Assembly (NCBI GenBank): GCA_964504715.1 | Contig: CAZDEP010000001.1 | Location: 16,830 to 80,829 of the forward strand | Direction: 5' to 3' | Length of the DNA: 64,000 nt | Origin: an uncultured Candidatus Saccharibacteria bacterium | GTDB taxonomy: Bacteria > Patescibacteriota > Doudnabacteria > UBA920 | Shown: positions 1 to 64,000 of the stretch, piece after piece | Position numbering within the stretch: position 1 is the stretch's first letter | Layout: the number at the start of each line of letters is the position of its first letter | Notes under the pieces: model-generated | The model's database searches: none | Told to the model about the DNA's origin: nothing | What the model saw: the letters and a program-made list of their open reading frames with translations, nothing else | Program-made: the position numbers and the translations under genes

Positions 1-1787
1 TGCCGGTGAATGATACGGCCAACGGTACGGGCGGCATTCCGGGGACTGTGGCAAACACGGCAGCATCGGCGGCCTTTACATCAGCAGAGGCGGCTAATAA
101 AGTTTGCGAAACGGCAGAGCAGGCTTACTTTAAAACTGACTCCAATGTACAGCTGGCGTTTGGAGGCTTGGAGCTCATTAGTGGCGGTAAGGCTTTGTTG
201 TTACAGCTTGAGGCTAAGCAAAAAGCTTTGGAAGGTTTTATTTCTTGCCGGAAGGGCGTATTGACCACGGTAAAAGCCATTGTGGCGCCTAACACTTATA
301 CAGTCGGACAAAAGCAGAATTTAATTAATGATATCAGTTCGGTAATAGCCAGTCTGGAAGCCAAACAGGAACCGGTGAAGCAGCAAATGGCTCTGGCGCG
401 GCAGGGTTTTTGGAAGAGTATTGTCCTCCAGATTTTAATAAAAACCACCAAGGCGGTGACCACGCGCGTGGTTAACGACCTGACGTCGCAGTATAAAATT
501 AACGACGTTATGCGCTATACCGATGCGGTGGCGAGCCAGGTGTATACCAACCAGCTTATAAGGGACCAGTCAACCAGCGGCACGGAGCAGTTGATTATAC
601 GCTCTATGCTGACCAATCCGGTTTTAAAATCCAAAGTCCATTCCGCAGTTTACCAGGCCGCGGCCGACGCTTTGGAAGTAAACGGCAGCGTGTTTAACGC
701 CCGCAGCATCGACCCAAAGGACCCCGATTTTTACTTAAAGCTTTCCAAATACGGCATTGGCGAAACCAACCCGCAGTTTATGGAGAGGGTTTATGAGAAC
801 CGCGCGGCGGAAATGGACAAGGTGGGCAAGTCCATGGCGGCCAATGAAATTTTGGTGGGCTCGGGCTTAAAATCGCCGCGCAACTGCGCGGGCAATGTTT
901 CGCAGCAGCAGGCCATAGACCAGCAGTGGCAGCTAGCCAACGACAAAATGCAGAACCGGCTGAGCCTGTATAAGGAATTAAAAGAGGCTTATGACAAGCA
1001 GTACGCTTCGTTAAGTGCCAAGGACCAACAGCAGCTCGTGAAAGATTTGGACAAGGCACAGGCGGACTATTTAAAAGCCGGCGCGGAACTAAGGACCACG
1101 CCGGATAAATTTGAGTCGCCGGTTTTGGAAGTTTGCAAGTATATAGCTTCGCCCGCGGAAATGATTAACAAAGGCATAGATAAGGCTTTTGACAAATACA
1201 CCGACCATCTTTCCCAGTACAACGAAAGCAACCTGCCGTTCTTTATGAACCTGATTTCCGACATTGGGGCCAACGTCAGTCAGAGTTTAATTTTCGGTGG
1301 CAACCCCAAGGCCGTGCTTTTGGACGAAAGCCGGAACATTTCCACTGCCGCGAATTTGGGCTTGAGTTTTATGGACAGCAAAGTGTCAGAACAGAATTTG
1401 AGCAAGGGCGTGCAAATGGATTTTACGGGAAGCGGAGGCAGTTATACTTTAAGCTGGCAGCTTGTAGACGTAAAAGACGCAAGCTACGTGACCATTACGG
1501 GCCCGGGTGCTTCCAACGTACAGCTCGACAACGCGGGCAGGCCAATTGTAGATGTGGCTACCGGCCAACCCAAAGTAAATAAACTCCCAACCCTGGGTTC
1601 ACTAGATGTAAGAGCTCCAAACGGCGGGACTTATTCGCTTCAGGTTTTTGACAGCCAGAACCGGAAACTTAGCAACACGGCGACTCTTACTGTGCCAAAT
1701 CCAAATTCAGCTGTTAGGGGCGCGGCAATAGAAAGTCCGCGGGGGCCTTCGGTAGAAAAAATTGTGCTAAGTGAAAGTTTAAGATAG
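1..1787 (+). CDS. Hypothetical large protein, probably the C-terminal part of a gene that starts upstream of the window; no recognisable catalytic motif; sits first in the T4SS-like cluster
   Basis: The ORF is open from the window edge (GTG at 6 with no upstream stop) and runs to a TAA at 1787. It is followed by two tandem hairpin terminators. Composition is Ala/Gln/Asn/Ser-rich. Confidence 0.45.
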   Translation, partial: PVNDTANGTGGIPGTVANTAASAAFTSAEAANKVCETAEQAYFKTDSNVQLAFGGLELISGGKALLLQLEAKQKALEGFISCRKGVLTTVKAIVAPNTYTVGQKQNLINDISSVIASLEAKQEPVKQQMALARQGFWKSIVLQILIKTTKAVTTRVVNDLTSQYKINDVMRYTDAVASQVYTNQLIRDQSTSGTEQLIIRSMLTNPVLKSKVHSAVYQAAADALEVNGSVFNARSIDPKDPDFYLKLSKYGIGETNPQFMERVYENRAAEMDKVGKSMAANEILVGSGLKSPRNCAGNVSQQQAIDQQWQLANDKMQNRLSLYKELKEAYDKQYASLSAKDQQQLVKDLDKAQADYLKAGAELRTTPDKFESPVLEVCKYIASPAEMINKGIDKAFDKYTDHLSQYNESNLPFFMNLISDIGANVSQSLIFGGNPKAVLLDESRNISTAANLGLSFMDSKVSEQNLSKGVQMDFTGSGGSYTLSWQLVDVKDASYVTITGPGASNVQLDNAGRPIVDVATGQPKVNKLPTLGSLDVRAPNGGTYSLQVFDSQNRKLSNTATLTVPNPNSAVRGAAIESPRGPSVEKIVLSESLR

Positions 1788-1800
1788 AAAAATTATTAAA

Positions 1801-1845
1801 AGGGTCATCCTTGCTAAAAGCAAGGATGACCCTTTTTTGTTTTTC
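1801..1845 (+). terminator. Rho-independent terminator (first of a tandem pair)
   Basis: Perfect hairpin agggtcatccttgc-taaaa-gcaaggatgaccct followed by tttttgttttt. Confidence 0.75.
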
Positions 1846-1855
1846 GGCCTTAATG

Positions 1856-1908
1856 GATGACGGTCTTCTTGCAAAAGCTAGAAGACCGTCATCTTGTTTT
1901 TTTGGTGT
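1856..1908 (+). terminator. Rho-independent terminator (second of the tandem pair)
   Basis: Hairpin gatgacggtcttct-tgcaaaagc-tagaagaccgtcatc followed by ttgttttttt. Confidence 0.7.
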
Positions 1909-1969
1909 GGATAAGCCTTAAGGCCCGGGTTATTTTCAAGGTTTAATCGGATTTGGAAATTTTTGTTGC

Positions 1970-1980
1970 TTTGTGGTATA
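1970..1980 (+). promoter_or_regulatory. Extended -10 promoter element TGTGGTATAAT upstream of the VirB6-like gene
   Basis: Exact tgtggtataat. The same 11-mer recurs upstream of other genes at 15326 and 34693, with variants at 8165 and 44302. Confidence 0.5.
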
Positions 1981-2035
1981 ATTATTTAAACAGTGCAGAA
2001 GAAATATCAGGAAAAATCATTATTTTTTTGATTTT

Positions 2036-5000
2036 TTGAAAACGAAACTAAAAGCAAAAATTGTGAGATTTTTAGGACACTCAAGGCGCTTGAAATTGGC
2101 TTTTGCGTCTTTTTTGCTATTGGCCTCCCTTGTTCCTATTGGGGGTTTATTTAGCTCTGCGCCGGCTGCGCGGGCCCAAACCACCGCTGGTACCAGTCCC
2201 AATACGGTATTTAAGGCGGAAAATTTGGATATTTCAATAGGTACGGACCCGAGCGGCAACGGGGTAAAAAGCGAATATAGAGTGGTTGTAAACGAGCCTT
2301 TAAAAATAAAATATTACTTAAATTGGGGACCGAGCACCCAAAACGGCTATCCGGCTTTGGATTCTACAATAAATACCGAGCGCACGTCCGCGGCATTAAA
2401 AGGTTTTTACGCCGGTTTTAACTACGCGGACTTTGATATTCCCCGTTGTTACAGCTATGGCGGCAGCGCAAATTGCGTACTTAATGCGACCTCCAAGGTA
2501 AGTACGAGCCTGCCTGTTTTGGAAGGTATGGACGTGCCGTATGCCACTCTAATTAAGGACGGAAATTTTCCCTTAAAAAGCGCATCCTCAACGCCCGTGG
2601 GTGAACCTTTGGGCTCCAAAGGTTTTGCTGTTTTTCCAATTTTGAAACTGGATTCCAACATGGGCAGTAATGACTATGGCTTGAGCAAGAATCCGGCCAA
2701 GCTCATAGTCAAGGTTTATGCCAATGAAGCATCCAGAAAAGCGTCGTTTGACAAAGATGGACTGCAATATATAGCCGGTCAGCAGGAAACCGGCCAGGCG
2801 GTTAATGTTACGGCGCGCGGCAGGTCCAGCACCCAAGCCAGTTCCCTAACTTCGTTTTTAAACGATTTGTTTACGGGCATTGCGCAGTTTTTTATTGGAT
2901 TGACTTATGTAGTTTTCACCAAAGTCATATCTCCGCTTTTGGAAGGTTTGCTGTCCATAAGGGTCTATACGGACCAGTTTGTAAATGTTATTTATCCCGG
3001 CTGGGAAGTGTTGCGCAACGTGGTGAATATTTATTTTATAATTGCCATTATTGCCATAGCTTTGGGCACGCTGTTTAGGCTCGAATCCTACCAGGCCAAG
3101 CATTTGCTGGTGCAGCTGATTATTGCGGCTTTAACGGTTAACTTTAGTTTGGTTATTGGCCAGGCCATTTTGGGCGTTGCGGACACGGTGCAAAGCCAGT
3201 TTTTGCCCAACAGCAGTACAGTCATAAGAGACCTGGGTAAAAATTTAATGCCCGCGAACATTCAGGACATTGTAAACGCCAATCCGTTGACGCAGGACAG
3301 CTTTTTTGGCAGCGCCATTACCACGCTGTTTTTAATGTCTATGGCTGTGGGTTCGTTTTTGGTTTTTGCCGCGATTGCCATTTTTTTGATTATTAGAATT
3401 ATAATGCTTTGGATTCTGCTTATGGTTTCGCCTTTGGCGTATGCGGCGCGCGTTTTGCCTTCCACGCAAAGTTTAAGCGGCCAGTGGTGGGGGGAATTTT
3501 TAAAGTATGCGTTCTTTACGCCGGTTATGGCGTTCTTCCTGAATTTAACCGCCATAATTGCGGTGAAATATGAATTTGTATTTAGGGATATAAACTCGCG
3601 CGTGGTGGCCGGGGATCCGCAGCTTAAGGATTTAAGCACGCTGATTTTTGCCACGGCCAGCAACATTTTGCTGTTGGTATTTTTGGTTGCGGCCATTCAG
3701 GTTGCGGACAAGTTTGGCATATACGGAGCGAATGTCATAACCACCACAGTCAAAACCGGCATGTTCGCACCGTTTGCGGGCGCAGGCGGCGCGGCGGCTT
3801 TGGCGGGTAAAGGGGCGCAATGGTTAGGCGGGGACGTTGCGGGCGGATGGCTGCAAAAAAAATACAACAACTGGACCGCAGGTTTGGCGGAGGGTTCCAG
3901 GGGCAAAAAGATTGCTTACGGTATGTTGCACTTGCCCACATATTTTAAATCTCTTAGGAAAGATTCTGGGGAAGAGCTGGAAAGAAGCAAGTCCTTAACT
4001 TCCGCTGCCGCTTTGAGCATTAAAAGGCAGACGCCAGGTTTTAGGAGGCAAGGTGAAGACCCCTTGGCTTTGTATAACGAACACCAAGGCAAAGAACTTA
4101 TGGAAGAACGCAGGGGTGAAGCTTCAAGCAGTGAACAGGATGAAGTCCAGTTTGCAATGCAGCTATGGAGGAAAGCGCGTGATGGGGACAAAGACGCTCA
4201 ACTTATGTTGCCTGAACAATTGCGCCGCATGTTTAAGAACCACAACATGAATGAATTTGTGGAAAATTTTGGTGAAGAGTTTGATATGGAATTTACGGGT
4301 GGTAGGAAGCTTCAATATAAGGATTTGAGATATAACAAAAATAATCTCGGCGGCGTTTTGGACTACATGAAAGCGAATGGCGCGTTGTCCCACCACGTTC
4401 ATGAAGACTTCCAAAAACGTTTAGGTTCACTGGCCTATGATTCGAAAGATTTTACAGGTGCGGAAATGACTTGGACTGACGAACATGGCCATGCTCATAC
4501 CATAAAAAGGGAATACGATCCGGCAACTGTTAGTTTTAAGACGGTCGGCATTGAAGATTATAACGCATTACGAGATTTTGCCTCCTTGGAAATACATAAC
4601 CGGGGATTAGATGTCTTACCTTCTGACGACGAACGGACTGTTGCCAGGAAAACTCGGGAGGCAGGTAGGATTGTCCATGCAGTTGAGACAGGTGATAATA
4701 CTTATGGATATGGGGCCTTACAGTCTACATTTCGCAGTTCAGCTCAAGCACGAGCTTTGCATGGTGGAAATGGCTTTAATGCGGTGAATTATGAAAATGC
4801 AATGCATGATCAAACGAAGATTTTGGAGAAACAAATCAACTTAAGCAAGCAGAAAGGTATTCAACAATTGGATCAGTGGTGGGAATCTCAAATATCTAAA
4901 GATAGTGCCGGAAACACAGTTTTTGGCAGCTCTGGGAAATATACATTCACCCATTTAACTTCAGGTCACGAATATATTGCAGGCCGTGATGGCATGGCTG

Positions 5001-5308
5001 ATAGGGTTAAAGAATTTTATTTGCCTTTAGTGGTAAGAAAGCAGGCCCAACTGCGAGAAAATTTGAAGGATTCAGTTTTAGAAGAAGCTAGGGCAAAAGG
5101 CAGATATGTAGCTGATTTAGAAAGAGAGACTTCTGAGCAAGAATATAGAAATTTGCGTTTAGCATATATGGCTGTATTTAAAGATCCTAAACAGCTTGAT
5201 AATGCGGTAAGTGCGGCAGGAGGCCTGGGAGCCGGAACAAAAGCAGACTATGACAGGGTTGTCGCAAGTTTAAGGGCGGAGTTATCCAGGCCCGGGCTGG
5301 TTCCATAA
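2036..5308 (+). CDS. TrbL/VirB6-like polytopic membrane protein of a type IV secretion-like system. It has an N-terminal signal peptide and secreted domain, a central block of about 6-8 TM helices (roughly aa 280-560), and a ~530-aa C-terminal soluble domain.
   Basis: N-terminal signal-like segment LKLAFASFLLLASLVPIGGLFSSAPAARAQT. The long hydrophobic core resembles TrbL/VirB6 topology. Gene context also fits: a PrgI-like gene and VirB4 follow. Confidence 0.5.
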   Translation: MKTKLKAKIVRFLGHSRRLKLAFASFLLLASLVPIGGLFSSAPAARAQTTAGTSPNTVFKAENLDISIGTDPSGNGVKSEYRVVVNEPLKIKYYLNWGPSTQNGYPALDSTINTERTSAALKGFYAGFNYADFDIPRCYSYGGSANCVLNATSKVSTSLPVLEGMDVPYATLIKDGNFPLKSASSTPVGEPLGSKGFAVFPILKLDSNMGSNDYGLSKNPAKLIVKVYANEASRKASFDKDGLQYIAGQQETGQAVNVTARGRSSTQASSLTSFLNDLFTGIAQFFIGLTYVVFTKVISPLLEGLLSIRVYTDQFVNVIYPGWEVLRNVVNIYFIIAIIAIALGTLFRLESYQAKHLLVQLIIAALTVNFSLVIGQAILGVADTVQSQFLPNSSTVIRDLGKNLMPANIQDIVNANPLTQDSFFGSAITTLFLMSMAVGSFLVFAAIAIFLIIRIIMLWILLMVSPLAYAARVLPSTQSLSGQWWGEFLKYAFFTPVMAFFLNLTAIIAVKYEFVFRDINSRVVAGDPQLKDLSTLIFATASNILLLVFLVAAIQVADKFGIYGANVITTTVKTGMFAPFAGAGGAAALAGKGAQWLGGDVAGGWLQKKYNNWTAGLAEGSRGKKIAYGMLHLPTYFKSLRKDSGEELERSKSLTSAAALSIKRQTPGFRRQGEDPLALYNEHQGKELMEERRGEASSSEQDEVQFAMQLWRKARDGDKDAQLMLPEQLRRMFKNHNMNEFVENFGEEFDMEFTGGRKLQYKDLRYNKNNLGGVLDYMKANGALSHHVHEDFQKRLGSLAYDSKDFTGAEMTWTDEHGHAHTIKREYDPATVSFKTVGIEDYNALRDFASLEIHNRGLDVLPSDDERTVARKTREAGRIVHAVETGDNTYGYGALQSTFRSSAQARALHGGNGFNAVNYENAMHDQTKILEKQINLSKQKGIQQLDQWWESQISKDSAGNTVFGSSGKYTFTHLTSGHEYIAGRDGMADRVKEFYLPLVVRKQAQLRENLKDSVLEEARAKGRYVADLERETSEQEYRNLRLAYMAVFKDPKQLDNAVSAAGGLGAGTKADYDRVVASLRAELSRPGLVP

Positions 5309-5326
5309 GCTAACTTAATTTAAAAA

Positions 5327-6409
5327 ATGGTTTTAATTGAACTAAACAAAGTAAAAAATATTATAAATTCCAGCTCTTATCCTTTAGATTTAAAGGATAA
5401 GCTAATTTCAATTTTGCCCCATTTGGAAAAACATACTTTAACTGGTTTTGGAAAAGAATTGGACACGACGGATTCAAGCCTCGTTGCTAAATTATTGGCC
5501 ACTAAGTGGGAAGAATTCGGTGTTATTTTGGAAGGGGTTAAAAGGTTGGAGCAGGATTATTTTAATTCTTTTATGGCAAAATTGGAACAAGCAAGAAAAA
5601 GTCTTAAAGAGGAAGACAAAATTCATTTTTTATACCTAGTGTTGGATGTTAGGCCTTTAATATCTTCCGGGCAACAATCACCCCCCATAGACCAGTTGAA
5701 TAAAATACTTGATTATGAAATAAATTTATTTTGGCATTTGCCCAAATCTGAGGTTATATATTTGCTTCAAAATCATTTACTTTTTCTGGAATCCGAGGTC
5801 GATTTACTTAGGCATGTTCAGGCTGCGGTATGGGAAAATGATTGGGATTATACGAAAGACTTCGAAAAAACATTTTCGGATTGCATTCTCCACAATAAGG
5901 AAATTTTAGGGTCAAAAGAACCTCATAGTGTTTCAGATTGGATAAAGTTTTACTTTGAATCCGGTTTACAAAAAACCAATCAAATAAATACCATGCAGGT
6001 TGCGGAGTATTTATTCAAAAATCGACAAGTGCAAAGGTTGAGTGAGCGAGAAAAGAGAACTTTGTCGCAGGTACTAAAGCTCTTGGCGTGGCTGAAGGAT
6101 CCGCAACTCGACGAACTGGAAGTTTTAAAATATAGAGAGGGGTTGAGGAATGTGGAGGCAGAAGAACTGGAAGAAGGCATTATTTCACTAATGAGCCGCG
6201 AGCCTGAGGATAAAAAGTTACAAAATGTGGATTTCGTTGTAAAGAAAAAGAATTTAGAAGTTGAGGTAGTGCCCGGGCTGAATTGGGGGGATGTGAGTCC
6301 GCAGCCGGTTAGGAAATTGCCGCCGGTGCCGCCAAGGCCTTCGGTGGATATAGAAAAAAAGCTCGCGGAGTTGAAAAGCAAGGCGCAAAAAAACAGTAGC
6401 AGGCCGTGA
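5327..6409 (+). CDS. Hypothetical Leu-rich protein with a Pro-rich C-terminal tail, inside the T4SS-like cluster
   Basis: Intact 360-aa ORF immediately downstream of the VirB6-like gene; no recognised motif. Confidence 0.35.
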   Translation: MVLIELNKVKNIINSSSYPLDLKDKLISILPHLEKHTLTGFGKELDTTDSSLVAKLLATKWEEFGVILEGVKRLEQDYFNSFMAKLEQARKSLKEEDKIHFLYLVLDVRPLISSGQQSPPIDQLNKILDYEINLFWHLPKSEVIYLLQNHLLFLESEVDLLRHVQAAVWENDWDYTKDFEKTFSDCILHNKEILGSKEPHSVSDWIKFYFESGLQKTNQINTMQVAEYLFKNRQVQRLSEREKRTLSQVLKLLAWLKDPQLDELEVLKYREGLRNVEAEELEEGIISLMSREPEDKKLQNVDFVVKKKNLEVEVVPGLNWGDVSPQPVRKLPPVPPRPSVDIEKKLAELKSKAQKNSSRP

Positions 6410-6688
6410 GAAGCAGGAAGCAAGAAGTAAGTATTAAGAAATAAGAGAAAAGAGAGAAATAAATTTAAATGAAATCTTGGATACCCAAAGGGAAAAGCTT
6501 TAAATGGTATCACAAAAAGAAAAAGCCCCCGATGCGGACGAAACCGCATAAGGGTCTTTCTCATGGTGATATAGTTATTATAACAGGAAAAAGAAAGCTG
6601 TCAAGCCATACTTGAAATTCATAAAATATGCAGCAATTGGAAATCAACAAAATACACCCTGTGAAATAATTTCAAATTTTTTCTTGTT

Positions 6689-6943
6689 ATGTTCTATGTT
6701 TATGTTTTACTTTCGAATAAAGATCATAAATTATATATTGGTTATACTAAAAATTTGAAATTAAGATTTGAGCAGCACGGTAATGGTGAGGTTGAATCAA
6801 CTAAAAATCGCAGGCCGTTGATTTTAATTTATTACGAAGCATGTTTGAATAGATCCGATGCAACAAAACGCGAGAAGTATTTTAAAACACATTATGGCCA
6901 TATGTTTATCAAAAAAAGGCTCAAATCTTATTTCACGGGGTAA
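6689..6943 (+). CDS. GIY-YIG domain nuclease (small stand-alone UPF0213/YhbQ-like type)
   Basis: N-terminal YVYVLLSNKDHKLYIGYTKNLKLRFEQH is a classic GIY-YIG signature (GIY ... YIG spacing, downstream R and E/H); 84 aa. Confidence 0.7.
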   Translation: MFYVYVLLSNKDHKLYIGYTKNLKLRFEQHGNGEVESTKNRRPLILIYYEACLNRSDATKREKYFKTHYGHMFIKKRLKSYFTG

Positions 6944-6948
6944 AAATC

Positions 6949-8088
6949 ATGCAACAAGCTGAACTAAACAAAATTACACAATTAGTAAAAGAATCTTCTC
7001 TATTAAATCCCCAGGAGCGGGAAGAGTGGCTGACTTTAATGGGCTTGATGAATGACAAGCAGCTTTTGGAATTGGAGAAAATATTGGATAGTAACCGGCA
7101 AGCACCCATTGCCAAGCCGGCGCCTTTGGTGCCGCCTTTGGGCAGTTTAATTCCGGCAAAAACGCCCATTGTGCCTGAAAAAAAGGTGCCCGCACCGAAT
7201 TTTGCCGCGCCGAATTTGAGTCATATAGTCAATTTGCCCAAAGTTGGAGCCGTTTTTCCGCATCCCGTGGCGGCTATTGCCAAACCCGCGCCTAAGCTTG
7301 CTGAAAAACCCGCCTCAGCAAAGCCCCTTTCGGCCGGGAATGGTTTTTGGAGTAAAGTTAAGGACGTACTGGCGGAAAAAGAACTGCCTCCCGGGCATAA
7401 GGAACCAACCGAGGAGCTGGAGCTCATAGGCCCGCGGCCGCAAAAATTGCCCGCGCCCCTTCCGCCCAAAAAGCCCGGCGCGGAACCGACTAAAATATTT
7501 GCCCAAAATGTTTACATAAGCCCGTTGCCGCCGCAAAACCCCGCGCCGCACAAAGATTTAATTTTGCCCTCCCGAGGCCAAGTTGAACTTTCTGCAAAAA
7601 AGGTTTTGGAGCCAAAAGCCCAAACGCCTGAGCAGATCGACAAGCTGTTTGTTGCCGGCCTCAAGAATACCAAGGTTTTAATGGATGCCAAATTGGAAGC
7701 CGAACGCAAAAGATTGGCGCCAATTTTGCCTCCGGTCTTGGCGCCCAAAACCCCGGCCGGACAACTTCCAAAAATTTCCACCCCGTCATCACAGCCTGTA
7801 TTTTCCCTTACTAAAGTTGAAGATGTGGAACAGCTTAAAGGCGGCACTGTAAATTCCCAAGAAGCTTCCAAACTCGGTGATCAATTAAGGGATTTGGTGC
7901 GTATGTACGGTTACCACAAAGTGGTTTTCAGTCTGGAAAAAAGTCCGGCTTATAAAAGCTATATAAACACCGGTTTGGCAGCGCTTTCCGGAAAATACGA
8001 TTTCGGGCCAAACGGCAGTGGCGGCAAGTATATGAGCCGGGAAGAGTTTGAAAGCTTTGTGGACGTTTTAAGGAAAATGAAGGGTTAA
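6949..8088 (+). CDS. Hypothetical Pro/Ala/Lys-rich protein, low-complexity middle, structured N- and C-termini
   Basis: Intact 379-aa ORF; the middle has PAP/PKP-type repeats; no catalytic motif. Confidence 0.35.
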   Translation: MQQAELNKITQLVKESSLLNPQEREEWLTLMGLMNDKQLLELEKILDSNRQAPIAKPAPLVPPLGSLIPAKTPIVPEKKVPAPNFAAPNLSHIVNLPKVGAVFPHPVAAIAKPAPKLAEKPASAKPLSAGNGFWSKVKDVLAEKELPPGHKEPTEELELIGPRPQKLPAPLPPKKPGAEPTKIFAQNVYISPLPPQNPAPHKDLILPSRGQVELSAKKVLEPKAQTPEQIDKLFVAGLKNTKVLMDAKLEAERKRLAPILPPVLAPKTPAGQLPKISTPSSQPVFSLTKVEDVEQLKGGTVNSQEASKLGDQLRDLVRMYGYHKVVFSLEKSPAYKSYINTGLAALSGKYDFGPNGSGGKYMSREEFESFVDVLRKMKG

Positions 8089-8152
8089 GTTAGGGAGTAA
8101 AAATTTGGAATTTATTTAGGCATTAGGCCAGTTGGGAATTTTAGTCAAAGTA

Positions 8153-8173
8153 TTGAACTATCCATGGTATAAT
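8153..8173 (+). promoter_or_regulatory. Sigma70-like promoter (TTGAAC -35 and extended -10 TGGTATAAT) upstream of the PrgI-like gene
   Basis: ttgaac-tatccatgg-tataat about 25 nt upstream of the start codon at 8198 (spacer short, call driven by the extended -10). Confidence 0.45.
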
Positions 8174-8197
8174 TACATATATAGAGTAAGCGCATAA

Positions 8198-8650
8198 ATG
8201 CAATATCCGGTACCACAATTCACCGATGTAGAGGACAAGCTCATAGGGCCTTTGGGCGCTAAGCAGTTTTTTATTGTTTTCGCAGCGGGCATCCTTATTT
8301 TTGCCGGATATTCCGCCACCAAAAGCATAGTAGCTCTCATTTTGCTGATTGTAATTTTCGGCTTGCCGGCTTTGGGTCTGGCGTTTGCCAAAATCAACGG
8401 CAGGCCCGCTTACAGGCAGCTTGGCTTTTTAATGTCTTTTTTTACCGCGCCCAAAAAACTGATTTTCCATAAAGAAGCGGTAAATTTTTCCCAAGAGACC
8501 AAAATGAAGGACATAAAGCTGGAAACGCAAGATACGGGGCCGGTTGAATCAAAAGAAACCACCCAGCAAAGGCTAAAAACAGTCCAGGAGCTATTAAGGA
8601 AACAGCAGGAAGAGGAAGAGATGCTTATTGACAAAATTGACCATAATTAA
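8198..8650 (+). CDS. PrgI-family (VirB3-analogous) small membrane protein of Gram-positive-type T4SS
   Basis: N-terminus VPQFTDVEDKLIGPLGAKQFFIVFAAGILIF matches the PrgI consensus (vp.di..EDKi.GPLtlRQf), followed by two TM helices. It sits directly upstream of VirB4, as in conjugation operons. Confidence 0.6.
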   Translation: MQYPVPQFTDVEDKLIGPLGAKQFFIVFAAGILIFAGYSATKSIVALILLIVIFGLPALGLAFAKINGRPAYRQLGFLMSFFTAPKKLIFHKEAVNFSQETKMKDIKLETQDTGPVESKETTQQRLKTVQELLRKQQEEEEMLIDKIDHN

Positions 8651-8744
8651 AAAATTGACAAAATTATGAAGCAGAAAATTAAGTCCTAAAGCAAAAAGCA
8701 ATTTTGTCATTTATGTCAATTTTTTAAATTTTGTCAATATTTAT

Positions 8745-9431
8745 ATGGAAATGGAAAAGAAAAACAAAACCGCGGTAAAAAGCACCCAAAGTTTTTTGCG
8801 CCTCAGTGAAATAAAAAACGACACCGTGGTGGTGGACGACGGCACTTTAAGGGCCATAATTGCGGTTTCGTCCACAAATTTTGACTTAAAAAGCCAGGAC
8901 GAACAGGAAGCAATAATTTTTAATTACCAAAGATTTTTAAATTCCCTGGAGTTCCCGGTCCAAATTTTAATGCAGAGCCGCAAAATGGAAGTGGGGGCCT
9001 ACGTGGAAAAGCTCAAAAAGCTTTCGGAAAAGCAGACTAACGAGCTGTTAAGGGTGCAGACGGTGGAATATACGGAATTCATAAGCCGGCTAATAGAAAA
9101 CGCCAGCATTATGAACAAGAATTTTTATGTCATAGTGCCTTTGGGAAAAAGCATAACACCAAGCCCGGCTGGGATTTTTAGCCGGATATTTTTGGGCGGA
9201 AAAAGCAAGGAGGCCGCCGAAAGGATACAAAATTTTGAAAAAAACAGCGAAGAGCTTTCAACGAGGGTTGTTGCCGCCATTGGCGGGCTTTCCCAGGTGG
9301 GCCTAAAGGCTGTCCGCTTAAGGACGGAGGAAATTATCCAGCTTTATTATAATTCCTATAATTTTGAAAGCGGCCCCGTTATTGACCCTAAAAGCTTGGC
9401 CGAGATAAAACTGGCTGAGCCACAAAAATGA
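8745..9431 (+). CDS. virB4: VirB4/TrbE-family ATPase, N-terminal fragment (aa 1 to about 228); the rest of the gene resumes at 9921 after an inserted element
   Basis: TVVVDDGTLRAIIAVSSTNFDLKSQDEQEAIIFNYQRFLNSLEFPVQILMQSRKMEV is the canonical VirB4/CagE N-terminal motif (lkdGslraiievsginfdL.seeEqe.ii..fq.fLnsLdfpiQi...sr). The ORF stops about 20 bp before the element's left TIR. Confidence 0.65.
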   Translation: MEMEKKNKTAVKSTQSFLRLSEIKNDTVVVDDGTLRAIIAVSSTNFDLKSQDEQEAIIFNYQRFLNSLEFPVQILMQSRKMEVGAYVEKLKKLSEKQTNELLRVQTVEYTEFISRLIENASIMNKNFYVIVPLGKSITPSPAGIFSRIFLGGKSKEAAERIQNFEKNSEELSTRVVAAIGGLSQVGLKAVRLRTEEIIQLYYNSYNFESGPVIDPKSLAEIKLAEPQK

Positions 9432-9450
9432 ATAGTGAAGTAAGAATTAT

Positions 9451-9910
9451 TCAGATCTGCAGATGGGCGGATTTTACAGATACCTACAGATTTTAAAAGA
9501 TAAAGCTTATGGAAAAAAATGAATTCCTGTACGGTGACGAGACTTATAAATTAAGGGGACTGCTTTTTTCTGTTCATAACGAACTTGGCAGGTTTGCCAA
9601 AGAAAAACAATATTGCGACAAAGCCGAGGAAAAGTTTATCATTAACCAGTGGCCACATGTTAGAGAACCCCAAATCGGAGATATTGGTGATAGACCGGAT
9701 TTTATAGTCTGGGACTTAATTGTTGTTGAGTTTAAAGCAAAACCGTATTCGCAACAATCAGATTTTGAGCAGGTGCAACGTTATTTGCAGCAGACTAAAT
9801 TGAAATTAGGCATACTGGTAAATTTTAGGGCAAAATATTTGAATCCCCAAAGAATTTTGAATATTAATCATCTGCAGGTATCTGTAAAATCTAAAGATCT
9901 GTAGATCGGA
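9451..9910 (+). mobile_element. Element of about 460 bp, bounded by ~33-bp terminal inverted repeats, carrying a GxxExxY-family ORF and inserted into the VirB4 gene
   Basis: Left end is acagatgggcggattttacagatacctacagat. Right end is atctgcaggtatctgtaaaatctaaagatctgtagatcgg, the reverse complement of the left end with a few mismatches. A cargo-less copy of the same ends abuts at 37296-37392. Confidence 0.6.
9509..9904 (+). CDS. GxxExxY-family protein (PD-(D/E)XK nuclease-like fold), cargo of the inserted element
   Basis: LLFSVHNELGRFAKEKQY resembles the family motif (..v..eLGpGflEsvYe..). The spacing here is GxxxxExxY, so the match is a variant. The ORF's C-terminal codons lie inside the right terminal inverted repeat. 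Confidence 0.5.
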   Translation: MEKNEFLYGDETYKLRGLLFSVHNELGRFAKEKQYCDKAEEKFIINQWPHVREPQIGDIGDRPDFIVWDLIVVEFKAKPYSQQSDFEQVQRYLQQTKLKLGILVNFRAKYLNPQRILNINHLQVSVKSKDL

Positions 9911-9920
9911 ATAAAATATC

Positions 9921-11765
9921 TTGAGTATTTTTAAAGCAAAAACCGAAGAAGAGTTGCAGGCCAAAAAAGCCCGGCTCGAGGAGATGGAGCAGGAAAGCAA
10001 TGCGGGCAGGCGGCTTAAGGAAGTGGAAAAAACTTACCGCGAAGGGCTGACGACTCTAAAAGATTTAATAGCGCCCGCGGCTTTGAATTTCCAGGGCTCC
10101 CATTTTGAGCTGAACGGAAAATTTGCCCGTACGTTTTTTGTGCTTGCGTACCCGCGTTTTTTGTCCAGCAATTGGCTGTCGTTTATTATAAACGCGGAAG
10201 GCGCGCTGGACGTTTCTATTTTTATTTACCCCATAAATTCGGAAACCATTTTAAAGAAGCTTAAATCCAAAGTCGGCGAAATTGGTTCGCAAATGGCCAT
10301 TAACCAGGAAAAAGGCATGGTCAGGGACCCTATGCTCGAAACCGCTTACAAAGACGTGGAGTCTTTGCGCGATTCGCTGGTGCAAGGCACGGAACGCTAT
10401 TTTAGGGTAGGAATTTATTTTACGGTTTACGCCGAAGATTTAAAGCAGCTGGAAGCATTTTCCACTTCGCTTGAGAGCTCTTTGGGTTCCAAATTAATTG
10501 TTACCAAGCGGGCAATAATGCAAACCCAAGCCGGCCTGAATTCCTCTTTGCCTTTGGGGTTGGACGAACTTGATGTCGGCAATAACATGAATACCGGGCC
10601 ACTTTCCACGACTTTTCCGTTTGTGTCTTCGGACGTAACTTCCAACGACGGCATATTGTACGGCATTAACCGCCATAACAACAGCTTAATTTTGTTTGAC
10701 CGGTTTGCCATGGAAAACGCCAACAGCGTGGTTTTTGCCAAGTCCGGCGCCGGCAAATCTTACGCCATTAAGCTGGAAATTTTAAGGAGCTTAATGGTGG
10801 GCACGGAGGTCATAGTTATTGACCCGGAAAACGAGTACAAACATTTGGCCGAAGCCGTGGGCGGCACCTATTTAAACGTTTCTTTAAACAGCAACTCCCG
10901 AATCAATCCTTTTGATATTCCCGTGGGCCTGGAGGGCGAGGACAATACCGACATTATGCGCACCGCCGTGGTAAACCTTTTGGGGTTGGCGAATTTGATG
11001 GTCGGGAAATTAAATCCGACCGAAGAAGCGCTTTTGGACAAGGCCATTTGGCAAACCTATGCCAAAAAAGACATAACCCCCGAGCTGGCGGATTTTAAGA
11101 GCATTGAACCTCCGACCATGAACGACCTTTTGGAAATTTTGGCCGGCACGGTGGGCGCGGAGAATTTGGCCCAGCGGTTTTCTAAATTCACGGAAGGCAC
11201 TTTTGCGGGACTGTTTAACCAGCCGACCAATGTGGTTTTAAACAACTTGCTGGTGGTTTTTTCCATTAGGGATTTGGAAGAAGAATTGAGGCCCATCGCC
11301 ATGTATATAATCCTAAATTATATATGGAATATTGTCAGAAGCGAATTAAAAAGAAGGATTATGGTAATTGACGAAGCCTGGATCCTTATGCAGCACGAGG
11401 ACAGCGCCCGTTTCCTGTTTGGCATAGCCAAAAGGGCCCGCAAATATTATTTGGGCCTGACAACCATTACGCAAGATGTGGTGGATTTCATGAACAGCCC
11501 TTACGGCAAGCCGATTGTTACTAACTCTTCCATCCAATTGCTTTTAAAACAGTCACCGGCTGCCATTAACGTAATTGCCGAAACTTTCTTTTTAACCGAA
11601 GGCGAAAAATACCTGCTTTTGGAAAGCGAAGTGGGCGAGGGGATTTTCTTTGCGGGCAACAAGCACGCGGCAATTAAAATTTATGCCTCCTACGTCGAAG
11701 ACCAAATTATAACCACGGACCCGAAGCAGTTATTAGAGATAAAAGAAAGCCAGGAAACAGTTTAA
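9921..11765 (+). CDS. virB4: VirB4/TrbE-family T4SS ATPase, remaining ~614 aa: middle domain plus C-terminal AAA+ ATPase
   Basis: LKDLIAPAALNFQGSHFELNGKFARTFFVLAYPRFLSSNWLSFIINAEGALDVSIFIYP matches the VirB4 middle-domain consensus. Walker A is FAKSGAGKSYAIK, Walker B is RIMVIDEAW. The track's first codon is TTG. Confidence 0.85.
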   Translation: MSIFKAKTEEELQAKKARLEEMEQESNAGRRLKEVEKTYREGLTTLKDLIAPAALNFQGSHFELNGKFARTFFVLAYPRFLSSNWLSFIINAEGALDVSIFIYPINSETILKKLKSKVGEIGSQMAINQEKGMVRDPMLETAYKDVESLRDSLVQGTERYFRVGIYFTVYAEDLKQLEAFSTSLESSLGSKLIVTKRAIMQTQAGLNSSLPLGLDELDVGNNMNTGPLSTTFPFVSSDVTSNDGILYGINRHNNSLILFDRFAMENANSVVFAKSGAGKSYAIKLEILRSLMVGTEVIVIDPENEYKHLAEAVGGTYLNVSLNSNSRINPFDIPVGLEGEDNTDIMRTAVVNLLGLANLMVGKLNPTEEALLDKAIWQTYAKKDITPELADFKSIEPPTMNDLLEILAGTVGAENLAQRFSKFTEGTFAGLFNQPTNVVLNNLLVVFSIRDLEEELRPIAMYIILNYIWNIVRSELKRRIMVIDEAWILMQHEDSARFLFGIAKRARKYYLGLTTITQDVVDFMNSPYGKPIVTNSSIQLLLKQSPAAINVIAETFFLTEGEKYLLLESEVGEGIFFAGNKHAAIKIYASYVEDQIITTDPKQLLEIKESQETV

Positions 11766-11770
11766 TTCTA

Positions 11771-11860
11771 TTGACATAATTGACAAAATTTAAATAATTG
11801 ACAAGATTGGGATTCGAAATTTTGCTCAATTTTGTTCAATTATGTCATTTTTGTCAATTT
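11771..11860. promoter_or_regulatory. Dyad-symmetric array of TTGACA-like repeats (about 3 forward, 4 reverse) upstream of the 970-aa gene
   Basis: ttgacataattgacaaaatttaaataattgacaag ... tttgctcaattttgttcaattatgtcatttttgtcaattttt. Similar arrays are at 8655-8740, 55519-55560 and 60705-60750. Confidence 0.45.
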
Positions 11861-11864
11861 TTTT

Positions 11865-14744
11865 ATGGCCGACGATAATAAACCAACAGGCTCAGCAGGC
11901 GTGGCGGAAGAAGCGCCGGCAAAAAAACCGGACGATGCGCCCAAACAGCGTCCGCTTTCAGGCAGGCCGCTAATTATTCAGTTTGGCATACCGATCCCGG
12001 GCGTGGGCGCGGTAATTAACGGTGTTTCCATAGACAATTTTCCCGCCCAGGGCACCCAGGCGGAAATAAACGGCGGGTCTTTTATCAGCCTCGTAGGGAT
12101 CGGCTTGGACAGGTTTGACGACGAATATTGGCGGCTGGAAAGGCAGGGGAAAAAACCTGTGGAGTTGAAAGTTGTGTCCGCAGGCACGGGCGGCGAAGGG
12201 AAAAATTCTTTGAGGGGGAGGTGGGTAACTTTGCAGGTGCCCCGCTCCGAAGTTTCGGGCCTTAATCCCAATGAAAGTTTAGGCCTTAGCTTTTTTAGCA
12301 GCCGGATTGGGGGCAAGTTGCGCACCTTGCCAATGGTTTTTGTTTTTAAATCTGACTCTAGCCAGACCCAGGCAGCGCAGACTGTTTCCAATGCGCCCCA
12401 AATCCCGGTACAGCCCGGTAACATGGGCCCGGGCAATTTATCGGCAAACGGCGGGGCCGGAGTTTTTTCTGGGGCTGAATTGGGCGGACAGGTAATAGGC
12501 GGGGCCGCAAAAGCCGCTGCCGGGGCTTTTTCCGCGGGCGCTGGAGACAAACCCGCATCCGGCCCAATAAAAGCATCAGGCACCTTAAAATCTATGAGCA
12601 CGACGGCCTCTGCTGCTCTGGGCGGCGTCCAGGCGGACTTAGATGGGGGCGGCGGGGAAGTTTCTGTTTCAGAAACCGTAAAAACCACGGGCGCCGCGTT
12701 GCCTCAAACAGTAAAGCAAAGCGTGGAGGTTATAGGCGAGCATTTGGACAAAACCCCCGAGCTTATTGTAAATGCCAACGTCAGGCAAAAAATTTCTTCG
12801 GCGTTAAAAAGCGGTAATCTGTCTTCCTTAAGCGCGGAAGAAAAACAAACTTTAAATACAACCCTAAAGACTGTTACCGAAGGCGGTGGGCAGGTTTCGG
12901 CACAAGTTCAGGCCGCAGCGGGCATTATTTTAAACAGTGAAATAACCGGGGAGGCGCAAGTTAAGGCGCAAGGGCGCGCATCAACCACGGACGAAGCCCC
13001 TGTTAAGCAAACCATGCCAGCCGAAGCTGAAGAATCTGTCCAAGCCCAAACAGCTCCCTCGGCCCAGCCCAAAACCCAATCAATGAGTTTGGGCCAAAGC
13101 CTGCAAGCTACAGGGGAATTTTTGCAAAAAAATAATATCATTCCTAACTTTAAAGGCAGTCGCGGGCGAATTTTACAAGCTTTGGCCAACGGAAAAATTA
13201 ACGAACTTTCCGAAGACGACAGGGAAGTTTTGGCCGGCGCTTTAAAGTCGGCCAAATCGCAAGCGCCGGCCTCACTGCAAGCGTCTTTAAATAAAACAGC
13301 CCAAGCGGTAGCTACAGGACCCAAGGCCGAGGCAAATATTTCCAAGCCGTCGGAAATTAAAGAGACCGCGCTTAAAGCGAGCGCGCCTTTGTCGGTTAAG
13401 CGGGAGTTTGACGCGAAAATCGCGCAAATGAATACTGCGGGGCGTAAAGTTGATGCCGCGGTTTTGGGCAAAAGGCCCGAAGGCGCCGATGAAATAAATT
13501 TAAGCCGGGGAAAAGACATTAAAGTTAGGGAAAAAGAAAAGGCTGAAGAATCCGTCAAAGAAGGCGCAGAAGGGGCGGAAATAGGAACGCAATCTCCGCA
13601 GGAAGGCGAATTATCCAGGCAGGAAGGTATGCCCGAGGAAAAAATTTCCCCGGTTCTTCCCATGCCGCCGGCCGCTCCGGAAAAAACCGAAGAAGAAAAA
13701 GACGAGCCTAATTCAAAATCAGGTATCAAACGCAAGCCCGAAGAAAAATCCGGCGAAAACAATCCGGAGGAGCTAAGCCAGGACGAACAAAACCGTTTGG
13801 CGGAATTGGAAGAACAGCAGGCGCGGCTGCAAAATCAGGAAAGGCTTAAAGCCGTAAAAGAACAACAAGAGCAAAGTCTCGCCCGGCAGGCCGCGGAAAA
13901 AGAGGCAAACGCCGCTCTAAACGCTGTTTTAATGAAAGGCATTATGGCAGTCTGGCTTGCCGCCGTCGAAACTTTGGGACTTTCAATTTTAGTGGGCGCT
14001 TTGGCGGGAGATGTAATTTGGATTTTTAAAGGGTGGATTTTAAAAAAATTTGAATCTGGCAGAAACATTTTAAACAAATTTCATGGCGGAAAAAATGCGG
14101 GGCACTTAAAAATAGAGTTAAGCGGGAAAGTAAAGTTGAATATTATTGCCATGAACCTGGCAGTAGTGGCGGTAATTATTTTTTTGGCGGGCATACTCTT
14201 TGCGGCTATTAGGTTTGGTTGCAAAACTTATTTGCTGAGGGGCGATTATTGCGCAGTAATTAACAATATGGATTTTGAGTCGTTTAAGTCTTATATTACT
14301 GTGCCAACTGTCCCGGCGGCGCCCGTTGGGGGCGTATGCAGCCCGGTTCCGGCCGGCGTGGCCAGCCCTTCGGCTTTGGCTGGCACTTGCTTTGGGCAAA
14401 ACGCTTCCGCGGCTTCCATGATAGCCGCGGCGGAAAGCGGGGGAGACCCGGGCAAGGCAAGCCGCGTGGATATTTGTACGGTGGACAACAGCGTGGTTTC
14501 CTGGGGCCTGTTCCAAATAAATTTAAGCGCGCATAAAATCGGCAGCCTGGATTGCCCCAAAGCTTTTAGCAAAATGTATACCGGCAGCAGCAAAGACTGC
14601 CGCGTGGTGGACCAGGCGCTGTACCAACTGTGTGTTAAGGCCGCTACCGCTCCCGACTCTCAAATCCAAACCGCCTGCGCAATTTCCGGCAACGGCAGCA
14701 ACTGGAACGCTTGGCTGAATACTAAAAATAAATGCGGACTTTAA
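11865..14744 (+). CDS. Giant T4SS-associated protein. It has a ~190-aa N-terminal domain, a ~500-aa Ala/Gln/Lys/Glu-rich disordered linker, two hydrophobic helices, and a C-terminal lytic transglycosylase (SLT/VirB1-like) domain.
   Basis: C-terminal ...AAAESGGDPGKASRVDICTVDNSVVSWGLFQINL carries the SLT catalytic Glu-Ser and the GLxQ(I/V) motif at the expected spacing. Hydrophobic helices are at about aa 690-715 and 750-775. The ATG at 11865 is preferred over the upstream TTG. Confidence 0.6.
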   Translation: MADDNKPTGSAGVAEEAPAKKPDDAPKQRPLSGRPLIIQFGIPIPGVGAVINGVSIDNFPAQGTQAEINGGSFISLVGIGLDRFDDEYWRLERQGKKPVELKVVSAGTGGEGKNSLRGRWVTLQVPRSEVSGLNPNESLGLSFFSSRIGGKLRTLPMVFVFKSDSSQTQAAQTVSNAPQIPVQPGNMGPGNLSANGGAGVFSGAELGGQVIGGAAKAAAGAFSAGAGDKPASGPIKASGTLKSMSTTASAALGGVQADLDGGGGEVSVSETVKTTGAALPQTVKQSVEVIGEHLDKTPELIVNANVRQKISSALKSGNLSSLSAEEKQTLNTTLKTVTEGGGQVSAQVQAAAGIILNSEITGEAQVKAQGRASTTDEAPVKQTMPAEAEESVQAQTAPSAQPKTQSMSLGQSLQATGEFLQKNNIIPNFKGSRGRILQALANGKINELSEDDREVLAGALKSAKSQAPASLQASLNKTAQAVATGPKAEANISKPSEIKETALKASAPLSVKREFDAKIAQMNTAGRKVDAAVLGKRPEGADEINLSRGKDIKVREKEKAEESVKEGAEGAEIGTQSPQEGELSRQEGMPEEKISPVLPMPPAAPEKTEEEKDEPNSKSGIKRKPEEKSGENNPEELSQDEQNRLAELEEQQARLQNQERLKAVKEQQEQSLARQAAEKEANAALNAVLMKGIMAVWLAAVETLGLSILVGALAGDVIWIFKGWILKKFESGRNILNKFHGGKNAGHLKIELSGKVKLNIIAMNLAVVAVIIFLAGILFAAIRFGCKTYLLRGDYCAVINNMDFESFKSYITVPTVPAAPVGGVCSPVPAGVASPSALAGTCFGQNASAASMIAAAESGGDPGKASRVDICTVDNSVVSWGLFQINLSAHKIGSLDCPKAFSKMYTGSSKDCRVVDQALYQLCVKAATAPDSQIQTACAISGNGSNWNAWLNTKNKCGL

Positions 14745-14865
14745 GCATAGCCCGACTTACGCGCTTGACCTTGCGGGCTACCTACATTAAATAAAAGTTG
14801 GGATCAACATTTGTTTTTCAATATTGGTGACAAGTATGAATAATTAAATTGCAAGCAATAAAAAT

Positions 14866-15315
14866 ATGAAAAAATATCTGATATTTTTTGGAATACCCAT
14901 GGTATTGCTGCTTTTGGTTTACAGTTTTTATTCCGCTTTTAAAAACAGTTCCGGTCCCAATGGCACAAACGGTGAGACCTTGGAGCTTTCAAGCACACAA
15001 GGGCCGCCCGTTACCGTTAAGAATTTTCTAAAATCCCCGGTCCAGAATTTAAGCTATGGCGCAGTGATTGCCGAAACTCCGGACTATAAAATAATTTATT
15101 TTTCCGAGGACGAAGGTATAATTATTACCCTAAAATCTACCCCCTTAGGCTACGCCCAAGTGGAAGCGGAAGGCGAATTGCTTGTTAAATTGGGCATTTT
15201 AAGGACCCAGGCATGCAGTTTAAAGGTATTTATTACCGTGCCTATGGACGTGAGCGCGGAGGCTGCGGGCAAAAATTACCCTTTAAGCTTTTGCACAGGC
15301 GGAAAAGTTTTATAA
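14866..15315 (+). CDS. Small secreted or membrane-anchored hypothetical protein
   Basis: N-terminal hydrophobic segment LIFFGIPMVLLLLVYSFYSAF; 149 aa; no motif. Confidence 0.35.
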   Translation: MKKYLIFFGIPMVLLLLVYSFYSAFKNSSGPNGTNGETLELSSTQGPPVTVKNFLKSPVQNLSYGAVIAETPDYKIIYFSEDEGIIITLKSTPLGYAQVEAEGELLVKLGILRTQACSLKVFITVPMDVSAEAAGKNYPLSFCTGGKVL

Positions 15316-15325
15316 TTTAAAATTT

Positions 15326-15336
15326 TGTGGTATAAT
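15326..15336 (+). promoter_or_regulatory. Extended -10 TGTGGTATAAT upstream of the beta-propeller gene
   Basis: Exact tgtggtataat about 50 nt upstream of the ATG at 15390. Confidence 0.45.
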
Positions 15337-15389
15337 AAATTAACAGATTAAGCCTGAATATTGAAAATTAAAATAAATATTTAACAGGG

Positions 15390-16598
15390 ATGAATAAAAA
15401 AGCAATTATTATATTGGGCGCCATATTCTTTTTGATTATTGGCACCTTGGGTTTTTTGGTTTATTCTAAATATAGTGGCTCCGGCAGCCAAAAAACGGCA
15501 GAAACGCCGGGCAATACAGCAGATCAAAATGCCACCACCACAGTAGACACCAACACGGACGTTTCGGGTAATCCGGACGGCCAAAACCCAAACCCCAACG
15601 CAGGCAATAAATTTTTCAGGCTGACCGAATCGGACCAGATTATTTCGCCCGTCCTTTTTTATAACGGCAACGGTATAACTTATTTGAATTCCAAGGGCGA
15701 ATTAATTAAGAGCGACTTTGAAACCGGCCTCGACGGTTCGGTTTCTTTAACCCGCACCCGAAGCCTGGCCATTCCGCTTAAAAGCGGCATAGAAAAAGTC
15801 TTGTGGCCCAAAAATGGCGACGATTTTATTGCCCAAATTTCCACTGAAAGCGCGGCTTTCAGTTATTTTAATTTCCAGGCGGGAAGTTATAGCGATTTGC
15901 CCACACAGGTAAAAGCGGTGGAGTGGCTGCCGGGCGGCGACAAAATTTTGTTTATATGGGTGGACAAAGACTCAAGCGGCCAGGAAAAAGCCACTTTAAA
16001 TACGGCCAAGCCCGACACTTCCGAATATTCGCAAGTCGCCGAACTTTACGAGACTGATGATGCCATCCATCTTTCTCCCGACGGCTTAAACTTGCTTTTT
16101 TACCGTACCCAAAATTCGGGCGGTACCAATAAAATTATTTTGACCGACCCGCAGGGCAAAGTTTGGAAAGATTTGGTGGCAACGGGATATAATTACGGCG
16201 TGTTGTGGAGCCCGGACAGCCAGAAGTTTATATTTGCAAAAAAAGCGCCACAGGCCCAAGGTTACCAGCTTTGGTATTATGACTTGTATACCGGCGAAAC
16301 CAAGAACTTAGGCCTAGGCGGCCTGCCCCAAAAAGCGGTGTGGGCGGGAGACAGCCGGAGCGTGTACGTGGCCGCGCCCAAAGACGGCACGCCGATTATG
16401 GATGCCTCTGACTTAAACAGCCGTTTTACCACAGACAAGTTTTACAAAATTGACACTTCCACTTTGGAAAAAGTTGAGTATGACCCGGGGAGTATGAATA
16501 TTGACGGCCGGGAAATGTTCCTAAATCCGGGTGAAAACAAGCTGTTTTTTAAAAACGCCCAGGATGGAGGGTTGTACTACTTGGACTTAACCCAATAG
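15390..16598 (+). CDS. Membrane-anchored PD40/TolB-like beta-propeller repeat protein
   Basis: N-terminal TM helix, then repeated (L/W)SPDG/SPDS..(L/I)(F/L) segments (LSPDGLNLLFY, WSPDSQKFIFA) typical of PD40 WD40-like repeats. Confidence 0.5.
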   Translation: MNKKAIIILGAIFFLIIGTLGFLVYSKYSGSGSQKTAETPGNTADQNATTTVDTNTDVSGNPDGQNPNPNAGNKFFRLTESDQIISPVLFYNGNGITYLNSKGELIKSDFETGLDGSVSLTRTRSLAIPLKSGIEKVLWPKNGDDFIAQISTESAAFSYFNFQAGSYSDLPTQVKAVEWLPGGDKILFIWVDKDSSGQEKATLNTAKPDTSEYSQVAELYETDDAIHLSPDGLNLLFYRTQNSGGTNKIILTDPQGKVWKDLVATGYNYGVLWSPDSQKFIFAKKAPQAQGYQLWYYDLYTGETKNLGLGGLPQKAVWAGDSRSVYVAAPKDGTPIMDASDLNSRFTTDKFYKIDTSTLEKVEYDPGSMNIDGREMFLNPGENKLFFKNAQDGGLYYLDLTQ

Positions 16599-16675
16599 GT
16601 GTCCTTTTTGGGCATTTAGGTTTTTGAAAGTCTTAAATTTCTAATTAGCCTAATTTCTAATATCTAAATAGGCCT

Positions 16676-16695
16676 CAATTCCCAATTGGGAATTG
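16676..16695. promoter_or_regulatory. Perfect 18-bp palindrome AATTCCCAATTGGGAATT upstream of radA (candidate operator)
   Basis: caattcccaattgggaattg lies about 50 bp upstream of the radA start, inside an AT-rich region that also has CTAATTTCTAA repeats. Confidence 0.35.
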
Positions 16696-16744
16696 GACAT
16701 TATTTAGGTCAATTAGTACAATTAGAGTAATTAGGAATTTTTTA

Positions 16745-18073
16745 ATGGTTAAAACTAATACAATTTTTGTTTGCTCGAATTGCAATTACCAAAGCCCCAA
16801 GTGGCAGGGCAAGTGCCCCAACTGCGGCGAATGGAATACTTTTGAGGAAAGGACGCAAGTTAGCAGGGGGAAATCTCAGGGGCAGGTGCAGGCCGCCAAG
16901 TCTGTGGGACTTTCGTCGCTTGGAGGCGGACAACGGCCCAGGGTCCAAAGCGGGATTTCGGAGTTTGACGAAGTAATCGGCGGAGGCCTTGTGGCGGGTT
17001 CGCTCGTGCTTTTGGGCGGCGATCCGGGCATTGGCAAATCTACCCTGGCTTTACAAATTTCCTTAAACCTCCAGGACCGGGTGCTTTATGTTTCCGGTGA
17101 AGAGTCGGCCAACCAAATAAAAATGAGAGCCGACCGGATTACAAAAAACCAAAATTTGCAGGTTTTGTCCGAGACCAACCTCGACGCCGTATTGAGTTCT
17201 GTGGAAGCGCAAACGCCTGAAATTGTAATTGTCGATTCCATCCAAACTATGTATTCCGAAGACGCCAGCGGCGTGGCCGGGGGCGTGGCGCAAGTAACGA
17301 GCGCAGTGCAGAAAATAATGCGCCTGGCCAAAAGCAGCCATATAACTTTTATCCTCATCGGCCATGTTACCAAGGAAGGGTATTTGGCAGGGCCCAAAAC
17401 TTTGGAGCATATGGTTGATACCGTGCTGTATTTGGAGGGCGAAAGGTTTGCAAACTTACGCATTTTGCGCGGCGTAAAAAACCGCTTTGGCACGACCAAT
17501 GAAGTGGGCGTTTTTGAAATGTCGGGAGGCGGATTGGCGGAAGTTAAAAATCCTTCCCAGCTGTTTTTGGGTGAAGATTCCATAAAAGCATCGGGCAACA
17601 CCATTACCAGCGTTATGGAAGGCAGCCGCGCCCTGCTTATAGAAATCCAGGCCCTGACTTCCCCCAGCAATTTTGGCTATCCCAAGCGTACAACCAGCGG
17701 CTACGACAACAACCGTTTGCAGCTTATTACCGCCATACTATCCAAGCGCGCGGGCTTGAACCTCTCCAACCAGGATATTTTTGTAAATGTGGTGGGCGGC
17801 ATAAAGATTGAAGAACCCGCGGCCGATTTGGCAGTGGCTCTGGCAATAGTTTCCAGTATGAAAGATATAATTATCCAGGAGGCGGTAGTAATCGGCGAGC
17901 TGGGGCTTTCCGGGGAATTAAGGTTTGTGCCCAATTTGGAAAAAAGGATAAAAGAAGCGGAGAAGCTGGGTTTTAAAAAAGCCATCTGTCCTAAAGGCAA
18001 AATCGCCTTAAAGTCTTCCAAACTTGAAATAGTCCAAGTTAGAACCCTCTCTGAAGCCATTAGCAAACTTTAG
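16745..18073 (+). CDS. radA: DNA repair protein RadA/Sms
   Basis: N-terminal C4 zinc finger CSNCNYQSPKWQGKCPNCGEW, Walker A GGDPGIGKST, the KNRFG motif, and a Lon-protease-like C-terminal domain. Confidence 0.9.
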   Translation: MVKTNTIFVCSNCNYQSPKWQGKCPNCGEWNTFEERTQVSRGKSQGQVQAAKSVGLSSLGGGQRPRVQSGISEFDEVIGGGLVAGSLVLLGGDPGIGKSTLALQISLNLQDRVLYVSGEESANQIKMRADRITKNQNLQVLSETNLDAVLSSVEAQTPEIVIVDSIQTMYSEDASGVAGGVAQVTSAVQKIMRLAKSSHITFILIGHVTKEGYLAGPKTLEHMVDTVLYLEGERFANLRILRGVKNRFGTTNEVGVFEMSGGGLAEVKNPSQLFLGEDSIKASGNTITSVMEGSRALLIEIQALTSPSNFGYPKRTTSGYDNNRLQLITAILSKRAGLNLSNQDIFVNVVGGIKIEEPAADLAVALAIVSSMKDIIIQEAVVIGELGLSGELRFVPNLEKRIKEAEKLGFKKAICPKGKIALKSSKLEIVQVRTLSEAISKL

Positions 18074-18102
18074 AAATTTTTTAATATTTTATAACTTTTC
18101 TC

Positions 18103-18138
18103 CCCATAGGCTAATTCGGGCGAATTAGCCTATGGGGT
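18103..18138. repeat. About 30-bp perfect palindrome, copy 1 (ccccataggctaattcgggcgaattagcctatgggg)
   Basis: A near-identical copy in inverted orientation (centre ggc versus ccc) is at 22584-22620. Together they bracket a 4.4-kb cassette between the convergent radA and recG genes. Confidence 0.6.
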
Positions 18139-18237
18139 AAGTTAAAATTGTGTTCAAATAATTCCCCTTATTTGACAGGGTTTTAGAGTTTGTTATTATA
18201 TATAAAATAGAGGTTTAAAAATAAGGAAACAAAATAT

Positions 18238-18516
18238 ATGAAAAAATGGTTGATATTTATTTTTTTGGTAATTCTGCCGTTTGTTTTGGGGATATTTTAT
18301 GATAAAAAATTTGAGTATGCGGGCAATTGGCTGGAGGATTATCAAAATTATTTTAAAGTAGGATTCTTGTTGGTATCTATAACTTCTTCCGCATGGTTAG
18401 CCCTAATTGCAAAGAAGGAAAAAAATATTTTTTTGCTTGTTGTGTCAGTAATAATATTTATAATATTATCTTATATATTATATTTAGGCATAAACTTAAT
18501 TAGTATTTCCTTCTAA
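18238..18516 (+). CDS. Small hydrophobic membrane protein (hypothetical)
   Basis: 92 aa with 3 predicted TM helices; very AT-rich codon usage. Confidence 0.3.
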   Translation: MKKWLIFIFLVILPFVLGIFYDKKFEYAGNWLEDYQNYFKVGFLLVSITSSAWLALIAKKEKNIFLLVVSVIIFIILSYILYLGINLISISF

Positions 18517-18536
18517 ATTCATATTTATCCACCCAT

Positions 18537-21440
18537 ATGAAAAAACTTCTCTTCCTTCTCCTTCTCTTTGCCCTTGTCTTCCCCCTGCCTATGTCAGCGG
18601 ACGAAAACTTGTGCCCCCAGTTCAGCCAGCACAGCGCCGGAGAGGGGTTTGTAGACTACGAAAGCCATGAGTACATCAATGGCTTTTTAAGTATCCACTT
18701 TAAATTAGCTCCCAATTCAAACCATAAACTGGGTACAGCCTACAAGCTTTTAAGGAGTTCTGACTGCCAGGAAGCCGCCCCCGGAGGCTGGTGGTCCATG
18801 GGCACCTTTGATATTCCCCAGGAGGTAAATAACTTCTCCATCCGCTTTTACCAGCGGATTAATTTCGGGGAGTATAAATACAGAGTCTATAACGACGATA
18901 CGAACCAGGTAATCAACTGTGATGCCTGTGATACCGGCTTCTGGAACATGGTCTACTTTGGCGGTGAACCGCCCCATAAATTCTGGCTGACCCTGTATAC
19001 CCCTTATGATTTTGGCTACATTCCCAACCTTTCCGTCCTCCCACCCACCAGGTTTATTGCCTCTGCCCCGGACATTGAGCAGCCTGAATACACAGGGAAA
19101 ACCCCGGTACTCATAGTGCCGGGCGTATTAGGTAGTAATTTAATAAAAGGCGATAGTAATTTATGGGTCAATCCCGTTAAAATGGTTAACGATTTTAGTG
19201 ATCAGTTCATGGACCCCTTGCAATTTACAGAAAATCTTGTCCCATTAGATTCTTCAATATTATTAGATAATGTTATTAGAAAAGAAAGTTATCTATTTTT
19301 TGATTTTGATTATACTTTTGGTCTAATAAATATTTTTTCTAATCAAGGTTACACCGAAAATAAAGACCTTTTTACCTTTCCCTATGATTGGCGCTACGGA
19401 GTTACGGGTGTATACGGGGACGGTACAAATAATGTGGGAAAATTAAAACAGAAAATTGAAGCAATAAAATTGCAAACCGGTTCTCCAAAAGTTGATATTA
19501 TAGCCCATAGCAACGGCGGGCTTTTGGTAAAGAAGTATGTTATGGAAAATCCCTCCAACCACAGCATTAACAAAGCAATTTTTGTGGGTGTGCCAAATTT
19601 GGGCGCCCCAAAAGCTGTCAAAGTATTATTACAAGGCGATAATTTTGGCGTCAAAGGACTTTCTGATGAAGAAATGAAAAAGATAGCAAAGAATATGCCC
19701 GGAGTTTACGATTTAGCCCCTGGAAAAAATTACTTTGATGCCAAGGGGAGTTATGTCAAAATCATCGAACAGAAGTTTATGGCCACAGACCCCGTTCGGG
19801 ACTTGGATTTTTCAGCCGTAAGGCAGTTTTTAGGCGGTGACCACGGTTTGAATTACGCGGCCTACGACAATGGGCAAGCCCTGCATAACAATGCTTTCGA
19901 AAACTTTGACCTGCGCACTGCGGGTGTGGATATGTACAATATAGTCGGTTGCAAAAGCGGGACCATAGGCGGGATTACAGAAGTCCGCAGTAAAGACTTT
20001 TTTGGTAACCCCTTGTTTAATTACAGACGGCCCAGCATTGTGTCTGGAGATGAAACAGTACCCTACGAAAGTGCCAACAGCATAAAAGTAGATGATGGGA
20101 AAGTATACTACGCTAAAAAATATACTCACTCCGAAATGCTAAGTGCCAATGGCACCCGAGAATTAATTGTAAACCTAATCTTAGGGCAAAATCTTTTAAA
20201 GATGGGGTCAAATATTATTCCGAGGCAGGGAGTACTCGCCGACCCCAGCCATTGTGAGTTGAATGGCAAGAAAATAGATATTTTAAGCCCGGTGGATATT
20301 GAGGTTTTTGACCAAAGCGGGAACCGTTTGGGCAAAGCGGCGGACGGGAGCCTGGAAAGCAATATTCCGGGTGCAGACATAAATGTCTTTGGGGACAAAA
20401 AATTTGTCTATTTGCCCACTGACAGCGGCGAGGTGTATGATATTAAACTAAAAGGCGAGGGTGAGGGCAGATTTACTTTAAATGTGCAGGATATTTCAGG
20501 CAGCCAGGAGGGGAGCACTGAAGTTTTTCCCAACCTGCCGGTTTCCCCAAGGCTTTTAGGCAATTTGTCTTTAGGTGCTAATTCCAGCGTTTTGAAGCTG
20601 GACAATAATGGCGACGGTGTGGTGGACAATACTTTAAATCCGGCGGCCGTTTTAAACCCCAACCAATCCCAAGACCTCCTTCCGCCCGTTTCAACCTCCA
20701 CCCTTGTTGGCACTATGGGCCAGCCGGGGTTTTACCGTAGCAATGTCCAAATAACCTTAAGCGCTAAGGATGTGGTGGTGCCGGGGTATGAATTAGAGAC
20801 TTCGGGCCTTCTTAGCTTAAAGTTTAGGCTGGATAATGCTTCAAGTACGCCCTATTCTACCTATTCAAGTCCTATTCTGGTGGAGGGGGAAGGCAAACAT
20901 ACCTTAGAATTCTTTTCCACGGACAAAGCCGGTAATAACGAAGAGGTTCAGACTGTAAATTTTGTAATAGATAAAACCGCTCCGGAATTTACAATTCAGT
21001 TCAATACGGTCTCCAAAGATTTTGATTATGCTGCAACGGATAACCAGGATATCCCCGTATCTATTGTTTGTAATACCACCCAATGCAGCAGTAGCGACAT
21101 GGCGGGCAATGCCAGCATATTTAAATATGAAAAGAAATCACTGGCAAATTCCAAAAATTTGCTTTTGAAAAGTATAAATTACAACAGGAAAATAACGAAT
21201 TTTGACCCTAACCTTTTTAACGTTATTTATAGCCTCAATAAGGGGGAAATGGCTGAAATTAGTCAAACCATACTTATAAAAAACCAGCAGGTTGCTAACA
21301 TTATGTATAACAGAAAATTAAACCAGTCAATTTATACTGACTGGTCAAAAGGCACAAAACCTGTTATTACTAAACTTGAAGGTCTTAAATATTTACAATT
21401 ACAAACAAATAACTCAAAAATTAAGGTTAATCAAAAATAA
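18537..21440 (+). CDS. Large secreted protein with an N-terminal class-2 lipase-like alpha/beta-hydrolase domain (AHSNGG nucleophile elbow) and a long C-terminal beta-rich adhesin-like extension
   Basis: Signal peptide MKKLLFLLLLFALVFPLPMSA. VLIVPGVLGSN plus IIAHSNGGLLVKKY resembles the Bacillus LipA/LCAT-type AHSxGG lipase motif. The C-terminus has calcium-binding-like DNNGDGVVDN and Big-like segments. Confidence 0.55.
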   Translation: MKKLLFLLLLFALVFPLPMSADENLCPQFSQHSAGEGFVDYESHEYINGFLSIHFKLAPNSNHKLGTAYKLLRSSDCQEAAPGGWWSMGTFDIPQEVNNFSIRFYQRINFGEYKYRVYNDDTNQVINCDACDTGFWNMVYFGGEPPHKFWLTLYTPYDFGYIPNLSVLPPTRFIASAPDIEQPEYTGKTPVLIVPGVLGSNLIKGDSNLWVNPVKMVNDFSDQFMDPLQFTENLVPLDSSILLDNVIRKESYLFFDFDYTFGLINIFSNQGYTENKDLFTFPYDWRYGVTGVYGDGTNNVGKLKQKIEAIKLQTGSPKVDIIAHSNGGLLVKKYVMENPSNHSINKAIFVGVPNLGAPKAVKVLLQGDNFGVKGLSDEEMKKIAKNMPGVYDLAPGKNYFDAKGSYVKIIEQKFMATDPVRDLDFSAVRQFLGGDHGLNYAAYDNGQALHNNAFENFDLRTAGVDMYNIVGCKSGTIGGITEVRSKDFFGNPLFNYRRPSIVSGDETVPYESANSIKVDDGKVYYAKKYTHSEMLSANGTRELIVNLILGQNLLKMGSNIIPRQGVLADPSHCELNGKKIDILSPVDIEVFDQSGNRLGKAADGSLESNIPGADINVFGDKKFVYLPTDSGEVYDIKLKGEGEGRFTLNVQDISGSQEGSTEVFPNLPVSPRLLGNLSLGANSSVLKLDNNGDGVVDNTLNPAAVLNPNQSQDLLPPVSTSTLVGTMGQPGFYRSNVQITLSAKDVVVPGYELETSGLLSLKFRLDNASSTPYSTYSSPILVEGEGKHTLEFFSTDKAGNNEEVQTVNFVIDKTAPEFTIQFNTVSKDFDYAATDNQDIPVSIVCNTTQCSSSDMAGNASIFKYEKKSLANSKNLLLKSINYNRKITNFDPNLFNVIYSLNKGEMAEISQTILIKNQQVANIMYNRKLNQSIYTDWSKGTKPVITKLEGLKYLQLQTNNSKIKVNQK

Positions 21441-21441
21441 T

Positions 21442-21780
21442 ATGACAAAAGGGCAAAAGATAGGGTTTTGGGCGGTGTTGGGATTGTTTATTCTTCCAGA
21501 AGTATTATGGAGTCCGGTGGGGAATTTTATTTATGCATTTATAAAAGACAGGCCTTTTAGAAACAATGCTCTTATGCATTCTGATTTCAGGGGCTTTGCA
21601 TTATTTATTGTATCATTGCAATTTATAGGAATATTTTCAGTTTTGGTAGTCTTATTAAAAGATAAAACATATCAATCATTTAAAGCAGGGCGAGTCCTAG
21701 TTTTTATAATTAGTATTGTTACCCTTGCCACTTTGGTGGTTTTATATACTCTTTTCGCTACAAAAAATATTAATATCTAA
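21442..21780 (+). CDS. Small 3-4 TM membrane protein, paralog A (candidate immunity-like protein)
   Basis: MTKGQKIGFWAVLGLFILPEVLWSPVGNFIYAFIK is about 70% identical at the N-terminus to the ORF at 22157. The ATG at 21442 is preferred because the track start at 21376 overlaps the upstream gene. Confidence 0.45.
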   Translation: MTKGQKIGFWAVLGLFILPEVLWSPVGNFIYAFIKDRPFRNNALMHSDFRGFALFIVSLQFIGIFSVLVVLLKDKTYQSFKAGRVLVFIISIVTLATLVVLYTLFATKNINI

Positions 21781-21848
21781 AAGAAGAAATATTATTTTTT
21801 GTCCCAAGTATTTAGTAAACCGCTCAAAAAAATTAATAAAATAAATTA

Positions 21849-22145
21849 GTGACTAGCAATAAAAGATTTAATTCACTCATCTTTACCACCATCGTTTTAC
21901 CCTACTTGCTTTCTTTCTTAAATTGGAAATATTCTTCATACGACAATTTTAGATGGGGTTATGATCATATAAATCAGCTAAGTATTATGGGGATAGCAAT
22001 TGCCGTTTTGGGTTCCGGGTTAGTGTTGTATTTGAATAACAAGGAAGGCAAAAACAAAAGTTGGAATATTATAGGGGGTTTATTGCTGGTATTCAATCTA
22101 GTTTATTTGTACATCGCGTACAATTTTTCTCATTTTGGCTTTTAG
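21849..22145 (+). CDS. Small membrane protein (hypothetical, GTG start)
   Basis: 98 aa with 3 hydrophobic helices, between the two paralogs. Confidence 0.3.
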   Translation: MTSNKRFNSLIFTTIVLPYLLSFLNWKYSSYDNFRWGYDHINQLSIMGIAIAVLGSGLVLYLNNKEGKNKSWNIIGGLLLVFNLVYLYIAYNFSHFGF

Positions 22146-22156
22146 CTTAAAAATTT

Positions 22157-22525
22157 TTGCATAAAATGACAAAGAAACAAAGGATCGGATTTTGGAGTAT
22201 TTTAGGGTTATTTATTTTGCCGGAAGTTTTATGGAGTCCGGTGGGGAATTTTATTTACTCTTTATTAAAACCCCCAGTCAATGGATCAGTACAGGTTTTA
22301 AGGAATAACTTCCTCCTTACTAATAAATATGACAATTTTTTTAGCGCCGTGTTGTTTATCCAGCTTTTGGGTTTGTTTGCTTCCGCAGTTTACCTAATTG
22401 TCATGCATAACTCAGTGCGAAATAAATGGCTGCTTTGGCCTTCCATGATTATCCTTTTGTTTTCATCGGTAGTGGTTTTTTACCTTTTTGGTTTCTCTAT
22501 CACCCTAAGGAACATTGGCTTTTAG
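22157..22525 (+). CDS. Small membrane protein, paralog B of 21442-21780
   Basis: KKQRIGFWSILGLFILPEVLWSPVGNFIYSLLK aligns with paralog A. Confidence 0.45.
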   Translation: MHKMTKKQRIGFWSILGLFILPEVLWSPVGNFIYSLLKPPVNGSVQVLRNNFLLTNKYDNFFSAVLFIQLLGLFASAVYLIVMHNSVRNKWLLWPSMIILLFSSVVVFYLFGFSITLRNIGF

Positions 22526-22583
22526 GCTTAAAATAAATCAAAAAGTTATAAAATCAATTAATATAAGCCATTTACCCGCCCTT

Positions 22584-22620
22584 GCCTATAGGCTTATTCG
22601 CCCGAATTAGCCTATGGTAG
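22584..22620. repeat. About 30-bp palindrome, copy 2 (cctataggcttattcgcccgaattagcctatgg), inverted relative to copy 1
   Basis: See 18103-18138. It lies just downstream of the recG stop on the minus strand. Confidence 0.6.
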
Positions 22621-22651
22621 GAAAAGCTAGAATCAAGAATCCAAAATCAAA

Positions 22652-24721
22652 TCATTCCAGGTGGATGGTTTGGTTTTGGATTTCTTTTTTTAGTTCAGGG
22701 TAATTATTTAGGCCGGGGTCTTTTTCGAGTAAGGTTTTTGCTTCAGAGCGGGCGGCGGGGATTAGACTAAAGTAGGAGGGGTCAAAATATTTAAAGTTCC
22801 ATCCCGATTGGCTGGATCCAAAAAGTTCGCCAAAGCCGCGGAGTTTTAAGTCGAGTTCGGCAAGCTCAAAGCCGTCCTGGGTTTTTTCAAAGGCTTTAAG
22901 GCGTTTGGTGATATCACTATCGTCCGCGGTTTGGTCCAAGCGGGGCGGGGAAATAAAAAGCAGGCAATAGGACTGGTGGCTGGCCCTGCCTACGCGTCCG
23001 CGGAATTGGTGGAGCTGGGCCAGGCCAAAACGCTCCGCGCCTTCTATTATCATAACGCTGGCATTGGGTACGTCCACGCCCACTTCCACTACGGAAGTGG
23101 AAACCAGAATTTGGATGCGGTTATTTAAAAAAGCGTCCATAACCTGTTCTTTTTCTTCGGCCTTAAGGCGCCCGTGAAGGAGCCCTATTTGGAAGGCGGG
23201 GAAGGCCTTTTTTAAAAGTTCGACTTCGGTTTTGGCCGCCTTAATCCCCAGCCGGTCGTTTTCCTCAATTAGCGGGGTAATTACAAATGCCTGCCTTCCC
23301 GCTTGGATTTGGGTGCGTATGAACGAATAAGCATCCGGTCTTTTGTCGGGGGGCGTGAGTTTGGTAATAATTGGCTTCCTGTCAGCCGGCTTGGTTTTTA
23401 TTTGGGAGATATCCAATTCGCCATAAACCGCCAGCTGCAGGGTGCGGGGGATGGGTGTGGCCGAAAGCGAAAGCAGGTGCGGCACCGTGGGTTTATTAAG
23501 CAGCATGGCAGAGCGCTGCTTTACGCCAAAGCGGTGCTGTTCGTCTATTATGACCAAGGCCAGGCTGCCAAATTCCACTTTATTTTGCAAAAGGGCGTGG
23601 GTGCCAATGAAAATGCCGGGCGCGCCGGTTTTAATTAATTTATGCAGGTCGGCTTTTTTAAGTTCCTCATTGGCAACTTGCGCATAGCTGTGGGTGAGCA
23701 GGGCGAGTTTAAAATTTGCAAGGTGGGGCTTTAAGAATTTTTTTGCGGTTTCAAAATGTTGTCGCGCTAAAATTTCCGTAGGCGCTAGGAAAGCGACCTG
23801 CTTTTTGGCACGGGCAGTTTGCAGGGCGGCAATTAAAGCCACCAAAGTTTTGCCCGAGCCGACATCACCTTCCAAAAGGCGGTTCATGGGGGCAGGCTTT
23901 TCCAAGTCCTGCAAAATATCCCAGGCGGACTTTTTTTGTTCGGGCGTAAGCGCAAAAGGCAGGCTGTCGACAAAATTTTTAACCAGCTCACGGTCAAATT
24001 TTACCGCGTGAGCCTTTTTTTTGCTTAATTCCTGCTTGTATTTTTGTACTGCCAGCTGGACCATAAAAATTTCCTCAAAAGACATGCGGGTCCTGGCGCT
24101 TTGTGCATCGGTTAAATTTTTTGGAAAGTGGGCCAGCTCCACGGTTTTTTCCAGCGCAGGCAGGGTATATGGCTTTAAAATTTCGGGAGGCAGCCTGTCT
24201 TTGAGTTCGTGCTTAAAGGGCAGGGCCTTGCTTATGAGGTTGCGCAGAGTTTTCGGGTATAAGCCGGAGGTTAAATGGTAAACAGGCAGCAAGCGCGAGG
24301 TATGCACTGGAAATTCGCCGGCTTTTTCGTAAAGCGGGTTTACAAATTGCAGACGCCCGTTATAAGTTTCCACCACGCCCGCAATAAAAATCTCATCGCC
24401 CACTTTTAAGCTTTTGGCCAGGTAGGCTTGGTTAAACCAAATGACTTTTATGTTGCCCGTATCGTCGGCTATGAGCGCTTCGGCCAGGCTTAGGCGCCCC
24501 CGAAAGGAAAAGCGGCTGCCAATGCTTTTTATTTTCCCGCCCACGCTTACATTTTCCCCGGCTTTTAGCTCTTTAATTTTTTTTACTTCGGAAAAGTCCA
24601 AATAGCGGTAAGGGAAATACAACAACAAATCCCGAACCGTATGAATTTCGAGTTTTTTTAAAGCCGCTAAAAGCGGCTTATTTAGACGGCCAAGTATTTC
24701 AATGGGGGAGTTTACATCCAT
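22652..24721 (-). CDS. recG: ATP-dependent DNA helicase RecG
   Basis: OB-fold wedge region, helicase motifs GDVGSGKT (I), DEQHRFG (II), and QxxGRVGR motif VI (HQFRGRVGR). Confidence 0.9.
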   Translation of the reverse strand: MDVNSPIEILGRLNKPLLAALKKLEIHTVRDLLLYFPYRYLDFSEVKKIKELKAGENVSVGGKIKSIGSRFSFRGRLSLAEALIADDTGNIKVIWFNQAYLAKSLKVGDEIFIAGVVETYNGRLQFVNPLYEKAGEFPVHTSRLLPVYHLTSGLYPKTLRNLISKALPFKHELKDRLPPEILKPYTLPALEKTVELAHFPKNLTDAQSARTRMSFEEIFMVQLAVQKYKQELSKKKAHAVKFDRELVKNFVDSLPFALTPEQKKSAWDILQDLEKPAPMNRLLEGDVGSGKTLVALIAALQTARAKKQVAFLAPTEILARQHFETAKKFLKPHLANFKLALLTHSYAQVANEELKKADLHKLIKTGAPGIFIGTHALLQNKVEFGSLALVIIDEQHRFGVKQRSAMLLNKPTVPHLLSLSATPIPRTLQLAVYGELDISQIKTKPADRKPIITKLTPPDKRPDAYSFIRTQIQAGRQAFVITPLIEENDRLGIKAAKTEVELLKKAFPAFQIGLLHGRLKAEEKEQVMDAFLNNRIQILVSTSVVEVGVDVPNASVMIIEGAERFGLAQLHQFRGRVGRASHQSYCLLFISPPRLDQTADDSDITKRLKAFEKTQDGFELAELDLKLRGFGELFGSSQSGWNFKYFDPSYFSLIPAARSEAKTLLEKDPGLNNYPELKKEIQNQTIHLE

Positions 24722-24726
24722 ATTTA

Positions 24727-24801
24727 TGGTGCTTCCAGCAGGAGTCGAACCTGCATCTCAGCCTTCGGAGGGCTACACTCTATCCATTGAGCTATGGAAG
24801 C
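24727..24801 (-). tRNA. tRNA-Arg (anticodon CCG)
   Basis: The reverse complement folds as a cloverleaf: acceptor GCTTCCA/TGGAAGC, anticodon stem TAGCC/GGCTG, loop CTCCGAA, T-loop GGTTCGACTCC. CCA is encoded. Confidence 0.8.
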
Positions 24802-24828
24802 GCAAAAAATTGGGTAAAGATCAAAAGA

Positions 24829-25350
24829 TCAGAATTTAAACCAGTGCATTACCCTTTGCGCCGTGGTCGGTTCGGTGTCCGGATGCTCAATTAGGAAAGA
24901 AAGAAGAAAATCCCTGACTTCATCCGGGTCTTGCTCGCTGAGCTCAATGACCATTACCTTATTCAAATAATTGGAGGTTTCAAAGTTTAAAGTCTTGTGA
25001 TGTTCCTTATCCACCACCCAGAAGTGCTTAATTTGCTTATAGGGCATATGCACAGTGCCATGGTTTATGCCTTTGGAATTGAGTTCAACAGTTACCGTTC
25101 TGGGCGTTTGCCGGGAAAAGTAAATAATCAGCAGGGTAATAAGCCCTACGGTAACGGAGGCAAAAATATCTTTTTGGATAAGTACAAAAAAGCCAATGAA
25201 CAATATGGCAATGGAAATAAGCGTAACGTACCACCCGGCTGATTTTTCGTAAAATTTGAATTCCGGCGCTTCCCAGGAAATGTTTATTTTACTTTTTGCC
25301 ATAATTTTAAGAGTTGATAATTTTTGGCGGAAGCGAGAGGATTCGGTCAC
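24829..25350 (-). CDS. Hypothetical membrane protein (2 TM) with a C-terminal soluble domain
   Basis: 173-aa ORF with hydrophobic segment YVTLISIAILFIGFFVLI. Confidence 0.35.
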   Translation of the reverse strand: MTESSRFRQKLSTLKIMAKSKINISWEAPEFKFYEKSAGWYVTLISIAILFIGFFVLIQKDIFASVTVGLITLLIIYFSRQTPRTVTVELNSKGINHGTVHMPYKQIKHFWVVDKEHHKTLNFETSNYLNKVMVIELSEQDPDEVRDFLLSFLIEHPDTEPTTAQRVMHWFKF

Positions 25351-25541
25351 TTCACGCTGCGCTTATTTCTCCGCCTGCCCATGGATCGAATCGCGCTACG
25401 CTACAGCGACCCCTGCCGCTATTTGTTGCTCCTAACCCCGCAACAAATTTTTTGCTTCGCAAAAACCGCTTTTTTCAAATCCTTCTTAATTTGTTCGCCA
25501 ATGGCTTAAGAAGGGATGGAATTCAGTTTATCTTTTCTAAC
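25346..25541 (+). mobile_element. About 195-bp tRNA-3'-end-associated element, copy 1, bounded by a 21-bp direct duplication of the tRNA-Ser(UGA) 3' end
   Basis: tggcggaagcgagaggattcg occurs at 25325-25345 and again as the genuine tRNA 3' end at 25542-25562. The core gtcacttcacgctgcgc...gcgctacgctacagcgacccctgccgct is shared, in inverted orientation, with copy 2 at 27843-28035. Confidence 0.6.
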
Positions 25542-25631
25542 TGGCGGAAGCGAGAGGATTCGAACCTCTGAAGGGTTTTAGCCCTTAGCGGTTTTCAAGA
25601 CCGCCCCGTTCGACCGCTCCGGCACGCTTCC
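25542..25631 (-). tRNA. tRNA-Ser (anticodon UGA)
   Basis: Reverse complement GGAAGCGTGCCGGAGCGGTCGAACGGGGCGGTCTTGAAAACCGCTAAGGGCTAAAACCCTTCAGAGGTTCGAATCCTCTCGCTTCCGCCA; long variable arm, anticodon loop CTTGAAA. Confidence 0.8.
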
Positions 25632-25667
25632 AGATGAATTCATATTTATTATACCATTAAGACGGCA

Positions 25668-25708
25668 AAAAAACAAAGACGCCCGGCTCTAGAACAGGCG
25701 TCTTGCTT
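25668..25708 (-). terminator. Rho-independent terminator downstream of the anti-sigma-like gene
   Basis: On the minus strand: caagacgcc-tgttctagagccg-ggcgtctttg followed by ttttttt. Confidence 0.6.
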
Positions 25709-25849
25709 TTACCCTAGGGGCCAAATTTGATTTTGGCCACTTTGGGAGTGTTGTTTCTTTTCCGGCATCTTTTGCCGGTTTTATTTCAGGACTGTATTGC
25801 TATCCTGAGGCCGGCAAAGAATTTTGCTTTGCCGAATCAAAATACCAAA

Positions 25850-27013
25850 TCATTCAACGTACTGGGGGAGAGGGTCTTCTATAATAAACCCGCCTACCGC
25901 ATTGTTCGGATTGATTTTGGACTCTTCCTGCAATTCGTCGCGGATTTTAGGCGCAGGTTTTAGCAGGCTTTCCGGGCTGGTGGTGGTGTCCGGCTGTTTT
26001 TGGGATTCCGGCGAGCTGGTGGCCGCAGGGGCGGGGTCTTCAGTTCGGCCCAGGGCAGAAAGTTTTAAGGCAATAATTTTTGTACCGGATTTTTTGCCTG
26101 TGACCGCGACTTTTTCCCCGATTTTAAGTTCGGAGAAATTTAAATTTTTGCCGTCCGCGGAAATAAGGGTAGTGGAGGCATTTACGGCAAAGGAGGTTTT
26201 TTCCACCTGCAGGCCGTCTTTTTCAATTTTAGTGATTTGTCCGGAGAGGGTTACGCTGTCTTCCGACCCCAAAAGGTTTGTAAGGGCCGCTTCTGCCGTG
26301 GTAATTTCCACGGATTGCTTAATTTCGGAAATCCGGGTTTGATTTTTTAAACTAAGGGCAATTACATCTTTGGTGTCGTCGTTTTGGGCAATGTCAGAAA
26401 TCAGAGCCTGTTCTTTTTTGCCCACTTCTTCCAGGGAGTTTAAAAGTTCAGGGTTAGCCGAGGTTATGGATTCGCGCGAGAGGGTATTTACTTCTTCTGC
26501 CGCCTGCTGTGTAGCTTTCGAAACTTCCTTAATTGCAGCGAGCTTTTGGCCGGTATTGTCGCCCGGCAGGCTGGCCAGTTTTTGCGCTTCTGCTACTCTT
26601 TTTTTTGCAATTTGCACCTGCAAATAAGCCCTCTGGATTTTGTCGCCGGCGAATTTTACCCTAAATTGCTCCGCGCTTTTTTTAATTTCAAAAAGTTTTT
26701 GCCCGGGCAAACTGTTGGCCGTGGCGTAGGTAAACCCTCCAACCAAAAGCAAGCCTGCACAAATTGCCACAGCAGGAATAAAATTAAAGACTTTCAAAAA
26801 TTCCAAGTTCCAGCCAAAACCCACCGAGGGCTTTTGGGCTAGGTATTTGCGGCGGCTGGCGGCAAGGGCGGGGGTAGCTGCCCGAATAGAGCTTAAGCTT
26901 TTTAAAATTTGCGCCCACTCTTTTTCCTCTGAAGACATGCTCAAAATCCCGAGCTCATTTAAGGAGCCTTTTTTTACAGCGGTGATTAATTGTTCGAGTT
27001 GTCTGTCGTCCAT
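25850..27013 (-). CDS. Single-pass membrane protein, putative anti-sigma factor partner of the adjacent ECF sigma (cytoplasmic N-terminus, one TM, extracytoplasmic low-complexity domain)
   Basis: Translationally coupled to the sigma gene (start overlaps its stop at 27013). TM helix FIPAVAICAGLLLVGGFTYA. Confidence 0.45.
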   Translation of the reverse strand: MDDRQLEQLITAVKKGSLNELGILSMSSEEKEWAQILKSLSSIRAATPALAASRRKYLAQKPSVGFGWNLEFLKVFNFIPAVAICAGLLLVGGFTYATANSLPGQKLFEIKKSAEQFRVKFAGDKIQRAYLQVQIAKKRVAEAQKLASLPGDNTGQKLAAIKEVSKATQQAAEEVNTLSRESITSANPELLNSLEEVGKKEQALISDIAQNDDTKDVIALSLKNQTRISEIKQSVEITTAEAALTNLLGSEDSVTLSGQITKIEKDGLQVEKTSFAVNASTTLISADGKNLNFSELKIGEKVAVTGKKSGTKIIALKLSALGRTEDPAPAATSSPESQKQPDTTTSPESLLKPAPKIRDELQEESKINPNNAVGGFIIEDPLPQYVE

Positions 27014-27603
27014 TAGGGTTTTTCCTGGAGTTTTTTAAGCTCCAAAAGCTTGGTTATGGCGCGGTGCTGTATGACTCGTATGGCGCCTTCGGTCTTATTT
27101 AATATTACGGCGATTTCGGCGTTGCTTAAATCTTCCAAAAATTTTAATTTAATTACCGCCTGTTGTTCCGCGCCCAGTTCTTTTAAAAGTTTAAGCAATG
27201 CCGCCTGCTCGTATTCGAGCTGCAAAAGGTCCACGGTGTTAGTCTCGTATTCCAGGGTATTTTCCACATCTTCCAAACTTACCGTAAGCTTTTTTTCCCG
27301 GTAATAATCTATAACCGTGTTGCGGGCAATGCGGTAAATCCAGCCAAGGAAAACTTCTGGTTTGTCCAGGGTGCCTAACTTGCCGAAAGCTTTTATAAAG
27401 ACTTCCTCGGCCAAATCTTCCGCTACTTCCTTGTGGCCTACGCGGTAAAAAATGAACCTGTAGATTTTTTGGAAGAGCAGGTCATACACCTGGCCAAAAG
27501 CCGCCTCGCTCCCACCTTGGGCTTTTTTCACCAATTGGGCGAGTTCCTGGGCATTTTCATCAAATTCCATTGTACTAATATTTAAGACGTCAGAGTTGGG
27601 CAT
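27013..27603 (-). CDS. ECF-type RNA polymerase sigma-70 family factor
   Basis: Region 2 reads QGGSEAAFGQVYDLLFQKIYRFIFYRV...AEDLAEEVFIKAF. Region 4 HTH reads LSNAEIAVILNKTEGAIRVIQHRAITKL. Confidence 0.8.
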   Translation of the reverse strand: MPNSDVLNISTMEFDENAQELAQLVKKAQGGSEAAFGQVYDLLFQKIYRFIFYRVGHKEVAEDLAEEVFIKAFGKLGTLDKPEVFLGWIYRIARNTVIDYYREKKLTVSLEDVENTLEYETNTVDLLQLEYEQAALLKLLKELGAEQQAVIKLKFLEDLSNAEIAVILNKTEGAIRVIQHRAITKLLELKKLQEKP

Positions 27604-27748
27604 TTGTTACAAATTAAGGAATATTTCCGGGGAAAAAGCAATGCCAGAGAGTATTATAGCAAAAAACGCCGATTTTGGGCGTTTGGCTTGCTTTGACCGT
27701 AAGTTATTTTTATTGTAAAATTATTCAAGACCAATAAGTTTTTGCAAC

Positions 27749-27842
<94 letters not shown>

Positions 27843-28035
27843 TTGGCAATCAAATAACCCGATCAGTTGTATGACTGCCAATAGCTAACAAAGGGATTCG
27901 AAAAGAGCGGTCCCCGGGCAAAGCCCGGGGAATTGAAAGCGAGCAAGCGCAGCTTTCAATAGCGGCAGGGGTCGCTGTAGTGTAGCGCGATTCTATCCGC
28001 CGCCAGGCGGATAGATGAGCGCAGCGTGAAGTGAC
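27843..28035 (-). mobile_element. About 190-bp tRNA-3'-end-associated element, copy 2 (inverted relative to copy 1), bounded by a 28-bp direct duplication of the tRNA-Ser(GCU) 3' end
   Basis: cgaatcccaccctctccgccattggcaa occurs at 27822-27849 (tRNA 3' end plus 7 nt) and again at 28036-28063. The core atagcggcaggggtcgctgtagtgtagcgcgattc...gagcgcagcgtgaagtgac is the reverse complement of the copy 1 core. Confidence 0.6.
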
Positions 28036-28168
28036 CGAATCCCACCCTCTCCGCCATTGGCAAACACGCAACTTTCAGGTTTCGTGGTTGCCAATGGGAC
28101 GCAAGCAGGATTCGAAAAAAACGTTTTTGCTTGGGAAGCACGATTAATCAAGGGCAGGGTTTTATAAA

Positions 28169-28615
28169 ATGAAAGAAATCACGCTTCATGGCCAATGGTT
28201 GGTTAAAGCGCCGCTTGAAAGCGTATTTGGCATAGTAACTGACTTTGAGAAGTTTCCCGAGCATTTCCCGAAGGTTGCCGAGTCTGTACACGTAAACAAA
28301 CGCGACGGCAATTATTTGGAAATAGACGCCACGGTAAGGTCTTTTGGCCAAAAGTTTCCGGTACAAATGAAAACCCGCATTTTGCCGGAAAAAGGTTTTA
28401 TTTCAGACAACAGCAGTCCCAAATTTGGCACTTCCGGACATGAGGAAATGCTGCTTTCGGCCTCGCGGGAAGGTACCTTAATAGATTATACCTACAGAGT
28501 CACAATCCATAAGCCATGGCTGCGCGTTGTGGCAACTCCGCTTATTCGGTGGTACTCCATGAAGTATTGGGAAAAAGCATTTATTGACGAATTAAAAAAG
28601 ATCCTGGAAAAGTAA
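28169..28615 (+). CDS. SRPBCC-superfamily (polyketide cyclase/Bet v1-like) protein
   Basis: 148 aa. The N-terminal pattern ...WLVKAPLESVFGIVTDFEKFPEHFP is typical of the Polyketide_cyc2/SRPBCC ligand-binding fold. Confidence 0.5.
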   Translation: MKEITLHGQWLVKAPLESVFGIVTDFEKFPEHFPKVAESVHVNKRDGNYLEIDATVRSFGQKFPVQMKTRILPEKGFISDNSSPKFGTSGHEEMLLSASREGTLIDYTYRVTIHKPWLRVVATPLIRWYSMKYWEKAFIDELKKILEK

Positions 28616-28660
28616 GCATGGAATTCAGTAAAATAAATACCTACGTGTGTAGGTATTTTT

Positions 28661-29398
28661 TTAGTCGCGCGCGGCTGTGAGGCAAAAAACTTTTTGGGCA
28701 CCATTTCTTTTTAAAACCTTGGCCGCCTCAAGCAAAGTGGAGCCGGTGGTGGTAACGTCGTCAACCAGAATAAACGATGCGCCTTTTAGGTTGGCTTTAG
28801 GAAAACCAGGCAGGATGCTGAAAGCTGACTCGACGTTTTTTATTCTTTCTTCGCGTTTTAAATTTTTTTGGGTTTTGGTAATTTTTTTTCGGCGCAGCGC
28901 ATCAACAGCCTGTAAACCCATCACGTTCGCTATAGATTCGGCTAAAACTTTGGATTGGTTAAAGCCGCGCCAGTTTTGGCGCATCCAGTGCAAAGGCACA
29001 GGTATTAGGTTATAGGTATTAGGTGTTAGAAGAAAAGGGAAATCTTTTTTTATTACATTGGCAATCATTTCCGCTAACTGTTTATAAACCTCCGGAAGAA
29101 AAGAATATTTGCCTTTTATCAAAATATCGGCTACGCGGGGGTCGTGGTAATCAAATATGGAAATCAGACCGTCAGCCATATGCGGGCTTTGGCAATGGGG
29201 ATGGGTGAGTCCGCCCAAAGACGGTTTTTTACAGACAATGCAAATTTGAAAATCCACTTTGGACAAAAGCGGCCGGCAGTCAGTGCAAATAAAATTCGGC
29301 CCTTCGGTTTCGCAAATTAAACAGCGGATGGGGAACAACAGGTCCATAACAAAGGTTGACGCATCGCGAAAGAGGGGTTTGAGGAAGGAACGGAGCAT
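28661..29398 (-). CDS. comFC: ComF family protein (competence-associated phosphoribosyltransferase-domain protein, ComFC-like)
   Basis: N-terminal Cys-rich zinc finger (CLICETEGPNFICTDC ... CIVCKKP ... HPHC) and a C-terminal PRTase motif FILVDDVTTTGSTL. Confidence 0.75.
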   Translation of the reverse strand: MLRSFLKPLFRDASTFVMDLLFPIRCLICETEGPNFICTDCRPLLSKVDFQICIVCKKPSLGGLTHPHCQSPHMADGLISIFDYHDPRVADILIKGKYSFLPEVYKQLAEMIANVIKKDFPFLLTPNTYNLIPVPLHWMRQNWRGFNQSKVLAESIANVMGLQAVDALRRKKITKTQKNLKREERIKNVESAFSILPGFPKANLKGASFILVDDVTTTGSTLLEAAKVLKRNGAQKVFCLTAARD

Positions 29399-29624
29399 GA
29401 AATAAGAAGTATGAATTAAGAAGTAAGGAAGATAGAAGAACTAGAATTAGGCTAAAATATCCAATACCCAATTACCAATATCCAATCGAACTAAAAAATA
29501 TGATAATTAAAGTTTAACAAATTTAAGGCAAAAGTCCTATAAAGCAAAAAGTTTTTTTGCAAAAAAAAGCGCCCGGCAGGGGTAGCTTTACACAAATGCC
29601 CAAATTGGATCAAAAAGCGGAAAT

Positions 29625-29650
29625 TTAAAAGGCTCAACCGACGTTGAGCC
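29625..29650 (-). terminator. Hairpin terminator downstream of clpC (stem nearly identical to the gatB terminator)
   Basis: aaaggctcaacc-gacg-ttgagccttt; the U-run on the minus strand is weak (tttaaattt). Confidence 0.45.
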
Positions 29651-29668
29651 TTTGGTTATGATTTGTAA

Positions 29669-32248
29669 TTAAGCCGTTACGGGCAGGGGGAGTTTGGCGT
29701 TTTTTTTGGCCGTAATTTCTATTTGGCCTTTTTTGACTTCGGCTAAAATTTCCAAGCTGCCCGTTTTTTTGTTCTCTATAATTTTTTCCGCCACCTTGTC
29801 CTCGAGCATATCCTGCAGATTTTTACGGACAAAGCGCGCGCCCTGGGCCGGGTCAAAGCTTTTTTCCGCAATGAATTTGGCCACTGTGGGTGCGGCTTTC
29901 AGCAGGACATCCTGTTCCATTAGCCGGCTTTGCAGTTGGCCAATTTGCAGGGCGGAAATTTTGGCCAATTCCTTAAAGCCGAGCGGCCGAAAGACCATAA
30001 TTTTGTCTATACGGTTTAAGAGTTCGGGCCTAAATTCCTGCTTTAAGCTTTCTACCACGCTGTTTTTGATTTGTTCATATTCGCGCTGCAGCTTATTTTG
30101 CTCGTCCAATTTGGCTTCCTTGTCGGCAAAGCCGATTTTTTGCGCCTGTTGGTTGAGTTCCTGCATCCCCAGGTTGGAAGTCATAATGACAATGGTGTTC
30201 CTAAAGTTGACTTTTTTGCCCATAGCATCGGTTAAGTAACCATCTTCCAAAATTTGCAGGAGGATGTTAAAGACTTCGGGGTTGGCTTTTTCTATTTCGT
30301 CAAACAACACGACGCTGTAGGGCTTGCGCCTAACGGCTTCGGTCAGCTGGCCGCCTTCGCCGTAGCCCACATAGCCGGCCGGCGCGCCTATAAGCCTTGC
30401 GACATTGTGCCTTTCCATAAATTCCGACATGTCCACGCGTATAAGCGCTTCTTCGTCTTCAAAAACTTCCGAGGCCAAAACTTTGGCGGTTTCGGTTTTG
30501 CCCACGCCCGTGGGGCCTAAGAAAATAAACGAACCCAAAGGCCGGTTGGGGTTTGAGATTCCGGCTCGGCTGCGCCTTATGGCCTTGGAAATTTCCTCCA
30601 CGACCTCGTCTTGCCCTACAATTTTGGCCTTGAGGGTCTTTTCCAAATTGGCCAGCTTGCCGATTTCCGTTTTCGTCAACCGGTTAAGCGGGATTTTAGT
30701 CATCATGGAAACCGTATGGGCAATTTCTTCCGCGCCGATGGTATGGGTGGGCGACTGGCTTTCGTTAAGCAGGTTTTTGGACAGCTCGGCTTTTTGCTTG
30801 AGCAGCTTTTCTTCCTGCGTCCTTAAGTGGAGGGCGGTGGTAAAATCCTGGTTTAACACGGCCTTGGTTTTTTCCTGTTCCAAAATTTCCAAATCGCTTT
30901 CAATTTTTTTAGTGGTCCTTAAAAGTTTGCTGGACGAACCGAGGCTCCTTAAAAACGCGGCGGTTTCATCTATTAAATCCACCGCCTTGTCGGGCAAAAA
31001 GCGGTCGTTTATGTAGCGGGAAGAAAGGTCGACGGCGGCTTTTATGGCTTCGTCGGTTATAACCACGTTGTGATGTTTTTCGTAAGAAGGCCTTAAGCCC
31101 CTTAAAATATCCACCGCTTCTTCTTTCGCCGGCTCTTCCACCAGCACGGGCTGGAACCTTCTTTCCAGGGCCGCGTCCTGTTCAATATGTTTTTTGTATT
31201 CCGAAAGCGTGGTGGCGCCTATGGCCCTCAGTTCGCCCCGGGCCAAAGCGGGCTTTAAAATGTTGGCCGCATCGAGGCTGCCGGTGGTCGCGCCTGCGCC
31301 TACCATGGTATGCAGTTCGTCTATAAATAAAATGATGTTGGGGTTATTTTTAACTTCATCTATTATTTGCTTTAGGCGGTTTTCAAATTCGCCCCGAAAC
31401 ATGCTGCCGGCCACTATTAAAGCCAAATCAAGCGAAAGGATTTTTTTGTCGAGCAGGCTGTCGGGGACTTCGCGCTTGGAAATCGCGAGGGCCAAACCTT
31501 CCACAATGGCGGTCTTGCCCACGCCGGCTTCGCCTATTAGCAGGGGGTTGTTTTTTGTGCGGCGGTTCAGTATGGAAATCACGCGTTCGATTTCGGTTTT
31601 GCGGCCAATGACCGGGTCCACCAAACCTTGGGCGGCTTTTTTAGTTAAGTCAGTGGTAAAATATTCCAACAGGCTGCCTTTTTTTTGGTTCATACCCATG
31701 GGATTCTGCGGCATGGGCCCGTTCATGCTACCCATACTGCCGCCGCTTGGCGCCTGTCCTTCGCCCGCCTCGGGCAAGTCGGGGAATTTGGAAATGTTTT
31801 CAAAGACGTTCAGCAAATTTTGTTCAAGCTCGTACATATCCACGCCCAGTTTGGACAAAATTACCCGCGCTTTATTTTGCGGTATGGCCAACAGCCCGTA
31901 CAAAAAATGTTCGGTGCCAATAAATTGGTAGCCAAATTGGCTGGCAATAATCGCGCTTTTTTCTATGGCGGATTTGAGGTTTTCCGACAAAACCGGCTTC
32001 CAGGTTTGGACCTTGTTGTTGGTGTTGACCAACATAAGTTCCTGTTTGACAATTTCGGCCGAAAGTTTGGTCTTAGTGAGGATTTCCGCGGCAAAAGAGC
32101 TCTTTTCGGTGACAATGCCGAATAAAAGATGTTCGGTGCCAATATGGTCGTGTTTTAATTCTTCACTGGCAAGTTGTGCAGCAATAAGCGCATTTTTGGC
32201 GCGAGATGACAATCTTTCAAGGATGTAAGAGAAATTGTTTCCGTTCAT
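29669..32248 (-). CDS. clpC: ATP-dependent Clp protease ATP-binding subunit ClpC (class III Hsp100)
   Basis: Two Clp_N repeats (HIGTEHLLFGI, FIGTEHFLYGL). AAA-1 Walker A GEAGVGKT, AAA-2 Walker A GPTGVGKT. A short M-domain points to ClpC rather than ClpB. The sensor-2 GAR motif is present. Confidence 0.9.
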   Translation of the reverse strand: MNGNNFSYILERLSSRAKNALIAAQLASEELKHDHIGTEHLLFGIVTEKSSFAAEILTKTKLSAEIVKQELMLVNTNNKVQTWKPVLSENLKSAIEKSAIIASQFGYQFIGTEHFLYGLLAIPQNKARVILSKLGVDMYELEQNLLNVFENISKFPDLPEAGEGQAPSGGSMGSMNGPMPQNPMGMNQKKGSLLEYFTTDLTKKAAQGLVDPVIGRKTEIERVISILNRRTKNNPLLIGEAGVGKTAIVEGLALAISKREVPDSLLDKKILSLDLALIVAGSMFRGEFENRLKQIIDEVKNNPNIILFIDELHTMVGAGATTGSLDAANILKPALARGELRAIGATTLSEYKKHIEQDAALERRFQPVLVEEPAKEEAVDILRGLRPSYEKHHNVVITDEAIKAAVDLSSRYINDRFLPDKAVDLIDETAAFLRSLGSSSKLLRTTKKIESDLEILEQEKTKAVLNQDFTTALHLRTQEEKLLKQKAELSKNLLNESQSPTHTIGAEEIAHTVSMMTKIPLNRLTKTEIGKLANLEKTLKAKIVGQDEVVEEISKAIRRSRAGISNPNRPLGSFIFLGPTGVGKTETAKVLASEVFEDEEALIRVDMSEFMERHNVARLIGAPAGYVGYGEGGQLTEAVRRKPYSVVLFDEIEKANPEVFNILLQILEDGYLTDAMGKKVNFRNTIVIMTSNLGMQELNQQAQKIGFADKEAKLDEQNKLQREYEQIKNSVVESLKQEFRPELLNRIDKIMVFRPLGFKELAKISALQIGQLQSRLMEQDVLLKAAPTVAKFIAEKSFDPAQGARFVRKNLQDMLEDKVAEKIIENKKTGSLEILAEVKKGQIEITAKKNAKLPLPVTA

Positions 32249-32483
32249 GAAAATAGATTTTAGATATTAGGTGCTAGATTTTAGGAAGAAAAATGAATCA
32301 ATGCTACTATGTTATTATAACATCTTATTGATTAAAATTATTATAAACATTTGTTATCACTCTTGTCAACGGAGTGATAGTATTATTCGCGGATACGCTG
32401 ATTCCGCGGGATTTGCGGATTCAAAGAAAGAGCTTTATTTTCATTAGTGCTATCTGCCTCATCCGAGTATCCGCGAGATAAAC

Positions 32484-32969
32484 ATGAATAATCCCATCCA
32501 AAAATCAGAAGACGAAAATAAGGCTTATGACTATGCCATGTTTTTACTGAATATCCGCCTTAGGACCGAAGGGGAATTAAGAGAAAAAATGAGAAGTAAG
32601 AAGTATGAAGACAGAATTATGGACGAAGTTATTAGGCGATTGAAAGAATTACATTACATAGACGACCAGAGGTTTGCGGAAGTGTATTTGGAAAATTTAA
32701 AAAAATACAAGTCGTGGGGCTATTTTGGGATAAAGAAAAAGTTTATGGAAAAAAAGCTGCCGCGGGAAATTATTGAAAATGTTTTAGCGGAGGGGATGAC
32801 GGAAGAAGAGGAATTGGAGATTGCGAAGAAGTTTTTAAAGAAGCAAAATTCCCTCCCCTTGAGGGGGAGGGATAAGGGTGGGGTGAGTCGTGAAGATAAG
32901 TCAAGGCTGGCTAGAAAACTCGCGGCGAAAGGGTTTAGGGGCAACGTGGTAGCTAAGCTGATATTTTAA
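32484..32969 (+). CDS. recX: Recombination regulator RecX
   Basis: KAYDYAMFLLNIRLRTEGELREKMRSKKYEDRIMDEVIRRLKELHYIDDQRFAEVYLENL is the RecX helical-repeat signature. The C-terminal part carries an in-frame GC-rich palindrome at 32850-32870. Confidence 0.7.
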   Translation: MNNPIQKSEDENKAYDYAMFLLNIRLRTEGELREKMRSKKYEDRIMDEVIRRLKELHYIDDQRFAEVYLENLKKYKSWGYFGIKKKFMEKKLPREIIENVLAEGMTEEEELEIAKKFLKKQNSLPLRGRDKGGVSREDKSRLARKLAAKGFRGNVVAKLIF

Positions 32970-33910
32970 AGGTTCATTTCCCTTAATCTATTTATTCTTT
33001 CTTCAATTGGCGGATGGGTGTTAAACATTTTGGCAAACCAGCTTCTGCCGGAGGGGGAGGCCGCCCTGAGTGCATCGGAAGGGCCTGCGTCTTCGTGAAA
33101 AGGATTCGCTATATAAAGGTGGGCGGTGGCTTTGTTGGCAGCTTCCAGCGGTTCGGTGTCGGCGCTGATTTTTTCCAAAGCCCTGGCCAGGCCTTCCGGG
33201 TAGCGGGTTAAGAGCGCGCCCGAGGCATCGGCCAGAAATTCCCGTTTTCGGGAAACCGCAAGTTTAATGAGCGTGGCAATAATAGGCGAAAGAATGGCAA
33301 GAGCTATGCCGGCCACAAGCAAAACGGCTTGGAGTTGCCCGCCGCCTTCGCTGTTGCGGCTCCGGCGCCGGCCGCCCCAAAAAGTCGCCCTAAGCATCCA
33401 GTCCGCAAGCAGGGTTACTACTCCCACCAACACCACCACCAAAGTCATTACGCGAATATCATAGTTTCCAATGTGCGAAAGTTCGTGTGCCACCACGCCT
33501 TCGAGTTCCGTTTTTTCAAGTTTTTGCAATATTCCCGTGGTAAAACAGACAATGGCATGCTCCGGGTCCCGGCCCGTGGCAAAGGCGTTCGGGGCCGTAT
33601 CATCAATTACATAAATTTTTGGCGTGGGCAGGCCGGCGGCAATGCAAAGGTTTTCCACCAAGCGGTAGAGTTCGGGGTTACTCTGCCTGTCTACCTCTTT
33701 GGCCTGCGACAAAGCCAGGGTAATTGAATCGCTAAAATAATAAGAAATGAATGAGCTTAAAAACGAAAAGCCAACGGCAAAATACAGAATTTGCGGGGAA
33801 TTGTAGGCTTGGGAAAAAACAAAACCCAAAAGCGAAATTACGATCAAAAAGCTGAATATTAAAATCCAGCTTTCGGTTTTGTTTTTGGATATGTGGTCGT
33901 AGGTTAGCAT
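32966..33910 (-). CDS. htpX: Zinc metalloprotease HtpX (M48 family)
   Basis: HExxH motif HELSHIGNYD, four TM helices, M48 topology. Confidence 0.85.
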   Translation of the reverse strand: MLTYDHISKNKTESWILIFSFLIVISLLGFVFSQAYNSPQILYFAVGFSFLSSFISYYFSDSITLALSQAKEVDRQSNPELYRLVENLCIAAGLPTPKIYVIDDTAPNAFATGRDPEHAIVCFTTGILQKLEKTELEGVVAHELSHIGNYDIRVMTLVVVLVGVVTLLADWMLRATFWGGRRRSRNSEGGGQLQAVLLVAGIALAILSPIIATLIKLAVSRKREFLADASGALLTRYPEGLARALEKISADTEPLEAANKATAHLYIANPFHEDAGPSDALRAASPSGRSWFAKMFNTHPPIEERINRLREMNL

Positions 33911-33982
33911 AAAACTTGAATTAAGAAGAATGAAGTAAGAATTATGATTCGATTCCTTACTTCTAAATACTTACTTCTTACT

Positions 33983-34531
33983 TCAAAATTTTACTTGTAC
34001 TGGTTGCCCCTCGGGGCCCTTTTCGTCAATGTCAAAAAAATCTCTGGCAGAAAAGCTGAACATTGAGGCAAAGAGGTTGGTGGGGAAGACCTGCAGCTGG
34101 GTGTTGTAGTCGCGCACCGTGCCGTTATAAAAGCGCCTCGACGCCTGGATTTTGTCTTCGGTGTCGGTTAAATCCCGCTGCATTTGCATAAAGTTGGTGT
34201 TGGACTTTAAATCCGGATACGCTTCCGCCACGGCAAACAAAGACTTTAAGGCGCCCGAAAGCATATTTTCATCTTTCAATTTTTCCTGCATGGTTCCTGC
34301 GCCCATGGCCATATTGCGGGCTTTGGTCACGTTTTCCAAAACCGAGGATTCCTGTTTGGCGTAACCTTTGACGGTTTCCACCAGGTTGGGGATGAGATCG
34401 TATCGCCGCTTTAGCTGGACTTCTATGTCGCTCCAGGCTTCATCCACGCGGTTTTTAGAGCGGATAAGCCCGTTGTAGACCATAACGGCGCCAACAACCA
34501 GCACGGCTAAAACTATCCAAAATATAAACAT
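33983..34531 (-). CDS. lemA: LemA family protein
   Basis: N-terminal TM helix plus EAWSDIEVQLKRRYDLIPNLVETVKGYAKQES...L..V..AR, the LemA consensus. Confidence 0.8.
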   Translation of the reverse strand: MFIFWIVLAVLVVGAVMVYNGLIRSKNRVDEAWSDIEVQLKRRYDLIPNLVETVKGYAKQESSVLENVTKARNMAMGAGTMQEKLKDENMLSGALKSLFAVAEAYPDLKSNTNFMQMQRDLTDTEDKIQASRRFYNGTVRDYNTQLQVFPTNLFASMFSFSARDFFDIDEKGPEGQPVQVKF

Positions 34532-34692
34532 AAATTTTTTATTTCCGATTAATGTCCTAATTTATTAGGATTATGTTTGAATTATAGCATATTTGGGGCA
34601 AAAAGTTTTGATATTTTGAAATTTATCCACTGACATTGGATGGGTTGCTTAATATTAAGTGGCCGATATAAAAATTTGGGATTTTAAAGAAT

Positions 34693-34703
34693 TTGTGGTA
34701 TAA
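34693..34703 (+). promoter_or_regulatory. Extended -10 TGTGGTATAAT upstream of secA
   Basis: Exact tgtggtataat; a hairpin ccctctcct-ccc-aaggagaggg overlaps the RBS at 34748-34772. Confidence 0.45.
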
Positions 34704-34778
34704 TTACCGCAGATTTGTGTGAGAAAGAAACCAAAAAACAATCTAACCCTCTCCTCCCAAGGAGAGGGGTAATAATGT

Positions 34779-37175
34779 ATGGGATTTACAGAAAATTTAC
34801 AACAAAAAGTAAACAATTTCCTCGATACCCGCTATATCCACCGCCTGGAAAATAAGATAGCGCTTATTGCCAAAGAGCGAGAGGAGCTAAAAAGCTGGAG
34901 TGAAAAAGAGCTGAGGCTGGCGGCTTTGGCATTTAAGGATGACCTAAAAAAAGGCAAGACTTTGGACGATATTTTGGTCCCGGCTTTTGCCGTAGCCAAT
35001 GAGGCCGCAAGGCGCGTACTTGGCCAGGTGCCCTTTGATGTGCAGATCTTGGGCGGCATAGTCATCCATATGGGCAAGGTTGCCGAAATGAAGGCCGGCG
35101 AGGGCAAAACCCTAACCGAAACCATGCCCGTATATTTAAACGCGCTTTTGGGCAGGGGCGTGCACATTGTGACGACCAACGATTATTTGGCCGAGCGGGA
35201 CTCTAAGTGGATGGGCAAACTTTACGACCTTTTGGGATTGAGCGTGGGGTATGTAACATCCGCCATGAAGTCCGAGCAAAGGCGCAAAGCGTATGCGTGC
35301 GACATAACTTACGTTACCAACCAGGAAATCGGCTTTGATTATTTGCGCGACAATTTGGTGTTTTCCAAAGTCGACAGGGTCTTAAGGCCCGAGCATCCTT
35401 TGCATTTTGGCATAGTGGATGAAATAGATTCCATATTAATAGATGAGTCGCGTACGCCGCTGATTATTGCCCAAGCTTTAAAAGAGGAGAGGGATTACTA
35501 TGACCAATTCAGCAAAATTGCAGCGGGACTAAAAGAAGGCGAAGATTTTGAAGTCGACTATAAGAATAAAAACGCCAAGATGACGGAAGGGGGCCTGGAC
35601 AGAGTCGAGAAAATTTTGGGTGCCCCGGTGTTTTCCGCCGACAATCCCATGGCGGCGTTTTACTTGGACGTGTCTTTAAGGGCGCGCGTGCTGTTTGAGA
35701 AAGACCGGGATTATATTATTTCTGCAGACGGAGTGGAAATTGTGGATGAATTCACCGGCCGTGTTTTGCCGGGGAGGAGGTTTAGCGACGGCGTGCACCA
35801 GGCGATTGAAGCCAAGGAAAAGGTGAAAGTCAAAGAGGCCGACCGGACCGCCGCCAGCATTACTTTCCAGAATTTTTTCCCGCTTTACGAAAAATTTTCG
35901 GGTATGTCGGGCACGGTTATGCGCGCCCGCGACGAGTTTAACCAGGTCTATAAACTTGATGTGGTTCAAATCCCCACCAACCGTCCCTTGGCGCGCATTG
36001 AGCATAATGACTTGTTTTTTAAAACGCAAAAAGGAAAGTTTTTGGGTTTAATGAAAAAAGTCCGGCACATTCACCAAAAGGGCCAGCCGCTTTTGGTAGG
36101 CGCGCGCAATGTGGAAACCGCCCACGCGGTGGCGGAAATGTTTGAAAACGAAGGGCTGCCGTTCCAACTTTTGACCGCCAGCGACCATAAAGCCGAGGCG
36201 GAAAAAATCGCCAAAGCGGGCGCGGAGGGTATGATAACCATTGCTACCAACATGGCAGGCCGCGGTACGGATATTATGCTGGGGGCTGGCGTTGAAAAGC
36301 TGGGCGGCCTGTTTGTAATTGGTACCGAACGCCATGAATCCCGGCGCATAGACGACCAGCTGGCCGGGCGCAGCGGCCGGCAGGGCGAAGCGGGCGAGTC
36401 CGAGTTCCTTATTTCCATGGAAGACGAAATAATGATGCTTTTTGGCAGCCAAAAAATAATTGATGCCATGGAAGAGTATGACCTGCCCGAAGACGAATAT
36501 ATTTCCGGCCCCTCTTTGGACAAAGCGTTCGCCCAGGCGCAGGATTTTATAGAAAGCAAAAATTATGACAGCCGGATTTACCTTTATAAGTACGACAGCG
36601 TAACCAATTACCAGCGTTTGGAAGTCTACAAACTGCGGGACGGTCTGCTGGAAAATCCGGAAGGTTTTAACAATTTTGCCGTGCAGGCGGTGGAAGAAAC
36701 GGTGGGGAGGATTTTTGCACTCGCCGATCCGGCCGCCGTTGCCCGGCGGTTAAAAGAAATTTTTGGCGTGGGTATTGAAAGCCAAAATTTGGCTTTCTTA
36801 CAAAAAGAGCCGGGGATGGGCGAGACTTTTAACGAACTGTTGAATCCTTTTTATAAGTCGCCAAAGGCAGAAGTTTTAAAACAGGCGGCGGCGCAAGCGG
36901 CTATGGAGGCGGGGAGTCGGCTGGAAAAGATTTTTTCCGATCCGGAAGTTTATAAGGCTTCCCAGGCGCTGGTTCTGGAAATTATCGACAATAACTGGAG
37001 CCGACATTTGGAGTTGGTGGAAATCCTTAAAGAAGAATCCGGATTGTTTTCTTACGCCTCGCAGGATCCGCTCATTGACTATATTTTGGAAAGCAAAAAG
37101 TTGTTTGAGCATATGGGAGATAGCATACAAGAGCAGTTTCTTCAAACGGTGTTTGGGCGTTTGTCGCGATCCTAG
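34779..37175 (+). CDS. secA: Preprotein translocase ATPase SecA (short form, ~800 aa)
   Basis: DEAD-motor motifs: MKAGEGKTL (Walker A), TNDYLAERD, IVDEIDSILIDE (Walker B), TNMAGRGTDI. Confidence 0.9.
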   Translation: MGFTENLQQKVNNFLDTRYIHRLENKIALIAKEREELKSWSEKELRLAALAFKDDLKKGKTLDDILVPAFAVANEAARRVLGQVPFDVQILGGIVIHMGKVAEMKAGEGKTLTETMPVYLNALLGRGVHIVTTNDYLAERDSKWMGKLYDLLGLSVGYVTSAMKSEQRRKAYACDITYVTNQEIGFDYLRDNLVFSKVDRVLRPEHPLHFGIVDEIDSILIDESRTPLIIAQALKEERDYYDQFSKIAAGLKEGEDFEVDYKNKNAKMTEGGLDRVEKILGAPVFSADNPMAAFYLDVSLRARVLFEKDRDYIISADGVEIVDEFTGRVLPGRRFSDGVHQAIEAKEKVKVKEADRTAASITFQNFFPLYEKFSGMSGTVMRARDEFNQVYKLDVVQIPTNRPLARIEHNDLFFKTQKGKFLGLMKKVRHIHQKGQPLLVGARNVETAHAVAEMFENEGLPFQLLTASDHKAEAEKIAKAGAEGMITIATNMAGRGTDIMLGAGVEKLGGLFVIGTERHESRRIDDQLAGRSGRQGEAGESEFLISMEDEIMMLFGSQKIIDAMEEYDLPEDEYISGPSLDKAFAQAQDFIESKNYDSRIYLYKYDSVTNYQRLEVYKLRDGLLENPEGFNNFAVQAVEETVGRIFALADPAAVARRLKEIFGVGIESQNLAFLQKEPGMGETFNELLNPFYKSPKAEVLKQAAAQAAMEAGSRLEKIFSDPEVYKASQALVLEIIDNNWSRHLELVEILKEESGLFSYASQDPLIDYILESKKLFEHMGDSIQEQFLQTVFGRLSRS

Positions 37176-37295
37176 TGCCGTTTCATTTTAAACCTGACGG
37201 CCAATATCCCTTAAATTAATTTATTTTAGAGGAGTTTGAAAATCTGACAATCGACATAATTAAAATGAAACGGTACTAAAATAATTTATTCCGAT

Positions 37296-37392
37296 ATACA
37301 GATGGGCAGATATTTCAGATAACTACAGATATTATTATAAATATTTTATTTACCATCTGTAGGTATCTGTATTATCAGATAATCAGTAAATC
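37296..37392. mobile_element. Cargo-less MITE-like copy (left TIR directly abutting right TIR) of the element that splits virB4
   Basis: acagatgggcagatatttcagataactacagat + spacer + ccatctgtaggtatctgtattatcagataatcagtaaatcgg. Each end is about 85% identical to the 9451/9868 TIRs. Confidence 0.6.
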
Positions 37393-37443
37393 GGCATACA
37401 TTAGTAATTGACCTAATTAGTTAAATTAGGCTATAATTTTTCC

Positions 37444-37725
37444 ATGCTTACACGTGAGGAAGTAATAAAACTTTCCCAGCTGGCAAGGATAGAACTTAGC
37501 GACACAGAGGTGGAAAAGTTCCAGAAGGACCTGTCCGCGGTTTTTGAGTATGTGGAAGAATTAAAACAGGTGAATGTGGAAGGCCTGGAGGAAGTTTCCC
37601 AGGTTACCGGGCTGGTAAATGTCCAGAGGGAAGACAAAGTTGTGGACCACGGCAACCGCGAGGAAATTTTTACCCAGGCGCCGGAAATGAAAGATGGGTA
37701 CTTTAAAGTGAAAGCAATTTTATAG
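37444..37725 (+). CDS. gatC: Asp/Glu-tRNA amidotransferase subunit C
   Basis: 93 aa. The pattern IT.EEV.KLA.LARIELSD.E...F..DL..V...VE.L is GatC-like. It sits immediately upstream of gatA. Confidence 0.8.
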   Translation: MLTREEVIKLSQLARIELSDTEVEKFQKDLSAVFEYVEELKQVNVEGLEEVSQVTGLVNVQREDKVVDHGNREEIFTQAPEMKDGYFKVKAIL

Positions 37726-37798
37726 CCGAGCGTTTAGGGCTAAGCGCTAAGGGCTAAGATTTCTTAGCGCTATACGCTTAGCCCTTAGCCCTGAAAAA

Positions 37799-39286
37799 AT
37801 GACTTTTGAATTTTTATCTCTAACTGACTTACGCAAGCTTTTAGACACCAAACAGGTTTCGTCTGTCGAACTGACGAAATATTTTTTGGAGCGCATAAAA
37901 AAGTATGACAAGGAACTCAATTCCTTCATTACCGTTTGCGAAGAGGAGGCCCTTAAGCAGGCCAAGGACGCTGATGATTTTATAAATAGTCCCGGAGAAA
38001 ATCCTTTTCTTTGCGGGATTCCGTATGCGGCCAAAGACCTGTTCTGCACCAACGGAATACGCACCACCGCAGCTTCCAAAATTTTAGATAACTACATACC
38101 GCCCTACGATTCGACCGTCATTGCCAAATTAAAAGAGCAAAAGGCCGTATTGGTCGGCAAAACCAATTTGGACCAGTTTGCACACGGGTCTTCGGGCGAA
38201 ACGTCCGCTTACGGCCCGACCAAAAACCCCTGGGATAAAACCCGCATGCCGGGCGGTTCTTCTTCGGGCTCGGCTTCCGCCGTTGCGGCGGGCCTGGTGC
38301 CATGGGCCACGGCCACAGAAACCGGCGGCAGCATCCGCCAGCCGGCATCCTTAACCGGGCTTTCCGGCTGGAAACCCACCTACGGCCGAGTAAGCCGCTA
38401 CGGCGTTGTGGCCATGGGTTCATCGCTCGATTCAATTGGCGCCATGGCGGGGAGCGTGGAGGAATTGGCCTATTTGGCAGAATTTATGTCGGGTCGAGAT
38501 GAAAAAGATTCCACCACAGGTCCTACTGAAGTTCCGCGTTATGCATCTTTGCTGTCAAAAGATATTAAGGGCCTGAAAGTTGGGATCCCGAAGGAATATT
38601 TTGTGGAAGGCATGGAGGCGGACGTAAAAGCGCGGGTGTTTGAAGCCATAAAAGAATTGGAAAAACTGGGCGCTAAACTTTACGACGTAAGTTTGCCCAA
38701 CACCAAATACGGTTCTTTGGTTTACGCCATAGTCTGTCCGTCCGAGGTCTCTTCCAATTTAATGCGCTACGACGGCATTCGTTTTGGTTATACATCGAAA
38801 GAAGCAAAAAATTTAATGGAAGTTTACGCCAAAAGCCGGGCGGAAGGTTTTGGCAATGAAGCCAAAAGGCGGATTATGACGGGCACGTACGTTCTTTCCG
38901 CCGGGTATTTTGACGCCTACTATAAAAAGGCGCAAAAAGTTAGAAGGCTGATAGTCAATGAATTCGAAGAAGTTTTTAAAACTGTGGATGTGCTGGCCTG
39001 CCCGTCTTCCCCAAACGTGGCTTCGACTTTAGGCAAGGCGGCGGAAAATCCGCTGCACGGCTACATTGCCGACCAGTTGAACATTCCGGGCAGCTTGGCC
39101 GGCTTGCCTGCGCTTTCGGTCCCGTGCGGTTTTGGCAAACCCAGCGAGGGTGCTTCGCCCTCCATGGACGGCCTGCCCGTGGGCTTACAAATTATTGGCC
39201 CGCAGTGGGGGGAGCAAACGGTATTTAACGTCGGCCACGCGTATCAAAGCGTGACGGATTGGCATAAGAAACACCCCTCAATTTAG
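37799..39286 (+). CDS. gatA: Asp/Glu-tRNA amidotransferase subunit A (amidase signature family)
   Basis: Amidase signature GGSSSGSASAVAAG with catalytic Ser-cisSer-Lys context (KDLFCT...GGSSGGS). Confidence 0.9.
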   Translation: MTFEFLSLTDLRKLLDTKQVSSVELTKYFLERIKKYDKELNSFITVCEEEALKQAKDADDFINSPGENPFLCGIPYAAKDLFCTNGIRTTAASKILDNYIPPYDSTVIAKLKEQKAVLVGKTNLDQFAHGSSGETSAYGPTKNPWDKTRMPGGSSSGSASAVAAGLVPWATATETGGSIRQPASLTGLSGWKPTYGRVSRYGVVAMGSSLDSIGAMAGSVEELAYLAEFMSGRDEKDSTTGPTEVPRYASLLSKDIKGLKVGIPKEYFVEGMEADVKARVFEAIKELEKLGAKLYDVSLPNTKYGSLVYAIVCPSEVSSNLMRYDGIRFGYTSKEAKNLMEVYAKSRAEGFGNEAKRRIMTGTYVLSAGYFDAYYKKAQKVRRLIVNEFEEVFKTVDVLACPSSPNVASTLGKAAENPLHGYIADQLNIPGSLAGLPALSVPCGFGKPSEGASPSMDGLPVGLQIIGPQWGEQTVFNVGHAYQSVTDWHKKHPSI

Positions 39287-39311
39287 AATTATGAAGTAAG
39301 AATTAAGAATT

Positions 39312-39842
39312 ATGGACGAAATCAGAGAATTAATATTGAGAGGAGAAACCTTTCCTGCTAAGCAGGAAGTTGTTTTTGCTCCTGATTATATTTTAGATGT
39401 TGATCAGGAAACTGAGAAAGTCTTAAATCAATACCATAAAATTGGAGTAGACGCCACTAATTTAGTAGCATTAGTTGATGAACCTTTTACTCCAGAAGAG
39501 TATCGGGATGGAAAAAAGACATTGTTGTTAAAAGAAATTCCTGTAATTTCCCCAAAAGCAAGGATTCAGGAATTGGAAAATTATAGAAAGCGTTACAGGG
39601 GAATGTATGATGAAAGGAATGAAAGTTCGGGTATTTTCGTAAACATTGCTGGTACTCGGATTAAATCTCGAAAAGAAAACCCAAGAGAAGTTATGATTTT
39701 TGATTTTATTAGAACATCTAAAGGGGTGGTTGAGTGTCAGTGTTATAAATTGTTAGAAGAAGGACGTTTGAACAACGCCTTTTCTCATAGCATTAATTTT
39801 CCATATAATAGGGAATCGCTCCATGTTTATAATATGGATTAA
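39312..39842 (+). CDS. Hypothetical protein inserted between gatA and gatB
   Basis: 176-aa intact ORF with no motif; it interrupts the otherwise canonical gatCAB operon. Confidence 0.35.
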   Translation: MDEIRELILRGETFPAKQEVVFAPDYILDVDQETEKVLNQYHKIGVDATNLVALVDEPFTPEEYRDGKKTLLLKEIPVISPKARIQELENYRKRYRGMYDERNESSGIFVNIAGTRIKSRKENPREVMIFDFIRTSKGVVECQCYKLLEEGRLNNAFSHSINFPYNRESLHVYNMD

Positions 39843-39848
39843 ATAACT

Positions 39849-41441
39849 ATGAAATCTTTTCCCATATCAACCGAATACAAACCCGTAATTGGTTTTGAAA
39901 TTCACGTCCAGCTGAATACGAAGTCCAAAATGTTTGGGCGGGCGGCGAATAATCCGGACCAGAGCGTGCCGAATACGGACATAGACGAGGTCAATACCGG
40001 CCAGCCGGGGACTTTGCCTGTGGCAAACAAGGAAGCCATCCGCTTGGCCGCCATGGTGGGTTTGGCTTTGAATTGCACAATTGACGAGTGGAGCAAGTTT
40101 GACCGCAAACACTATTTTTATCCCGATTTGCCGAAAGGCTACCAAATTTCGCAGTACGACCAACCGATATCTAAGAATGGGTGGTTGGATGTTGCTGTGC
40201 CTGTCATTGCGAGGAGGAATGCATCTGACGACGAAGCAATCTTACCCCAGGAACAGATTGCTTCGGCCAGTCAAGGATCTGGCCTCGCAATGACAAAAAC
40301 TAAAAGAATCGGCATCACCCGTGCTCATTTAGAAGAAGATGCCGGGAAAAACGTGCATCCCGAGGGCTTGAATTATTCTTTGGTGGATTACAACCGCGCG
40401 GGCGCGCCCTTGCTCGAAATTGTTACGGAGCCGGAAATAGAAAGCGGCGAAGAAGCCAAGGCCTTTTTAACCGAGCTTAGAAATATTATCCGCTATTTGG
40501 GCGCATCGAGCTGCGACATGGAAAAAGGCACCATGCGCGTGGAGCCGAACATTAGCGTGCGAAAGCCCGGCGAAACCACGTTGCCGAAATACAAAGTGGA
40601 AGTTAAGAACATCAACTCCATTAAATTCGCCCAAGCCGCTATAGACTACGAAATTGCGCGGCAAACGGAAATATTAAAAGAGAACGGCGTGCCGAAGCAG
40701 GTGACCATGGGCTGGAATGAAAAGGAAAACAAAACGGTGGAGCAGAGGAGTAAGGAAGAGGCCAATGACTACCGCTACTTCCCGGACCCGGACTTGCCCG
40801 TGTTGCAGTTTACCAAAGCCTATTTGGACGATCTTCGTAATAAAATGCCGGAACTGCCCGCGCAAAAGCGCGAGCGATTTATGAGCGAATACAATTTGCC
40901 TGCGGCAGATGTGGAAAATTTAATAAACTGGAAAGAGCTGGCCGCATTTTTTGAAGATGTGGTGAGCGAGATTCAGGAGTGGAAATTAGTAGATATTGGG
41001 GGAAATTGGGATATTAATGGCACAATAAAACTGGCTGTCAATTGGTGTTTGGGCGAGTTTAGCGCGAATTTGAATCAAAATCATATAAACCCCCAAGACT
41101 CACGTGTGGACGCCGAGAATTTTGCCGAACTTTTGAAAATGATCCAGAAAGGCGAAATTTCCGGCAGTGCCGCCAAACAAGTTTTTAAAGTCATGTTTGA
41201 AAAGGGTGGCGATCCATCTAACATTGTAGAAGACCTAGGCCTTTCGCAAGTGAGCGACGAGTCGGCAATTTCTTCGGCAATCGACACTGTAATATCTAAT
41301 AACCCGAAAGCCGTAGCCGACTTTAAAGCCGGTGAGCAAAAAAGTTTTGGTTTCCTTGTGGGCCAAGCCATGAAAGAACTGAAAGGCAAGGGGAATCCGC
41401 AGGTGATAAACCAGCTTCTTAAAAAGAAGCTGGAGTATTAA
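39849..41441 (+). CDS. gatB: Asp/Glu-tRNA amidotransferase subunit B, containing a 32-codon in-frame insertion
   Basis: FQISQYDQPISKNGW ... KRIGITRAHLEEDAGK ... plus a C-terminal YqeY-like domain. The insertion lies between NGWLDVAV and KTKRIGITR (B. subtilis has only GG there, as recalled from memory). Confidence 0.9.
   Translation: MKSFPISTEYKPVIGFEIHVQLNTKSKMFGRAANNPDQSVPNTDIDEVNTGQPGTLPVANKEAIRLAAMVGLALNCTIDEWSKFDRKHYFYPDLPKGYQISQYDQPISKNGWLDVAVPVIARRNASDDEAILPQEQIASASQGSGLAMTKTKRIGITRAHLEEDAGKNVHPEGLNYSLVDYNRAGAPLLEIVTEPEIESGEEAKAFLTELRNIIRYLGASSCDMEKGTMRVEPNISVRKPGETTLPKYKVEVKNINSIKFAQAAIDYEIARQTEILKENGVPKQVTMGWNEKENKTVEQRSKEEANDYRYFPDPDLPVLQFTKAYLDDLRNKMPELPAQKRERFMSEYNLPAADVENLINWKELAAFFEDVVSEIQEWKLVDIGGNWDINGTIKLAVNWCLGEFSANLNQNHINPQDSRVDAENFAELLKMIQKGEISGSAAKQVFKVMFEKGGDPSNIVEDLGLSQVSDESAISSAIDTVISNNPKAVADFKAGEQKSFGFLVGQAMKELKGKGNPQVINQLLKKKLEY
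40201..40296. repeat. 96-bp palindromic MITE-like element inserted in-frame in gatB
   Basis: Arms tgtcattgcgagg / cctcgcaatgaca; inner arms cgacgaagcaatc / gattgcttcgg. A second copy of the same family lies intergenic at 42977-43083. Confidence 0.65.
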
Positions 41442-41458
41442 GTATTAGGTATTATGCT

Positions 41459-41497
41459 AAAGGCTCAACCTAAGGTTGAGCCTTTAGATTTTTTTAT
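41459..41497 (+). terminator. Rho-independent terminator of gatB
   Basis: aaaggctcaacc-taa-ggttgagccttt followed by agatttttttat. Confidence 0.75.
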
Positions 41498-41940
41498 ATA
41501 GCATGATTTTGTTTCAATGTACTAGTACGGTAATGAAAATTGAATAATGAAGTAAAAATAATGAATTAAAAAGCAAAAAAAGGCACCGCCGACTGGTAAA
41601 ACTGTCGGCGGTGTTTTGAAAACCTCCCTCATTAGCGGAGGTGTTTCCCCGAGCGGGGAAACTCCGAACCCCCGAGACTGGGGGAGTGGGAGGGGGGCGG
41701 AGAAGGAACTTTGGTTATTCCTCCTCCATGACATATCATCTTGGTGTCCTCTTGTGGTTTCTTTTTTTCCCCTGGGGGTTGTGTAAACCCTGGGGGCGCG
41801 AAATCGGGGTTATCAGTGCTGTCACACATGCCTAAAAGTTTAAAATATTTTTTTGTTTTTTTCAAGAGGTTATATTTTTTTGTTAATATTGTTCTCGACA
41901 AGCTCGAACAATATGGGGGCGTGTATTTTTGCAAACATAA

Positions 41941-41985
41941 AAAGGCGGTGTGTGATTGGATCTCTCCAACACCCACCGCCTTTTG
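41941..41985 (-). terminator. Hairpin terminator just downstream of the PEP-CTERM gene
   Basis: aaaaggcggtgtgtg ... acacccaccgcctttt is an imperfect stem with an A/T-run on both sides (bidirectional). Confidence 0.5.
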
Positions 41986-42006
41986 AGATGTAATGCGAAA
42001 CTTCGT

Positions 42007-42660
42007 CTACTTCCTCCGCCGGCGAACGACGGCCATACCCACGAGCCCGGAGCCCAGAAGGGCCCACGTCCCCGGCTCGGGGACGTCGGAGAACTTCGTC
42101 TCCAAACTGAGATTGTCCCATCCCACGGGGCCCTCGCCACCTGAGGACTCGTAAACTCGGCTGCTGCGGGGATCGTCCCCACCAGCAGCGAACGCCACGA
42201 AGGCGTCCACCGAGGTGTTGAGTGTGATGTCTAGTACCAGTACCTGTTCTGGGCTGCTGACGACATAGGGGTTCGTAAGGTAAAAGTGCAAATCGAACCC
42301 CTCCTCGTCACGATTGGCCCCCGGGCTAAAAATCATCGGGCTATTGTAAACTACCCGATAATCCGTCCCCAGGTTAGTCCCAAAGCCCAAAGTTTGCCCT
42401 GTAGCCGTTCCCAAACCTATAGTTGCATCCAGAAGGTAGGGGTCCGAAGTGTAGAATAAATCATCGAGACTCCTAAAGGAGATCTCGCTGATGCGGAAAC
42501 CCGCTGGGATCCCCGTATAGAACTGCTGGTAACGCGCATTCTGCGCGTACCAGCTGAACGGAAAAACGTTGTTGGCGTCGGTGCCACCGATGGTGATTGT
42601 TGAGCCGCTGGCCGAGAAGGCCAAGGCTAAAAACAGAACGAGAAGAGTAAAGTTTCGCAT
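42007..42660 (-). CDS. Secreted PEP-CTERM sorting-domain protein; the gene is GC-rich, roughly 58% against about 44% for its surroundings
   Basis: Signal peptide MRNFTLLVLFLALAFSASGS. C-terminal VPEPGTWALLGSGLVGMAVVRRRRK, that is PEP motif + TM helix + Arg-rich tail. The codon composition is clearly different from neighbouring genes. Confidence 0.6.
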   Translation of the reverse strand: MRNFTLLVLFLALAFSASGSTITIGGTDANNVFPFSWYAQNARYQQFYTGIPAGFRISEISFRSLDDLFYTSDPYLLDATIGLGTATGQTLGFGTNLGTDYRVVYNSPMIFSPGANRDEEGFDLHFYLTNPYVVSSPEQVLVLDITLNTSVDAFVAFAAGGDDPRSSRVYESSGGEGPVGWDNLSLETKFSDVPEPGTWALLGSGLVGMAVVRRRRK

Positions 42661-42976
42661 GATTTTCCCTCCTGCGAATTTGTAGGCGTCGCGGTCTAGT
42701 AGGTGCGGGCGCCAGAAGGTGCTTGGCTTTAAGGCTTTTTAGGCCTTTTTGCTCGCAAATGCGGGCAAAAGTTACTTTTAGAGCCATTTTTAAGTAACCT
42801 ATAATTATATCATAAATTAATAATTTTGTCAATAGTAAAACCTCTTATTTTAGGGGTATTTTCTAAGATTTTAATGAAATTAAGTAATGAAAAAACCATT
42901 TAAAAACCCCTGTCTGGAATAAATCCTTGCAAGGGGTTAGTAATCTATTTAAAATTTAAAATCACCCTATTTTTTT

Positions 42977-43083
42977 CTGTGTCATTGCGAGGAGACAGGG
43001 CCTAGTCTGTCGACGAAGCAATCTAGCAGTTGGGTTTATGTGAAAGATTGCTTCGGTCGTCTAACTCCCTCGCAATGACACAA
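42977..43083. repeat. Intergenic copy of the palindromic MITE-like element found in gatB
   Basis: ctgtgtcattgcgagg ... cgacgaagcaatc ... gattgcttcggtcg ... cctcgcaatgacacaa. Confidence 0.65.
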
Positions 43084-43110
43084 ATAATAAAATGCATAAA
43101 ACATGGCAAT

Positions 43111-44136
43111 TTATTTATTCAACCACTTTCTTATTTCCTGAATTGGCGGGCGGGAGGGGCTTGATATCCAACGAATATTTTTATTCCTTTTCCACCATGT
43201 CATTTGCCGTTTGCTGTAGTGCTTAATCGCAAAAGAAAGCTGGGACACCATAGCATCGTAAGAAATTTTATTTTGAAGATACAGGGAGACAAAACGGTAT
43301 TCCAAACCGAACTGTTCAAGGCGTTTCCAGGTAAGACCATAACCGCCCCTAACCCCTCCTTTGAAAGGAGGGGAATGCAGACTCTTAACTTCTTGGATCA
43401 TACCCGCCTTAAGGCGCGCTTTTAGCCGCTTGTCGATTTTTTTATATAAATCAGCCTGGGGGATTTTTATGCCGAGCCATAGGACTTGGTTTAAGGGATC
43501 CTTCGACTCACCCTCGAGGCCGTCGGGTTCGCTCAGGATGGCGGAGCGTGGCGGAACCGGTTTGCCTGTGGTTAAAATAATTTCCAGCGCGCGAATGAGC
43601 CGTCGTTTGTTATGGCGGTCAATGGTTTTAGCCCTGGCCGGATCGAGTCGGCTAATTCCGGCGAATAAGCCGGTGGTGGAAAGTTTTTCCAGTTTCGCGC
43701 GAAGTTTTAGGTTGGGCTTTACGTCCGGCAGATTTTGGCCGTAAACCACGGCGTCTATCCAGTGGCCGGTGCCGCCGCAGAGAATGGGTAGCTTGCCGCG
43801 GCTCACGATATCATCAACTATTTTTTTTGCCCGGCTTTTAAAAAGCGCAACTGAAAATTGCCTGTGTGGATCAACAAAGTCAATTAAATGGTGGGGGATG
43901 GATTTGTAGACATACACATAATCCGAATGATCCGAATGCTGCAATCCGAATGATCCAAAAGGGGAGTGTTGCCATTGGCCTTCAATTTTCCCTGTGCCTA
44001 AGTCCATACCTTTGTAAATTTGCCGGCTGTCTACGGAAATTATTTCGCCATTAAAACGCTTGGCCAGCTTGACGGCCAATTCGGATTTGCCCGAGGAAGT
44101 GGGGCCGACAATAATTAATAGCTTGTAGGGAGTCAT
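43111..44136 (-). CDS. miaA: tRNA dimethylallyltransferase MiaA
   Basis: P-loop IIVGPTSSGKSELAVKLA, then SVDSRQIYKGMDLGTGK, then PHHLIDFVDP. It carries an in-frame palindrome (43354-43374) and a 3x tandem repeat (43905-43950). Confidence 0.85.
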   Translation of the reverse strand: MTPYKLLIIVGPTSSGKSELAVKLAKRFNGEIISVDSRQIYKGMDLGTGKIEGQWQHSPFGSFGLQHSDHSDYVYVYKSIPHHLIDFVDPHRQFSVALFKSRAKKIVDDIVSRGKLPILCGGTGHWIDAVVYGQNLPDVKPNLKLRAKLEKLSTTGLFAGISRLDPARAKTIDRHNKRRLIRALEIILTTGKPVPPRSAILSEPDGLEGESKDPLNQVLWLGIKIPQADLYKKIDKRLKARLKAGMIQEVKSLHSPPFKGGVRGGYGLTWKRLEQFGLEYRFVSLYLQNKISYDAMVSQLSFAIKHYSKRQMTWWKRNKNIRWISSPSRPPIQEIRKWLNK

Positions 44137-44301
44137 AAAAAAGAAGCAGAAGGAAACACATAGGACCTATAATTTTTTTCCGGCGTGCGGGCTTGGGCGT
44201 TTTAAAGCCGCGCCGTGGATTTTCATCCGGGGGCGCTTTTTTATTTCTCGTTTTTTTGATTTGGTCGGATATTCGTCCAAAATTTTTTTCTTCATAGGTT
44301 T

Positions 44302-44312
44302 TATGGTATAAT
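44302..44312 (+). promoter_or_regulatory. Extended -10-like TATGGTATAAT upstream of the 44347 gene
   Basis: tatggtataat lies about 35 nt upstream of the ATG. Confidence 0.4.
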
Positions 44313-44346
44313 TATTGTATCTTAACTTTAATTTTTTGGAAAATAT

Positions 44347-44904
44347 ATGAAAAAATCAGCCTTATTTATTGTAGTGTTGTTGGTTTTACTCGGAGGTTAC
44401 TATTTGTACGATAAAAATAGCAAATATGCGATGGCGCCAATAGAAAGCGAGGACCAACTTCGCGACCAATCCGGGCAAAAAGAAGATGCCCCGGAGCAGC
44501 CCGGGAGCCAGGCTTCGGGCACGCCTTCTCAGGCTCCGACGGGAAACCCGCAAGCCGCTACGGGCGCCGGCACGGAAGTAAGCGGGCATTTTTCCACGGG
44601 GGAGGAATTGGAAGGGCCGGACATTTTGGTGGTGGAAGTCGCTTATGACGGACAAAATTTTAGTCCCCAAACCGTTTCCGTAAAAGTTGGGGACATTGTG
44701 ATTTTCCGCAATAATTCCGGCAAAGATTTTTGGCCGGCGTCAGGCTCGCACCCGACCCATACTGCTTATCCGGAATTCGATGCCAAAACGGCAATTGCGC
44801 CGAAAGGCAAATTCCAGTTTAAATTTGAAAAGGCGGGACAGTGGGCTTATCACGACCATTTGAATCCTTCGGCAACCGGCGTGATAAATGTGAGCGCGAA
44901 ATAG
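44347..44904 (+). CDS. Secreted cupredoxin-fold-like protein (putative; no Cys ligand seen)
   Basis: Signal/TM anchor, then a low-complexity linker, then a ~100-aa beta-rich domain (VKVGDIVIFRNNSGKDFWP ... AYHDHLNP) that resembles a cupredoxin/EfeO-type fold but lacks the canonical Cys. Confidence 0.35.
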   Translation: MKKSALFIVVLLVLLGGYYLYDKNSKYAMAPIESEDQLRDQSGQKEDAPEQPGSQASGTPSQAPTGNPQAATGAGTEVSGHFSTGEELEGPDILVVEVAYDGQNFSPQTVSVKVGDIVIFRNNSGKDFWPASGSHPTHTAYPEFDAKTAIAPKGKFQFKFEKAGQWAYHDHLNPSATGVINVSAK

Positions 44905-45039
44905 CACTACAGAAAATATCCGGGTATTTTCACAGCTTTCGGATCTTGTAAAATTATAGGACCAATCGGACGAATAAGACTAATGGGTTGTATACGACTG
45001 ATAGTGCATATAAGACCAATAAGACAGGTAGCAAGCATA

Positions 45040-45761
45040 TGACAGACAGCCATCAATATATAAAAAACATTCTTGACCGGCAAATACAGACGGGGCATTT
45101 TCCTCATGCGTATTTATTTGTCGGGCCCAAAGGCTCGGGCAAAAAAACCATGGCAATTGATTTGGCCAAGAAACTTTTGGGCACGGAGAATTTAGCGGTG
45201 CATCCGGATTTTTCGGAATTTAGCGCGGAGGCTGGAGCCTCGGCCGAATCGGTGCGGGAATTTACCATTAGGATGGGCATGAAGCCGTTTGTGGCCAAAC
45301 TCAAATTTGCGCTGGTGGGTAATATGGAGAACCTCACAAGCCAAGGCGCCAACGCGCTTTTAAAGACTTTGGAGGAGCCGCCCGAAAATACGGTTATGGT
45401 CCTAACAGCGAATTTGAGGAGGGTTTTGCCGACAATTTTTTCCCGGTGCCAGGTATTTAATTTTAATAGGCGCGGATCACGCGCGGATTCTAACGCGGAT
45501 TACCCGCTGAAGGATCTTAAAATCAGCGATTATGCTGGCAAGAGTTTGGCCGAAAAGCTTTTGGCAATAAATACATTTGCAGATTTGGAAGAAATGGAGT
45601 TAAGGCAGAGCATTGAAGATTTTATTTACCAAACGGCGGAAACGTTGTCGACATTGCCCCACAAGTATACGCAGCTGGCCGCGGGCCTTAAGGCCTACGA
45701 AGATTTGGACACAAATAAAAATAGAAAATTAATTTTGCAGGGGTTAATGGTAAAAATATAA
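45040..45761 (+). CDS. holB: DNA polymerase III delta' subunit (HolB-like clamp-loader subunit)
   Basis: GHFPHAYLFVGPKGSGKKT (P-loop-like), LLKTLEEPPENTVMVLTA, and SRC motif TIFSRCQVF. The ATG at 45040 is preferred over the track start. Confidence 0.75.
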
Positions 45762-45767
45762 CAGGGC

Positions 45768-45850
45768 TCTCTACGAACTACGAACTGAGTGCGAACTTAC
45801 GAACATCCCGTTTCGTATATTTCGTAAAAAGTTCGTAGTTCGTAGAAAAA
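45768..45850. repeat. About 83-bp structured repeat, copy A (outer 15-bp arms ctacgaactacgaac / gttcgtagttcgtag); it is the inverted partner of copy B
   Basis: tctctacgaactacgaac-tgagtgcgaacttacgaacatcccgtttcgtatatttcgtaaaaa-gttcgtagttcgtag. The reverse complement of the inner 45 bp is found exactly in copy B. Confidence 0.7.
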
Positions 45851-45855
45851 TTTAT

Positions 45856-46911
45856 ATGAAAAACAAAATAATCTTCCTTTCCCTTATTTTTTTAGCGGCT
45901 TCGTGCAACCCGTTTAAGCAGCCGCAAATTGCCGGCGTGGCCAAATCAACGAACGGCGGCGTGGACTGGCAAGCCGCCAACGCCACCAAGGAAAATTTGG
46001 GTTCAGTGGCGGGAGTCAATGTCGCCAAAATGGATTTCGACCCCCAGAACCGCGAAGTGGTGTATGTGTCGGGGTTTAACGACGGTCTTTATAAATCAAC
46101 AGATTCGGCCGGCACTTGGGAAAGGATATTGAGCAATATTTGGGTGTTTGATTTTGCCATAGACCCTTTTGATAGCAAAATTATATACGCCGGCGGTTAT
46201 TTTGGGGACAAGGGCAGCTTGGTTAAAACCCGCGACGGGGGGAAAAGTTGGGAGGAAATTTACAGCGAAGCGACGCCGCAGGTTTCGGTAAGGGGCGTGG
46301 CAATAAACCCCATTAACACCAACCAAATTGTCATAGGCACGAGCGCGGGCGGAGTTATAAAATCCAACGACGGCGGTTTGACCTGGAAGCTGGTGAAAAA
46401 TTTCGGTGAAAGGGTAAACAGGGTCTATTGGCAGAACGGGCAGGTCTACGCTTTGGTGAGGAGCAAGGGCTTGTTTAAGTCCACCAATTTGGACAGCGGG
46501 GAATTTTCCGACCTGACTTTGAGCCTGACCAAAAGCGATAATTTTTACCAAAACTTCATTGGCATAAACGATCAAAGCTTTAACCAGGCCTATATAGACA
46601 CACTGGCCCCCGGACTGATATATTTAACAGCAGGGAAAGGGTTTTTTAAAACCGTAAACGAGGGGCAAACATGGCAGAAGTTGGCGTTGCCGGGAAATTA
46701 TGACGTAAATTTGCCTGCCCGCCCGGTTGCGGTTTATAAACAATCAAGCAATATTGTAATGGTAGGCATTGGCAATGTGGTTTACAGGTCGGCCGACGGG
46801 GGCACAACCTGGCAAACGCAAAAAGTCAATTCTTTGGGTTTTGTAAATTATATATTAATCGACCCGCAGCTTTCCCAGATTGTTTATGCTGGGAATTTTG
46901 TATCACAATAA
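45856..46911 (+). CDS. BNR/Asp-box repeat lipoprotein (sialidase-like beta-propeller fold without obvious catalytic residues)
   Basis: Lipoprotein signal LSLIFLAASCNP. There are five S/T-x-D-x-G-x-T/S-W Asp-box motifs: STDSAGTW, TRDGGKSW, SNDGGLTW, VNEGQTW, SADGGTTW. Confidence 0.6.
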   Translation: MKNKIIFLSLIFLAASCNPFKQPQIAGVAKSTNGGVDWQAANATKENLGSVAGVNVAKMDFDPQNREVVYVSGFNDGLYKSTDSAGTWERILSNIWVFDFAIDPFDSKIIYAGGYFGDKGSLVKTRDGGKSWEEIYSEATPQVSVRGVAINPINTNQIVIGTSAGGVIKSNDGGLTWKLVKNFGERVNRVYWQNGQVYALVRSKGLFKSTNLDSGEFSDLTLSLTKSDNFYQNFIGINDQSFNQAYIDTLAPGLIYLTAGKGFFKTVNEGQTWQKLALPGNYDVNLPARPVAVYKQSSNIVMVGIGNVVYRSADGGTTWQTQKVNSLGFVNYILIDPQLSQIVYAGNFVSQ

Positions 46912-46985
46912 TCTCTACGAACTACGAACTTTTTTACGAAATATACGAAACGGGATGTTCGTAAGTTCGCACTCAGTTCGTAGTT
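46903..46985. repeat. About 83-bp structured repeat, copy B (inverted copy of 45768-45850)
   Basis: tctctacgaactacgaac-ttttttacgaaatatacgaaacgggatgttcgtaagttcgcactca-gttcgtagttcgtag. Confidence 0.7.
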
Positions 46986-46999
46986 CGTAGAAAATCCAT

Positions 47000-47557
47000 A
47001 TGATCGACCAAATTATTAGCCAACACAAACCGGAATTTGAAAAAGTCATTGAGCATTTTTTGCACGAGCTGTCCGGCGTGCGCACAGGCCGGGCAAACCC
47101 TGCGCTCTTAAATACCGTGCAGGTGGAAAGCTACGGCTCGCGGATGCCCCTTGAACACGTGGCCTCCGTAACGGTATCGGACGCGAGGACTTTGGTAATC
47201 AGTCCGTGGGATAAAGGACAAATTCAGGCCATAGAAAAGGGTATTCAAATCGCGAATTTGGGTTTCAACCCATCGAATGACGGCGTGGTGATCCGCATAA
47301 CATTGCCCGCGCTTAACGAAGAACGCAGGAAAGAAATGGTAAAACTGGTGGGGCAGATTGCGGAAAAAGGCCGGATTGGCATTCGCAATGTCCGCGAATC
47401 CGCCATCAAAGAAATGAAAAAGGCGGAAAGCGACGGTAAAATTTCCAAAGACGATCTTACGGGCGGACAAAGGAAGCTGCAGGAAAGCGTGGACAGGTAT
47501 AATGAGGAAATAAAAAAGCACGCGGAGGGGAAAGAGAAGGAAGTAATGACCGTGTAA
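47000..47557 (+). CDS. frr: Ribosome recycling factor
   Basis: 185 aa; LSGVRTGRANPALLNTVQVESYGSRMPLEHVASVTVSDARTLVISPWDK is the RRF consensus. Confidence 0.9.
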   Translation: MIDQIISQHKPEFEKVIEHFLHELSGVRTGRANPALLNTVQVESYGSRMPLEHVASVTVSDARTLVISPWDKGQIQAIEKGIQIANLGFNPSNDGVVIRITLPALNEERRKEMVKLVGQIAEKGRIGIRNVRESAIKEMKKAESDGKISKDDLTGGQRKLQESVDRYNEEIKKHAEGKEKEVMTV

Positions 47558-47637
47558 GCAAGTATAATGTATAAAGTATTATGTATTATGCAAATTTTGC
47601 TCATACGTAATACGTTATACTAAATACGTTTTACATT

Positions 47638-48852
47638 ATGATTTCCACTGTAATTATCTTTATTATCATTTTAGGCCTGCTCGTGTTTGTGCATGAGTTT
47701 GGGCATTTTTACGCGGCCAAAAAAAGCGGGATGCGAGTTTTGGAATTTGGATTTGGGTTCCCGCCAAGATTGTTGGGGGCCCAGAAAGTGAATGGAAAAT
47801 GGCGGATCGTTTGGGGCCATAAAGATCCAACGCAATCAACCTCTCCCCATCCCTCCACACATCTTGCGGAGGGAGCAAGCCAAGGTGCATCCGTTGTTTC
47901 CTCCCCCTTGAGGGGGGAGGAAGGTGGGGGTGATGATAGCACTATATATTCCATAAATGCCATTCCTCTTGGCGGGTTTGTAAAAATTTGGGGTGAAAAC
48001 AACGAATACGAAAACGATCCGCGCTCATTCATTAGCCGCCCGTTTTGGAACAGGTTTGCCACGCTTGTTGCGGGCGTGGTAATGAACGTGGTGTTGGCGT
48101 GGGTTTTACTGTCGGCCGGATTTATGGCGGGGATGCCCACAGCCGTGGAAAGTTTGGAAAGTTTGCCTAAAAGCGCCACGCTGCTAAACCCGCATGTGGG
48201 AGTGTTGGAAGTTTTGGAAAAAAGTCCTGCGCAAGCGGCGGGCCTTATGCCTGACGATTTAATTTTGGGGGTGGATGGGCAAAAGTTTTATACTGCTTCG
48301 GGATTCCAAGAATACATTCGGGCAAACAAAGGCAAAGTTTTTGAATTTAATATCCAAAGGGGCGGTGAAGAAAAAACCATCAGAGTGGAATCGTTGGCCA
48401 ACCCGGGAGAAAACGAGGGGCCCACGGGCATTGCCATAGCCGATGTGGGAAATTTAAGGTTTACGCCTTTTTATGCCGTCATATATGGCGCCAAGGCCAC
48501 GGGCATCCAGCTGTATGGCATTGGCAAGGGCTTGGTTGGGCTTTTTGGTTCCGGTATGGGGCTTAAAGCCCTGGGCGGGCCCGTTAAAATTGCACAGGTT
48601 ACGGGGCGCGCCGCGGAAATGGGCTTTATTTATCTTTTGCAGTTTACTTCCTTCCTTTCGCTAAACTTGGCAATTTTGAATATTTTGCCTTTTCCCGCGC
48701 TCGACGGCGGCAGGGTTTTGTTTTTGATAATTGAAAAAATCCGCGGGGTAAGGAATAATCCCAAAGTTGAGCAAGCCTTCAACGCCGCCGGCTTTGCGCT
48801 CCTAATTTTACTGATGATTTTAGTGACAATTAAAGATGTGAGAGGAATATAA
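47638..48852 (+). CDS. rseP: RIP metalloprotease RseP (site-2 protease, M50) with a ~50-aa insertion after the HExxH helix
   Basis: HEFGHF zinc motif, a PDZ domain (GVLEVLEKSPAQAAGLMPDDLILGVDGQ), and LNILPFPALDGG. The insertion AQKVNGKWRIVWGHKD...SSPLRGEEGGGDD precedes the conserved IPLGGFVKI. Confidence 0.85.
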   Translation: MISTVIIFIIILGLLVFVHEFGHFYAAKKSGMRVLEFGFGFPPRLLGAQKVNGKWRIVWGHKDPTQSTSPHPSTHLAEGASQGASVVSSPLRGEEGGGDDSTIYSINAIPLGGFVKIWGENNEYENDPRSFISRPFWNRFATLVAGVVMNVVLAWVLLSAGFMAGMPTAVESLESLPKSATLLNPHVGVLEVLEKSPAQAAGLMPDDLILGVDGQKFYTASGFQEYIRANKGKVFEFNIQRGGEEKTIRVESLANPGENEGPTGIAIADVGNLRFTPFYAVIYGAKATGIQLYGIGKGLVGLFGSGMGLKALGGPVKIAQVTGRAAEMGFIYLLQFTSFLSLNLAILNILPFPALDGGRVLFLIIEKIRGVRNNPKVEQAFNAAGFALLILLMILVTIKDVRGI

Positions 48853-49674
48853 ATGGCGTCATGGGAGAAAAATCGCGGGTTTGAGCAGAGGAAGCAGGAT
48901 AAGGCATTTTTTAAGTCCGCCAATCCGGATTTTATGTCCGAGCCCGGCGTGGATAAAAATTTAACCCGCTTACCTCCCGGCAAAATTAGAAAGGAGCTGG
49001 AGTTTGACCATCCGGAACCCGAGGCCCAAACGGTTGGCTTGGACAGCCTCAAAGGAAAAGCGCGGGTGTATGAAGAAGAGGATAATTTTTTTCGAAAAAT
49101 TGATTCCGACTCCGTAAGACAAGCCATGGAGGCGATGCTGTTTGATCCTTTATTTAAGGAAATAATAAATCTTAAACTTCAAAATTATAAACTAAGCGAA
49201 ATTGCGGAATTGACAGCTGCAGGGAGCCGGCAAACACGGAAATCCGGAGCCCCTTTGAGCATGGAGAGAATAAGACAGATTGAGTCAATTGCAGTGCGCA
49301 AGTTAAGGCATTATTTTGAGTTTAAAAAATCGAAGCCGGTGATAAAAAAAGGCATAAATTTAAGTCCTGATGAGCTATTTTTGGTTTCCGAAAGATTGAT
49401 TGAAAATAGAAGGGGACTTCTTTTGGAAAGAGGGTTGGCGCTGCCCCATAGCGTGCTTGGCGGTTGGATACGATCCGCATTAATGACAGATGCATTGGTT
49501 ACCCATGAGGAGCGCGAAGTATTAAAGGCAATGTTTATAAAAAAGCAAACCGCTGACCAGATTGCAAAAAACATGCATTTATCCAGAAGTATTGTGCTGG
49601 ATTTGACCAATGTAGCATATAAAGGAATAAAAAATTCTTTAAAAGAAAAGTTAAAAGATTATAAACCATCATAG
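48853..49674 (+). CDS. Hypothetical protein with two sigma-70 region-4-like HTH segments
   Basis: LSEIAELTAAGSRQTRKSGAPLSMERIRQIESIAVRKLRH and TADQIAKNMHLSRSIVLDLTNVAYKGIKN resemble sigma70_r4 helix-turn-helix units. No region 2 is seen. Confidence 0.35.
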   Translation: MASWEKNRGFEQRKQDKAFFKSANPDFMSEPGVDKNLTRLPPGKIRKELEFDHPEPEAQTVGLDSLKGKARVYEEEDNFFRKIDSDSVRQAMEAMLFDPLFKEIINLKLQNYKLSEIAELTAAGSRQTRKSGAPLSMERIRQIESIAVRKLRHYFEFKKSKPVIKKGINLSPDELFLVSERLIENRRGLLLERGLALPHSVLGGWIRSALMTDALVTHEEREVLKAMFIKKQTADQIAKNMHLSRSIVLDLTNVAYKGIKNSLKEKLKDYKPS

Positions 49675-49677
49675 TAT

Positions 49678-50907
49678 ATGAGACAATCACATTATTTTTT
49701 AAAAACCAGCAAGACCCAGCCCGGGGAGGACCTTTCCACCAACGCGCGGCTTTTGGAGCAGGGCGGTTTTGTCCAAAAAGTTTTGGCGGGCGTTTATGAT
49801 TTTTTGCCTTTGGGCTTAAGGGTCCTTTCGCGCATTGAAAATATTGTCAGGCAGGAAATGGACAAAATCGGAAGCGAAATGTTTATGCCTGTTTTGCATC
49901 CGAAAGAAAATTGGCAGGCTACGGGCCGGTGGACGGGATTGGACGTGCTTTTTAAAATCAAATCCCAGCATGGCAGCGAATACGCCATGGGGCCTACCCA
50001 CGAAGAAATAGTCACGCCGGCGGCCCAAGCCGTAATATCTTCTTATAAAGATTTGCCTTTGGCTGTGTATCAGATCCAAACCAAATTCCGGGACGAACCT
50101 CGGGCAAAGTCCGGCCTTATGCGCGGCAGGGAATTTAGGATGAAAGACCTGTACAGCTTCCATGCGACCGCAGAGGATTTGGAAAACTATTATACCAACG
50201 TGGCCATGCCGGCTTACGAAAAAATATTTAAGCGGTTGGGCTTAAACGCTTTGCTGACGGAGGCTTCCGGCGGGACATTTTCCAAATTTTCCCACGAATA
50301 CCAGGTAGAAATTCCAAGCGGGGAAGACACGATTTACATATGCGAAAAATGCAATTTAGCCAAGAACAAAGAGATTTTTGAAGCAGGTGTAAAGTGTTCG
50401 GCCTGCGGCAGCGACAAATATAGGGAAACCAAAGCGTCGGAAGTGGGCAATATTTTTAAATTGCAGAATAAGTATTCTTCGGCTTTTAATTTGCAGTTTA
50501 CGGACAAGGACGGTTCCAAAAAGCCTGTGCTTATGGGCTGTTATGGGATAGGCACCAGCCGGCTTATGGGCGTAAGCGTGGAAAAATACCACGACGAAAA
50601 GGGCATAATTTGGCCCGAGGCCATTGCTCCTTTTAAGGTGCATCTTTTGGCGCTTAAAGGCGGGGAAAAAGCGGCCGATGAGTTGTATGAGGCTTTATTA
50701 AAGACGGGAATTGAAGTATTATATGACGACAGGGAAGCCAGCGCCGGGGTGAAGTTTGCGGATGCGGATTTAATAGGCATACCTTACAGGGTACTGGTCA
50801 GCGAAAAGACCCTCAAAGAGGAGAGTGTGGAGGTGAAAAAAAGGAGCGAGGAAAAAACAAAATTAGTTAAAATAAAAGATGTTTTACCAATTTTCCAGAA
50901 CAAATAA
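49678..50907 (+). CDS. proS: Prolyl-tRNA synthetase (short class II form lacking the bacterial editing domain)
   Basis: Class II motifs, an N-terminal pattern (FLKTSKTQPGEDLSTNARLLEQGGFVQKVLAGVYDFLPLGLRV) that reads as ProRS-like by recall, a zinc-binding insertion CEKCN...CSACG, and a C-terminal anticodon-binding domain. Confidence 0.8.
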   Translation: MRQSHYFLKTSKTQPGEDLSTNARLLEQGGFVQKVLAGVYDFLPLGLRVLSRIENIVRQEMDKIGSEMFMPVLHPKENWQATGRWTGLDVLFKIKSQHGSEYAMGPTHEEIVTPAAQAVISSYKDLPLAVYQIQTKFRDEPRAKSGLMRGREFRMKDLYSFHATAEDLENYYTNVAMPAYEKIFKRLGLNALLTEASGGTFSKFSHEYQVEIPSGEDTIYICEKCNLAKNKEIFEAGVKCSACGSDKYRETKASEVGNIFKLQNKYSSAFNLQFTDKDGSKKPVLMGCYGIGTSRLMGVSVEKYHDEKGIIWPEAIAPFKVHLLALKGGEKAADELYEALLKTGIEVLYDDREASAGVKFADADLIGIPYRVLVSEKTLKEESVEVKKRSEEKTKLVKIKDVLPIFQNK

Positions 50908-51033
50908 TTTTCAATTTGTAATTTTCAATTTTCAGTCAGTTTTCAATTTAAAATTTTTTTACTTTGGATCATTCATTGAAAATTAGAAAATAAAAATTGA
51001 AAATTTAGAGACCCTGGTCTTAAATTTTCAATT

Positions 51034-52086
51034 ATGTTTGACAGATTATACCAACGTTTCAGTAAAGACATCGGCATAGATTTGGGCACGGCCAATACCC
51101 TCGTTTACGTAAAAGACAAGGGCATTGTTATTAATGAGCCGAGCGTGGTGGCTTTAAACACCCGCACCAAGCAAATATTGGCTATTGGCAATGAAGCCAA
51201 GCGCATGGTGGGCAGGACGCCGCCGCACATTGTCGCCAGCCGGCCTTTGGTGGACGGCGTAATTTCGGATTTTGAAATTACCGAGTCGATGCTGAGATAT
51301 TTTATTGACAAGGTCCATAACCAAACCTTTACTTTTTTGCGGCGCCCGCGCGTGGTTATTGGCATTCCTTCGGGCGTGACGGAAGTGGAAAAGCGCGCGG
51401 TGGTTGATGCGGCCATAAACGCCGGCGCTTCCCGCGCGTATTTAATAGAAGAGCCTATGGCAGCCGCCATGGGCGCGCGCCTGCCCGTGCAGGACCCTCA
51501 AGGTTCCATGATTGTGGACATTGGCGGCGGCACGACCGAGATTGCACTTATTTCTTTGGGCGGCATTGTTATTTCCCGCTCTTTGCGGGTCGCAGGCGAT
51601 GAAATGAATGAAAATATTATCCAATACGCGAGGGATAATTTTAATTTGCTTATAGGCGAACGGACGGCGGAAGAAGTAAAAATGCAAATTGGCAGCGCGT
51701 ACTTTTTGGAAGAGCCGCTGCATACGCAAATCCGCGGACGCGATTTGCTAACCGGCCTGCCCAAGGAAATTACGGTTTCGGATGTGGAAGTCCGCGAAGC
51801 GCTCATGCCTTCCTTAAAAGTGATTGTCAATGCGGTAAAGTCGGTGGTGGAAGAAATACCGCCGGAGCTGACTTCAGATATAATGAAAAAAGGCATAATT
51901 TTTGCAGGCGGCGGCGCACTGCTTAGGGGTTTGGACAAATTGGTTTCGGAGGCCACTGCCATGCCTGTGGAAATTGCGGAAGACCCTTTAACCTGCGTGG
52001 CCAGAGGCGCGGGCGTGGTCGTGGAAGATTTGGAAACTCTAAAAGACGTGCTTTTGCCCATGGATTTTGGAAAAATTCCGAGATAG
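51034..52086 (+). CDS. mreB: Rod shape-determining protein MreB (actin homolog)
   Basis: DIGIDLGTANTLVYV (phosphate 1), DIGGGTTEIA (phosphate 2), and the overall actin/Hsp70 fold motifs. Confidence 0.9.
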   Translation: MFDRLYQRFSKDIGIDLGTANTLVYVKDKGIVINEPSVVALNTRTKQILAIGNEAKRMVGRTPPHIVASRPLVDGVISDFEITESMLRYFIDKVHNQTFTFLRRPRVVIGIPSGVTEVEKRAVVDAAINAGASRAYLIEEPMAAAMGARLPVQDPQGSMIVDIGGGTTEIALISLGGIVISRSLRVAGDEMNENIIQYARDNFNLLIGERTAEEVKMQIGSAYFLEEPLHTQIRGRDLLTGLPKEITVSDVEVREALMPSLKVIVNAVKSVVEEIPPELTSDIMKKGIIFAGGGALLRGLDKLVSEATAMPVEIAEDPLTCVARGAGVVVEDLETLKDVLLPMDFGKIPR

Positions 52087-52156
52087 TTCGCAAATGCACG
52101 AATAAATACAAATAGCACAAATAAAAAATTGCGGAATTTGTGATATTTGTGAATTA

Positions 52157-52963
52157 GTGATTGTTATGCGTTTTATATATACCAAAGTTTTCGGAGTATT
52201 TTTTGGGATTCTGGTTTTGGCCACCCTGCTGGTTTACTTCCATTACAACGGCTGGTTGGGGGTTTTCCAGAGGTTCGCGCTCCAGGCGCCGCGTCCCGTC
52301 AGCTTTTTGGTGCGAAAAACCACTTCGCCCATAAAAAGTTTTTTTTCCAATGCTTACAATCTGCGCGAAATTGTGAGGCAAAATACCAAACTTTCCGACC
52401 AGGTAAGGGCCTTGCAGGCCAAGCAGGTGTTGTTTGACCAGTACGAACAGGAAAACCAATCATTAAGGCAGGAATTGCAGTTTGCAAAAACCAGCAAACT
52501 GTCGCTGCAATTGTGCGGAGTGATGGGCAGGAACCCCACCGGCATAATAGACACTATTACCATAAACTGCGGCGCGAAACAGGGGGCGGAACCCGGCCGC
52601 GCGGTGATTTCCAAAGGCTTTTTGGTCGGCAAAATCACTTACGCTGCCGAAGATTTAAGCACAGTGCAGTTAATTACCAACGCCAGTTTTTCGGTTGACG
52701 CCAAAATCAGCCAAAGCGGGCGTTTGGCCATTGGCCGCGGATCTTACGATTCGGGGCTGGTGTTGGACCAAATTTCCCAGGACGAGCCCCTGGAACGCGG
52801 CATGCTAGTAGTGACGGCGGGGGTGAATGACAAGGTGGTGAAGAATTTGTTGATTGGGGAAGTGGGCGAAGTCATTTCCGGTCCCAACGACCTGTTTAAA
52901 AAAACCACGCTTATTAGTCCTGTGGATTTTGGTGATTTGGAATTCGTGTTTTTGGTTAAATGA
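52157..52963 (+). CDS. mreC: Rod shape-determining protein MreC
   Basis: N-terminal TM helix, a coiled coil (LRQELQFAK), and the C-terminal beta domain ...GLVLDQISQDEPLERGMLVVTAG. Position is between mreB and mreD. Confidence 0.75.
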   Translation: MIVMRFIYTKVFGVFFGILVLATLLVYFHYNGWLGVFQRFALQAPRPVSFLVRKTTSPIKSFFSNAYNLREIVRQNTKLSDQVRALQAKQVLFDQYEQENQSLRQELQFAKTSKLSLQLCGVMGRNPTGIIDTITINCGAKQGAEPGRAVISKGFLVGKITYAAEDLSTVQLITNASFSVDAKISQSGRLAIGRGSYDSGLVLDQISQDEPLERGMLVVTAGVNDKVVKNLLIGEVGEVISGPNDLFKKTTLISPVDFGDLEFVFLVK

Positions 52964-53017
52964 TTACGAAATGCGCAATTTTCGGATCGACCCGTCTAAA
53001 AAGGCATTCTTGATATT

Positions 53018-53545
53018 ATGAAATATTTTATTTATTTAGCTTTATTAATTATCCTGCTGGCTTTAAACAGTGAGTTTGCGGCCATTTTTTTTAGCCTGCC
53101 GATTCGGCTGAATTTGTTGCTTTTGCCGGTGGTTTTTTCCGCCCTTGACACCAGCCAGCATGATTATTTGTTTTTGGCATTTGCCGCGGGCTTGTTGCTG
53201 GATTTTTATAATGCTTCGCCTTTTGGCGTTTGGCTTTTTAGTTTTTTACTGGTCGGGGCATTTTTAAGCTGGATTGCGAAAACTTTTTTGGTGTATAAGT
53301 TGGACTTAAAAATTTTGCCGGTTTTGGTTTTGGTTGCTTTCGCGTGTATGGAGGTAATGGTGATATTTTTTTCCAAAATTTTTCCCGGACATGAGAATTT
53401 TAGATTTGAAGTTTACGGTGCTTTAAAAAAGTCGGCCTTAACCGCGCCGGTGGAAATGGCGCTTGCGCTGCCTGCCTATTTTTTGTGGGCGTGGATATTA
53501 AGGCAAATCGCCAAAACCGAAGTTAAGAAATTGACATTGAAATGA
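53018..53545 (+). CDS. mreD: Rod shape-determining protein MreD (polytopic membrane)
   Basis: 175 aa with about 5 TM helices, located between mreC and the PBP2 gene; no strong motif. Confidence 0.55.
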   Translation: MKYFIYLALLIILLALNSEFAAIFFSLPIRLNLLLLPVVFSALDTSQHDYLFLAFAAGLLLDFYNASPFGVWLFSFLLVGAFLSWIAKTFLVYKLDLKILPVLVLVAFACMEVMVIFFSKIFPGHENFRFEVYGALKKSALTAPVEMALALPAYFLWAWILRQIAKTEVKKLTLK

Positions 53546-55500
53546 TCCCTAAAAAAAACCCTTTTGAGATCGATTTGGAGCAGGGGCCGATCCAAAACCG
53601 GCGGCCTTTGGAATGGGAAGAATCGGCCGTGGATTCCTTAAGCAAGGTGGAAGGGTTTTCGCAAAAAAATCTTTTAAAAACTTCATTTTGGCCGGGCTGG
53701 TTTTTAGTCCTTTCGTTTGCGGCCATATTTTGCCGCGTGTTTTATCTTTCCGCCGTAAAAGGTGAATACTTTAAGGGTGTTTCCGAGAACAACCGTTTAA
53801 GGAAGCAGATTGTTTTGGCGCCGAGGGGGATTATAAAAGACAGAAACGGACAGGTGTTGGCAAAAAATACCGCCAGCTATAACTTAGTGGCCATTCCTTT
53901 TGATTTGCCCCGCAAAGGTTTAAAGGAACAGTTAGAGACATTAAGCACCGTTGTGAAGATAGACGTGGAAGGAACGCTAAAAAAAATATCCAGTGTCAAT
54001 CAAACTTCGGTGGACCCGGTTGTAATTAAACAGGATGTGCCGCAGGAGCAAAGCGTGCTTTTTGAAACCCGGGCTTCGGAATTTATCGGCTTTTCCATCC
54101 AGCAGGTGCCGGTGAGGGACTATGCCAATCCGGAAGCTTATTTCCACATATTGGGTTACGCCGGCGTTATAAGCGCAGACGAATTAAAAGTTTTGGATCC
54201 GACGGTCTATAGCGGCCTCGATTTTTTGGGCAGGGCCGGGGTGGAACAAATGTACGAGAATTATTTGCACGGCGTAAACGGTTTTAGCCAAATTGAAATA
54301 GATGCCAAAGGAAATTTATTAAGCAACCTTGGGACCCAGGCCCCCAGCGCCGGCAATACCGCCGTGCTGAATTTGGACAAGGATTTGCAGGACTTGCTTT
54401 ATAAGCTATTAAAAAATTCCCCGGGCGGAAAAAAATCCGCCGCAGTGGCCATGAACCCCAAAACGGGGGAAGTCCTGGCGCTTTTAAGTTTGCCGGGCTT
54501 GGACGGCTCCAAGTTTGAGAGAGGATTCAGCGGGGAGGAATATTCCAAAATATTGAACGACCCGGCTTTACCCCTTTTTAACCGCGCCATCTTGGGAACT
54601 TACCCGCCCGGCTCCACCGTTAAGCCTATGGTGGGCGCCGCGGCTCTCCAGGAAGGCGTAATTTCCGACCGGACGGTCTATAACGACCGCGGCGTGCTGG
54701 TCATTCCAAACCAATACGACCCCAGCATTAATTATAATTTTTACGGTTGGAAACGCACCGGTTTGGGCAAGGTTGATGTCAGGCAGGCAATCGCCAAAAG
54801 CAGCGACATCTTTTTTTATTTAGTGTCGGGCGGGTATCCCCAAGGGGATGTGACAGGTTTGGGTATAGACAAGCTGGCGGCTTATTACCGAAAGTTTAAT
54901 TTGGGCAAACCAACGGGCATAGACCTGCCGGGGGAAAAGCCGGGCCTGGTTCCCGATCCGGAATGGAAAAAAAACTACTTTAAAGACGACCCCATTTTGA
55001 GCAAATGGTATTTGGGCGACACCTACCATGTGGGCATTGGCCAGGGGGATTTATTGGTTACGCCGCTCCAGGTTGCGCTGTGGACGTCCACCATTGCCAA
55101 TCGCGGCGTGGGCTTCCAGCCGCAAGTTTTAAAAAAGGTTTTAAAAGGGGATACGCAAGAAGTTTTGTTTGAACAAAAGCCGCAGGTGCTCATAAGCCGC
55201 TTTATTGACCTGAAAAATATTAAAATTGTGCAGGAAGGCATGAGGGAAACCGTGGTCGGCGGGACGGCGCGGTCTTTAAGCACCCTGCCCATTGCGGCGG
55301 CGGGCAAGACCGGCACGTCGCAGTTTGACGGCGCGGACCCAAAAAGGACACACGCCTGGTTTACCGCTTACGCGCCTTACGAAGATCCCCAAATCGCAAT
55401 TACCGTGCTGGTGGAAGCGGGCGGCGAAGGCAGCAGCGTTTCCGTGCCGGTAGTTAAGGAGGCCTTAAAATGGTGGGCGGAGAATAGATATGGGAAGTAA
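53542..55500 (+). CDS. mrdA: Penicillin-binding protein 2 (elongasome transpeptidase)
   Basis: N-terminal TM helix, PBP dimerisation domain, and transpeptidase motifs STVKP (SxxK), the SxN region, and KTGT (AGKTGTSQ). Confidence 0.85.
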   Translation: MIPKKNPFEIDLEQGPIQNRRPLEWEESAVDSLSKVEGFSQKNLLKTSFWPGWFLVLSFAAIFCRVFYLSAVKGEYFKGVSENNRLRKQIVLAPRGIIKDRNGQVLAKNTASYNLVAIPFDLPRKGLKEQLETLSTVVKIDVEGTLKKISSVNQTSVDPVVIKQDVPQEQSVLFETRASEFIGFSIQQVPVRDYANPEAYFHILGYAGVISADELKVLDPTVYSGLDFLGRAGVEQMYENYLHGVNGFSQIEIDAKGNLLSNLGTQAPSAGNTAVLNLDKDLQDLLYKLLKNSPGGKKSAAVAMNPKTGEVLALLSLPGLDGSKFERGFSGEEYSKILNDPALPLFNRAILGTYPPGSTVKPMVGAAALQEGVISDRTVYNDRGVLVIPNQYDPSINYNFYGWKRTGLGKVDVRQAIAKSSDIFFYLVSGGYPQGDVTGLGIDKLAAYYRKFNLGKPTGIDLPGEKPGLVPDPEWKKNYFKDDPILSKWYLGDTYHVGIGQGDLLVTPLQVALWTSTIANRGVGFQPQVLKKVLKGDTQEVLFEQKPQVLISRFIDLKNIKIVQEGMRETVVGGTARSLSTLPIAAAGKTGTSQFDGADPKRTHAWFTAYAPYEDPQIAITVLVEAGGEGSSVSVPVVKEALKWWAENRYGK

Positions 55501-55689
55501 GTGGATAATATTGGCATAATTGAACAAAATTGACAAAAATAATAAAAATGACAAAAATAAAGATAATAGGATCCAAATTTCAAATATCAAATTACCAATT
55601 TCAAATAAATTTTTAAATGGCTTAATGTCAGAAATTGGAAATTTAAGAATTAAAATTTTTTTGGAATTTGATATTTGTAATTTGAAATT

Positions 55690-56523
55690 ATGCAAATCAT
55701 CGACGGCAGGAAAATTGCTTCGGAAATCATCAAAAATCTTAAATCAGAAGTGGCAGCGTTGCCCTTTAAGCCTGTGTTTTGCGATATTTTGGTGGGCAAC
55801 GACCCGGTGTCCGCGCAATATGTTAATTTAAAAGCCAAAAAAGCGGGCGAAGCGGGCATGGAATTTTTGCAGGCAAACTTTAACGCCGGGATTACTACGG
55901 AAGAACTTGTTAATGAAATAAAAAAGTTAAACCAAATACCCCGCATGGCGGGCTTAATAGTCCAGTTGCCTTTGCCGGAAAATTTGGACCGGCGGCGGGT
56001 TTTAGACAGTATAGATTTTTCTATTGACGTAGACTGCATGGGCGGTAAAAGGAGCGGCGAATTTTATAATGGAAATTTGGAAATTGTTCCTCCCACCTCA
56101 GCTGCGGTTATGGCAATTCTTGACTCCTTAAATTTAGATTTACACCAACATTCGCTTGTGGTTGTGGGCAAGGGAGAACTGGTTGGCAAGCCCGTAAAGT
56201 TCCTTTTGGAGCAGAGGGGTTTAAAGGTCAGTCTAATAGACCGAAGTACCCTAAAGCCCGAAGAAGTTATGCGGCAGGCAGACGTGATAATTTCGGCAAC
56301 CGGCAAGCCTAAACTAATTCAAGGCAATATGATTAAACCCGGTTCGGTTGTAATTGACGCCGGAACCGCGGAAGACGGCGGCCAAATAGTGGGGGATGTG
56401 GATTTGGAAAGCGTAAAAGAAGTGGCAGGTTTTGTTTCGCCGGTGCCCGGCGGCGTGGGTCCTGTCACGGTTGCGTGTCTGCTTCAAAACGTTTTAAAAG
56501 TTGCGGGTAAACTTTTGGTTTAA
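55690..56523 (+). CDS. folD: Bifunctional methylenetetrahydrofolate dehydrogenase/cyclohydrolase FolD
   Basis: The LVGNDPVSAQYVNLKAKK pattern is read as FolD-like, together with a Rossmann-fold GxGxxVG segment (VVVGKGELVGKP), PGGVGPVTVACLLQN, and the 277-aa length. Confidence 0.9.
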   Translation: MQIIDGRKIASEIIKNLKSEVAALPFKPVFCDILVGNDPVSAQYVNLKAKKAGEAGMEFLQANFNAGITTEELVNEIKKLNQIPRMAGLIVQLPLPENLDRRRVLDSIDFSIDVDCMGGKRSGEFYNGNLEIVPPTSAAVMAILDSLNLDLHQHSLVVVGKGELVGKPVKFLLEQRGLKVSLIDRSTLKPEEVMRQADVIISATGKPKLIQGNMIKPGSVVIDAGTAEDGGQIVGDVDLESVKEVAGFVSPVPGGVGPVTVACLLQNVLKVAGKLLV

Positions 56524-56529
56524 CCTGCT

Positions 56530-57474
56530 TTGGATTTTGACATTATCAAAAAAGGCACTGTGGACATGGAAAATAAACAACAATATAAAATTAGAAGAAA
56601 AATTTTAAAAAATATTTTAATCAGTCTAAATTTTTGGGTTGATAGATTTTTGGTTTTTTTCCAGTTTAGACAAAAGCGGCAATTTTGGGGCATAATTTAT
56701 GACAGTGTGACTAAGCAGCCGCTTGACCCGGTTAGGGTAAGCCTGGTTTACGCCGACACCGGAAAAGTGGAAAGCACAGCCGTTACGGATTTGCAGGGGC
56801 GCTACGGGTTTTTAGCGCGCCCTGGCCGTTTTAAGATATTCCCCCAAAGGACGAACTATGTTTTTCCTTCCACGCATGTGACTGGCGATAGCGACGGCAT
56901 ATACACTCACCTTTATCACGGCGAATTTTTTGAGTTGGGAAAACAATCCGAAGTCATAGCGCCCAACATCCCCATGGATCCGGTATCGGAGGACTGGAAC
57001 CAGCAGGCTAAAAAGCGGTTTGTAGTGAAATATGCATACGTGCGCTTGCTGGCCGAAAAATTGTTTTCAGTTTTTTTATGGTTCGGTTTTTTGTCCGTTG
57101 TTTTATATTTGACCTTGCATAATTTTCAGCCGGTATTTTTACGCTGGGTTTTGGGCGCGTATGTTGCAATTCTGCTTTTGGAAGTGGTTATGCCGAGGCC
57201 CCGTTTTTGGGGGCGGATTGCAGATAGCAGCAATAACCCGGTGGCGGGCATCCGTTTGAGGCTGGCAAACCCGTTGCTTCCTGGGGTAGTTTTTGGGTCG
57301 GCTTTAAGCCGGGACGACGGCAAGTTTTTCCTGAGGGCCAGCCCGGGCAGGTATAGTTTGGAAGTTTTGGATGATGACAGCCAGGCCGTTTTGTCGGTCT
57401 TTACGGTTAGGGTGGGGCAAGAAGGGGTGTATAGCGGCGAGTTTGTTATCCGGGCAGTGAAAAATATGGTATAA
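56530..57474 (+). CDS. Hypothetical membrane protein with two carboxypeptidase-regulatory-like (CarboxypepD_reg-type) beta-sandwich segments
   Basis: GIIYDSVTKQPLDPVRVSLVYADTGKVESTAVTDLQGRYGF and GRIADSSNNPVAGIRLRL... are typical of CarboxypepD_reg/Big-like domains; a central 2-TM region. Confidence 0.35.
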   Translation: MDFDIIKKGTVDMENKQQYKIRRKILKNILISLNFWVDRFLVFFQFRQKRQFWGIIYDSVTKQPLDPVRVSLVYADTGKVESTAVTDLQGRYGFLARPGRFKIFPQRTNYVFPSTHVTGDSDGIYTHLYHGEFFELGKQSEVIAPNIPMDPVSEDWNQQAKKRFVVKYAYVRLLAEKLFSVFLWFGFLSVVLYLTLHNFQPVFLRWVLGAYVAILLLEVVMPRPRFWGRIADSSNNPVAGIRLRLANPLLPGVVFGSALSRDDGKFFLRASPGRYSLEVLDDDSQAVLSVFTVRVGQEGVYSGEFVIRAVKNMV

Positions 57475-57492
57475 TTATATAAACGAATATTT

Positions 57493-57888
57493 ATGGGCAA
57501 TCCCAGCAAAAAAATACTGGTAGTTGAAGACGACGCCATGCTTCGGCGGATTATGGTTGACCGGTTAAAAGTCCTTGGTTATGAGGTTTTTCAGGCCGGC
57601 GACGGGCAGGCGGCAGTGGATTTAACGCTGGACAAAAAACCCCACTTAATCCTGCTCGATTTGCTCCTCCCGGTTATAGACGGCTTTATAGTTCTTCAAA
57701 AAATCCGCGATTATCCGGAAAAAACCGTATCAGACGTGCCGGTGATTGTGTTGAGTAATTTGTGGAGCGACAAAGACATTTTAAGGGTCAAGGCCTTAAA
57801 GATCGACGAGTATTTTGTCAAAGCCACTACGGATCTGGAAGTCGTTTTTGCTAAGGCAAAAGCACTCTTAGACAGGCAAACGGCCTAA
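57493..57888 (+). CDS. Stand-alone response regulator receiver (CheY-like) protein
   Basis: KILVVEDDAMLRRIMVDRL...ILLDLLLPVIDGF...VIVLSNL contains the phospho-acceptor Asp and the conserved Thr/Lys region; 131 aa with no output domain. Confidence 0.75.
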   Translation: MGNPSKKILVVEDDAMLRRIMVDRLKVLGYEVFQAGDGQAAVDLTLDKKPHLILLDLLLPVIDGFIVLQKIRDYPEKTVSDVPVIVLSNLWSDKDILRVKALKIDEYFVKATTDLEVVFAKAKALLDRQTA

Positions 57889-58033
57889 TTTGACAAAATG
57901 TAAGCATTGTATTATTATTTATTCAAAGGCCTCCAAGGCCTTTTAAAAAAGATTAATCACAAATATCACTAATTAATACAAATAAAAATGTGTTTGTTTG
58001 GTGAAATTTGTGTCATTCGTGCATTTGTGATCT

Positions 58034-58216
58034 ATGAATATTTTTGGCTTTCTCGGCGAAGTTAAAGCCGAGCTGTCTAAAGTAGTTTGGCCCACCAGGC
58101 AAGAGGTGCTTAAATATACCGCCACCGTGATAATATTCAGTGTCGCCATTGCGCTCATATTGGGCTTGGCCGATTTGGGCATACTAAAGCTCTTTGAAAA
58201 AATTATTGTAAGATAA
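58034..58216 (+). CDS. secE: Preprotein translocase subunit SecE
   Basis: 60 aa; FLGEVKAELSKVVWPTRQEVLKYTATVIIFSVAIALILGLADLG matches the SecE consensus (e.kKV.WP.r.e......VV) with a TM helix. It lies upstream of nusG. Confidence 0.7.
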   Translation: MNIFGFLGEVKAELSKVVWPTRQEVLKYTATVIIFSVAIALILGLADLGILKLFEKIIVR

Positions 58217-58753
58217 ATGCTTCCTCCCGGACACGTCGCCGCAGGTTTTTTAACCGCTTGGGGACTTTTAAAAATTTTAAAACCCGAACTGACTCCCGTG
58301 GAGTACCAGCAGCTGCTTTTGTGGGGGGCTTTTGTAGGATTTTCTCCTGACTTGGACGTTTTTTATGCTTTTTTAAAGCAGCGATCCTTTTTGGTGGCGC
58401 ATCCTACCACGCCTGTCCATCGGAATTATTTTAGCCACGCGCCCGTTGTATGGGCGGCTTTGGGACTGCTGGTATATTTTTTGGCAAAGTCGGAGTTTTA
58501 TAAAATTTTCGGCCTTATTGTCTGGATTTCTTCCTGGAGCCATTTTACCCTCGATACTTTGGAGTTTGGTATTCCGTGGCTGTGGCCAATTAGCCGGCGG
58601 CTGTTTGCCTTTTGGGGAACGGGGGAAAGGTCCGGCATAGAGGAAAAAAATTTTTTCCGGCATACAATCCAGGTTTTAAAGGCTTACACTAAGAAAATAA
58701 GTTTTTATTTGGAAGTTTTAATTATAGTTATGGCATTAATTGTTTATTTTTAA
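58217..58753 (+). CDS. Hypothetical polytopic membrane protein inserted between secE and nusG (possibly a metal-dependent membrane hydrolase-like protein)
   Basis: 178 aa with 4-5 TM helices and His-rich loops (HPTTPVHRNYFSH). Confidence 0.35.
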   Translation: MLPPGHVAAGFLTAWGLLKILKPELTPVEYQQLLLWGAFVGFSPDLDVFYAFLKQRSFLVAHPTTPVHRNYFSHAPVVWAALGLLVYFLAKSEFYKIFGLIVWISSWSHFTLDTLEFGIPWLWPISRRLFAFWGTGERSGIEEKNFFRHTIQVLKAYTKKISFYLEVLIIVMALIVYF

Positions 58754-58856
58754 ATTAATATGCATGCGAAAATGAGCATACGAAACAACGAAATGGCCAT
58801 GCGAAAGTTGTTTTTCGTAGTTTTTTGCAGTTTCGCATGTAATTTTCGCATTCACT

Positions 58857-59402
58857 ATGTCTAGACAACAAGTTACGGGCCAGCGCCAATGGTATGTGCT
58901 TCATACCTATAGCGGGTATGAAGACAGCGTTGCTTTAAACGTAAAGCAAAGGATAGAGTCCATGGGCATGCAGGACAAGATTTTTGACGCCATAGTGCCC
59001 AAGGAAAAGAAGATCAAAATTAAAGACGGCAAAAGGGTGACCGTGGAAGAGAAAATTTTTCCCGGGTATGTGTTGGTAGACATGATTGTTACCGACGACT
59101 CTTGGTATGTGGTAAGAAATACCCCCAACGTTACGGGTTTTGTCGGCAGCGGTACTGTGCCGACTCCGGTTTCGCCGGATGAATGGACTTATTTGCAAAA
59201 GCGTATGGGCGCCGAGGAGCCTAAGTTTAAAGTGGAATTCCAGTTGAATGACTTGGTTAAAATTACCGACGGGCCTTTTAAGGACTACGAGGGCAAAGTC
59301 GGCAATGTGGACGAGGCGCACGGCAAGGTTAAAGTCATGGTTACCATCTTCGGCCGCGAAACGCCGGTAGAGCTTGATTTTTTGCAGGTTAAGAAAATTT
59401 AA
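58857..59402 (+). CDS. nusG: Transcription termination/antitermination factor NusG
   Basis: NGN domain (QWYVLHTYSGYEDSV) and KOW motif (VGDLVKITDGPFKDYEGKV). Confidence 0.9.
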   Translation: MSRQQVTGQRQWYVLHTYSGYEDSVALNVKQRIESMGMQDKIFDAIVPKEKKIKIKDGKRVTVEEKIFPGYVLVDMIVTDDSWYVVRNTPNVTGFVGSGTVPTPVSPDEWTYLQKRMGAEEPKFKVEFQLNDLVKITDGPFKDYEGKVGNVDEAHGKVKVMVTIFGRETPVELDFLQVKKI

Positions 59403-59433
59403 AATAGGTTCTTAATTAAATTAATTAAATTTT

Positions 59434-59628
59434 ATGTTGGAACAACATTCGGAAGGTCAAAATATAGATTTAGTCCGTTTGACGGAAGCAGGGCGTGCTC
59501 TTAATGGATTTATGGCTGAATTTTCCAAGCTCAGTCCGGAAGAAGTGGCAAAGTTGGTGGAAGAAAATCAAGACCAAATAGCCGACTTGCTAAATAAGCT
59601 GGATACTCGGAAGAAAACTTGGGAATAA
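59434..59628 (+). CDS. Small hypothetical acidic protein
   Basis: 64-aa ORF with no motif; it may be spurious. Confidence 0.2.
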   Translation: MLEQHSEGQNIDLVRLTEAGRALNGFMAEFSKLSPEEVAKLVEENQDQIADLLNKLDTRKKTWE

Positions 59629-59735
59629 CAGATTAGATTATTATGCTGCTTAGGCATTAGTAAAAATAGTGTCCCTAATTCATAATTTATGCTTCTTGAA
59701 TTATGAGTTATGAATAAAATAATTAACATATAAAA

Positions 59736-59790
59736 TATGGATTCTGTAGGCATCTGTAGTATCCGTATTAGATTTTTGTAGATTTATGGC
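59736..59790. repeat. Solo right-end-like copy of the TIR element family (ggattctgtaggcatctgtagtatccgtattagatttttgtagatttatgg) upstream of rplK
   Basis: It resembles the right ends at 9868-9910 and 37350-37392 (ctgtaggtatctgta...atc.gta.atcgg). Confidence 0.45.
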
Positions 59791-60211
59791 TAAAAAAGTA
59801 AAGACAATGTTAAAGCTCCAGCTTCCGGCTGGAAAAGCCACACCTGCTCCGCCAGTAGGTACGGCTTTGGGGCCCCACGGCGTTAACCTGGCGCAGTTCG
59901 TTAAGGAATTTAACGACAAAACCCAGGCTATGGGCGACATGGTCATTCCCATTGAAATGACCATTTATGAAGACAGGTCTTTTTCATTCATCCTAAAGAC
60001 TCCGCCGGCCGCCAATTTGATAATGAAGGCCATTGGCCTGGCCAAAGGTTCGGCCAACCCCCTGGCAAACAAGGTGGGCAAAATTTCCAAAAAGCAAATT
60101 AAGGAAATTGCGGAAAAGAAAATGCCGGATTTGAACGCGAACGATTTGGCTGCCGCGGAAAAAATTATCGCCGGAACCGCCCGCAGCATGGGTGTAGAGG
60201 TAATAGAGTAA
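59786..60211 (+). CDS. rplK: 50S ribosomal protein L11
   Basis: [34 protein letters not shown] is the L11 signature. Confidence 0.9.
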
Positions 60212-60364
60212 TTAACCTAATTGTTCTAATTGACCTAATTTCTAAACAATGACTAATGTTAAATAAACAAATGTCAAACCGCTGGAGTTCTTAGACATTA
60301 TTGTATTTGGCATGAGAAATTGTTTAGATCAATTAGAAATTAGAATAATTAGAAATTTAAAACT

Positions 60365-60700
60365 ATGTCCCTAAAAAAAGCTTATCTCTATTTGGTTTCC
60401 GTCATCTCCCTGGTGATAGCCGTAGTGGGCGCGATTATGATAATAAATCTTGCCCTTAAAACCTGGGTTTTCCCCAAGGCAGACAGCAATGTGTATTATT
60501 CGGCGCCTTGCGTAAATTCCTATGACAGCGCGGGCAAGCCGCAAGGCTGCGACCCGGCGCAGCAGGAGCTGTTTTCCAAACAGGATGCGGAAAACCGAGC
60601 GAGCCAAAAGCAGCGCGACGCCGCGCAGGCATTAGCCATGATACTTGTGGCTACTCCTGTCTGGTATTACCACTGGAAAATGGCGAGAAGAGAAGCATAG
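60365..60700 (+). CDS. Hypothetical small membrane protein inserted between rplK and rplA
   Basis: 111 aa with an N-terminal TM helix and a C-terminal TM; Cys-containing periplasmic segment. Confidence 0.35.
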   Translation: MSLKKAYLYLVSVISLVIAVVGAIMIINLALKTWVFPKADSNVYYSAPCVNSYDSAGKPQGCDPAQQELFSKQDAENRASQKQRDAAQALAMILVATPVWYYHWKMARREA

Positions 60701-60916
60701 GAAAATTGACAAAATTGAACAAAAATAAGCTGCAGTCTAATTATGTCAATTTATTTAATTTTTTAAATTTTAATCAATATTAATATTTGTGGGACCTGAA
60801 AAATTTTGTTGTTCACTGAGCTTGTCGAAGTGGTAACAAAATTGAGCCTTCGACAGGCTCAGACATAAATTTAGAGCATGTCTGATAAGGGTTTGCACCA
60901 CGAAAGGAATCAAGTT

Positions 60917-61600
60917 ATGCCAAAATTGGCAAAGCGAGTTAAGGCCAACAATGAGTTGGTAGACAAGAATAAAATTTACGGCGCCGAAGAGGCCATCAAT
61001 TTGGCCAAAAAAACCGCCACCACCAAGTTTGTTGGTTCTTTGGAAGTGCATATAAGGACCGGCATAGACCCGAAGCAGACCGACCAGGCCGTAAGGGGCA
61101 CGGTTAGCCTCCCGCACGGGACAGGCAAAACCAAGCGCGTGGCCGCTTTTGTCAGCGACGCCAAGGAAAAGGAAGCCAAGGAAGCCGGCGCGGTTTTAGT
61201 CGGCGGCGAGCAGCTTATAAAGCAAATTAAAGAAACTGAAAAGATTGATTTTGACATAGCCGTAGCCGAACCCGCGCTTATGCCCAAGCTTGCGGTCATT
61301 GCCAAAATTTTGGGACCCAAAGGCGTTATGCCCAACCCCAAAACCGGCACGGTGGGAGAAAATATCGGCAAAATGGTTAAAGAAATTGCCGGCGGCAAAG
61401 TTAACTTTAAAAATGACGACAGCGGCAACATCCACCAGATAATCGGTAAAACCAACTTTGAAAGCGCCCAGCTTTTGGAAAACTTTAAAGTTTTGCTGGA
61501 AGGCATCCACTCCGCCAAGCCCTCTACTGTTAAAGGCCAGTACATTGTTTCGGTATCTGTGAATTCTTCCATGGGCCCCGGGATAAGGGTGAAAGTATAA
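60917..61600 (+). CDS. rplA: 50S ribosomal protein L1
   Basis: MPKLAKRVKA ... VRGTVSLPHGTGKTKRVAAF ... LGPKGVMPNPKTGTV is the L1 signature. The ATG at 60917 has the RBS aaaggaa upstream. Confidence 0.9.
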   Translation: MPKLAKRVKANNELVDKNKIYGAEEAINLAKKTATTKFVGSLEVHIRTGIDPKQTDQAVRGTVSLPHGTGKTKRVAAFVSDAKEKEAKEAGAVLVGGEQLIKQIKETEKIDFDIAVAEPALMPKLAVIAKILGPKGVMPNPKTGTVGENIGKMVKEIAGGKVNFKNDDSGNIHQIIGKTNFESAQLLENFKVLLEGIHSAKPSTVKGQYIVSVSVNSSMGPGIRVKV

Positions 61601-61630
61601 GAAAAAGTGGCAAGTAGCTAATAGAAGTAT

Positions 61631-61668
61631 AAAAATGCCTTTCTGCAAGATGCAGAAGGGCATTTTAA
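61631..61668 (+). terminator. Rho-independent terminator after rplA
   Basis: aaaatgcctttctgca-agat-gcagaagggcatttt followed by aaaatt. Confidence 0.6.
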
Positions 61669-62949
61669 AATTCGCGAAAAAAAAGAAAAACCGGCGCGCT
61701 GGTTGGCGGCCGGTTTTGTTTTGGGGCGGGGCAGGGATGGTTATCCTTTCCCCGCCTGGTAAGGGGGTTTGCCGGGATCCACGGGTGGATCCCAGTTGAA
61801 TGGTTCTGGTTCTTCGCGGTCGCAATCAACCGCGAATAAAATTTTATATTCGCTAAAGTCGTATATCATAGCCCTTGTCATAACGCCCTCCGTTATGATT
61901 TTAAGGCCATTCGCAAGCTTTTTACGTATAGTCTTAAAGCCATAAATTTTTTGTAAAAATAAAAAACCAGCCCCTTGCGGGACCGGTACTTTGTTATGGA
62001 TAATTCTCGACTAAACTCGAATATTATCAACAAAAACAAACCCAAAGCCCCTTAAGGAGGTAAGGCTAAGAAGGAGCGAGAGGTTGTTTAAGAAATTATG
62101 CATTTGTTATATTTTATCAGGCTGTGGGAGTTTGTCAAATGTGGGCGCAGATTTCACGCGGAATTACTGCAGACGCGGATACACGCGGAAGGTTATAAAT
62201 AAGGGAGCGGAGGGACTCCCTAGAGGCGATGTATAGAACATCAGCTTAGGGAATCGCTCCGCTGAGGATTAGATCCCGGTAAAAAATCTCCATCGGTCGT
62301 ACCGAGGGTTGATCTTTTCTTCCGCCTCGGGGGCGGAAGGGGGTTGGGCGGTTGCCGGCTCTTCGCCGGCGGTTTGGGTTTGGGGGCCTTCATCGGACCC
62401 TTCCCCAAAATAATTGAGTTTATTTTGGTCGGACATAAGTTTGGGCATTTTTAATTTAAAACTTGCCCAAGCTAATGGCTGCAAAACTTTTTCCTCCTTT
62501 TTTAGGGTGCCTGGTTTGCCTATTTTTAAATAAGCAAAATTACGCATCCTATTTATTGCGTTACCCCTCCCTAACCTTCCCCCTAAAGGGGAGGGAGCTT
62601 AAAAAGTATTGTGCGTTCTGTAGCGTGCCCATTTATGGGCTGGAATATATTGATGGCTGCAGCCGATAAATCGGCACACTACGTCGCATCGTTTTTATTA
62701 AAAAATAAAGGTTAATTAAAAACCCCTGCCTTTTAGGCAGGGGTTTGAGAGTTTAGATTAAACTAAAAACTCTTCCGCTGCCGGAGGCCGGGGATAATAA
62801 TAATGCTAATTATGCTTGCAGACGCGCTGATATTTGTGAACATAAACTTGTTGATAAAACTGCCCGTAAAAGGCATTTATTATGCTTATTTTAAGCACCG
62901 GAAAAAATTTTGTCAAGCAATAATTTATGGTGTAGAATAAATCAAGTCA

Positions 62950-63438
62950 TTGAAATTATTGATTTTTATGGAAAAACCAAGGGAAAATTATATTTCCTGG
63001 GACGAGTGCCTAATGCGCATGGCCAGGCTGATTGCGCAGAGGTCAAAAGACCCCTCCACCCAGGCCGGTTCGGTGATTGTAAATGAAAATAACGTAATTT
63101 ACGGACTTGGCTATAACGGCTTTCCGCGCGGTATTAATTCGGAAGATTTGCCCTGGGACCGCGAGGGCGAGCTTTTAGACACCAAATATGCCTATGTCTG
63201 CCACGCGGAAGAAAATGCGGTTTACAACGCCAACGGCCCGGTAAAAAATTGTAAAATCTACTGCACGCTTTTTCCCTGCAATGAATGCGCCAAAACCATT
63301 ATCCAAAATGGCATAAAAGAAGTGGTGTATGAAAGCAATAAGTACAAGGACCTGCCCGCCTTTAAAGCGTCGCAAAAATTATTTGATATGGCCGGGGTTA
63401 AATGCCGCGAGTTTATAAGCCAAGGGGCGAAAGAATAA
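62950..63438 (+). CDS. dCMP deaminase (CMP/dCMP deaminase zinc-binding family, ComEB-like)
   Basis: Zinc ligands CHAEENAV (H/C-A-E) and PCNECAK (PCxxC); 162 aa. Confidence 0.85.
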   Translation: MKLLIFMEKPRENYISWDECLMRMARLIAQRSKDPSTQAGSVIVNENNVIYGLGYNGFPRGINSEDLPWDREGELLDTKYAYVCHAEENAVYNANGPVKNCKIYCTLFPCNECAKTIIQNGIKEVVYESNKYKDLPAFKASQKLFDMAGVKCREFISQGAKE

Positions 63439-63441
63439 AAA

Positions 63442-63996
63442 ATGGATAAAACTATTTTAGCAGTGGTGGGTTTGCCCGGAGCGGGCAAAACGGTTTCCGC
63501 CAATTATATTTTAAAAAAAACCGGCTGGCCGAAAATTTATTTTGGCCAGGCCGTTCTAGACGCCGTTTTGGCCAAGGGCCAGGCTTTGGGCGAAGCCAAC
63601 GAAAGGGCTGTTAGGGAAGCTATCCGAGCCGAGCATGGACCTGCGGCCTTTGCAATAGTAAATTTGCCGGCCATAAAAAAGGCTTACGAAAATTCCAGCG
63701 TCATTTTGGAGAGTATGTATTCCTGGGACGAATATAAATTTTTAAAACAGGAGTTCGGCGACGCGTTTAAAGTTTTGGCTATTTACAGCTCTCTGGAAAC
63801 CCGCGTAAAAAGAATGGCAGTAAGGCCGGAGCGCCCCTTAAGCCGGGCGGATTTGGAATCGCGGGATGCCGCACAAATTGAAAATATCCACCAGGCGGGG
63901 CCCATTGCCCGGGCGGATTGGAGCATAATCAATGAAGGAAGTTTGGAGGAGTTATACAAAAATATTGACGAGGTGTTAGGGAAATATAGTTCCTAA
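63442..63996 (+). CDS. P-loop nucleoside/nucleotide kinase-like protein (AAA_17/dNMP-kinase-like)
   Basis: Walker A VVGLPGAGKTVSANYIL. It is small (184 aa) and lies adjacent to the dCMP deaminase. Confidence 0.5.
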   Translation: MDKTILAVVGLPGAGKTVSANYILKKTGWPKIYFGQAVLDAVLAKGQALGEANERAVREAIRAEHGPAAFAIVNLPAIKKAYENSSVILESMYSWDEYKFLKQEFGDAFKVLAIYSSLETRVKRMAVRPERPLSRADLESRDAAQIENIHQAGPIARADWSIINEGSLEELYKNIDEVLGKYSS

Positions 63997-64000
63997 TTAT

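Follow-up and report, generated by a model that had tools for sequence, protein, structure and literature searches.

Small polytopic immunity proteins of about 90-120 aa, with 3-4 transmembrane (TM) segments, are found in bacteriocin and colicin systems, where they reside in the membrane of the producer and are encoded beside a secreted membrane-damaging protein; what they neutralise are pore-forming toxins, not lipases. In the Tle/Tli systems of the T6SS, the gene of a membrane-targeting lipase lies beside small cognate genes, which at times form tandem arrays. Patescibacteria are unable to make either fatty acids or phospholipids and nevertheless possess normal membranes rich in lysolipids (PMC7242380). 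For CPR bacteria, described as lacking lipid synthesis and as rich in lysolipids, the mechanism of lipid uptake or breakdown has not been identified (PMC7242380, PMC11665869), and in Vampirococcus a secreted phospholipase has been proposed for such a lipid role (PMC8080830). Our literature search found no paper tying LCAT-family proteins to CPR bacteria. Here we describe, in a 64-kb stretch of DNA (the window) from an ultrasmall CPR/Patescibacteria bacterium, a unit of five genes in which one gene for a secreted LCAT/phospholipase-A2-type enzyme has four small membrane protein genes around it, an arrangement shared with the Tle/Tli loci. Sequence comparison indicates that enzyme and partner constitute a two-component module conserved in Patescibacteria.

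The enzyme gene (18537..21440, on the + strand, as are all features of the module for which a strand is implied) encodes a 967-aa secreted LCAT/LPLA2-like lipase, an assignment drawn from Pfam, NCBIfam, Foldseek, an AF2 model (pLDDT 83.9) and a homolog alignment. The protein starts with a signal peptide (aa 1-23), seen as an N-terminal signal-peptide-like segment (MKKLLFLLLLFALVFPLPMSA/DE), followed by a variable beta-sandwich (about aa 30-180), the catalytic LCAT/LPLA2-type alpha/beta-hydrolase region (19095..20216, aa 187-560) and a C-terminal beta-sandwich/Ig-like array (20259..21437, aa 575-967). The array, identified by NCBIfam NF047446 (E 1.3e-14), a SiiE BIg match, the model and conservation, contains an OmpL47-type/BIg-like domain at aa 740-811 and ends in a conserved C-terminal domain. 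About 400 aa of adhesin-like beta-domains lie C-terminal to the hydrolase core, and the C-terminal half is beta-rich in the model. Besides its single N-terminal signal segment the lipase has no further TM segment, and the same was found for homologs with a complete N-terminus among the 120 listed in our TM/signal survey, a minority of which are fragments or fall under the hydrophobicity threshold. Delivery domains (LXG, PAAR, Rhs, CdiA-type) were absent from the lipase in Pfam and NCBIfam scans, which leaves the Sec-type signal peptide as its one export feature. Judging by these features, the lipase is most likely exported via the Sec pathway and remains outside the cell.

The catalytic region matched PF02450 (LCAT) with an E-value of 1.1e-21 and a score of 78 bits, the cutoff being 21, and the profile of the lipase family matched human LCAT (E 1.9e-10) and LPLA2 (E 5.5e-10), its PVLIVPG, LW.D, PYDWR and AHSxGG motifs aligning with human LCAT. 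The best Foldseek match of the model was LPLA2 (4x92, E 7e-14, target-normalised TM 0.73), and with 4x97, 4x90, 5txf and 4x96 included the matches ranged from E 7e-14 to 4e-11 and from 0.70 to 0.73 in target-normalised TM, over alignments of about 405-416 columns against target chains of 375-378 residues, the LPLA2 and LCAT matches together extending to E 1e-10; sequence identity to LCAT/LPLA2 is only about 18-21%. Weaker fold matches were obtained with lipases of the Pseudomonas/Burkholderia LipA-Lif and Acinetobacter LipA-LipB kind (2es4, 9g8u, 1ex9). The AHSNGG nucleophile elbow occupies aa 323-328 (nt 19503-19520), and its Ser325 (nt 19509-19511) aligns with the serine of the LCAT GHSLG motif and takes a strand-elbow-helix position in the model, while Asp505 (nt 20049-20051) and His531 (nt 20127-20129) both take post-strand positions, each of the three placements being canonical. 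All three residues are invariant across 35 homologs, as are Cys472 and Cys573. Thus Ser325, Asp505 and His531 are predicted to form a complete catalytic triad, the equivalence of Asp and His being drawn from position and invariance, and the core is, by sequence and model, a putative LCAT/lysosomal-PLA2-type alpha/beta hydrolase with predicted interfacial lipid esterase/acyltransferase activity. An earlier note had proposed, from the letters of the DNA, a secreted 967-aa lipase-like protein with a class-2 lipase/LCAT-like hydrolase domain, an AHSNGG elbow and a beta-rich C-terminal extension carrying a DNNGDGVVDN motif, and had named structural comparison and the intactness of the triad as the points on which this would turn. 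Each of these features is borne out, the LPLA2 fold and the intact triad included; the D-x-N-G-D-G loop of the last motif (aa 689-698) is semi-conserved only, at 18-24 of the 35 homologs per position.

The four small genes all encode 3-TM members of one family, with family HMM E-values from 3e-14 to 1e-25. A divergent member of 92 aa (18238..18516, E 3e-14) precedes the lipase gene by 21 bp; downstream follow a long-type 3-TM partner of 112 aa with a PE.LWSP motif (21442..21780), starting 1 nt past the lipase stop codon, a short-type 3-TM partner of 98 aa with a GTG start and a terminal ...SHFGF (21849..22145, E 1e-25), and a second long-type 3-TM copy of 119 aa (22166..22525). The likely true starts thus give 112/98/119 aa for the three downstream reading frames rather than 134/98/122. 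The AF2 model of the last of them (pLDDT 88.8) consists of three long helices joined by loops of at most 25 aa. The proteins encoded at 21442 and 22166 are about 80% identical over their first 35 residues and about 40% overall, and their genes share 77% nucleotide identity over 110 nt. These two had been picked out by the earlier note as clear paralogs among three small downstream membrane genes, and so they are; what had escaped it is that the middle reading frame belongs to the same family and that a fourth member precedes the lipase. A Pfam scan of all four proteins and a fold search with the 22166 model returned no match, and across the family, which comprises 355 representatives at 50% identity, a single proline is the only universally conserved residue, with no transporter-like signature. 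We conclude that the partners define a previously undescribed family of small membrane proteins. The nearest relative of the 18238 protein is the sole upstream partner of an LCAT gene at another locus (L024), those of the 21442 protein are partners of the closest LCAT homologs, and those of the 21849 protein accompany distant LCAT clades, so that the window locus joins partner subtypes which elsewhere go with different enzyme clades.

The association of enzyme and partner is far beyond chance. In Patescibacteria, a small gene encoding 3 or more TM segments lay adjacent, on the same strand, to 51 of 85 LCAT-like genes (60%) as opposed to 6 of 241 control genes (2%), and the linkage on which the earlier note had made its pairing depend is accordingly present in relatives. 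Of about 45 closer loci, about 38 have a partner gene next to the enzyme gene and on its strand, and reverse look-ups starting from the partner found the enzyme adjacent in 4 of 4 interpretable cases. Enzyme-partner gaps measure 1-45 bp, and loci carry 1-4 divergent partner paralogs. The partner is kept both in L017, where the C-terminal tail of the enzyme differs, and at distant loci whose enzymes align over the catalytic region alone; a co-variation test singled out no enzyme domain as tracked by the partner. In two of about 90 loci, L043 and L098, displaced cassettes consist of a 3'-fragment of the enzyme gene plus a small gene. This pattern supports, at the level of sequence, the small membrane proteins as true functional partners of the lipase.

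In the window, the five genes appear to be transcribed as a single unit. A promoter-like site, TTGACA-16-TATTAT with a TG upstream, precedes the first small gene at 18172..18199 (+ strand; 11/12, a consensus match only). The module is bracketed by a 48-nt imperfect inverted repeat, whose left arm (18089..18136) includes a hairpin with a perfect 17-bp stem (18102-18137) and whose right arm (22585..22632) carries a copy of the hairpin with its loop inverted; two copies of the element, and no more, are present in the 64-kb window, where chance would give 0, and none was found in 96 related loci. The module is low in GC and variable in genomic position. Its neighbours in the window are radA, recG, the gene of a PD40 protein and a T4SS-like cluster, and elsewhere in Patescibacteria, where it is widespread and occurs in several CPR lineages, it lies mostly amid housekeeping genes. 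An anti-phage defence system or prophage gene finds no support, a PADLOC search of the module returning nothing and a PHROG search two marginal matches only, both of unknown function.

The best reading of these data, which we put forward tentatively and as somewhat short of probable, is that of a host-membrane phospholipase/acyltransferase with self-protecting membrane partners. As to the substrate of the enzyme, its target membrane and the action of the partners, we infer that the secreted enzyme would attack the membrane of another cell, namely the host that carries the epibiont, by removing or transferring acyl chains of its glycerophospholipids, which would weaken this membrane and free lysolipids and fatty acids needed by the lipid-auxotrophic producer. 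The 3-TM proteins would have their place in the exposed cytoplasmic membrane of the producer, where, by acting on the enzyme at the interface of the outer leaflet, they would keep it from digesting the producer's bilayer. Such an immunity-like role is plausible by analogy: it is suggested by the number and divergence of the paralogs, the mixed subtypes in the window locus and the L043 and L098 cassettes, and by the persistence of the partner at loci whose enzyme is conserved in its catalytic region alone, and the partner arrays and cassettes do resemble toxin/immunity loci. Against it, the immunity proteins known for lipases bind as soluble proteins or lipoproteins, whereas a 3-TM protein with such short loops offers little surface for blocking an active site, and the module is widespread in housekeeping neighbourhoods, unlike typical accessory toxin/immunity islands. 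Given this distribution, a core role such as host-lipid harvesting fits no less well than interbacterial warfare.

The same enzyme may instead be served by small proteins that are membrane docks or cofactors, holding it on the producer surface and perhaps receiving or flipping lysolipids and acyl chains inward as a lipid-harvesting machine, which we regard as possible if doubtful. The enzyme itself lacks an anchor, and at one locus (L006) its C-terminus is apparently fused to two partner-like TM helices, into which it runs straight and in a topologically sensible way, a case that anchoring fits better than immunity; the match, however, is weak (20.6 bits, compositionally biased) and the gene is frameshifted. 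The joint movement of C-terminal fragment and small gene in L043 and L098 would suit a docking domain with its cognate anchor, and LCAT and LPLA2 are natural transacylases which need a lipid-presenting partner. Transacylase chemistry, being typical of the LCAT family, would also suit an envelope enzyme with a housekeeping task, the remodelling of lipids or lipid-linked molecules that belong to the producer itself; it might, for instance, make the lysolipids typical of CPR membranes or acylate a surface acceptor, with the small proteins serving as subunits that present the substrate. The housekeeping neighbourhoods speak for docking and, together with the wide conservation, for such an envelope enzyme; so do the lipid auxotrophy of CPR bacteria (PMC7242380, PMC11665869) for the former and their lysolipid-rich membranes (PMC7242380) for the latter. 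A simple anchor, however, hardly explains why one enzyme should have four paralogs of three subtypes, nor why the partner is kept in L017 and in the distant loci, and for a lipid hand-off the lone universal proline, with no transporter-like signature and no fold match, is a poor fit. The envelope enzyme we consider improbable: its variable N-terminal domain and long adhesin-like array look suited to reaching or binding an extracellular target, the genomic position varies and the GC is low, rearranged cassettes and arrays of paralogs are not what one expects of a core biosynthetic enzyme, and there is a modest enrichment of type IV pilus genes in the vicinity. [quoted passage not shown]

That the lipase is a toxin dedicated to use against other bacteria or a host and delivered by the adjoining T4SS-like apparatus, with Tli-like immunity genes, is in our view very improbable, although the T4SS-like cluster (TrbL/VirB6-like, PrgI, VirB4-like, lysozyme-like; 2036..14744) lies about 3.8 kb upstream, the pair is found within a homologous cluster in L008 and beside six T4SS-pilin genes in L011, and the loci show features reminiscent of immunity arrays. 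Among the 87 non-redundant loci, VirB4/TrbL homologs occur near the pair in L008 and L009 only and T4SS pilins in L011 only, i.e. T4SS adjacency amounts to about 3/87; the signal is a classical Sec signal with no recognisable delivery domain, Tle families, PADLOC and PHROG give no support, and the partners are polytopic, unlike Tli proteins. The T4SS-linked effector suggested by the earlier note is not supported. Returning to the host-membrane enzyme with self-protecting partners, the module is a candidate means by which lipid-dependent CPR/Patescibacteria, a large share of bacterial diversity, might attack or harvest foreign membranes while their own is spared. A secreted LCAT/PLA2-type enzyme with a membrane partner is a concrete, testable candidate for lipid acquisition or host-membrane breach, its partners define a new small membrane-protein family, and it may exemplify self-protection from a cell's own lipase where the only membrane of that cell is exposed.

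Several known systems bear comparison with the locus. The Tle/Tli architecture read into it by the earlier note is not sustained: the lipase matched no Tle1-Tle5 family, Pfam and NCBIfam pointing to LCAT, Lipase_2 and generic hydrolase families only, and T6SS domains were found in no scanned window ORF or annotated related locus. Tli proteins are found in the periplasm as soluble proteins or lipoproteins, in contrast to the partners here, which are polytopic with almost no soluble part; Tle delivery depends on VgrG/PAAR, while the lipase carries a Sec signal; and Tle/Tli pairs are patchy, in contrast to a module widely conserved within its phylum. Of the generic features of toxin/immunity pairs, the tight, conserved adjacency of enzyme and small gene is present, and a dedicated delivery domain or secretion marker on the toxin was not found. 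As in L043 and L098, polymorphic toxin loci (CDI, Rhs) have a full-length gene followed by displaced 3'-end fragments each with a small gene, and, as here, several divergent small-gene paralogs in one locus; the displaced fragment here, however, is the beta-sandwich C-terminal domain, not the catalytic domain, and neither delivery machinery nor toxin-family domains turned up. The partners showed no sequence or fold similarity to known proteins in Pfam and the fold search, bacteriocin/colicin immunity proteins included. The LipA-Lif pairs of Pseudomonas/Burkholderia and LipA-LipB of Acinetobacter likewise place a secreted alpha/beta-hydrolase lipase gene beside that of a membrane-bound partner on which the function of the lipase depends, but Lif, at about 340 aa, combines a single TM helix with a large periplasmic chaperone domain, whereas the partners here are three-helix bundles of about 90-120 aa; having neither a Lif domain in Pfam nor a fold match, they were rejected as members of a lipase/foldase pair. 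The enzyme itself stands closest to LCAT and LPLA2 (PLA2G15, PF02450), with which it shares the fold over essentially the full length, the motifs with the xHSxG elbow serine, the order and spacing of Ser, Asp and His and the nature of an extracellular interfacial enzyme, and from which it differs in being bacterial, in its extra N-terminal beta-domain and its about 400 aa of C-terminal Ig-like domains, and in being paired with a family of small 3-TM proteins.

The earlier note had described the 967-aa secreted lipase-like gene (18537..21440, + strand) as followed by three small membrane protein genes; these were borne out, but the count was too low, a fourth lying upstream of the enzyme. ORF calling in the window showed that five same-strand ORFs fill the interval between radA on the left (16745..18073, + strand) and the convergent recG on the right (22652..24721, - strand). 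The block opens with a 92-aa hydrophobic small ORF (18238..18516, +), recovered both by ORF calling and by the partner-family HMM, which is followed by the enzyme ORF and, with their likely true starts, by small ORFs of 112 aa (21442..21780, +; 1 nt after the enzyme stop), 98 aa (21849..22145, +; GTG start) and 119 aa (22166..22525, +). A strong promoter-like site at 18172-18199, with 11/12 consensus matches and a TG upstream, precedes the 18238 ORF. The two arms of a 48-nt imperfect inverted repeat (18089-18136 and 22585-22632; 85% complementary) frame the five-gene module exactly, and both carry a palindromic hairpin with a 17-bp stem. Within the 64-kb window the element occurs at these two flanking sites only, and the palindrome was absent from every related locus searched; it could be a local terminator, a REP-like element or the edge of an inserted cassette. 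The GC content is 0.38-0.39 in the module versus ~0.45-0.48 in most of the window, and that of the T4SS-like region is similarly low. The remainder of the window is housekeeping (ClpB, SecA, GatA/B, MiaA, MreB/C, PBP2, FolD). Beyond recG, on the - strand, lies a likely sigma/anti-sigma pair, consisting of an ECF-type sigma factor (27013..27603) and then a DUF5667 protein (25850..27013), with three tRNA genes nearby (24727-24801, 25542-25631 and 27751-27842).

The 967-aa protein, for which an exact look-up returned no identical sequence on record, starts with a typical Sec signal (aa 1-23; MKK, hydrophobic core, MSA/DE). This N-terminal signal is its sole hydrophobic segment, as it is in the N-terminally complete homologs, a minority of the 120 homologs listed being fragments or falling under the hydrophobicity threshold used. 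The top Pfam match was LCAT (PF02450; E 1.1e-21, 78 bits against a cutoff of 21), followed by Lipase_2, and a profile of 35 homologs aligned with human LCAT and LPLA2 through PVLIVPG, LW.D, PYDWR and the nucleophile elbow, of which PYDWR is identical in LCAT while the elbow reads AHSxGG in the homologs and GHSLG in LCAT. The comparison of the lipase domain with known structures, proposed as a check in the earlier note, placed it in the LPLA2/LCAT fold: the AlphaFold model (mean pLDDT 83.9; hydrolase core mostly >90) found its best PDB matches in LPLA2 (4x92, 4x97 and 4x90; E 7e-14 to 1.5e-13; target-normalised TM 0.72-0.73 over ~408 columns), the LCAT structures 5txf and 4x96 were also among the best matches, and ordinary bacterial lipases scored far lower. 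Motif coordinates were checked by translation. Ser325, Asp505 (GDxTVP) and His531 are invariant in 35/35 aligned homologs, as are Cys472 and Cys573. In the model, Ser325 sits between strand 319-324 and helix 326-337, Asp505 at the end of strand 492-505, and His531 after strand 523-527, so that the three are predicted to occupy the canonical triad positions and the hydrolase does not lack a complete Ser-Asp-His triad. The equivalence of the Asp and His rests on invariance and position.

The hydrolase is flanked by beta-rich domains. An N-terminal beta-sandwich (~aa 30-180), modelled with lower confidence, is common to only a subset of homologs; for most homologs the alignment spans ~80% of the query, and their N-terminal domains are of other kinds, e.g. 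SpaA_4. C-terminal to the hydrolase lie ~400 aa of beta-sandwich domains, which are similar to the Ca-binding adhesin SiiE and include an OmpL47-type/BIg-like domain at aa 740-811 (NF047446, E 1.3e-14). The calcium-binding-like loop noticed earlier is present as D-x-N-G-D-G at aa 689-698, but it is only semi-conserved. The conserved extreme C-terminus (aa 820-967 of the window's protein; P0001-P0120 of the homolog list) comes in two forms, most members carrying GLxLLKVxTNKGDLxWSY and the window's clade TNxGKIKxxIK, and no clean correlation was seen between form and partner subtype.

As judged from sequence profiles, all four small proteins are of the same family: an HMM built from clear members and then iterated over the ORFs of related loci recovered each of them, with E values of 1e-18 for the ORF starting at 21376/21442, 1e-25 for 21849, 2e-18 for 22157/22166 and 3e-14 for 18238. 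The long subtype (~110-120 aa) starts with MTKxQKIWLW..F.vPEiLWSP and the short subtypes (~90-100 aa) end with S.FGF, a single first-helix proline being the only residue that is invariant family-wide. The AF2 model of the 119-aa copy (pLDDT 88.8; helices 3-23/25-34, 53-79 and 87-116), with its first helix kinked at the PE.LWSP motif, predicts a three-pass membrane protein; its N-terminus would be cytoplasmic because it is basic, and by the same positive-inside rule the first loop and the C-terminus would lie outside. The small proteins had no Pfam, NCBIfam, PADLOC or meaningful PHROG match, a fold search of the PDB with the 119-aa model returned generic helical bundles only (best E 2.6), and no source names any member. 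Searched exhaustively by profile, 1.84 billion representatives yielded 355 members, 174 of them at E <=1e-10, with lengths of 66-162 aa among the 150 listed. These 3-TM proteins constitute a new family. By inspection we rejected a role as Lif-type foldase or holin, given the absence of a Lif domain, the enzyme's own signal peptide and the hydrophobic C-terminal GF in place of a charged tail; a defence-system or phage origin was also rejected, with no hit in PADLOC and none of note in PHROGs.

In each of the three relatives looked at first, the LCAT-like gene is preceded at 6-17 bp by a family member of 114-119 aa, and the genes downstream differ between them. Among the 91 loci surveyed, ~45 have an enzyme scoring >500 bits, and ~38 of these have a family member as the enzyme gene's immediate same-strand neighbour. 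Its position varies, being upstream of the enzyme in the closest clade, downstream of it in another and on both sides in the window and in the related locus L043, and there are 1-4 copies per locus. At more distant LCAT-like loci the family HMM is silent, yet a small 3-4-TM ORF stands immediately downstream in most. When adjacency was defined as a gap of <=150 bp to a same-strand ORF of 60-170 aa with >=3 TM segments, such an ORF accompanied 51/85 LCAT-like genes (60%) versus 6/241 controls (2%), these being the other genes of >=300 aa within the same loci. In reverse look-ups starting from small homologs, P0161, P0131, P0125 and P0141, all on long contigs, each had an LCAT gene 4-45 bp downstream, P0167 lay at a contig edge, and P0151 (locus L098), a candidate orphan, was rejected as such since it sits in a rearranged LCAT locus; no true orphan partner was documented in these look-ups. 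The adjacency in relatives and the reverse look-ups therefore indicate that the small genes are linked to the lipase rather than being unlinked core genes, and the linkage is phylum-wide. With four partners in one new family, the observation is real and stronger than the earlier note had it.

At least 827 enzyme homologs were found at E <=0.001. The best 120 of them share 40-55% identity and are mostly ~800-1,400 aa long, with a few shorter fragments, and the named ones among these 120 are all Patescibacteria (Nomura-, Staskawicz- and Doudnabacteria); among the GTDB loci there are also Giovannoni-, Zambryski- and Yanofskybacteria and a single record labelled Saccharibacteria. The neighbours of the pair are mostly housekeeping genes (hisS, ybeY, ftsA/ftsZ, lepA, dksA), with no conserved synteny with radA or recG across related loci. 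Type IV pilus genes provide a hint, recurring near the pair but forming no rule: pilB/pilC lie in the flanks of five independent loci (L010, L012, L017, L045 and L057), pilM being also named, with the pair between pilB and pilC in L010 (763-8298) and pilB 110 bp past the enzyme gene in L017. This makes 5 observed versus 0.5-0.9 expected in 632 kb of flank, for an assumption-dependent Poisson P of ~2e-4 to 0.04.

The window also carries a CPR-type T4SS-like cluster (2036..14744), which encodes a 1090-aa protein resembling TrbL/VirB6 (2036..5308), a member of the PrgI family (8198..8650), an ATPase of the VirB4/TraG type (9921..11765) and a 970-aa protein whose C-terminal domain is lysozyme-like (11832..14744); several further ORFs in it match no family. 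Between this cluster and radA lies a gene for a 402-aa protein (15390-16598) that combines a signal/anchor segment with PD40 (TolB-like beta-propeller) repeats, in an organism without an outer membrane. The connection between module and T4SS raised earlier did not generalize. When the window's T4SS proteins were probed against all loci, matches came from L008/L009 only; there the pair sits inside a T4SS cluster, and T4SS pilins occur near the pair only in L011. We therefore rejected a T4SS effector as a general feature, and a literal effector reading is very improbable; as far as gene context shows, the module is not T4SS-dependent. Membership in the Tle/Tli systems was likewise rejected, as Pfam and NCBIfam gave no Tle family match. 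What stands of the earlier interpretation is a lipase with a cognate membrane protein module, and what falls is the Tle/Tli system and, by gene context, the T4SS dependence.

CPR bacteria have incomplete lipid synthesis and fatty-acid-based membranes enriched in lysolipids, their lipids coming probably from neighbours, with phospholipase A named as a possible source (PMC7242380). A secreted phospholipase has been proposed to supply Vampirococcus with host phospholipids (PMC8080830), and a horizontally acquired lysophospholipase was noted in a Paceibacteria MAG (PMC12455944). Our literature searches found no paper tying LCAT-family proteins to CPR bacteria and no earlier description of the family there. 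The harvesting of lipids for nutrition is no less likely a purpose than warfare. We tentatively favour a host-directed LCAT/PLA2-type enzyme whose membrane partners would shield the producer from it; that the enzyme instead remodels the producer's own envelope seems improbable.

Immunity is a reasonable role for the small partner, but the partner might instead anchor the enzyme or hand off its lipids, which we consider only somewhat less likely. The enzyme has no anchor of its own, and in L006 (7476-9383; Candidatus Giovannonibacteria MAG) the LCAT-like C-terminus runs without a stop, in a sensible topology, into two TM helices resembling the last two of the partner family; however, the match scores 20.6 bits only and the gene is frameshifted at ~7392/7476; the locus represents a natural fusion of enzyme and partner, or else it has degraded. 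Mirror-tree comparison of distance matrices from 18 loci gave weak and similar correlations of the partner with the catalytic domain (rho 0.36; partial 0.25) and the C-terminal domain (0.33; partial 0.20), each with a permutation p of ~0.02. For shielding speaks that the partner is kept in L017, the enzyme of which differs at the C-terminus, and at loci where the alignment covers the catalytic region only, and that a monoderm-like secretor of an interfacial phospholipase would expose its only membrane. The window, moreover, unites subtypes that elsewhere accompany different enzyme clades: for its two long copies the nearest sequences are partners that accompany the closest LCAT relatives (ranks 1-7), and for the middle copy (21849) they are those beside enzymes with only 32-35% identity (ranks 24-39). 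Displaced cassettes of an enzyme 3'-fragment with a small gene point the same way, although they can also be read as a docking domain with its anchor. In L043, a 718-bp direct repeat (98.5% identical; 6116-6833 and 10542-11257), comprising the last ~125 codons of an LCAT-like gene and an identical 99-aa partner gene, lies on both sides of the full gene. In L098 (1-4345), two tandem cassettes of an LCAT C-terminal fragment plus a small partner gene, which share 79% DNA identity and recall the orphan cassettes of polymorphic-toxin loci, come after a truncated enzyme gene, a 127-aa multi-TM ORF that is unrelated, and a transposase of the IS200/IS605 type (Y1_Tnp).

Follow-up and report, generated by a model that had tools for sequence, protein, structure and literature searches.

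The 64-kb stretch of DNA that we analysed, referred to here as the window, carries copies of one short repeat in recX (ORF 32484-32969), in miaA (43111-44136, minus strand), in rseP (47638-48852), between genes, and in the 5' leader of secA. By the names of its homologues, the window belongs to Candidatus Doudnabacteria, within Patescibacteria. All five of the sites named in the original prediction were located at the places it described (Table 1). Three of the four intact copies, or four of six when relics are counted, lie in frame within genes, and the overall density is about one copy per 11-16 kb. The G-rich strand is the plus strand in two of the six copies and the minus strand in four, while the GC skew is positive across the whole window; the orientation of the copies therefore does not track the replication strand. 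The host genome had been described as AT-rich, a label that is wrong for a window with a GC content of 45%.

Table 1. Copies of the repeat and related features in the window
Feature	Position	Strand	Basis or state
recX triplex-motif (TM) unit, intact	32849-32886	+	Hairpin and tail without mismatch
TM relic in secA 5' leader	34744-34769 (hairpin 34747-34768)	-	Hairpin and TTA linker kept, tail gone
miaA TM unit	43338-43375	- (coding strand)	Motif scan; one tail mismatch
rseP whole lineage-specific insert	47830-47937	+	Ortholog comparison; inverted TM pair and spacer
rseP TM unit, decayed, 5' member of inverted pair	47836-47876	- (antisense to gene)	Alignment to orthologues
rseP TM unit, intact, 3' member of inverted pair	47898-47933	+	Motif scan
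Intergenic TM unit	62561-62597	-	Motif scan; one mismatch in hairpin, one in tail

The TM unit consists, in order, of a pyrimidine arm, a loop, a complementary purine arm, a short linker, and a G-rich tail. The tail mirrors the purine arm, each A of the arm appearing in it as T or A, so that in the alignment of the window copies GGGGAGGG is followed by GGGTGGGG and GGGGGAGG by GGTGGGGG. The consensus, of approximately 37 nt, is 5'-TT CCCTCCCC TTGA GGGGGAGGG TTA GGG(A/T)GGGG TGA-3'. In the four intact copies of the window, the arms are of 8 nt, the loops of 4-5 nt, and the linkers of 2-4 nt; the mirror tail is perfect in recX and rseP, and the miaA and intergenic copies each show a single tail mismatch. 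The earlier description of the repeat as a palindrome needs correction, the motif having three parts that make up a hairpin and a mirror tail. The similarity of some 20 nt that had been noticed in the flank (ATAAGGGTGGGGTGA) is real and corresponds to the third arm of the motif. Judged by its sequence, the unit obeys the purine-motif rule for intrastrand triple helices of single-stranded DNA, with the third arm antiparallel to the purine arm, G facing G and T or A facing A, the fold itself being predicted; folding of the G-rich strand into a G-quadruplex is a possible alternative to the triplex. For the hairpins of the three coding copies, the energies computed for single-stranded DNA lie between -9.6 and -11.8 kcal/mol (recX, -10.7). 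We also considered an alternative hairpin in which the tail pairs with the pyrimidine arm and rejected it, as Watson-Crick and wobble pairing leaves one or two mismatches for each stem type, whereas the mirror rule leaves none.

Motif frequency relative to chance had been set beforehand as a test that could refute the family. Scanning the window for the complete order of parts, from pyrimidine arm to mirror tail, with arms of 8 nt and no more than one mismatch in each, found four motifs, against a mean of 0.065 and a maximum of one in 200 dinucleotide-preserving shuffles. The family is therefore confirmed as lying far above chance, and we rejected a chance origin on these shuffle statistics. 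The window also has six perfect polypyrimidine/polypurine hairpins of 6 bp or longer (shuffle mean, 0.8), a count reached by no shuffle, and a 21-mer allowed up to three mismatches has three matches in the window against 0.00 expected. The hairpins are not intrinsic terminators, since they precede a G-rich arm in place of a run of T and sit inside ORFs. At gathering thresholds, Rfam found only three tRNAs in the whole window; no known RNA family therefore covers the TM unit.

The recX stretch, TTCCCTCCCCTTGAGGGGGAGGGATAAGGGTGGGGTGA, is laid out as TT, the pyrimidine arm CCCTCCCC (32851-58), TTGA, the purine arm GGGGGAGGG (32863-71), ATAA, the tail GGGTGGGG (32876-83), and TGA, and is translated as S-L-P-L-R-G-R-D-K-G-G-V. 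Eight RecX orthologues (P0001-6, P0008, and P0009) have the sequence LPLRGRDKGGV, and the next relatives (69-72% identity) are, like most other Patescibacteria, shorter by 8-10 residues at the insertion point. The recX orthologues of two related loci, L125 and L126, have the unit (95-97% nucleotide identity) and that of a third, L127, is without it. RecX P0007 and P0018, which have LSESSKTKTLN, were considered as carriers of a decayed unit and rejected, as their DNA forms a different hairpin, CCCTGAAC..GTTCAGGG. On the coding strand of miaA the stretch is TTCCCCTCCTTTCAAAGGAGGGGTTAGGGGCGGTTAT, arranged as TT, CCCCTCCT, TTCAA, AGGAGGGG, TTA, GGGGCGGT, and TAT, and it encodes S-P-P-F-K-G-G-V-R-G-G-Y. 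The common MiaA state, LH-xxGLSWKRLESFG, has no insert in many orthologues; the window lineage adds SPPFKGGVRGGY, which in the AlphaFold model forms a coil at residues 255-269 that separates two helices and has a lower pLDDT than its flanks. The net insertion in recX and miaA is about 24-33 nt and equals the TM unit in size.

In rseP the insert is larger. It adds about 36 residues (about 65-100) between the strands WRIVWG and TIYSINAIPLGG, where the common RseP state, found in orthologues that have no insert, is VWGHKPP-LDxEQTVYSIN. An insertion of roughly 150 bp with additional hairpins had been claimed here; the insertion is real, its size is about 108 nt, and the extra hairpin is what remains of a second unit, which has decayed and points the other way. 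The DNA of four orthologues shows the same arrangement, in which an antisense unit comes first and is followed by a spacer of approximately 27 nt and then by a sense unit. The sense unit of the window (TTCCTCCCCCTTGAGGGGGGAGGAAGGTGGGGGTGA) reads TT, CCTCCCCC, TTGA, GGGGGGAGG, AA, GGTGGGGG, TGA, giving the peptide S-S-P-L-R-G-E-E-G-G-G-D. The decayed antisense unit, TCAACCTCTCCCCATCCCTCCacacatcttgcGGAGGGAGC, retains only a CCCTCC/GGAGGG hairpin, and aligns with an intact unit of 41 nt, TCACCCCTCCCTAACCCTCCCCCTCAAGGGGAGGGAAT, which encodes the peptide SPLPNPPPQGEG at the equivalent position in the related loci L121, L123, and L124. The two members of the pair have fared differently from one lineage to the next. 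Both are intact in L123, where the sense unit has one linker difference, and in L124 the antisense unit is intact and the sense unit half-decayed. In L121, the closest relative (86% protein identity), the antisense unit is again intact, and the sense unit has a deleted tail and a degraded hairpin; in the window, the sense unit is perfect and the antisense unit is the decayed one. The gatB gene of L122 carries an inverted pair arranged as in rseP.

Most Patescibacteria orthologues of RecX, MiaA, and RseP in the comparison that we ran are without the loops, and the coding copies are therefore derived insertions. They are lineage-specific, as had been proposed, and the repeats do create the loop insertions in proteins to which it was thought they might contribute.

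The reading frames of the unit explain much of how the coding copies are arranged. In its canonical form, each of the three sense frames is closed by a stop (the loop TGA, the linker TAG, or the terminal TGA), and two antisense frames are open. The three sense copies of the window all use the frame whose sole stop is the terminal TGA, and each avoids that stop in its own way: recX by a 4-nt linker, rseP by a 2-nt linker, and miaA by having TAT for TGA. A sense copy in gatB of L122 is read in another frame and has the loop TCGA for TTGA. The claim that all of the ORFs stay intact is borne out for the coding copies, but since each sense copy has a change that removes a stop, we regard this intactness as a survivorship filter. 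Similarly, the coding copies of the window do share one frame, but no other sense frame can be opened. Read in three frames and orientations, the DNA of the unit gives the unrelated peptides SPLPNPPPQGEG, HPSLTLPLKGRE, and SLPLRGR...

The intergenic unit is laid out as CT, CCCTCCCC, TTTA, GGGGGAAGG, TTA, GGGAGGGG, and TAA. Since this copy matches the coding copies in sequence, the family is a DNA element and not a peptide motif, and the proposal of a single repeat family at the DNA level holds. Of the copy reported upstream of secA, the hairpin (CCCTCTCC/GGAGAGGG) is present and the full unit is not; it is a decayed relic that retains the linker TTA and has lost the tail. On the plus strand, its purine arm GGAGAGGGG lies 9 nt before the secA ATG (34779) and, given this spacing, probably serves as the Shine-Dalgarno sequence, or ribosome-binding site, of secA. 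The secA leader of L127 (8808-8840, minus strand) has an intact BoxC-like unit, CCCTCTCC-TGGCAA-GGAGAGGG-TGG-GGTGAGGT.

The coding copies allow the conservation of the unit to be set against that of its surroundings. The 41-nt antisense rseP unit is 100% identical across L121, L123, and L124, in which identity at third codon positions outside the rseP insert is 37-42%, that is, saturated. A comparison of recX in the window, L125, and L126 gives an identity of 95-97% for the unit (85-92% at its third positions) and of 45-65% for the flanking third positions. Copies fall into those that are near-perfect and those that are visibly decaying, some of the latter having no tail. This pattern fits a multi-copy element homogenised by copying or conversion, or a directly selected motif; it does not fit a drifting peptide loop. 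The same sites also receive other small hairpins. In two cases, another small hairpin lies exactly in the loop of the unit (21 nt in miaA of L121 and 30 nt in recX of L248). RecX of L249 has the hairpin CCCTGAAC..GTTCAGGG in the protein loop that holds the unit elsewhere, MiaA has at least three other types of insert at the same point in other lineages, and in GatB the place of the L122 unit pair is taken in the window by a palindrome of 92 nt. Among the orthologous loci compared there was no empty/filled pair with near-identical flanks, and no direct repeat is visible at the ends of the unit, for which a clean empty site for comparison was absent.

We looked for the hairpin alone (CCYYCCCCTTNAGGGGGRRGG, with the tail left unspecified) in one genome per species and obtained at least 120 loci. 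The matches listed include Alpha-, Beta-, Gamma-, and Deltaproteobacteria, Nitrospirae, Planctomycetes, Atribacterota, Deinococcus, Bacillota, Chloroflexi, Elusimicrobia, Spirochaetes, and Peribacteria. Although the search pattern contained only the hairpin, 86 of the 127 usable genome matches listed have a perfect mirror tail in the 40 nt downstream, and one has it upstream. This test used an 8-mer, mirror against direct and upstream against downstream; typing of stem and tail by regular expression is confounded, as GGGTGGGGGTGA holds both tail patterns. The tail tracks the type of stem, GGTGGGGG going with CCTCCCCC, GGGTGGGG with CCCTCCCC, and GGATGGGG with CCTTCCCC. Rhizobiales copies have a second GC hairpin, which covaries, between the purine arm and the tail. 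The copies in other phyla are mostly intergenic. ORF-based calls of a copy as genic are unreliable for the high-GC genome loci; seven of the ten ORFs tested have Pfam domains, and the hairpin is clearly genic only in L003 (Mfd), L004 (SdhA), L050 (a histidine-kinase linker), and L068 (a Mur ligase linker). Only L068, of these four, has the tail, so that the planctomycete Mur ligase linker carries an intact unit.

In metagenomes, a scan with the full motif gave at least 46 matches on low-GC contigs, and 22 of the 46 listed are inside ORFs. All ten of the unit-bearing metagenome ORFs that we tested are real genes according to Pfam, and encode RseP, a release factor, a Wzy-type ligase, PGA_cap, a glycosyltransferase, DNA polymerase I (PolA), tRNA-guanine transglycosylase (TGT), ArgRS, transketolase (two copies), and PurH; when such genes were compared with the window by tblastn, RseP alone matched. 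Coding copies in metagenomes are mostly antisense and yield SPLPNPPPQGEG or HPSLTLPLKGRE. The ends of the unit are sharp (5' TT in 38-40 of 44 copies and 3' GA in 38-44 of 44); bounded as TT...TGA it measures 37 nt, and its linker is mostly TTA, neither the flanks nor the linker being forced by the search pattern. Related Doudnabacteria-like contigs have copies in gatB and holB too, but these loci were retrieved through genes already known to carry units, and copy densities there are therefore biased. Overall, the TM copies occur in both orientations, within genes and between them. The view that the repeat is a peculiarity of one genome was mistaken; it belongs to the BoxC/PIT/TM class, and the variant is met in many phyla.

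The BoxC/PIT element was reportedly treated by Bergler et al. in 1992 and by Hoyne, Edwards, Viari, and Maher in 2000. An intrastrand triplex motif of class II (purine motif), it was first seen in Escherichia coli as BoxC, rediscovered as PIT, and studied as TMECO, which has a 37-nt consensus, CCCTCNCCC N3-6 GGGNGAGGG N3 GGGNGAGGG, and whose copies number 3610 across 262 genomes of proteobacteria (Holder et al. 2015, PMC4666352). The isolated E. coli single strand forms a triplex in vitro by CD and NMR, whereas the triplex was undetected in duplex DNA or in vivo; purine-motif triplexes are reported not to form in RNA (PMC4666352). The E. coli motif gave no sign of promoter or terminator activity or of an effect on polymerase in vivo, shows no strand bias, occurs in part as inverted pairs, and is associated with local sequence instability; Holder et al. 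found no mobilising gene associated with it (PMC4666352). The K-12 copies are "always located intergenically" (PMC4666352). The units described here share with BoxC/PIT/TMECO the order of parts, the loop of 3-6 nt, the linker of about 3 nt that is often TTA, and the G-rich mirror arm, as well as a length of approximately 37 nt, a multi-copy and dispersed distribution, near-identical copies, the absence of strand bias, some inverted pairs, and the loss or mutation of copies between relatives. The copy in the secA leader of L127 (CCCTCTCC..GGAGAGGG..GGTGAGG) nearly fits the E. coli consensus. The stems in the window, however, are CCCTCCCC, CCTCCCCC, or CCCCTCCT (8 nt) and not CCCTCNCCC (9 nt); as they do not match the exact TMECO consensus, we assign the units to the broader class and not to the E. 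coli subfamily. They differ also in their CPR host, in having in-frame copies inside essential genes where those of E. coli are intergenic, and in density, about one per 11-16 kb in the window against 23 per 4.6 Mb in E. coli K-12, or roughly ten times higher. A BLAST search of E. coli genomes with a BoxC-like copy matched nothing, a result that is uninformative on relatedness, the short query and the low-complexity filter being its likely causes.

The behaviour of the coding copies recalls that of the Rickettsia palindromic elements (RPE), which Ogata et al. are said to have described in 2000 as small non-coding repeats in frame in the housekeeping genes of a reduced genome, an account cited in PMC1458961 and PMC1166351. 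RPEs are palindromes of about 100-150 bp that are AT-richer, specific to Rickettsia, and without a third arm of the triplex type. Both kinds of repeat are inserted in frame with the ORF preserved, add a peptide at the protein surface, and have intergenic copies too; the TM unit differs in being of 37 nt with a third arm that is not palindromic, and the likeness would be one of behaviour only, with no expected relation in sequence. REP/BIME elements are imperfect, highly repeated GC-rich palindromes of 20-40 nt, often in inverted pairs, whose presumed active form is a single-strand hairpin; they co-occur with a gene for RAYT, the transposase that mobilises them (PMC3733652). Unlike these, the TM unit ends in TT and GA in place of a GTAG/CGTC tag, and most of the window copies are genic where REP is extragenic. 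Small dispersed repeats have reportedly been described in cyanobacteria by Elhai et al. in 2008. MITEs, for example in Coxiella, extend or split ORFs (PMC5896051). The TM units resemble MITEs and the cyanobacterial repeats in being very small, nested in each other, and inside conserved coding sequence, and they would differ from MITEs, which have terminal inverted repeats and target-site duplications, neither of which was seen among the compared loci; the sequences are unrelated.

On balance, we think it probable that the recX, miaA, rseP, intergenic, and secA sites are insertions of a dispersed repeat of approximately 37 nt and of the BoxC/PIT/TM class, which is selfish or neutral and spreads by way of its folded single strand. 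The identity of the class, the origin by insertion, and the DNA-level nature of the repeat are well supported. The class is already known, and what is new is the habit of residing in coding regions and the CPR host. We suggest that the repeat would be a non-autonomous DNA element whose spread and uniformity would both arise from a copying process acting on the folded single strand. This process could be template switching or gene conversion among copies at the replication fork, or the work of a putative single-strand transposase. The coding copies would be the survivors, those that came to lie in tolerant surface loops in a stop-free orientation and frame, and the peptide itself would have no selected role. 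No transposase or mobilising gene was seen in the part of the ORFs of the 64-kb window that was scanned.

It is scarcely credible that selection acts on the protein, with the Pro/Gly/Arg-rich loops being functional and the similarity of the DNA a by-product. LPLRGRDKGGV is conserved in the eight RecX orthologues, but the intergenic and 5'-leader copies have the same DNA, one DNA sequence gives unrelated peptides in its three frames and orientations, third codon positions are as conserved as the others, and most orthologues have no loop; we rejected this explanation, which the frame-independent conservation of the DNA contradicts. We also consider it highly improbable that the unit works at the level of RNA, its mRNA hairpin or Shine-Dalgarno-like G runs pausing ribosomes, stabilising the transcript, or regulating translation. 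The sense orientation of all three intact coding copies in the window would agree with such a role, as would the secA-leader relic, which puts the likely ribosome-binding site GGAGAGGGG in a hairpin. However, coding copies in relatives and metagenomes are mostly antisense, the orientation is explained by open frames, no Rfam family matches, and the rule followed by the third arm is one of DNA triplexes and reportedly fails in RNA (PMC4666352).

The remaining explanations stay with the DNA. The perfect conservation of loops and linkers where divergence is saturated might instead reflect a function for the host or a protein that binds the sequence specifically, the motif being selected as a programmed pause site in replication or transcription, as a hot spot of recombination or repair that creates variation, or as the binding site of a conserved protein. 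In favour of this are the 95-100% identity of intact units, loops and linkers included, at saturated synonymous sites, the retention across organisms of the TTA linker and the TT...GA flanks that no search pattern forced, and the link between the E. coli motif and local genome instability drawn by Holder et al. (PMC4666352). Yet units decay freely at the same site in sister lineages, most orthologues have none, unrelated hairpins occupy the same sites elsewhere, the E. coli motif showed no promoter, terminator, or in vivo polymerase effect (PMC4666352), and concerted evolution of a multi-copy repeat accounts equally well for the uniformity; we judge a host function decidedly unlikely. An active single-strand mobile element we regard as fairly unlikely. 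A putative HUH/Y1-type enzyme, as in REP/RAYT and IS200/IS605, would recognise the hairpin and third arm and paste the 37-nt unit beside a TT target with no target duplication. The sharp TT and GA boundaries, the identical units in many unrelated genes and organisms, the inverted pairs, and the small hairpins placed exactly in the unit loop, which suggest a structure-directed process, all point this way. Against it, no candidate enzyme was seen here or found associated with the motif in E. coli, a polymorphic empty site was not recovered among the compared loci, and the TT flank may belong to the unit or reflect low-GC composition. As for a restriction-modification or recombination enzyme acting at the motif, an idea raised beforehand, none of our results points that way.

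BoxC/PIT/TM repeats are widespread and have been recognised since the 1990s, with the E. coli copies reported as intergenic only. The coding copies carry a built-in neutral yardstick in their synonymous sites, so that maintenance at the DNA level becomes measurable. A bolder reading, which we offer tentatively and hold to be rather unlikely, is that the unit is an active single-stranded DNA element recognised by its structure, or a motif selected as DNA, that is kept base-perfect in essential genes of Patescibacteria and related low-GC lineages, is one main source of their short protein insertions, and offers in its loop a preferred landing site for small palindromes. Were this true, the BoxC/PIT repeats would possess a copying machinery or a function, and setting genomes that have them against genomes that lack them could bring it to light. 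The reuse of the permissive loops of RecX, MiaA, RseP, and GatB by unrelated small hairpins points to a general process, possibly one directed by DNA structure. The stereotyped peptides that the unit encodes (SPLPNPPPQGEG, HPSLTLPLKGRE, and SLPLRGR..GGV) are a warning for annotation, as they can make unrelated proteins look similar and distort alignments. As with the Rickettsia palindromic elements, the repeat is a concrete means by which reduced genomes acquire lineage-specific protein insertions.

The loop of GatB that carries a pair of triplex-motif units in a relative (locus L122) is occupied in the window by a palindrome of a second repeat family, which is inserted in frame and contributes the peptide PVIARRNASDDEAILPQEQIASASQGSGLAMT. 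This family has two copies in the window, each of about 92-99 nt, with two stems, GTCATTGCGAGG/CCTCGCAATGAC on the outside and GAAGCAATCT/AGATTGCTTC on the inside; folded as single-stranded DNA, the palindrome gives -26.7 kcal/mol (z = -6). We note that the hairpin loops of triplex-motif units are themselves the exact insertion point of other small GC hairpins, in miaA at locus L121 and in recX at locus L248. The hairpin in L248 has a near-identical copy following a hairpin in Azospirillum sdhA (L004). In the Rhizobiales loci (L025, L032, L042, L085 and L112), the unit occurs as a variant in which a covarying GC hairpin separates the purine arm from the tail; this variant forms inverted pairs spaced by about 96 nt, and also arrays that repeat about every 300 nt.

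Small repeats identified in the window and in other loci
Feature	Position	Setting
Second-family palindrome, copy 1	40203-40294	inside gatB, in frame
Second-family palindrome, copy 2	42981-43079	intergenic, downstream of miaA
GCCGGCCTGCCAAAAAGGCAG, nested GC hairpin	L121, 2300-2330 region	miaA, triplex-motif unit loop
CCTGTCCGCCGAAGCCTTGGCGAAGGTGGA, nested GC hairpin	L248, ~1837-1866	recX, triplex-motif unit loop
TCTACGAACTACGAACT-arm inverted repeats	45770-45846; 46914-46991	intergenic, either side of gene 45856-46911
CCCCATAGGCTAATTCG/CGAATTAGCCTATGGGG, perfect 17-bp palindromes	18102-18137; 22585-22617	gene ends
AATTGACAAAAT-based AT-rich repeats	8626-8739; 11772-11863; 55524-55559	intergenic, upstream of genes
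GAAGTAAGAATTAAGAAG-type purine-rich direct repeats	6404-6444; 29400-29440; 32587-32627; 33912-33952; 39280-39320	
CCCTCTCC-TCCCAA-GGAGAGGG hairpin	34747-34781	secA leader, enclosing likely Shine-Dalgarno sequence

The AlphaFold model of MiaA (gene 43111-44136) has pLDDT below 50 at residues 46-68 and 198-211 (for example, QWQHSPFGSFGLQHSDHSDYVYVY), and both segments look like additional lineage-specific insertions. Within the gene, the stretch 43644-43676 is 76% similar to the 17-bp palindromes, and an element related to them may be the origin of an insert, ..GKLAHYGK, in some MiaA orthologues.

The 17-bp palindromes themselves resemble terminators. The TCTACGAACTACGAACT-arm inverted repeats (n = 2) constitute another small palindromic family, and the GAAGTAAGAATTAAGAAG-type repeats lie mostly at gene boundaries. 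In L127, whose RecX orthologue is without the triplex motif, the insertion site in that gene carries GTAAGAAGTAAGAAT. The AATTGACAAAAT repeats, in both direct and inverted arrangement, may be operator- or promoter-like sites. The probable secA ribosome-binding sequence is 9 nt ahead of the ATG at 34779, and the hairpin around it could modulate translation of secA.

Follow-up and report, generated by a model that had tools for sequence, protein, structure and literature searches.

How did an inverted repeat come to fill the spacer between secA and gatC in this genome, and what might move or maintain it? A first-pass annotation of the window (the whole 64-kb stretch of DNA analysed here) had placed at this locus, back to back, the left- and right-end sequences of an element in the virB4 region, and had read them as a cargo-less miniature copy, a MITE, of a mobile family. 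Here we describe the palindrome itself, its gene-bearing and gene-less relatives within and beyond the window, and the protein encoded by the gene-bearing members, and we weigh the explanations that these observations permit.

A Palindrome between secA and gatC

Both quoted end sequences are present between secA and gatC, within a palindrome slightly longer than had been described. The spacer at 37286-37399 is a 114-nt imperfect palindrome made up of two 45-nt arms and a 24-nt A+T loop, with weak pairing continuing beyond it out to 37283-37402. The left arm (37286..37330, + strand) consists of four ACAGAT-type words, TTATTCCGATATACAGATGGGCAGATATTTCAGATAACTACAGAT, and is recognised by our arm profile with E = 8.6e-12; the right arm (37355..37399, + strand), ATCTGTAGGTATCTGTATTATCAGATAATCAGTAAATCGGCATAC, is recognised with E = 5.1e-12. 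The A+T-rich apical loop between them (37331..37354, + strand), ATTATTATAAATATTTTATTTACC, takes the position at which gene-bearing relatives have a GxxExxY ORF. The 114-nt hairpin is a short non-coding element with terminal inverted repeats, and its predicted MFE fold as RNA is a single long, imperfect stem with 38 Watson-Crick pairs and a free energy of -33.2 kcal/mol, compared with a shuffle mean of -17.0 (z = -5.2), a stability matched by 0 of 200 shuffles. At this locus the antisense strand folds slightly better than the sense strand; across hairpins, compared for G-U asymmetry as a sign of selection on the RNA, the sense strand is the more stable in 14 of 21 (G-U pairs 54 vs 38), a preference confounded by strand composition.

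The hairpin is positioned between the secA stop (37175) and the gatC promoter, which is predicted at 37408-37437 (sigma-70, 11/12 matches). An intrinsic terminator and an Rfam RNA were both considered as identities for the hairpin and rejected, since it has no G+C stem, no T run, and no Rfam match. The stem is A+T-rich with mismatches, a scan of 37100-37850 returned no terminator-like sites, and a search of the window with Rfam 15 gave three tRNA matches only, with nothing at the hairpin even at E <= 1.

Immediately upstream of the hairpin, at 37175-37276, lies a 102-bp insertion that is absent from the relative L221. Its terminal inverted repeats are 17 bp long (GTGCCGTTTCATTTTAA...TTAAAATGAAACGGTAC), TA flanks it on both sides, and the secA stop codon is formed by the left TA and the first G of the insertion. 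Two independent short-read assemblies break inside 37175-37276. This insertion shows the form that a true, classical MITE takes here, in contrast to the ACAGAT palindrome beside it.

Related Copies in the Window

The core 17-mer ATCTGTAGGTATCTGTA is found at five sites in the window at three or fewer mismatches, compared with 0.02 expected: in both hairpin arms, in both arms flanking the ORF at 9509-9904, and at 59742-59758. The arms around the ORF delimit a 468-nt gene-bearing unit (9447-9914), which also folds with its two arms paired and whose own arms are 82% complementary over 45 nt. Its left arm (9447..9491, + strand) is part of the virB4-N/virB4-C spacer, the two genes being naturally separate, and its right arm (9870..9914, + strand) ends in the outer terminus ATCGGAATAA, 6 nt before the TTG start of virB4-C. 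The arms of the hairpin are collinear with those of the gene-bearing copy and resemble them at 75% over 57 nt, 79% over 53 nt, and 74% over 50 nt. An internal asymmetry, GATAAC in the left arm and GATACC in the right arm, is common to gene-bearing and gene-less copies, which argues that the two are homologous as whole units. The first-pass proposal of one family with gene-bearing and gene-less members is thus borne out by their having the same arms, 74-79% identical.

We asked where exactly the gene-bearing unit resides, as its neighbors are the VirB4 N-terminal part (ORF 8745-9431, 228 aa) and the VirB4 ATPase part (ORF 9921-11765, 614 aa). An interruption of virB4 by the element was considered and rejected: the best 120 listed homologues of the 228-aa N-terminal fragment are all stand-alone proteins of 218-286 aa, with none of fused VirB4 length, and syntenic operons of relatives have virB4-N and virB4-C as two adjacent genes. 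Because virB4 is naturally split, the spacer that houses the gene-bearing unit is an ordinary intergenic one within a T4SS-like operon.

In total, the window contains two element copies and one partial. The partial is a solo, degenerate, right-arm-like array (59742..59785, + strand), TTCTGTAGGCATCTGTAGTATCCGTATTAGATTTTTGTAGATTT, which abuts the rplK ATG at 59786. It had been annotated as a right-end-like solo, and the likeness holds insofar as 59740-59790 aligns with the whole right arm (words 1-4). It is nonetheless the weaker evidence, being a partial match to the arm profile at E = 0.009 in which the rplK ATG stands in place of the outer terminus ATCGGAATAA, and we found no left arm matching it upstream.

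The GxxExxY Protein

The gene at the apex of the larger palindrome (9509..9904, + strand) is co-oriented with the T4SS operon and encodes a minimal PD-(D/E)XK nuclease of 131 aa in the GxxExxY/PF13366 family. It matches TIGR04256 with 48.9 bits (cutoff 35) and PF13366 (PDDEXK_3) with 53.6 bits (cutoff 22); searches of Pfam and NCBIfam returned no other family for this ORF, and no match to a Y1 HUH transposase. We identified 77 homologues, all of them PF13366. An alignment of 45 shows E32, D64, E74, K76, Q88, Y92, L93, N105, and R115 to be invariant, and the catalytic D...E-x-K (D64, E74, K76) is therefore intact.

The AlphaFold (AF2) model is a minimal alpha-beta PD-(D/E)XK domain (pLDDT 90.5, pTM 0.83). 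Foldseek against the PDB retrieves weak, generic PD-(D/E)XK neighbors only (TM <= 0.5), including lambda exonuclease, LHK-Exo, Cas4, MGME1, Hjc/Hje, and tRNA-splicing endonuclease. A sequence search found no solved structure for the protein, and defence-system libraries gave a marginal Cas4 match only (E = 0.002). Judged by this model, the GxxExxY protein looks active, that is, compatible with an active nuclease, and its fold neighbors indicate neither a substrate nor a sub-family. The earlier suggestion that this protein could be the nuclease responsible for movement is supported insofar as the protein is a plausible nuclease, with three residues invariant in 45 homologues and a modeled PD-(D/E)XK fold.

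Gene and Arms as One Unit

Four ACAGAT-type units from four genomes are each 467-471 nt long, with left arms 80-89%, right arms 89-96%, and coding interiors 69-80% identical. The gene extends into its own palindrome: the last ~12 codons of ORF 9509-9904 (HLQVSVKSKDL and the stop) are the right arm translated. The same is true of homologues, whose C-terminal tails are translated right arm reading HLQVSVKS or SVDRNK, or whose stop (after ...HL or ...NL) falls inside ATCTGTAG. Such arm-derived tails are present in close homologues and in many of the distant ones among the 77, down to ~50% amino acid identity.

Each arm is built from four to five helically phased CTAC-NN-AT words with 8-11-nt spacing, roughly one helical turn apart, and the inverted word arrays constitute essentially the entire gene-less element. 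The word cores of GxxExxY units are ACAGAT, ACGGAT, ACGAAT, ACCAAT/ACTAAT, and ACTAAA, with one core per gene copy that is the same in all words of both arms. Arms can also be expanded in tandem: one arm in L022 runs to 14 words and includes three perfect 20-nt copies, and AATAGGGA is present in 17 copies in L136. Gene-less hairpins lie close to gene-bearing units of the matching word family in three genomes, namely those of the window (ACAGAT), L125 (AAGAAGTAAG), and L222 (CAAAT), the units of the latter two bearing an IVP gene. Inverted words are also found around a deltaproteobacterial GxxExxY gene (L045), which is bracketed by CGCAAAG, and the architecture is therefore not confined to Patescibacteria.

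Distribution in Patescibacteria

We searched ~210 fetched loci (1.5 Mb) with an nhmmer profile of the arm; a simple word-cluster scan misses degenerate arms. Among these loci, full-length 45-nt arms occur in Patescibacteria only, on contigs labelled Doudnabacteria, Saccharibacteria, or "Patescibacteria group". A scan of the 596-Gb collection with the 17-mer yielded 119 matches, mostly chance singles (roughly 500 expected), and those extending to full arms were again from Patescibacteria only.

The 21 arm-bearing sites comprise 15 inverted pairs and 6 solo arms. About 10 pairs are gene-less (window, L025, two in L033, L048, L053, L068, L082, L089, L107, and L122), and five enclose a GxxExxY ORF of the same clade (window, L017, L022, L098, and L214). 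The solo arms (window at 59743, L060, L079, L094, and two in L116) sit just upstream of start codons. We considered the 469-nt interval between the two arms of L116 as a decayed gene and rejected it: no remnant of GxxExxY is present there, and the two arms are solos within a divergent promoter region. The predominance of inverted pairs (15/21) argues against a common regulatory motif that lacks terminal-repeat geometry, the observation that would have counted against the first-pass account, yet the six solos do lie just upstream of starts.

Loops of 13 gene-less relatives range from 5 to 47 nt, and no ORF remnants were seen in them. The elements fill their spacers from stop to start: at one end 2-10 nt separate the outer terminus (ATCGGAATAA or a variant) from the start codon of the gene that reads outward, and at the other end 0-15 nt separate the element from the upstream stop codon. 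Comparison of insertion sites revealed neither a target-site duplication nor a fixed, common target motif in the flanks of 10 copies; in the relatives without a secA-gatC hairpin, the spacers are too diverged for exact empty-site boundaries. With no duplication in 10 copies and with arms that are word arrays having a copy-specific core, the label of a MITE with classical terminal inverted repeats does not fit this family. Each of the 11 gene-bearing copies examined reads in the same direction as the genes on either side, an outcome with a probability of ~5e-4 under random orientation, and this constant host-operon orientation suggests co-transcription.

Turnover among Relatives and Constraint on the Resident Copy

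ACAGAT-type proteins that are 74-83% identical occur in three non-orthologous spacers, namely virB4N/virB4C in the window and in the P0124 contig, atpG/atpD in L214, and upstream of tpiA in L098. The virB4N/virB4C spacer itself has varied occupants: the ACAGAT-type unit in the window, an ACGAAT-type unit in L216 (45% amino acid identity to the window protein), a frameshifted copy in L131, a gene-less hairpin of another word family in L125, and nothing in L128. The copies in L216 and L131 are only 34% identical, although the VirB4N proteins of the same two loci are 81% identical. Several copies can crowd into one operon, as in L216, with three GxxExxY genes in three consecutive spacers, and L214, with two GxxExxY genes in the ATP-synthase operon.

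The secA-gatC spacer is likewise variable. The hairpin is present at the same place in L221, whose SecA is 94.0% identical to that of the window, and it is absent from L218 (SecA 92.1%), L133, L134, and L138; the L218 spacer measures 79 nt, and that of L133 likewise. In L222 (SecA 87.8%) and L223, a hairpin of CAAAT-type words stands in this spacer, directly upstream of the same gatC promoter, and in L141 the spacer is occupied by a hairpin of different words. Between the window and L221, the hairpin of the gatC-gatA spacer is fully replaced by one of another word family. Insertion polymorphism is thus accompanied by multiple copies (about 10 gene-less ones in 9 Patescibacteria contigs). Taken with the three non-orthologous sites and the changing occupants of virB4N/virB4C, the presence and absence of the hairpin at secA-gatC support, by sequence comparison and over evolutionary time, the first-pass view of a mobile family.

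The resident copy is, at the same time, strongly conserved where it is shared. From the window to L221, the hairpin and promoter are 98.1% identical (3 substitutions and 2 indels in 157 aligned positions), compared with 88.2% for secA and 85.1% for gatC, whose third codon positions are 75% and 66% identical, and identity falls sharply on either side of the hairpin. The right arm is 100% identical (45/45 positions), and the arms together have only two substitutions, neither of them compensated. Hairpin identity of 98%, against ~70% at flanking synonymous sites, indicates that something reads the hairpin; constraint of this strength is not expected of a dead MITE copy. A host function accounts for this conservation no less well than a selfish role does. 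As far as these alignments reach, hairpins are exchanged as whole units, and strong sequence constraint can nonetheless act on a resident copy.

Other Word Hairpins and PF05635 Genes

The ACAGAT palindrome is not the only hairpin of its kind, since at least 15 window spacers have long A+T-rich hairpins of other words, including ATTGACAAAAT, AATTTCAAAT, AAGAAGTAAG, CTACGAAC, TTAGGGCTAAG, and TTCTAATT. In relatives, the palindrome apex can hold a gene of PF05635 (23S rRNA IVS protein; Avd-like four-helix bundle), which is unrelated to GxxExxY. We find this arrangement in L125 with AAGAAGTAAG arms, in L131, and in L222 with CAAAT-type arms. The presence of the non-enzymatic PF05635 in the same architecture implies that a nuclease is not the general explanation, and since PF05635 units occur without any nuclease, the GxxExxY nuclease may be a passenger and not a driver. 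The earlier statement that no transposase is evident extends to a wider set: we found none in the window or in ~25 related loci, where PF13366 and PF05635 are the only recurrent internal genes.

Discussion

We propose that 37286-37399 belongs, in gene-less form, to a family of palindromic "spacer cassettes" that are embedded in operons, read by their own nuclease, and insulated at the level of RNA, a reading to which we assign a probability of roughly 0.5. The full unit would be the 467-471-nt form, in which 45-nt inverted arms are tight around a GxxExxY gene of 125-135 aa at the apex. In the host transcript, the arms could pair into a ~45-bp stem that isolates the insert and is perhaps processed, by analogy with the 23S IVSs excised by RNase III. 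The phased DNA words may serve as recognition sites of the element's own protein, which would cut at or near the palindrome or the target spacer, the unit then being copied in by repair. Gene-less palindromes would be non-autonomous, REPIN- or MITE-like relatives that keep the words and rely on a matching nuclease supplied in trans; 27 kb from the hairpin lies one gene-bearing unit with the matching ACAGAT word type. Selection may have retained the copy at 37286-37399, which follows the 3' end of secA and closely precedes the gatC promoter. Transcription through the element, processing of the stem, recognition of words by the nuclease, and the copying mechanism are steps that we infer from the arrangement of the sequences.

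A chance or low-complexity likeness among A+T-rich spacers deserves practically no credence. The repetitive make-up of the arms and the A+T-richness of this genome's spacers could suggest it, but the statistics refute such an origin: the five 17-mer matches far exceed expectation, the arms are collinear at 74-82% over 45-57 nt, the arm profile reaches E ~1e-12, the folding z is -5.2, and the orthologous copy in L221 is 98% identical. Improbable, too, is a classical MITE, that is, an internally deleted DNA transposon whose transposase is encoded elsewhere and for which the GxxExxY gene is passenger cargo. Bacterial MITEs without a known transposase exist, Correia elements among them, and the hairpin has the short, non-coding form with inverted termini, the more than one copy, and the varying presence among relatives that such an origin would give. 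Nevertheless, no duplication was seen in 10 copies, and no transposase in the window or the ~25 related loci; PF13366, encoded by the same-arm partner, is not among the known transposase families; where a fixed terminal inverted repeat would be, there are word arrays whose core is specific to each copy, and the resident copy is constrained; and the real TA-flanked insertion at 37175-37276 looks quite different.

The main rival to the spacer-cassette reading makes the host itself the source of the palindromes. The word hairpins would then be cis-elements or spacer builders of the host, serving as a secA 3'-end stabiliser, an RNase III site, an insulator of the gatC promoter, or a phased array for binding a host protein; they would be born and replaced locally, as words multiply in tandem and are duplicated in inverted orientation, and GxxExxY and IVP genes would be separate selfish genes that landed in the apex of a pre-existing palindrome. 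We regard this as somewhat unlikely, and several observations speak for it. At least 15 window spacers have hairpins of other words, from the window to L221 the hairpin and the promoter next to it are conserved to the same degree, and arms are able to expand as perfect tandem repeats (L022 and L136). Outer termini come within 2-10 nt of start codons, solo arms lie upstream of starts, two unrelated gene families share the architecture, and gene-less loops contain no ORF remnants. What weighs against local origin is that the 45-nt arm with its terminus TTATTCCGAT...ATCGGAATAA and its GATAAC/GATACC asymmetry recurs at unrelated loci; finding the same arm in Doudnabacteria and Saccharibacteria points to copying of units and not to local birth. 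Gene and arms also co-vary as a unit across wide protein divergence, the orthologous spacers of close relatives do without the hairpin with no visible consequence, and the hairpin is no intrinsic terminator and has no Rfam match.

The spacer-cassette reading can be compared with known systems. Like REPIN/RAYT, the family has short palindromic doublets scattered in intergenic spacers, a single small gene between inverted copies of a dispersed repeat, a repeat variant for each gene lineage, and a long, partly vertical residence with constrained repeats. Unlike in REPIN/RAYT, the gene here encodes a 131-aa PD-(D/E)XK nuclease (PF13366) in place of a HUH Y1 (IS200/IS605-like) transposase and is found in many copies per genome, up to three per operon. 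The arms here are four to five phased words, the elements fill operon spacers from stop to start, and an unrelated four-helix-bundle gene can replace the nuclease.

Correia/NEMIS elements of Neisseria and ERIC elements of enterobacteria are hairpin-forming palindromes of ~100-150 bp in transcribed spacers, without a resident transposase; they are co-transcribed and vary in presence among strains. Correia elements have fixed 26-bp terminal inverted repeats and a TA duplication, and they are cut by RNase III. The present family is similar to these elements in having a palindrome of ~100-150 bp in a spacer, no resident transposase, and variable presence; it differs from Correia elements in its word-array arms, the absence of a visible duplication, a full-length form that is coding, and the lack of sequence similarity. 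There are also parallels to homing-endonuclease genes, in that a small nuclease gene is located between conserved genes, co-oriented with them and sporadic in distribution, and the same site is invaded repeatedly. The nuclease here, however, is a PD-(D/E)XK protein of an uncharacterised family bounded by 45-nt inverted word arrays, and gene-less derivatives persist, whereas homing-endonuclease genes are not known to leave any.

The intervening sequences (IVSs) of 23S rRNA offer a further comparison. Those of Coxiella and Leptospira carry an S23p/PF05635 ORF, the stems of ORF-bearing 23S IVSs are excised by RNase III, and the origin and movement of rRNA IVSs have been an open question since 1990 (PMC4990558). 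The cassettes are like them in their complementary termini, in a long stem closing around a small ORF (~120 aa) or a short loop, and in having ORF-less short versions, a sporadic distribution, and an unknown mode of spread; in L125, L131, and L222, PF05635 genes occur in exactly this architecture. They are unlike the 23S rRNA IVSs, which are located in helices 9, 25, or 45, in lying between protein-coding genes (secA/gatC and virB4-N/virB4-C), and we found no rRNA in the 64-kb window. The ORF here is PF13366, and excision by RNase III would be a property shared by analogy. The architecture is one that combines features of REPIN/RAYT, ORF-bearing rRNA IVSs, and hairpin MITEs, and it fails a defining feature of each. 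Searching the open-access full-text literature, we found no description of the arrangement or genomic architecture of PF13366 or PF05635.

A wider generalization is more tentative, and we think it unlikely to hold in full: PF13366 and PF05635 may be the coding cores of an unrecognised mobile class, the "palindrome-apex cassette", which would spread between operon genes without a transposase and be characterised by a re-programmable 2-3-nt core (ACAGAT, ACGGAT, ACGAAT, ACCAAT, and others) in phased words of ~8 nt, a stem whose processing in the RNA would spare the host operon from harm, and gene-less partners such as 37286-37399, with the 23S IVSs as the special case that landed in rRNA.

PF13366 and PF05635 are large, cross-phylum families without an assigned function, and in the minimal CPR genomes described here both form the cores of palindromic cassettes. 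Short-read assemblies of such genomes break at the hairpins, which also inflate the tails of "hypothetical proteins". The picture is testable in its several parts, from the colonisation of operon spacers and the gene-less partners to the copy-specific word code and the measurable constraint on the arms. If the nuclease reads its own words, recognition would be achieved by a compact system built in a simple modular way, and the cassettes would then offer a route to explaining the origin and movement of rRNA IVSs.

Word Hairpins in Other Spacers

Beyond the palindrome between secA and gatC, we find long A+T-rich hairpins in at least 15 further spacers of the window; in their arms, other short words, including ATTGACAAAAT, AATTTCAAAT, AAGAAGTAAG, CTACGAAC, TTAGGGCTAAG, and TTCTAATT, are repeated quasi-periodically. 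Such spacers lie at 8626-8739, 11772-11860, 16629-16733, 22627-22693, 33910-33999, 37729-37792, 45770-45846, 46931-46991, 47564-47639, 50906-51005, 55499-55689, 59661-59725, and 60224-60354. Several of these hairpin families are found more than once in the window and again in relatives. In place of the gatC-gatA hairpin (37729-37792), L221, the closest relative by SecA, has one of a different word family. A 61-nt perfect inverted repeat (45770-45830 and 46931-46991) on either side of a gene for a 351-aa BNR/sortilin-like protein is in fact the same CTACGAAC-word hairpin present twice.

Word arrays are also able to grow as perfect tandem repeats, as seen at two of the loci compared with the window. 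In L022 (464-595), the left arm consists of 14 words, including three exact 20-nt copies, and in L136 (1-140), AATAGGGA is repeated 17 times beside its own inverted partner, upstream of gatC.

Insertions, Inverted Repeats, and Promoters

At the 3' end of secA, we identified a 102-bp insertion (37175-37276) whose terminal inverted repeats are 17 bp long (GTGCCGTTTCATTTTAA / TTAAAATGAAACGGTAC), bordered on each side by TA (37173-37174 and 37277-37278); this is the layout of a classical TA-duplicating MITE. The insertion, which supplies the last base of the secA stop codon with its own first base, is present in a single copy in the window and is missing from L221, where the site reads ...CCTAGAATAAT. 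Two other assemblies (L001 and L002) end within it.

A longer inverted repeat of 99 nt (25325-25423 and 27958-28056), with arms that are 85% complementary, and a pair of inverted tRNA genes (25545-25631, minus strand; 27751-27839, plus strand) enclose two minus-strand ORFs (25850-27013 and 27013-27603). This arrangement may reflect either an inverted duplication or the integration of a segment.

An extended -10 promoter motif, TTTGTGGTATAATTA, recurs upstream of several genes of the window (1949-1984, 15303-15338, 34671-34706, and 44279-44314). For gatC, the end of the -10 box is 6 nt upstream of the ATG, suggesting that its mRNA is leaderless or nearly so.

Small Genes in Operon Spacers

In the type IV secretion system (T4SS) operon of the window, VirB4 is encoded by two separate genes, one for a TraC-like N-terminal fragment (8745-9431; 228 aa) and one for the ATPase part (9921-11765; 614 aa), the latter starting with TTG where relatives have ATG. 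The two-gene state is found throughout the lineage and does not reflect the disruption of a gene. A 540-nt spacer of the same operon contains a stand-alone GIY-YIG nuclease-domain gene (6689-6943; 84 aa), another case in which an operon spacer houses a small nuclease gene; matching inverted word arms are absent around it. Between gatA and gatB lies a 176-aa ORF (39312-39842) preceded by AAGTAAG-type words and with no match in Pfam; elsewhere, this spacer holds a 23S_rRNA_IVP gene (PF05635, Avd-like; L222-L224) or an unrelated 132-aa ORF (L221).

In relatives, PF05635 genes are found at the apex of word palindromes that lie in operon spacers (L125, 8942-9476; L131, 9010-9462; L222, 4840-5308), for example in the T4SS operon and between gatA and gatB. 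Close by on the same contig is a gene-less hairpin built from that word family. GxxExxY genes (PF13366) can be multiple within one operon: in a T4SS operon, three spacers in a row each carry one (L216, 2938-5584), and an ATP-synthase operon carries two (L214, 1439-3746; order atpG|X|atpD|X|atpC), the arms of each having their own word core. Outside the CPR, a deltaproteobacterial MAG (L045, 6050-6800) has a canonical GxxExxY gene between inverted arms of CGCAAAG words. Since this gene is also bracketed, the inverted-arm architecture may be general for PF13366.
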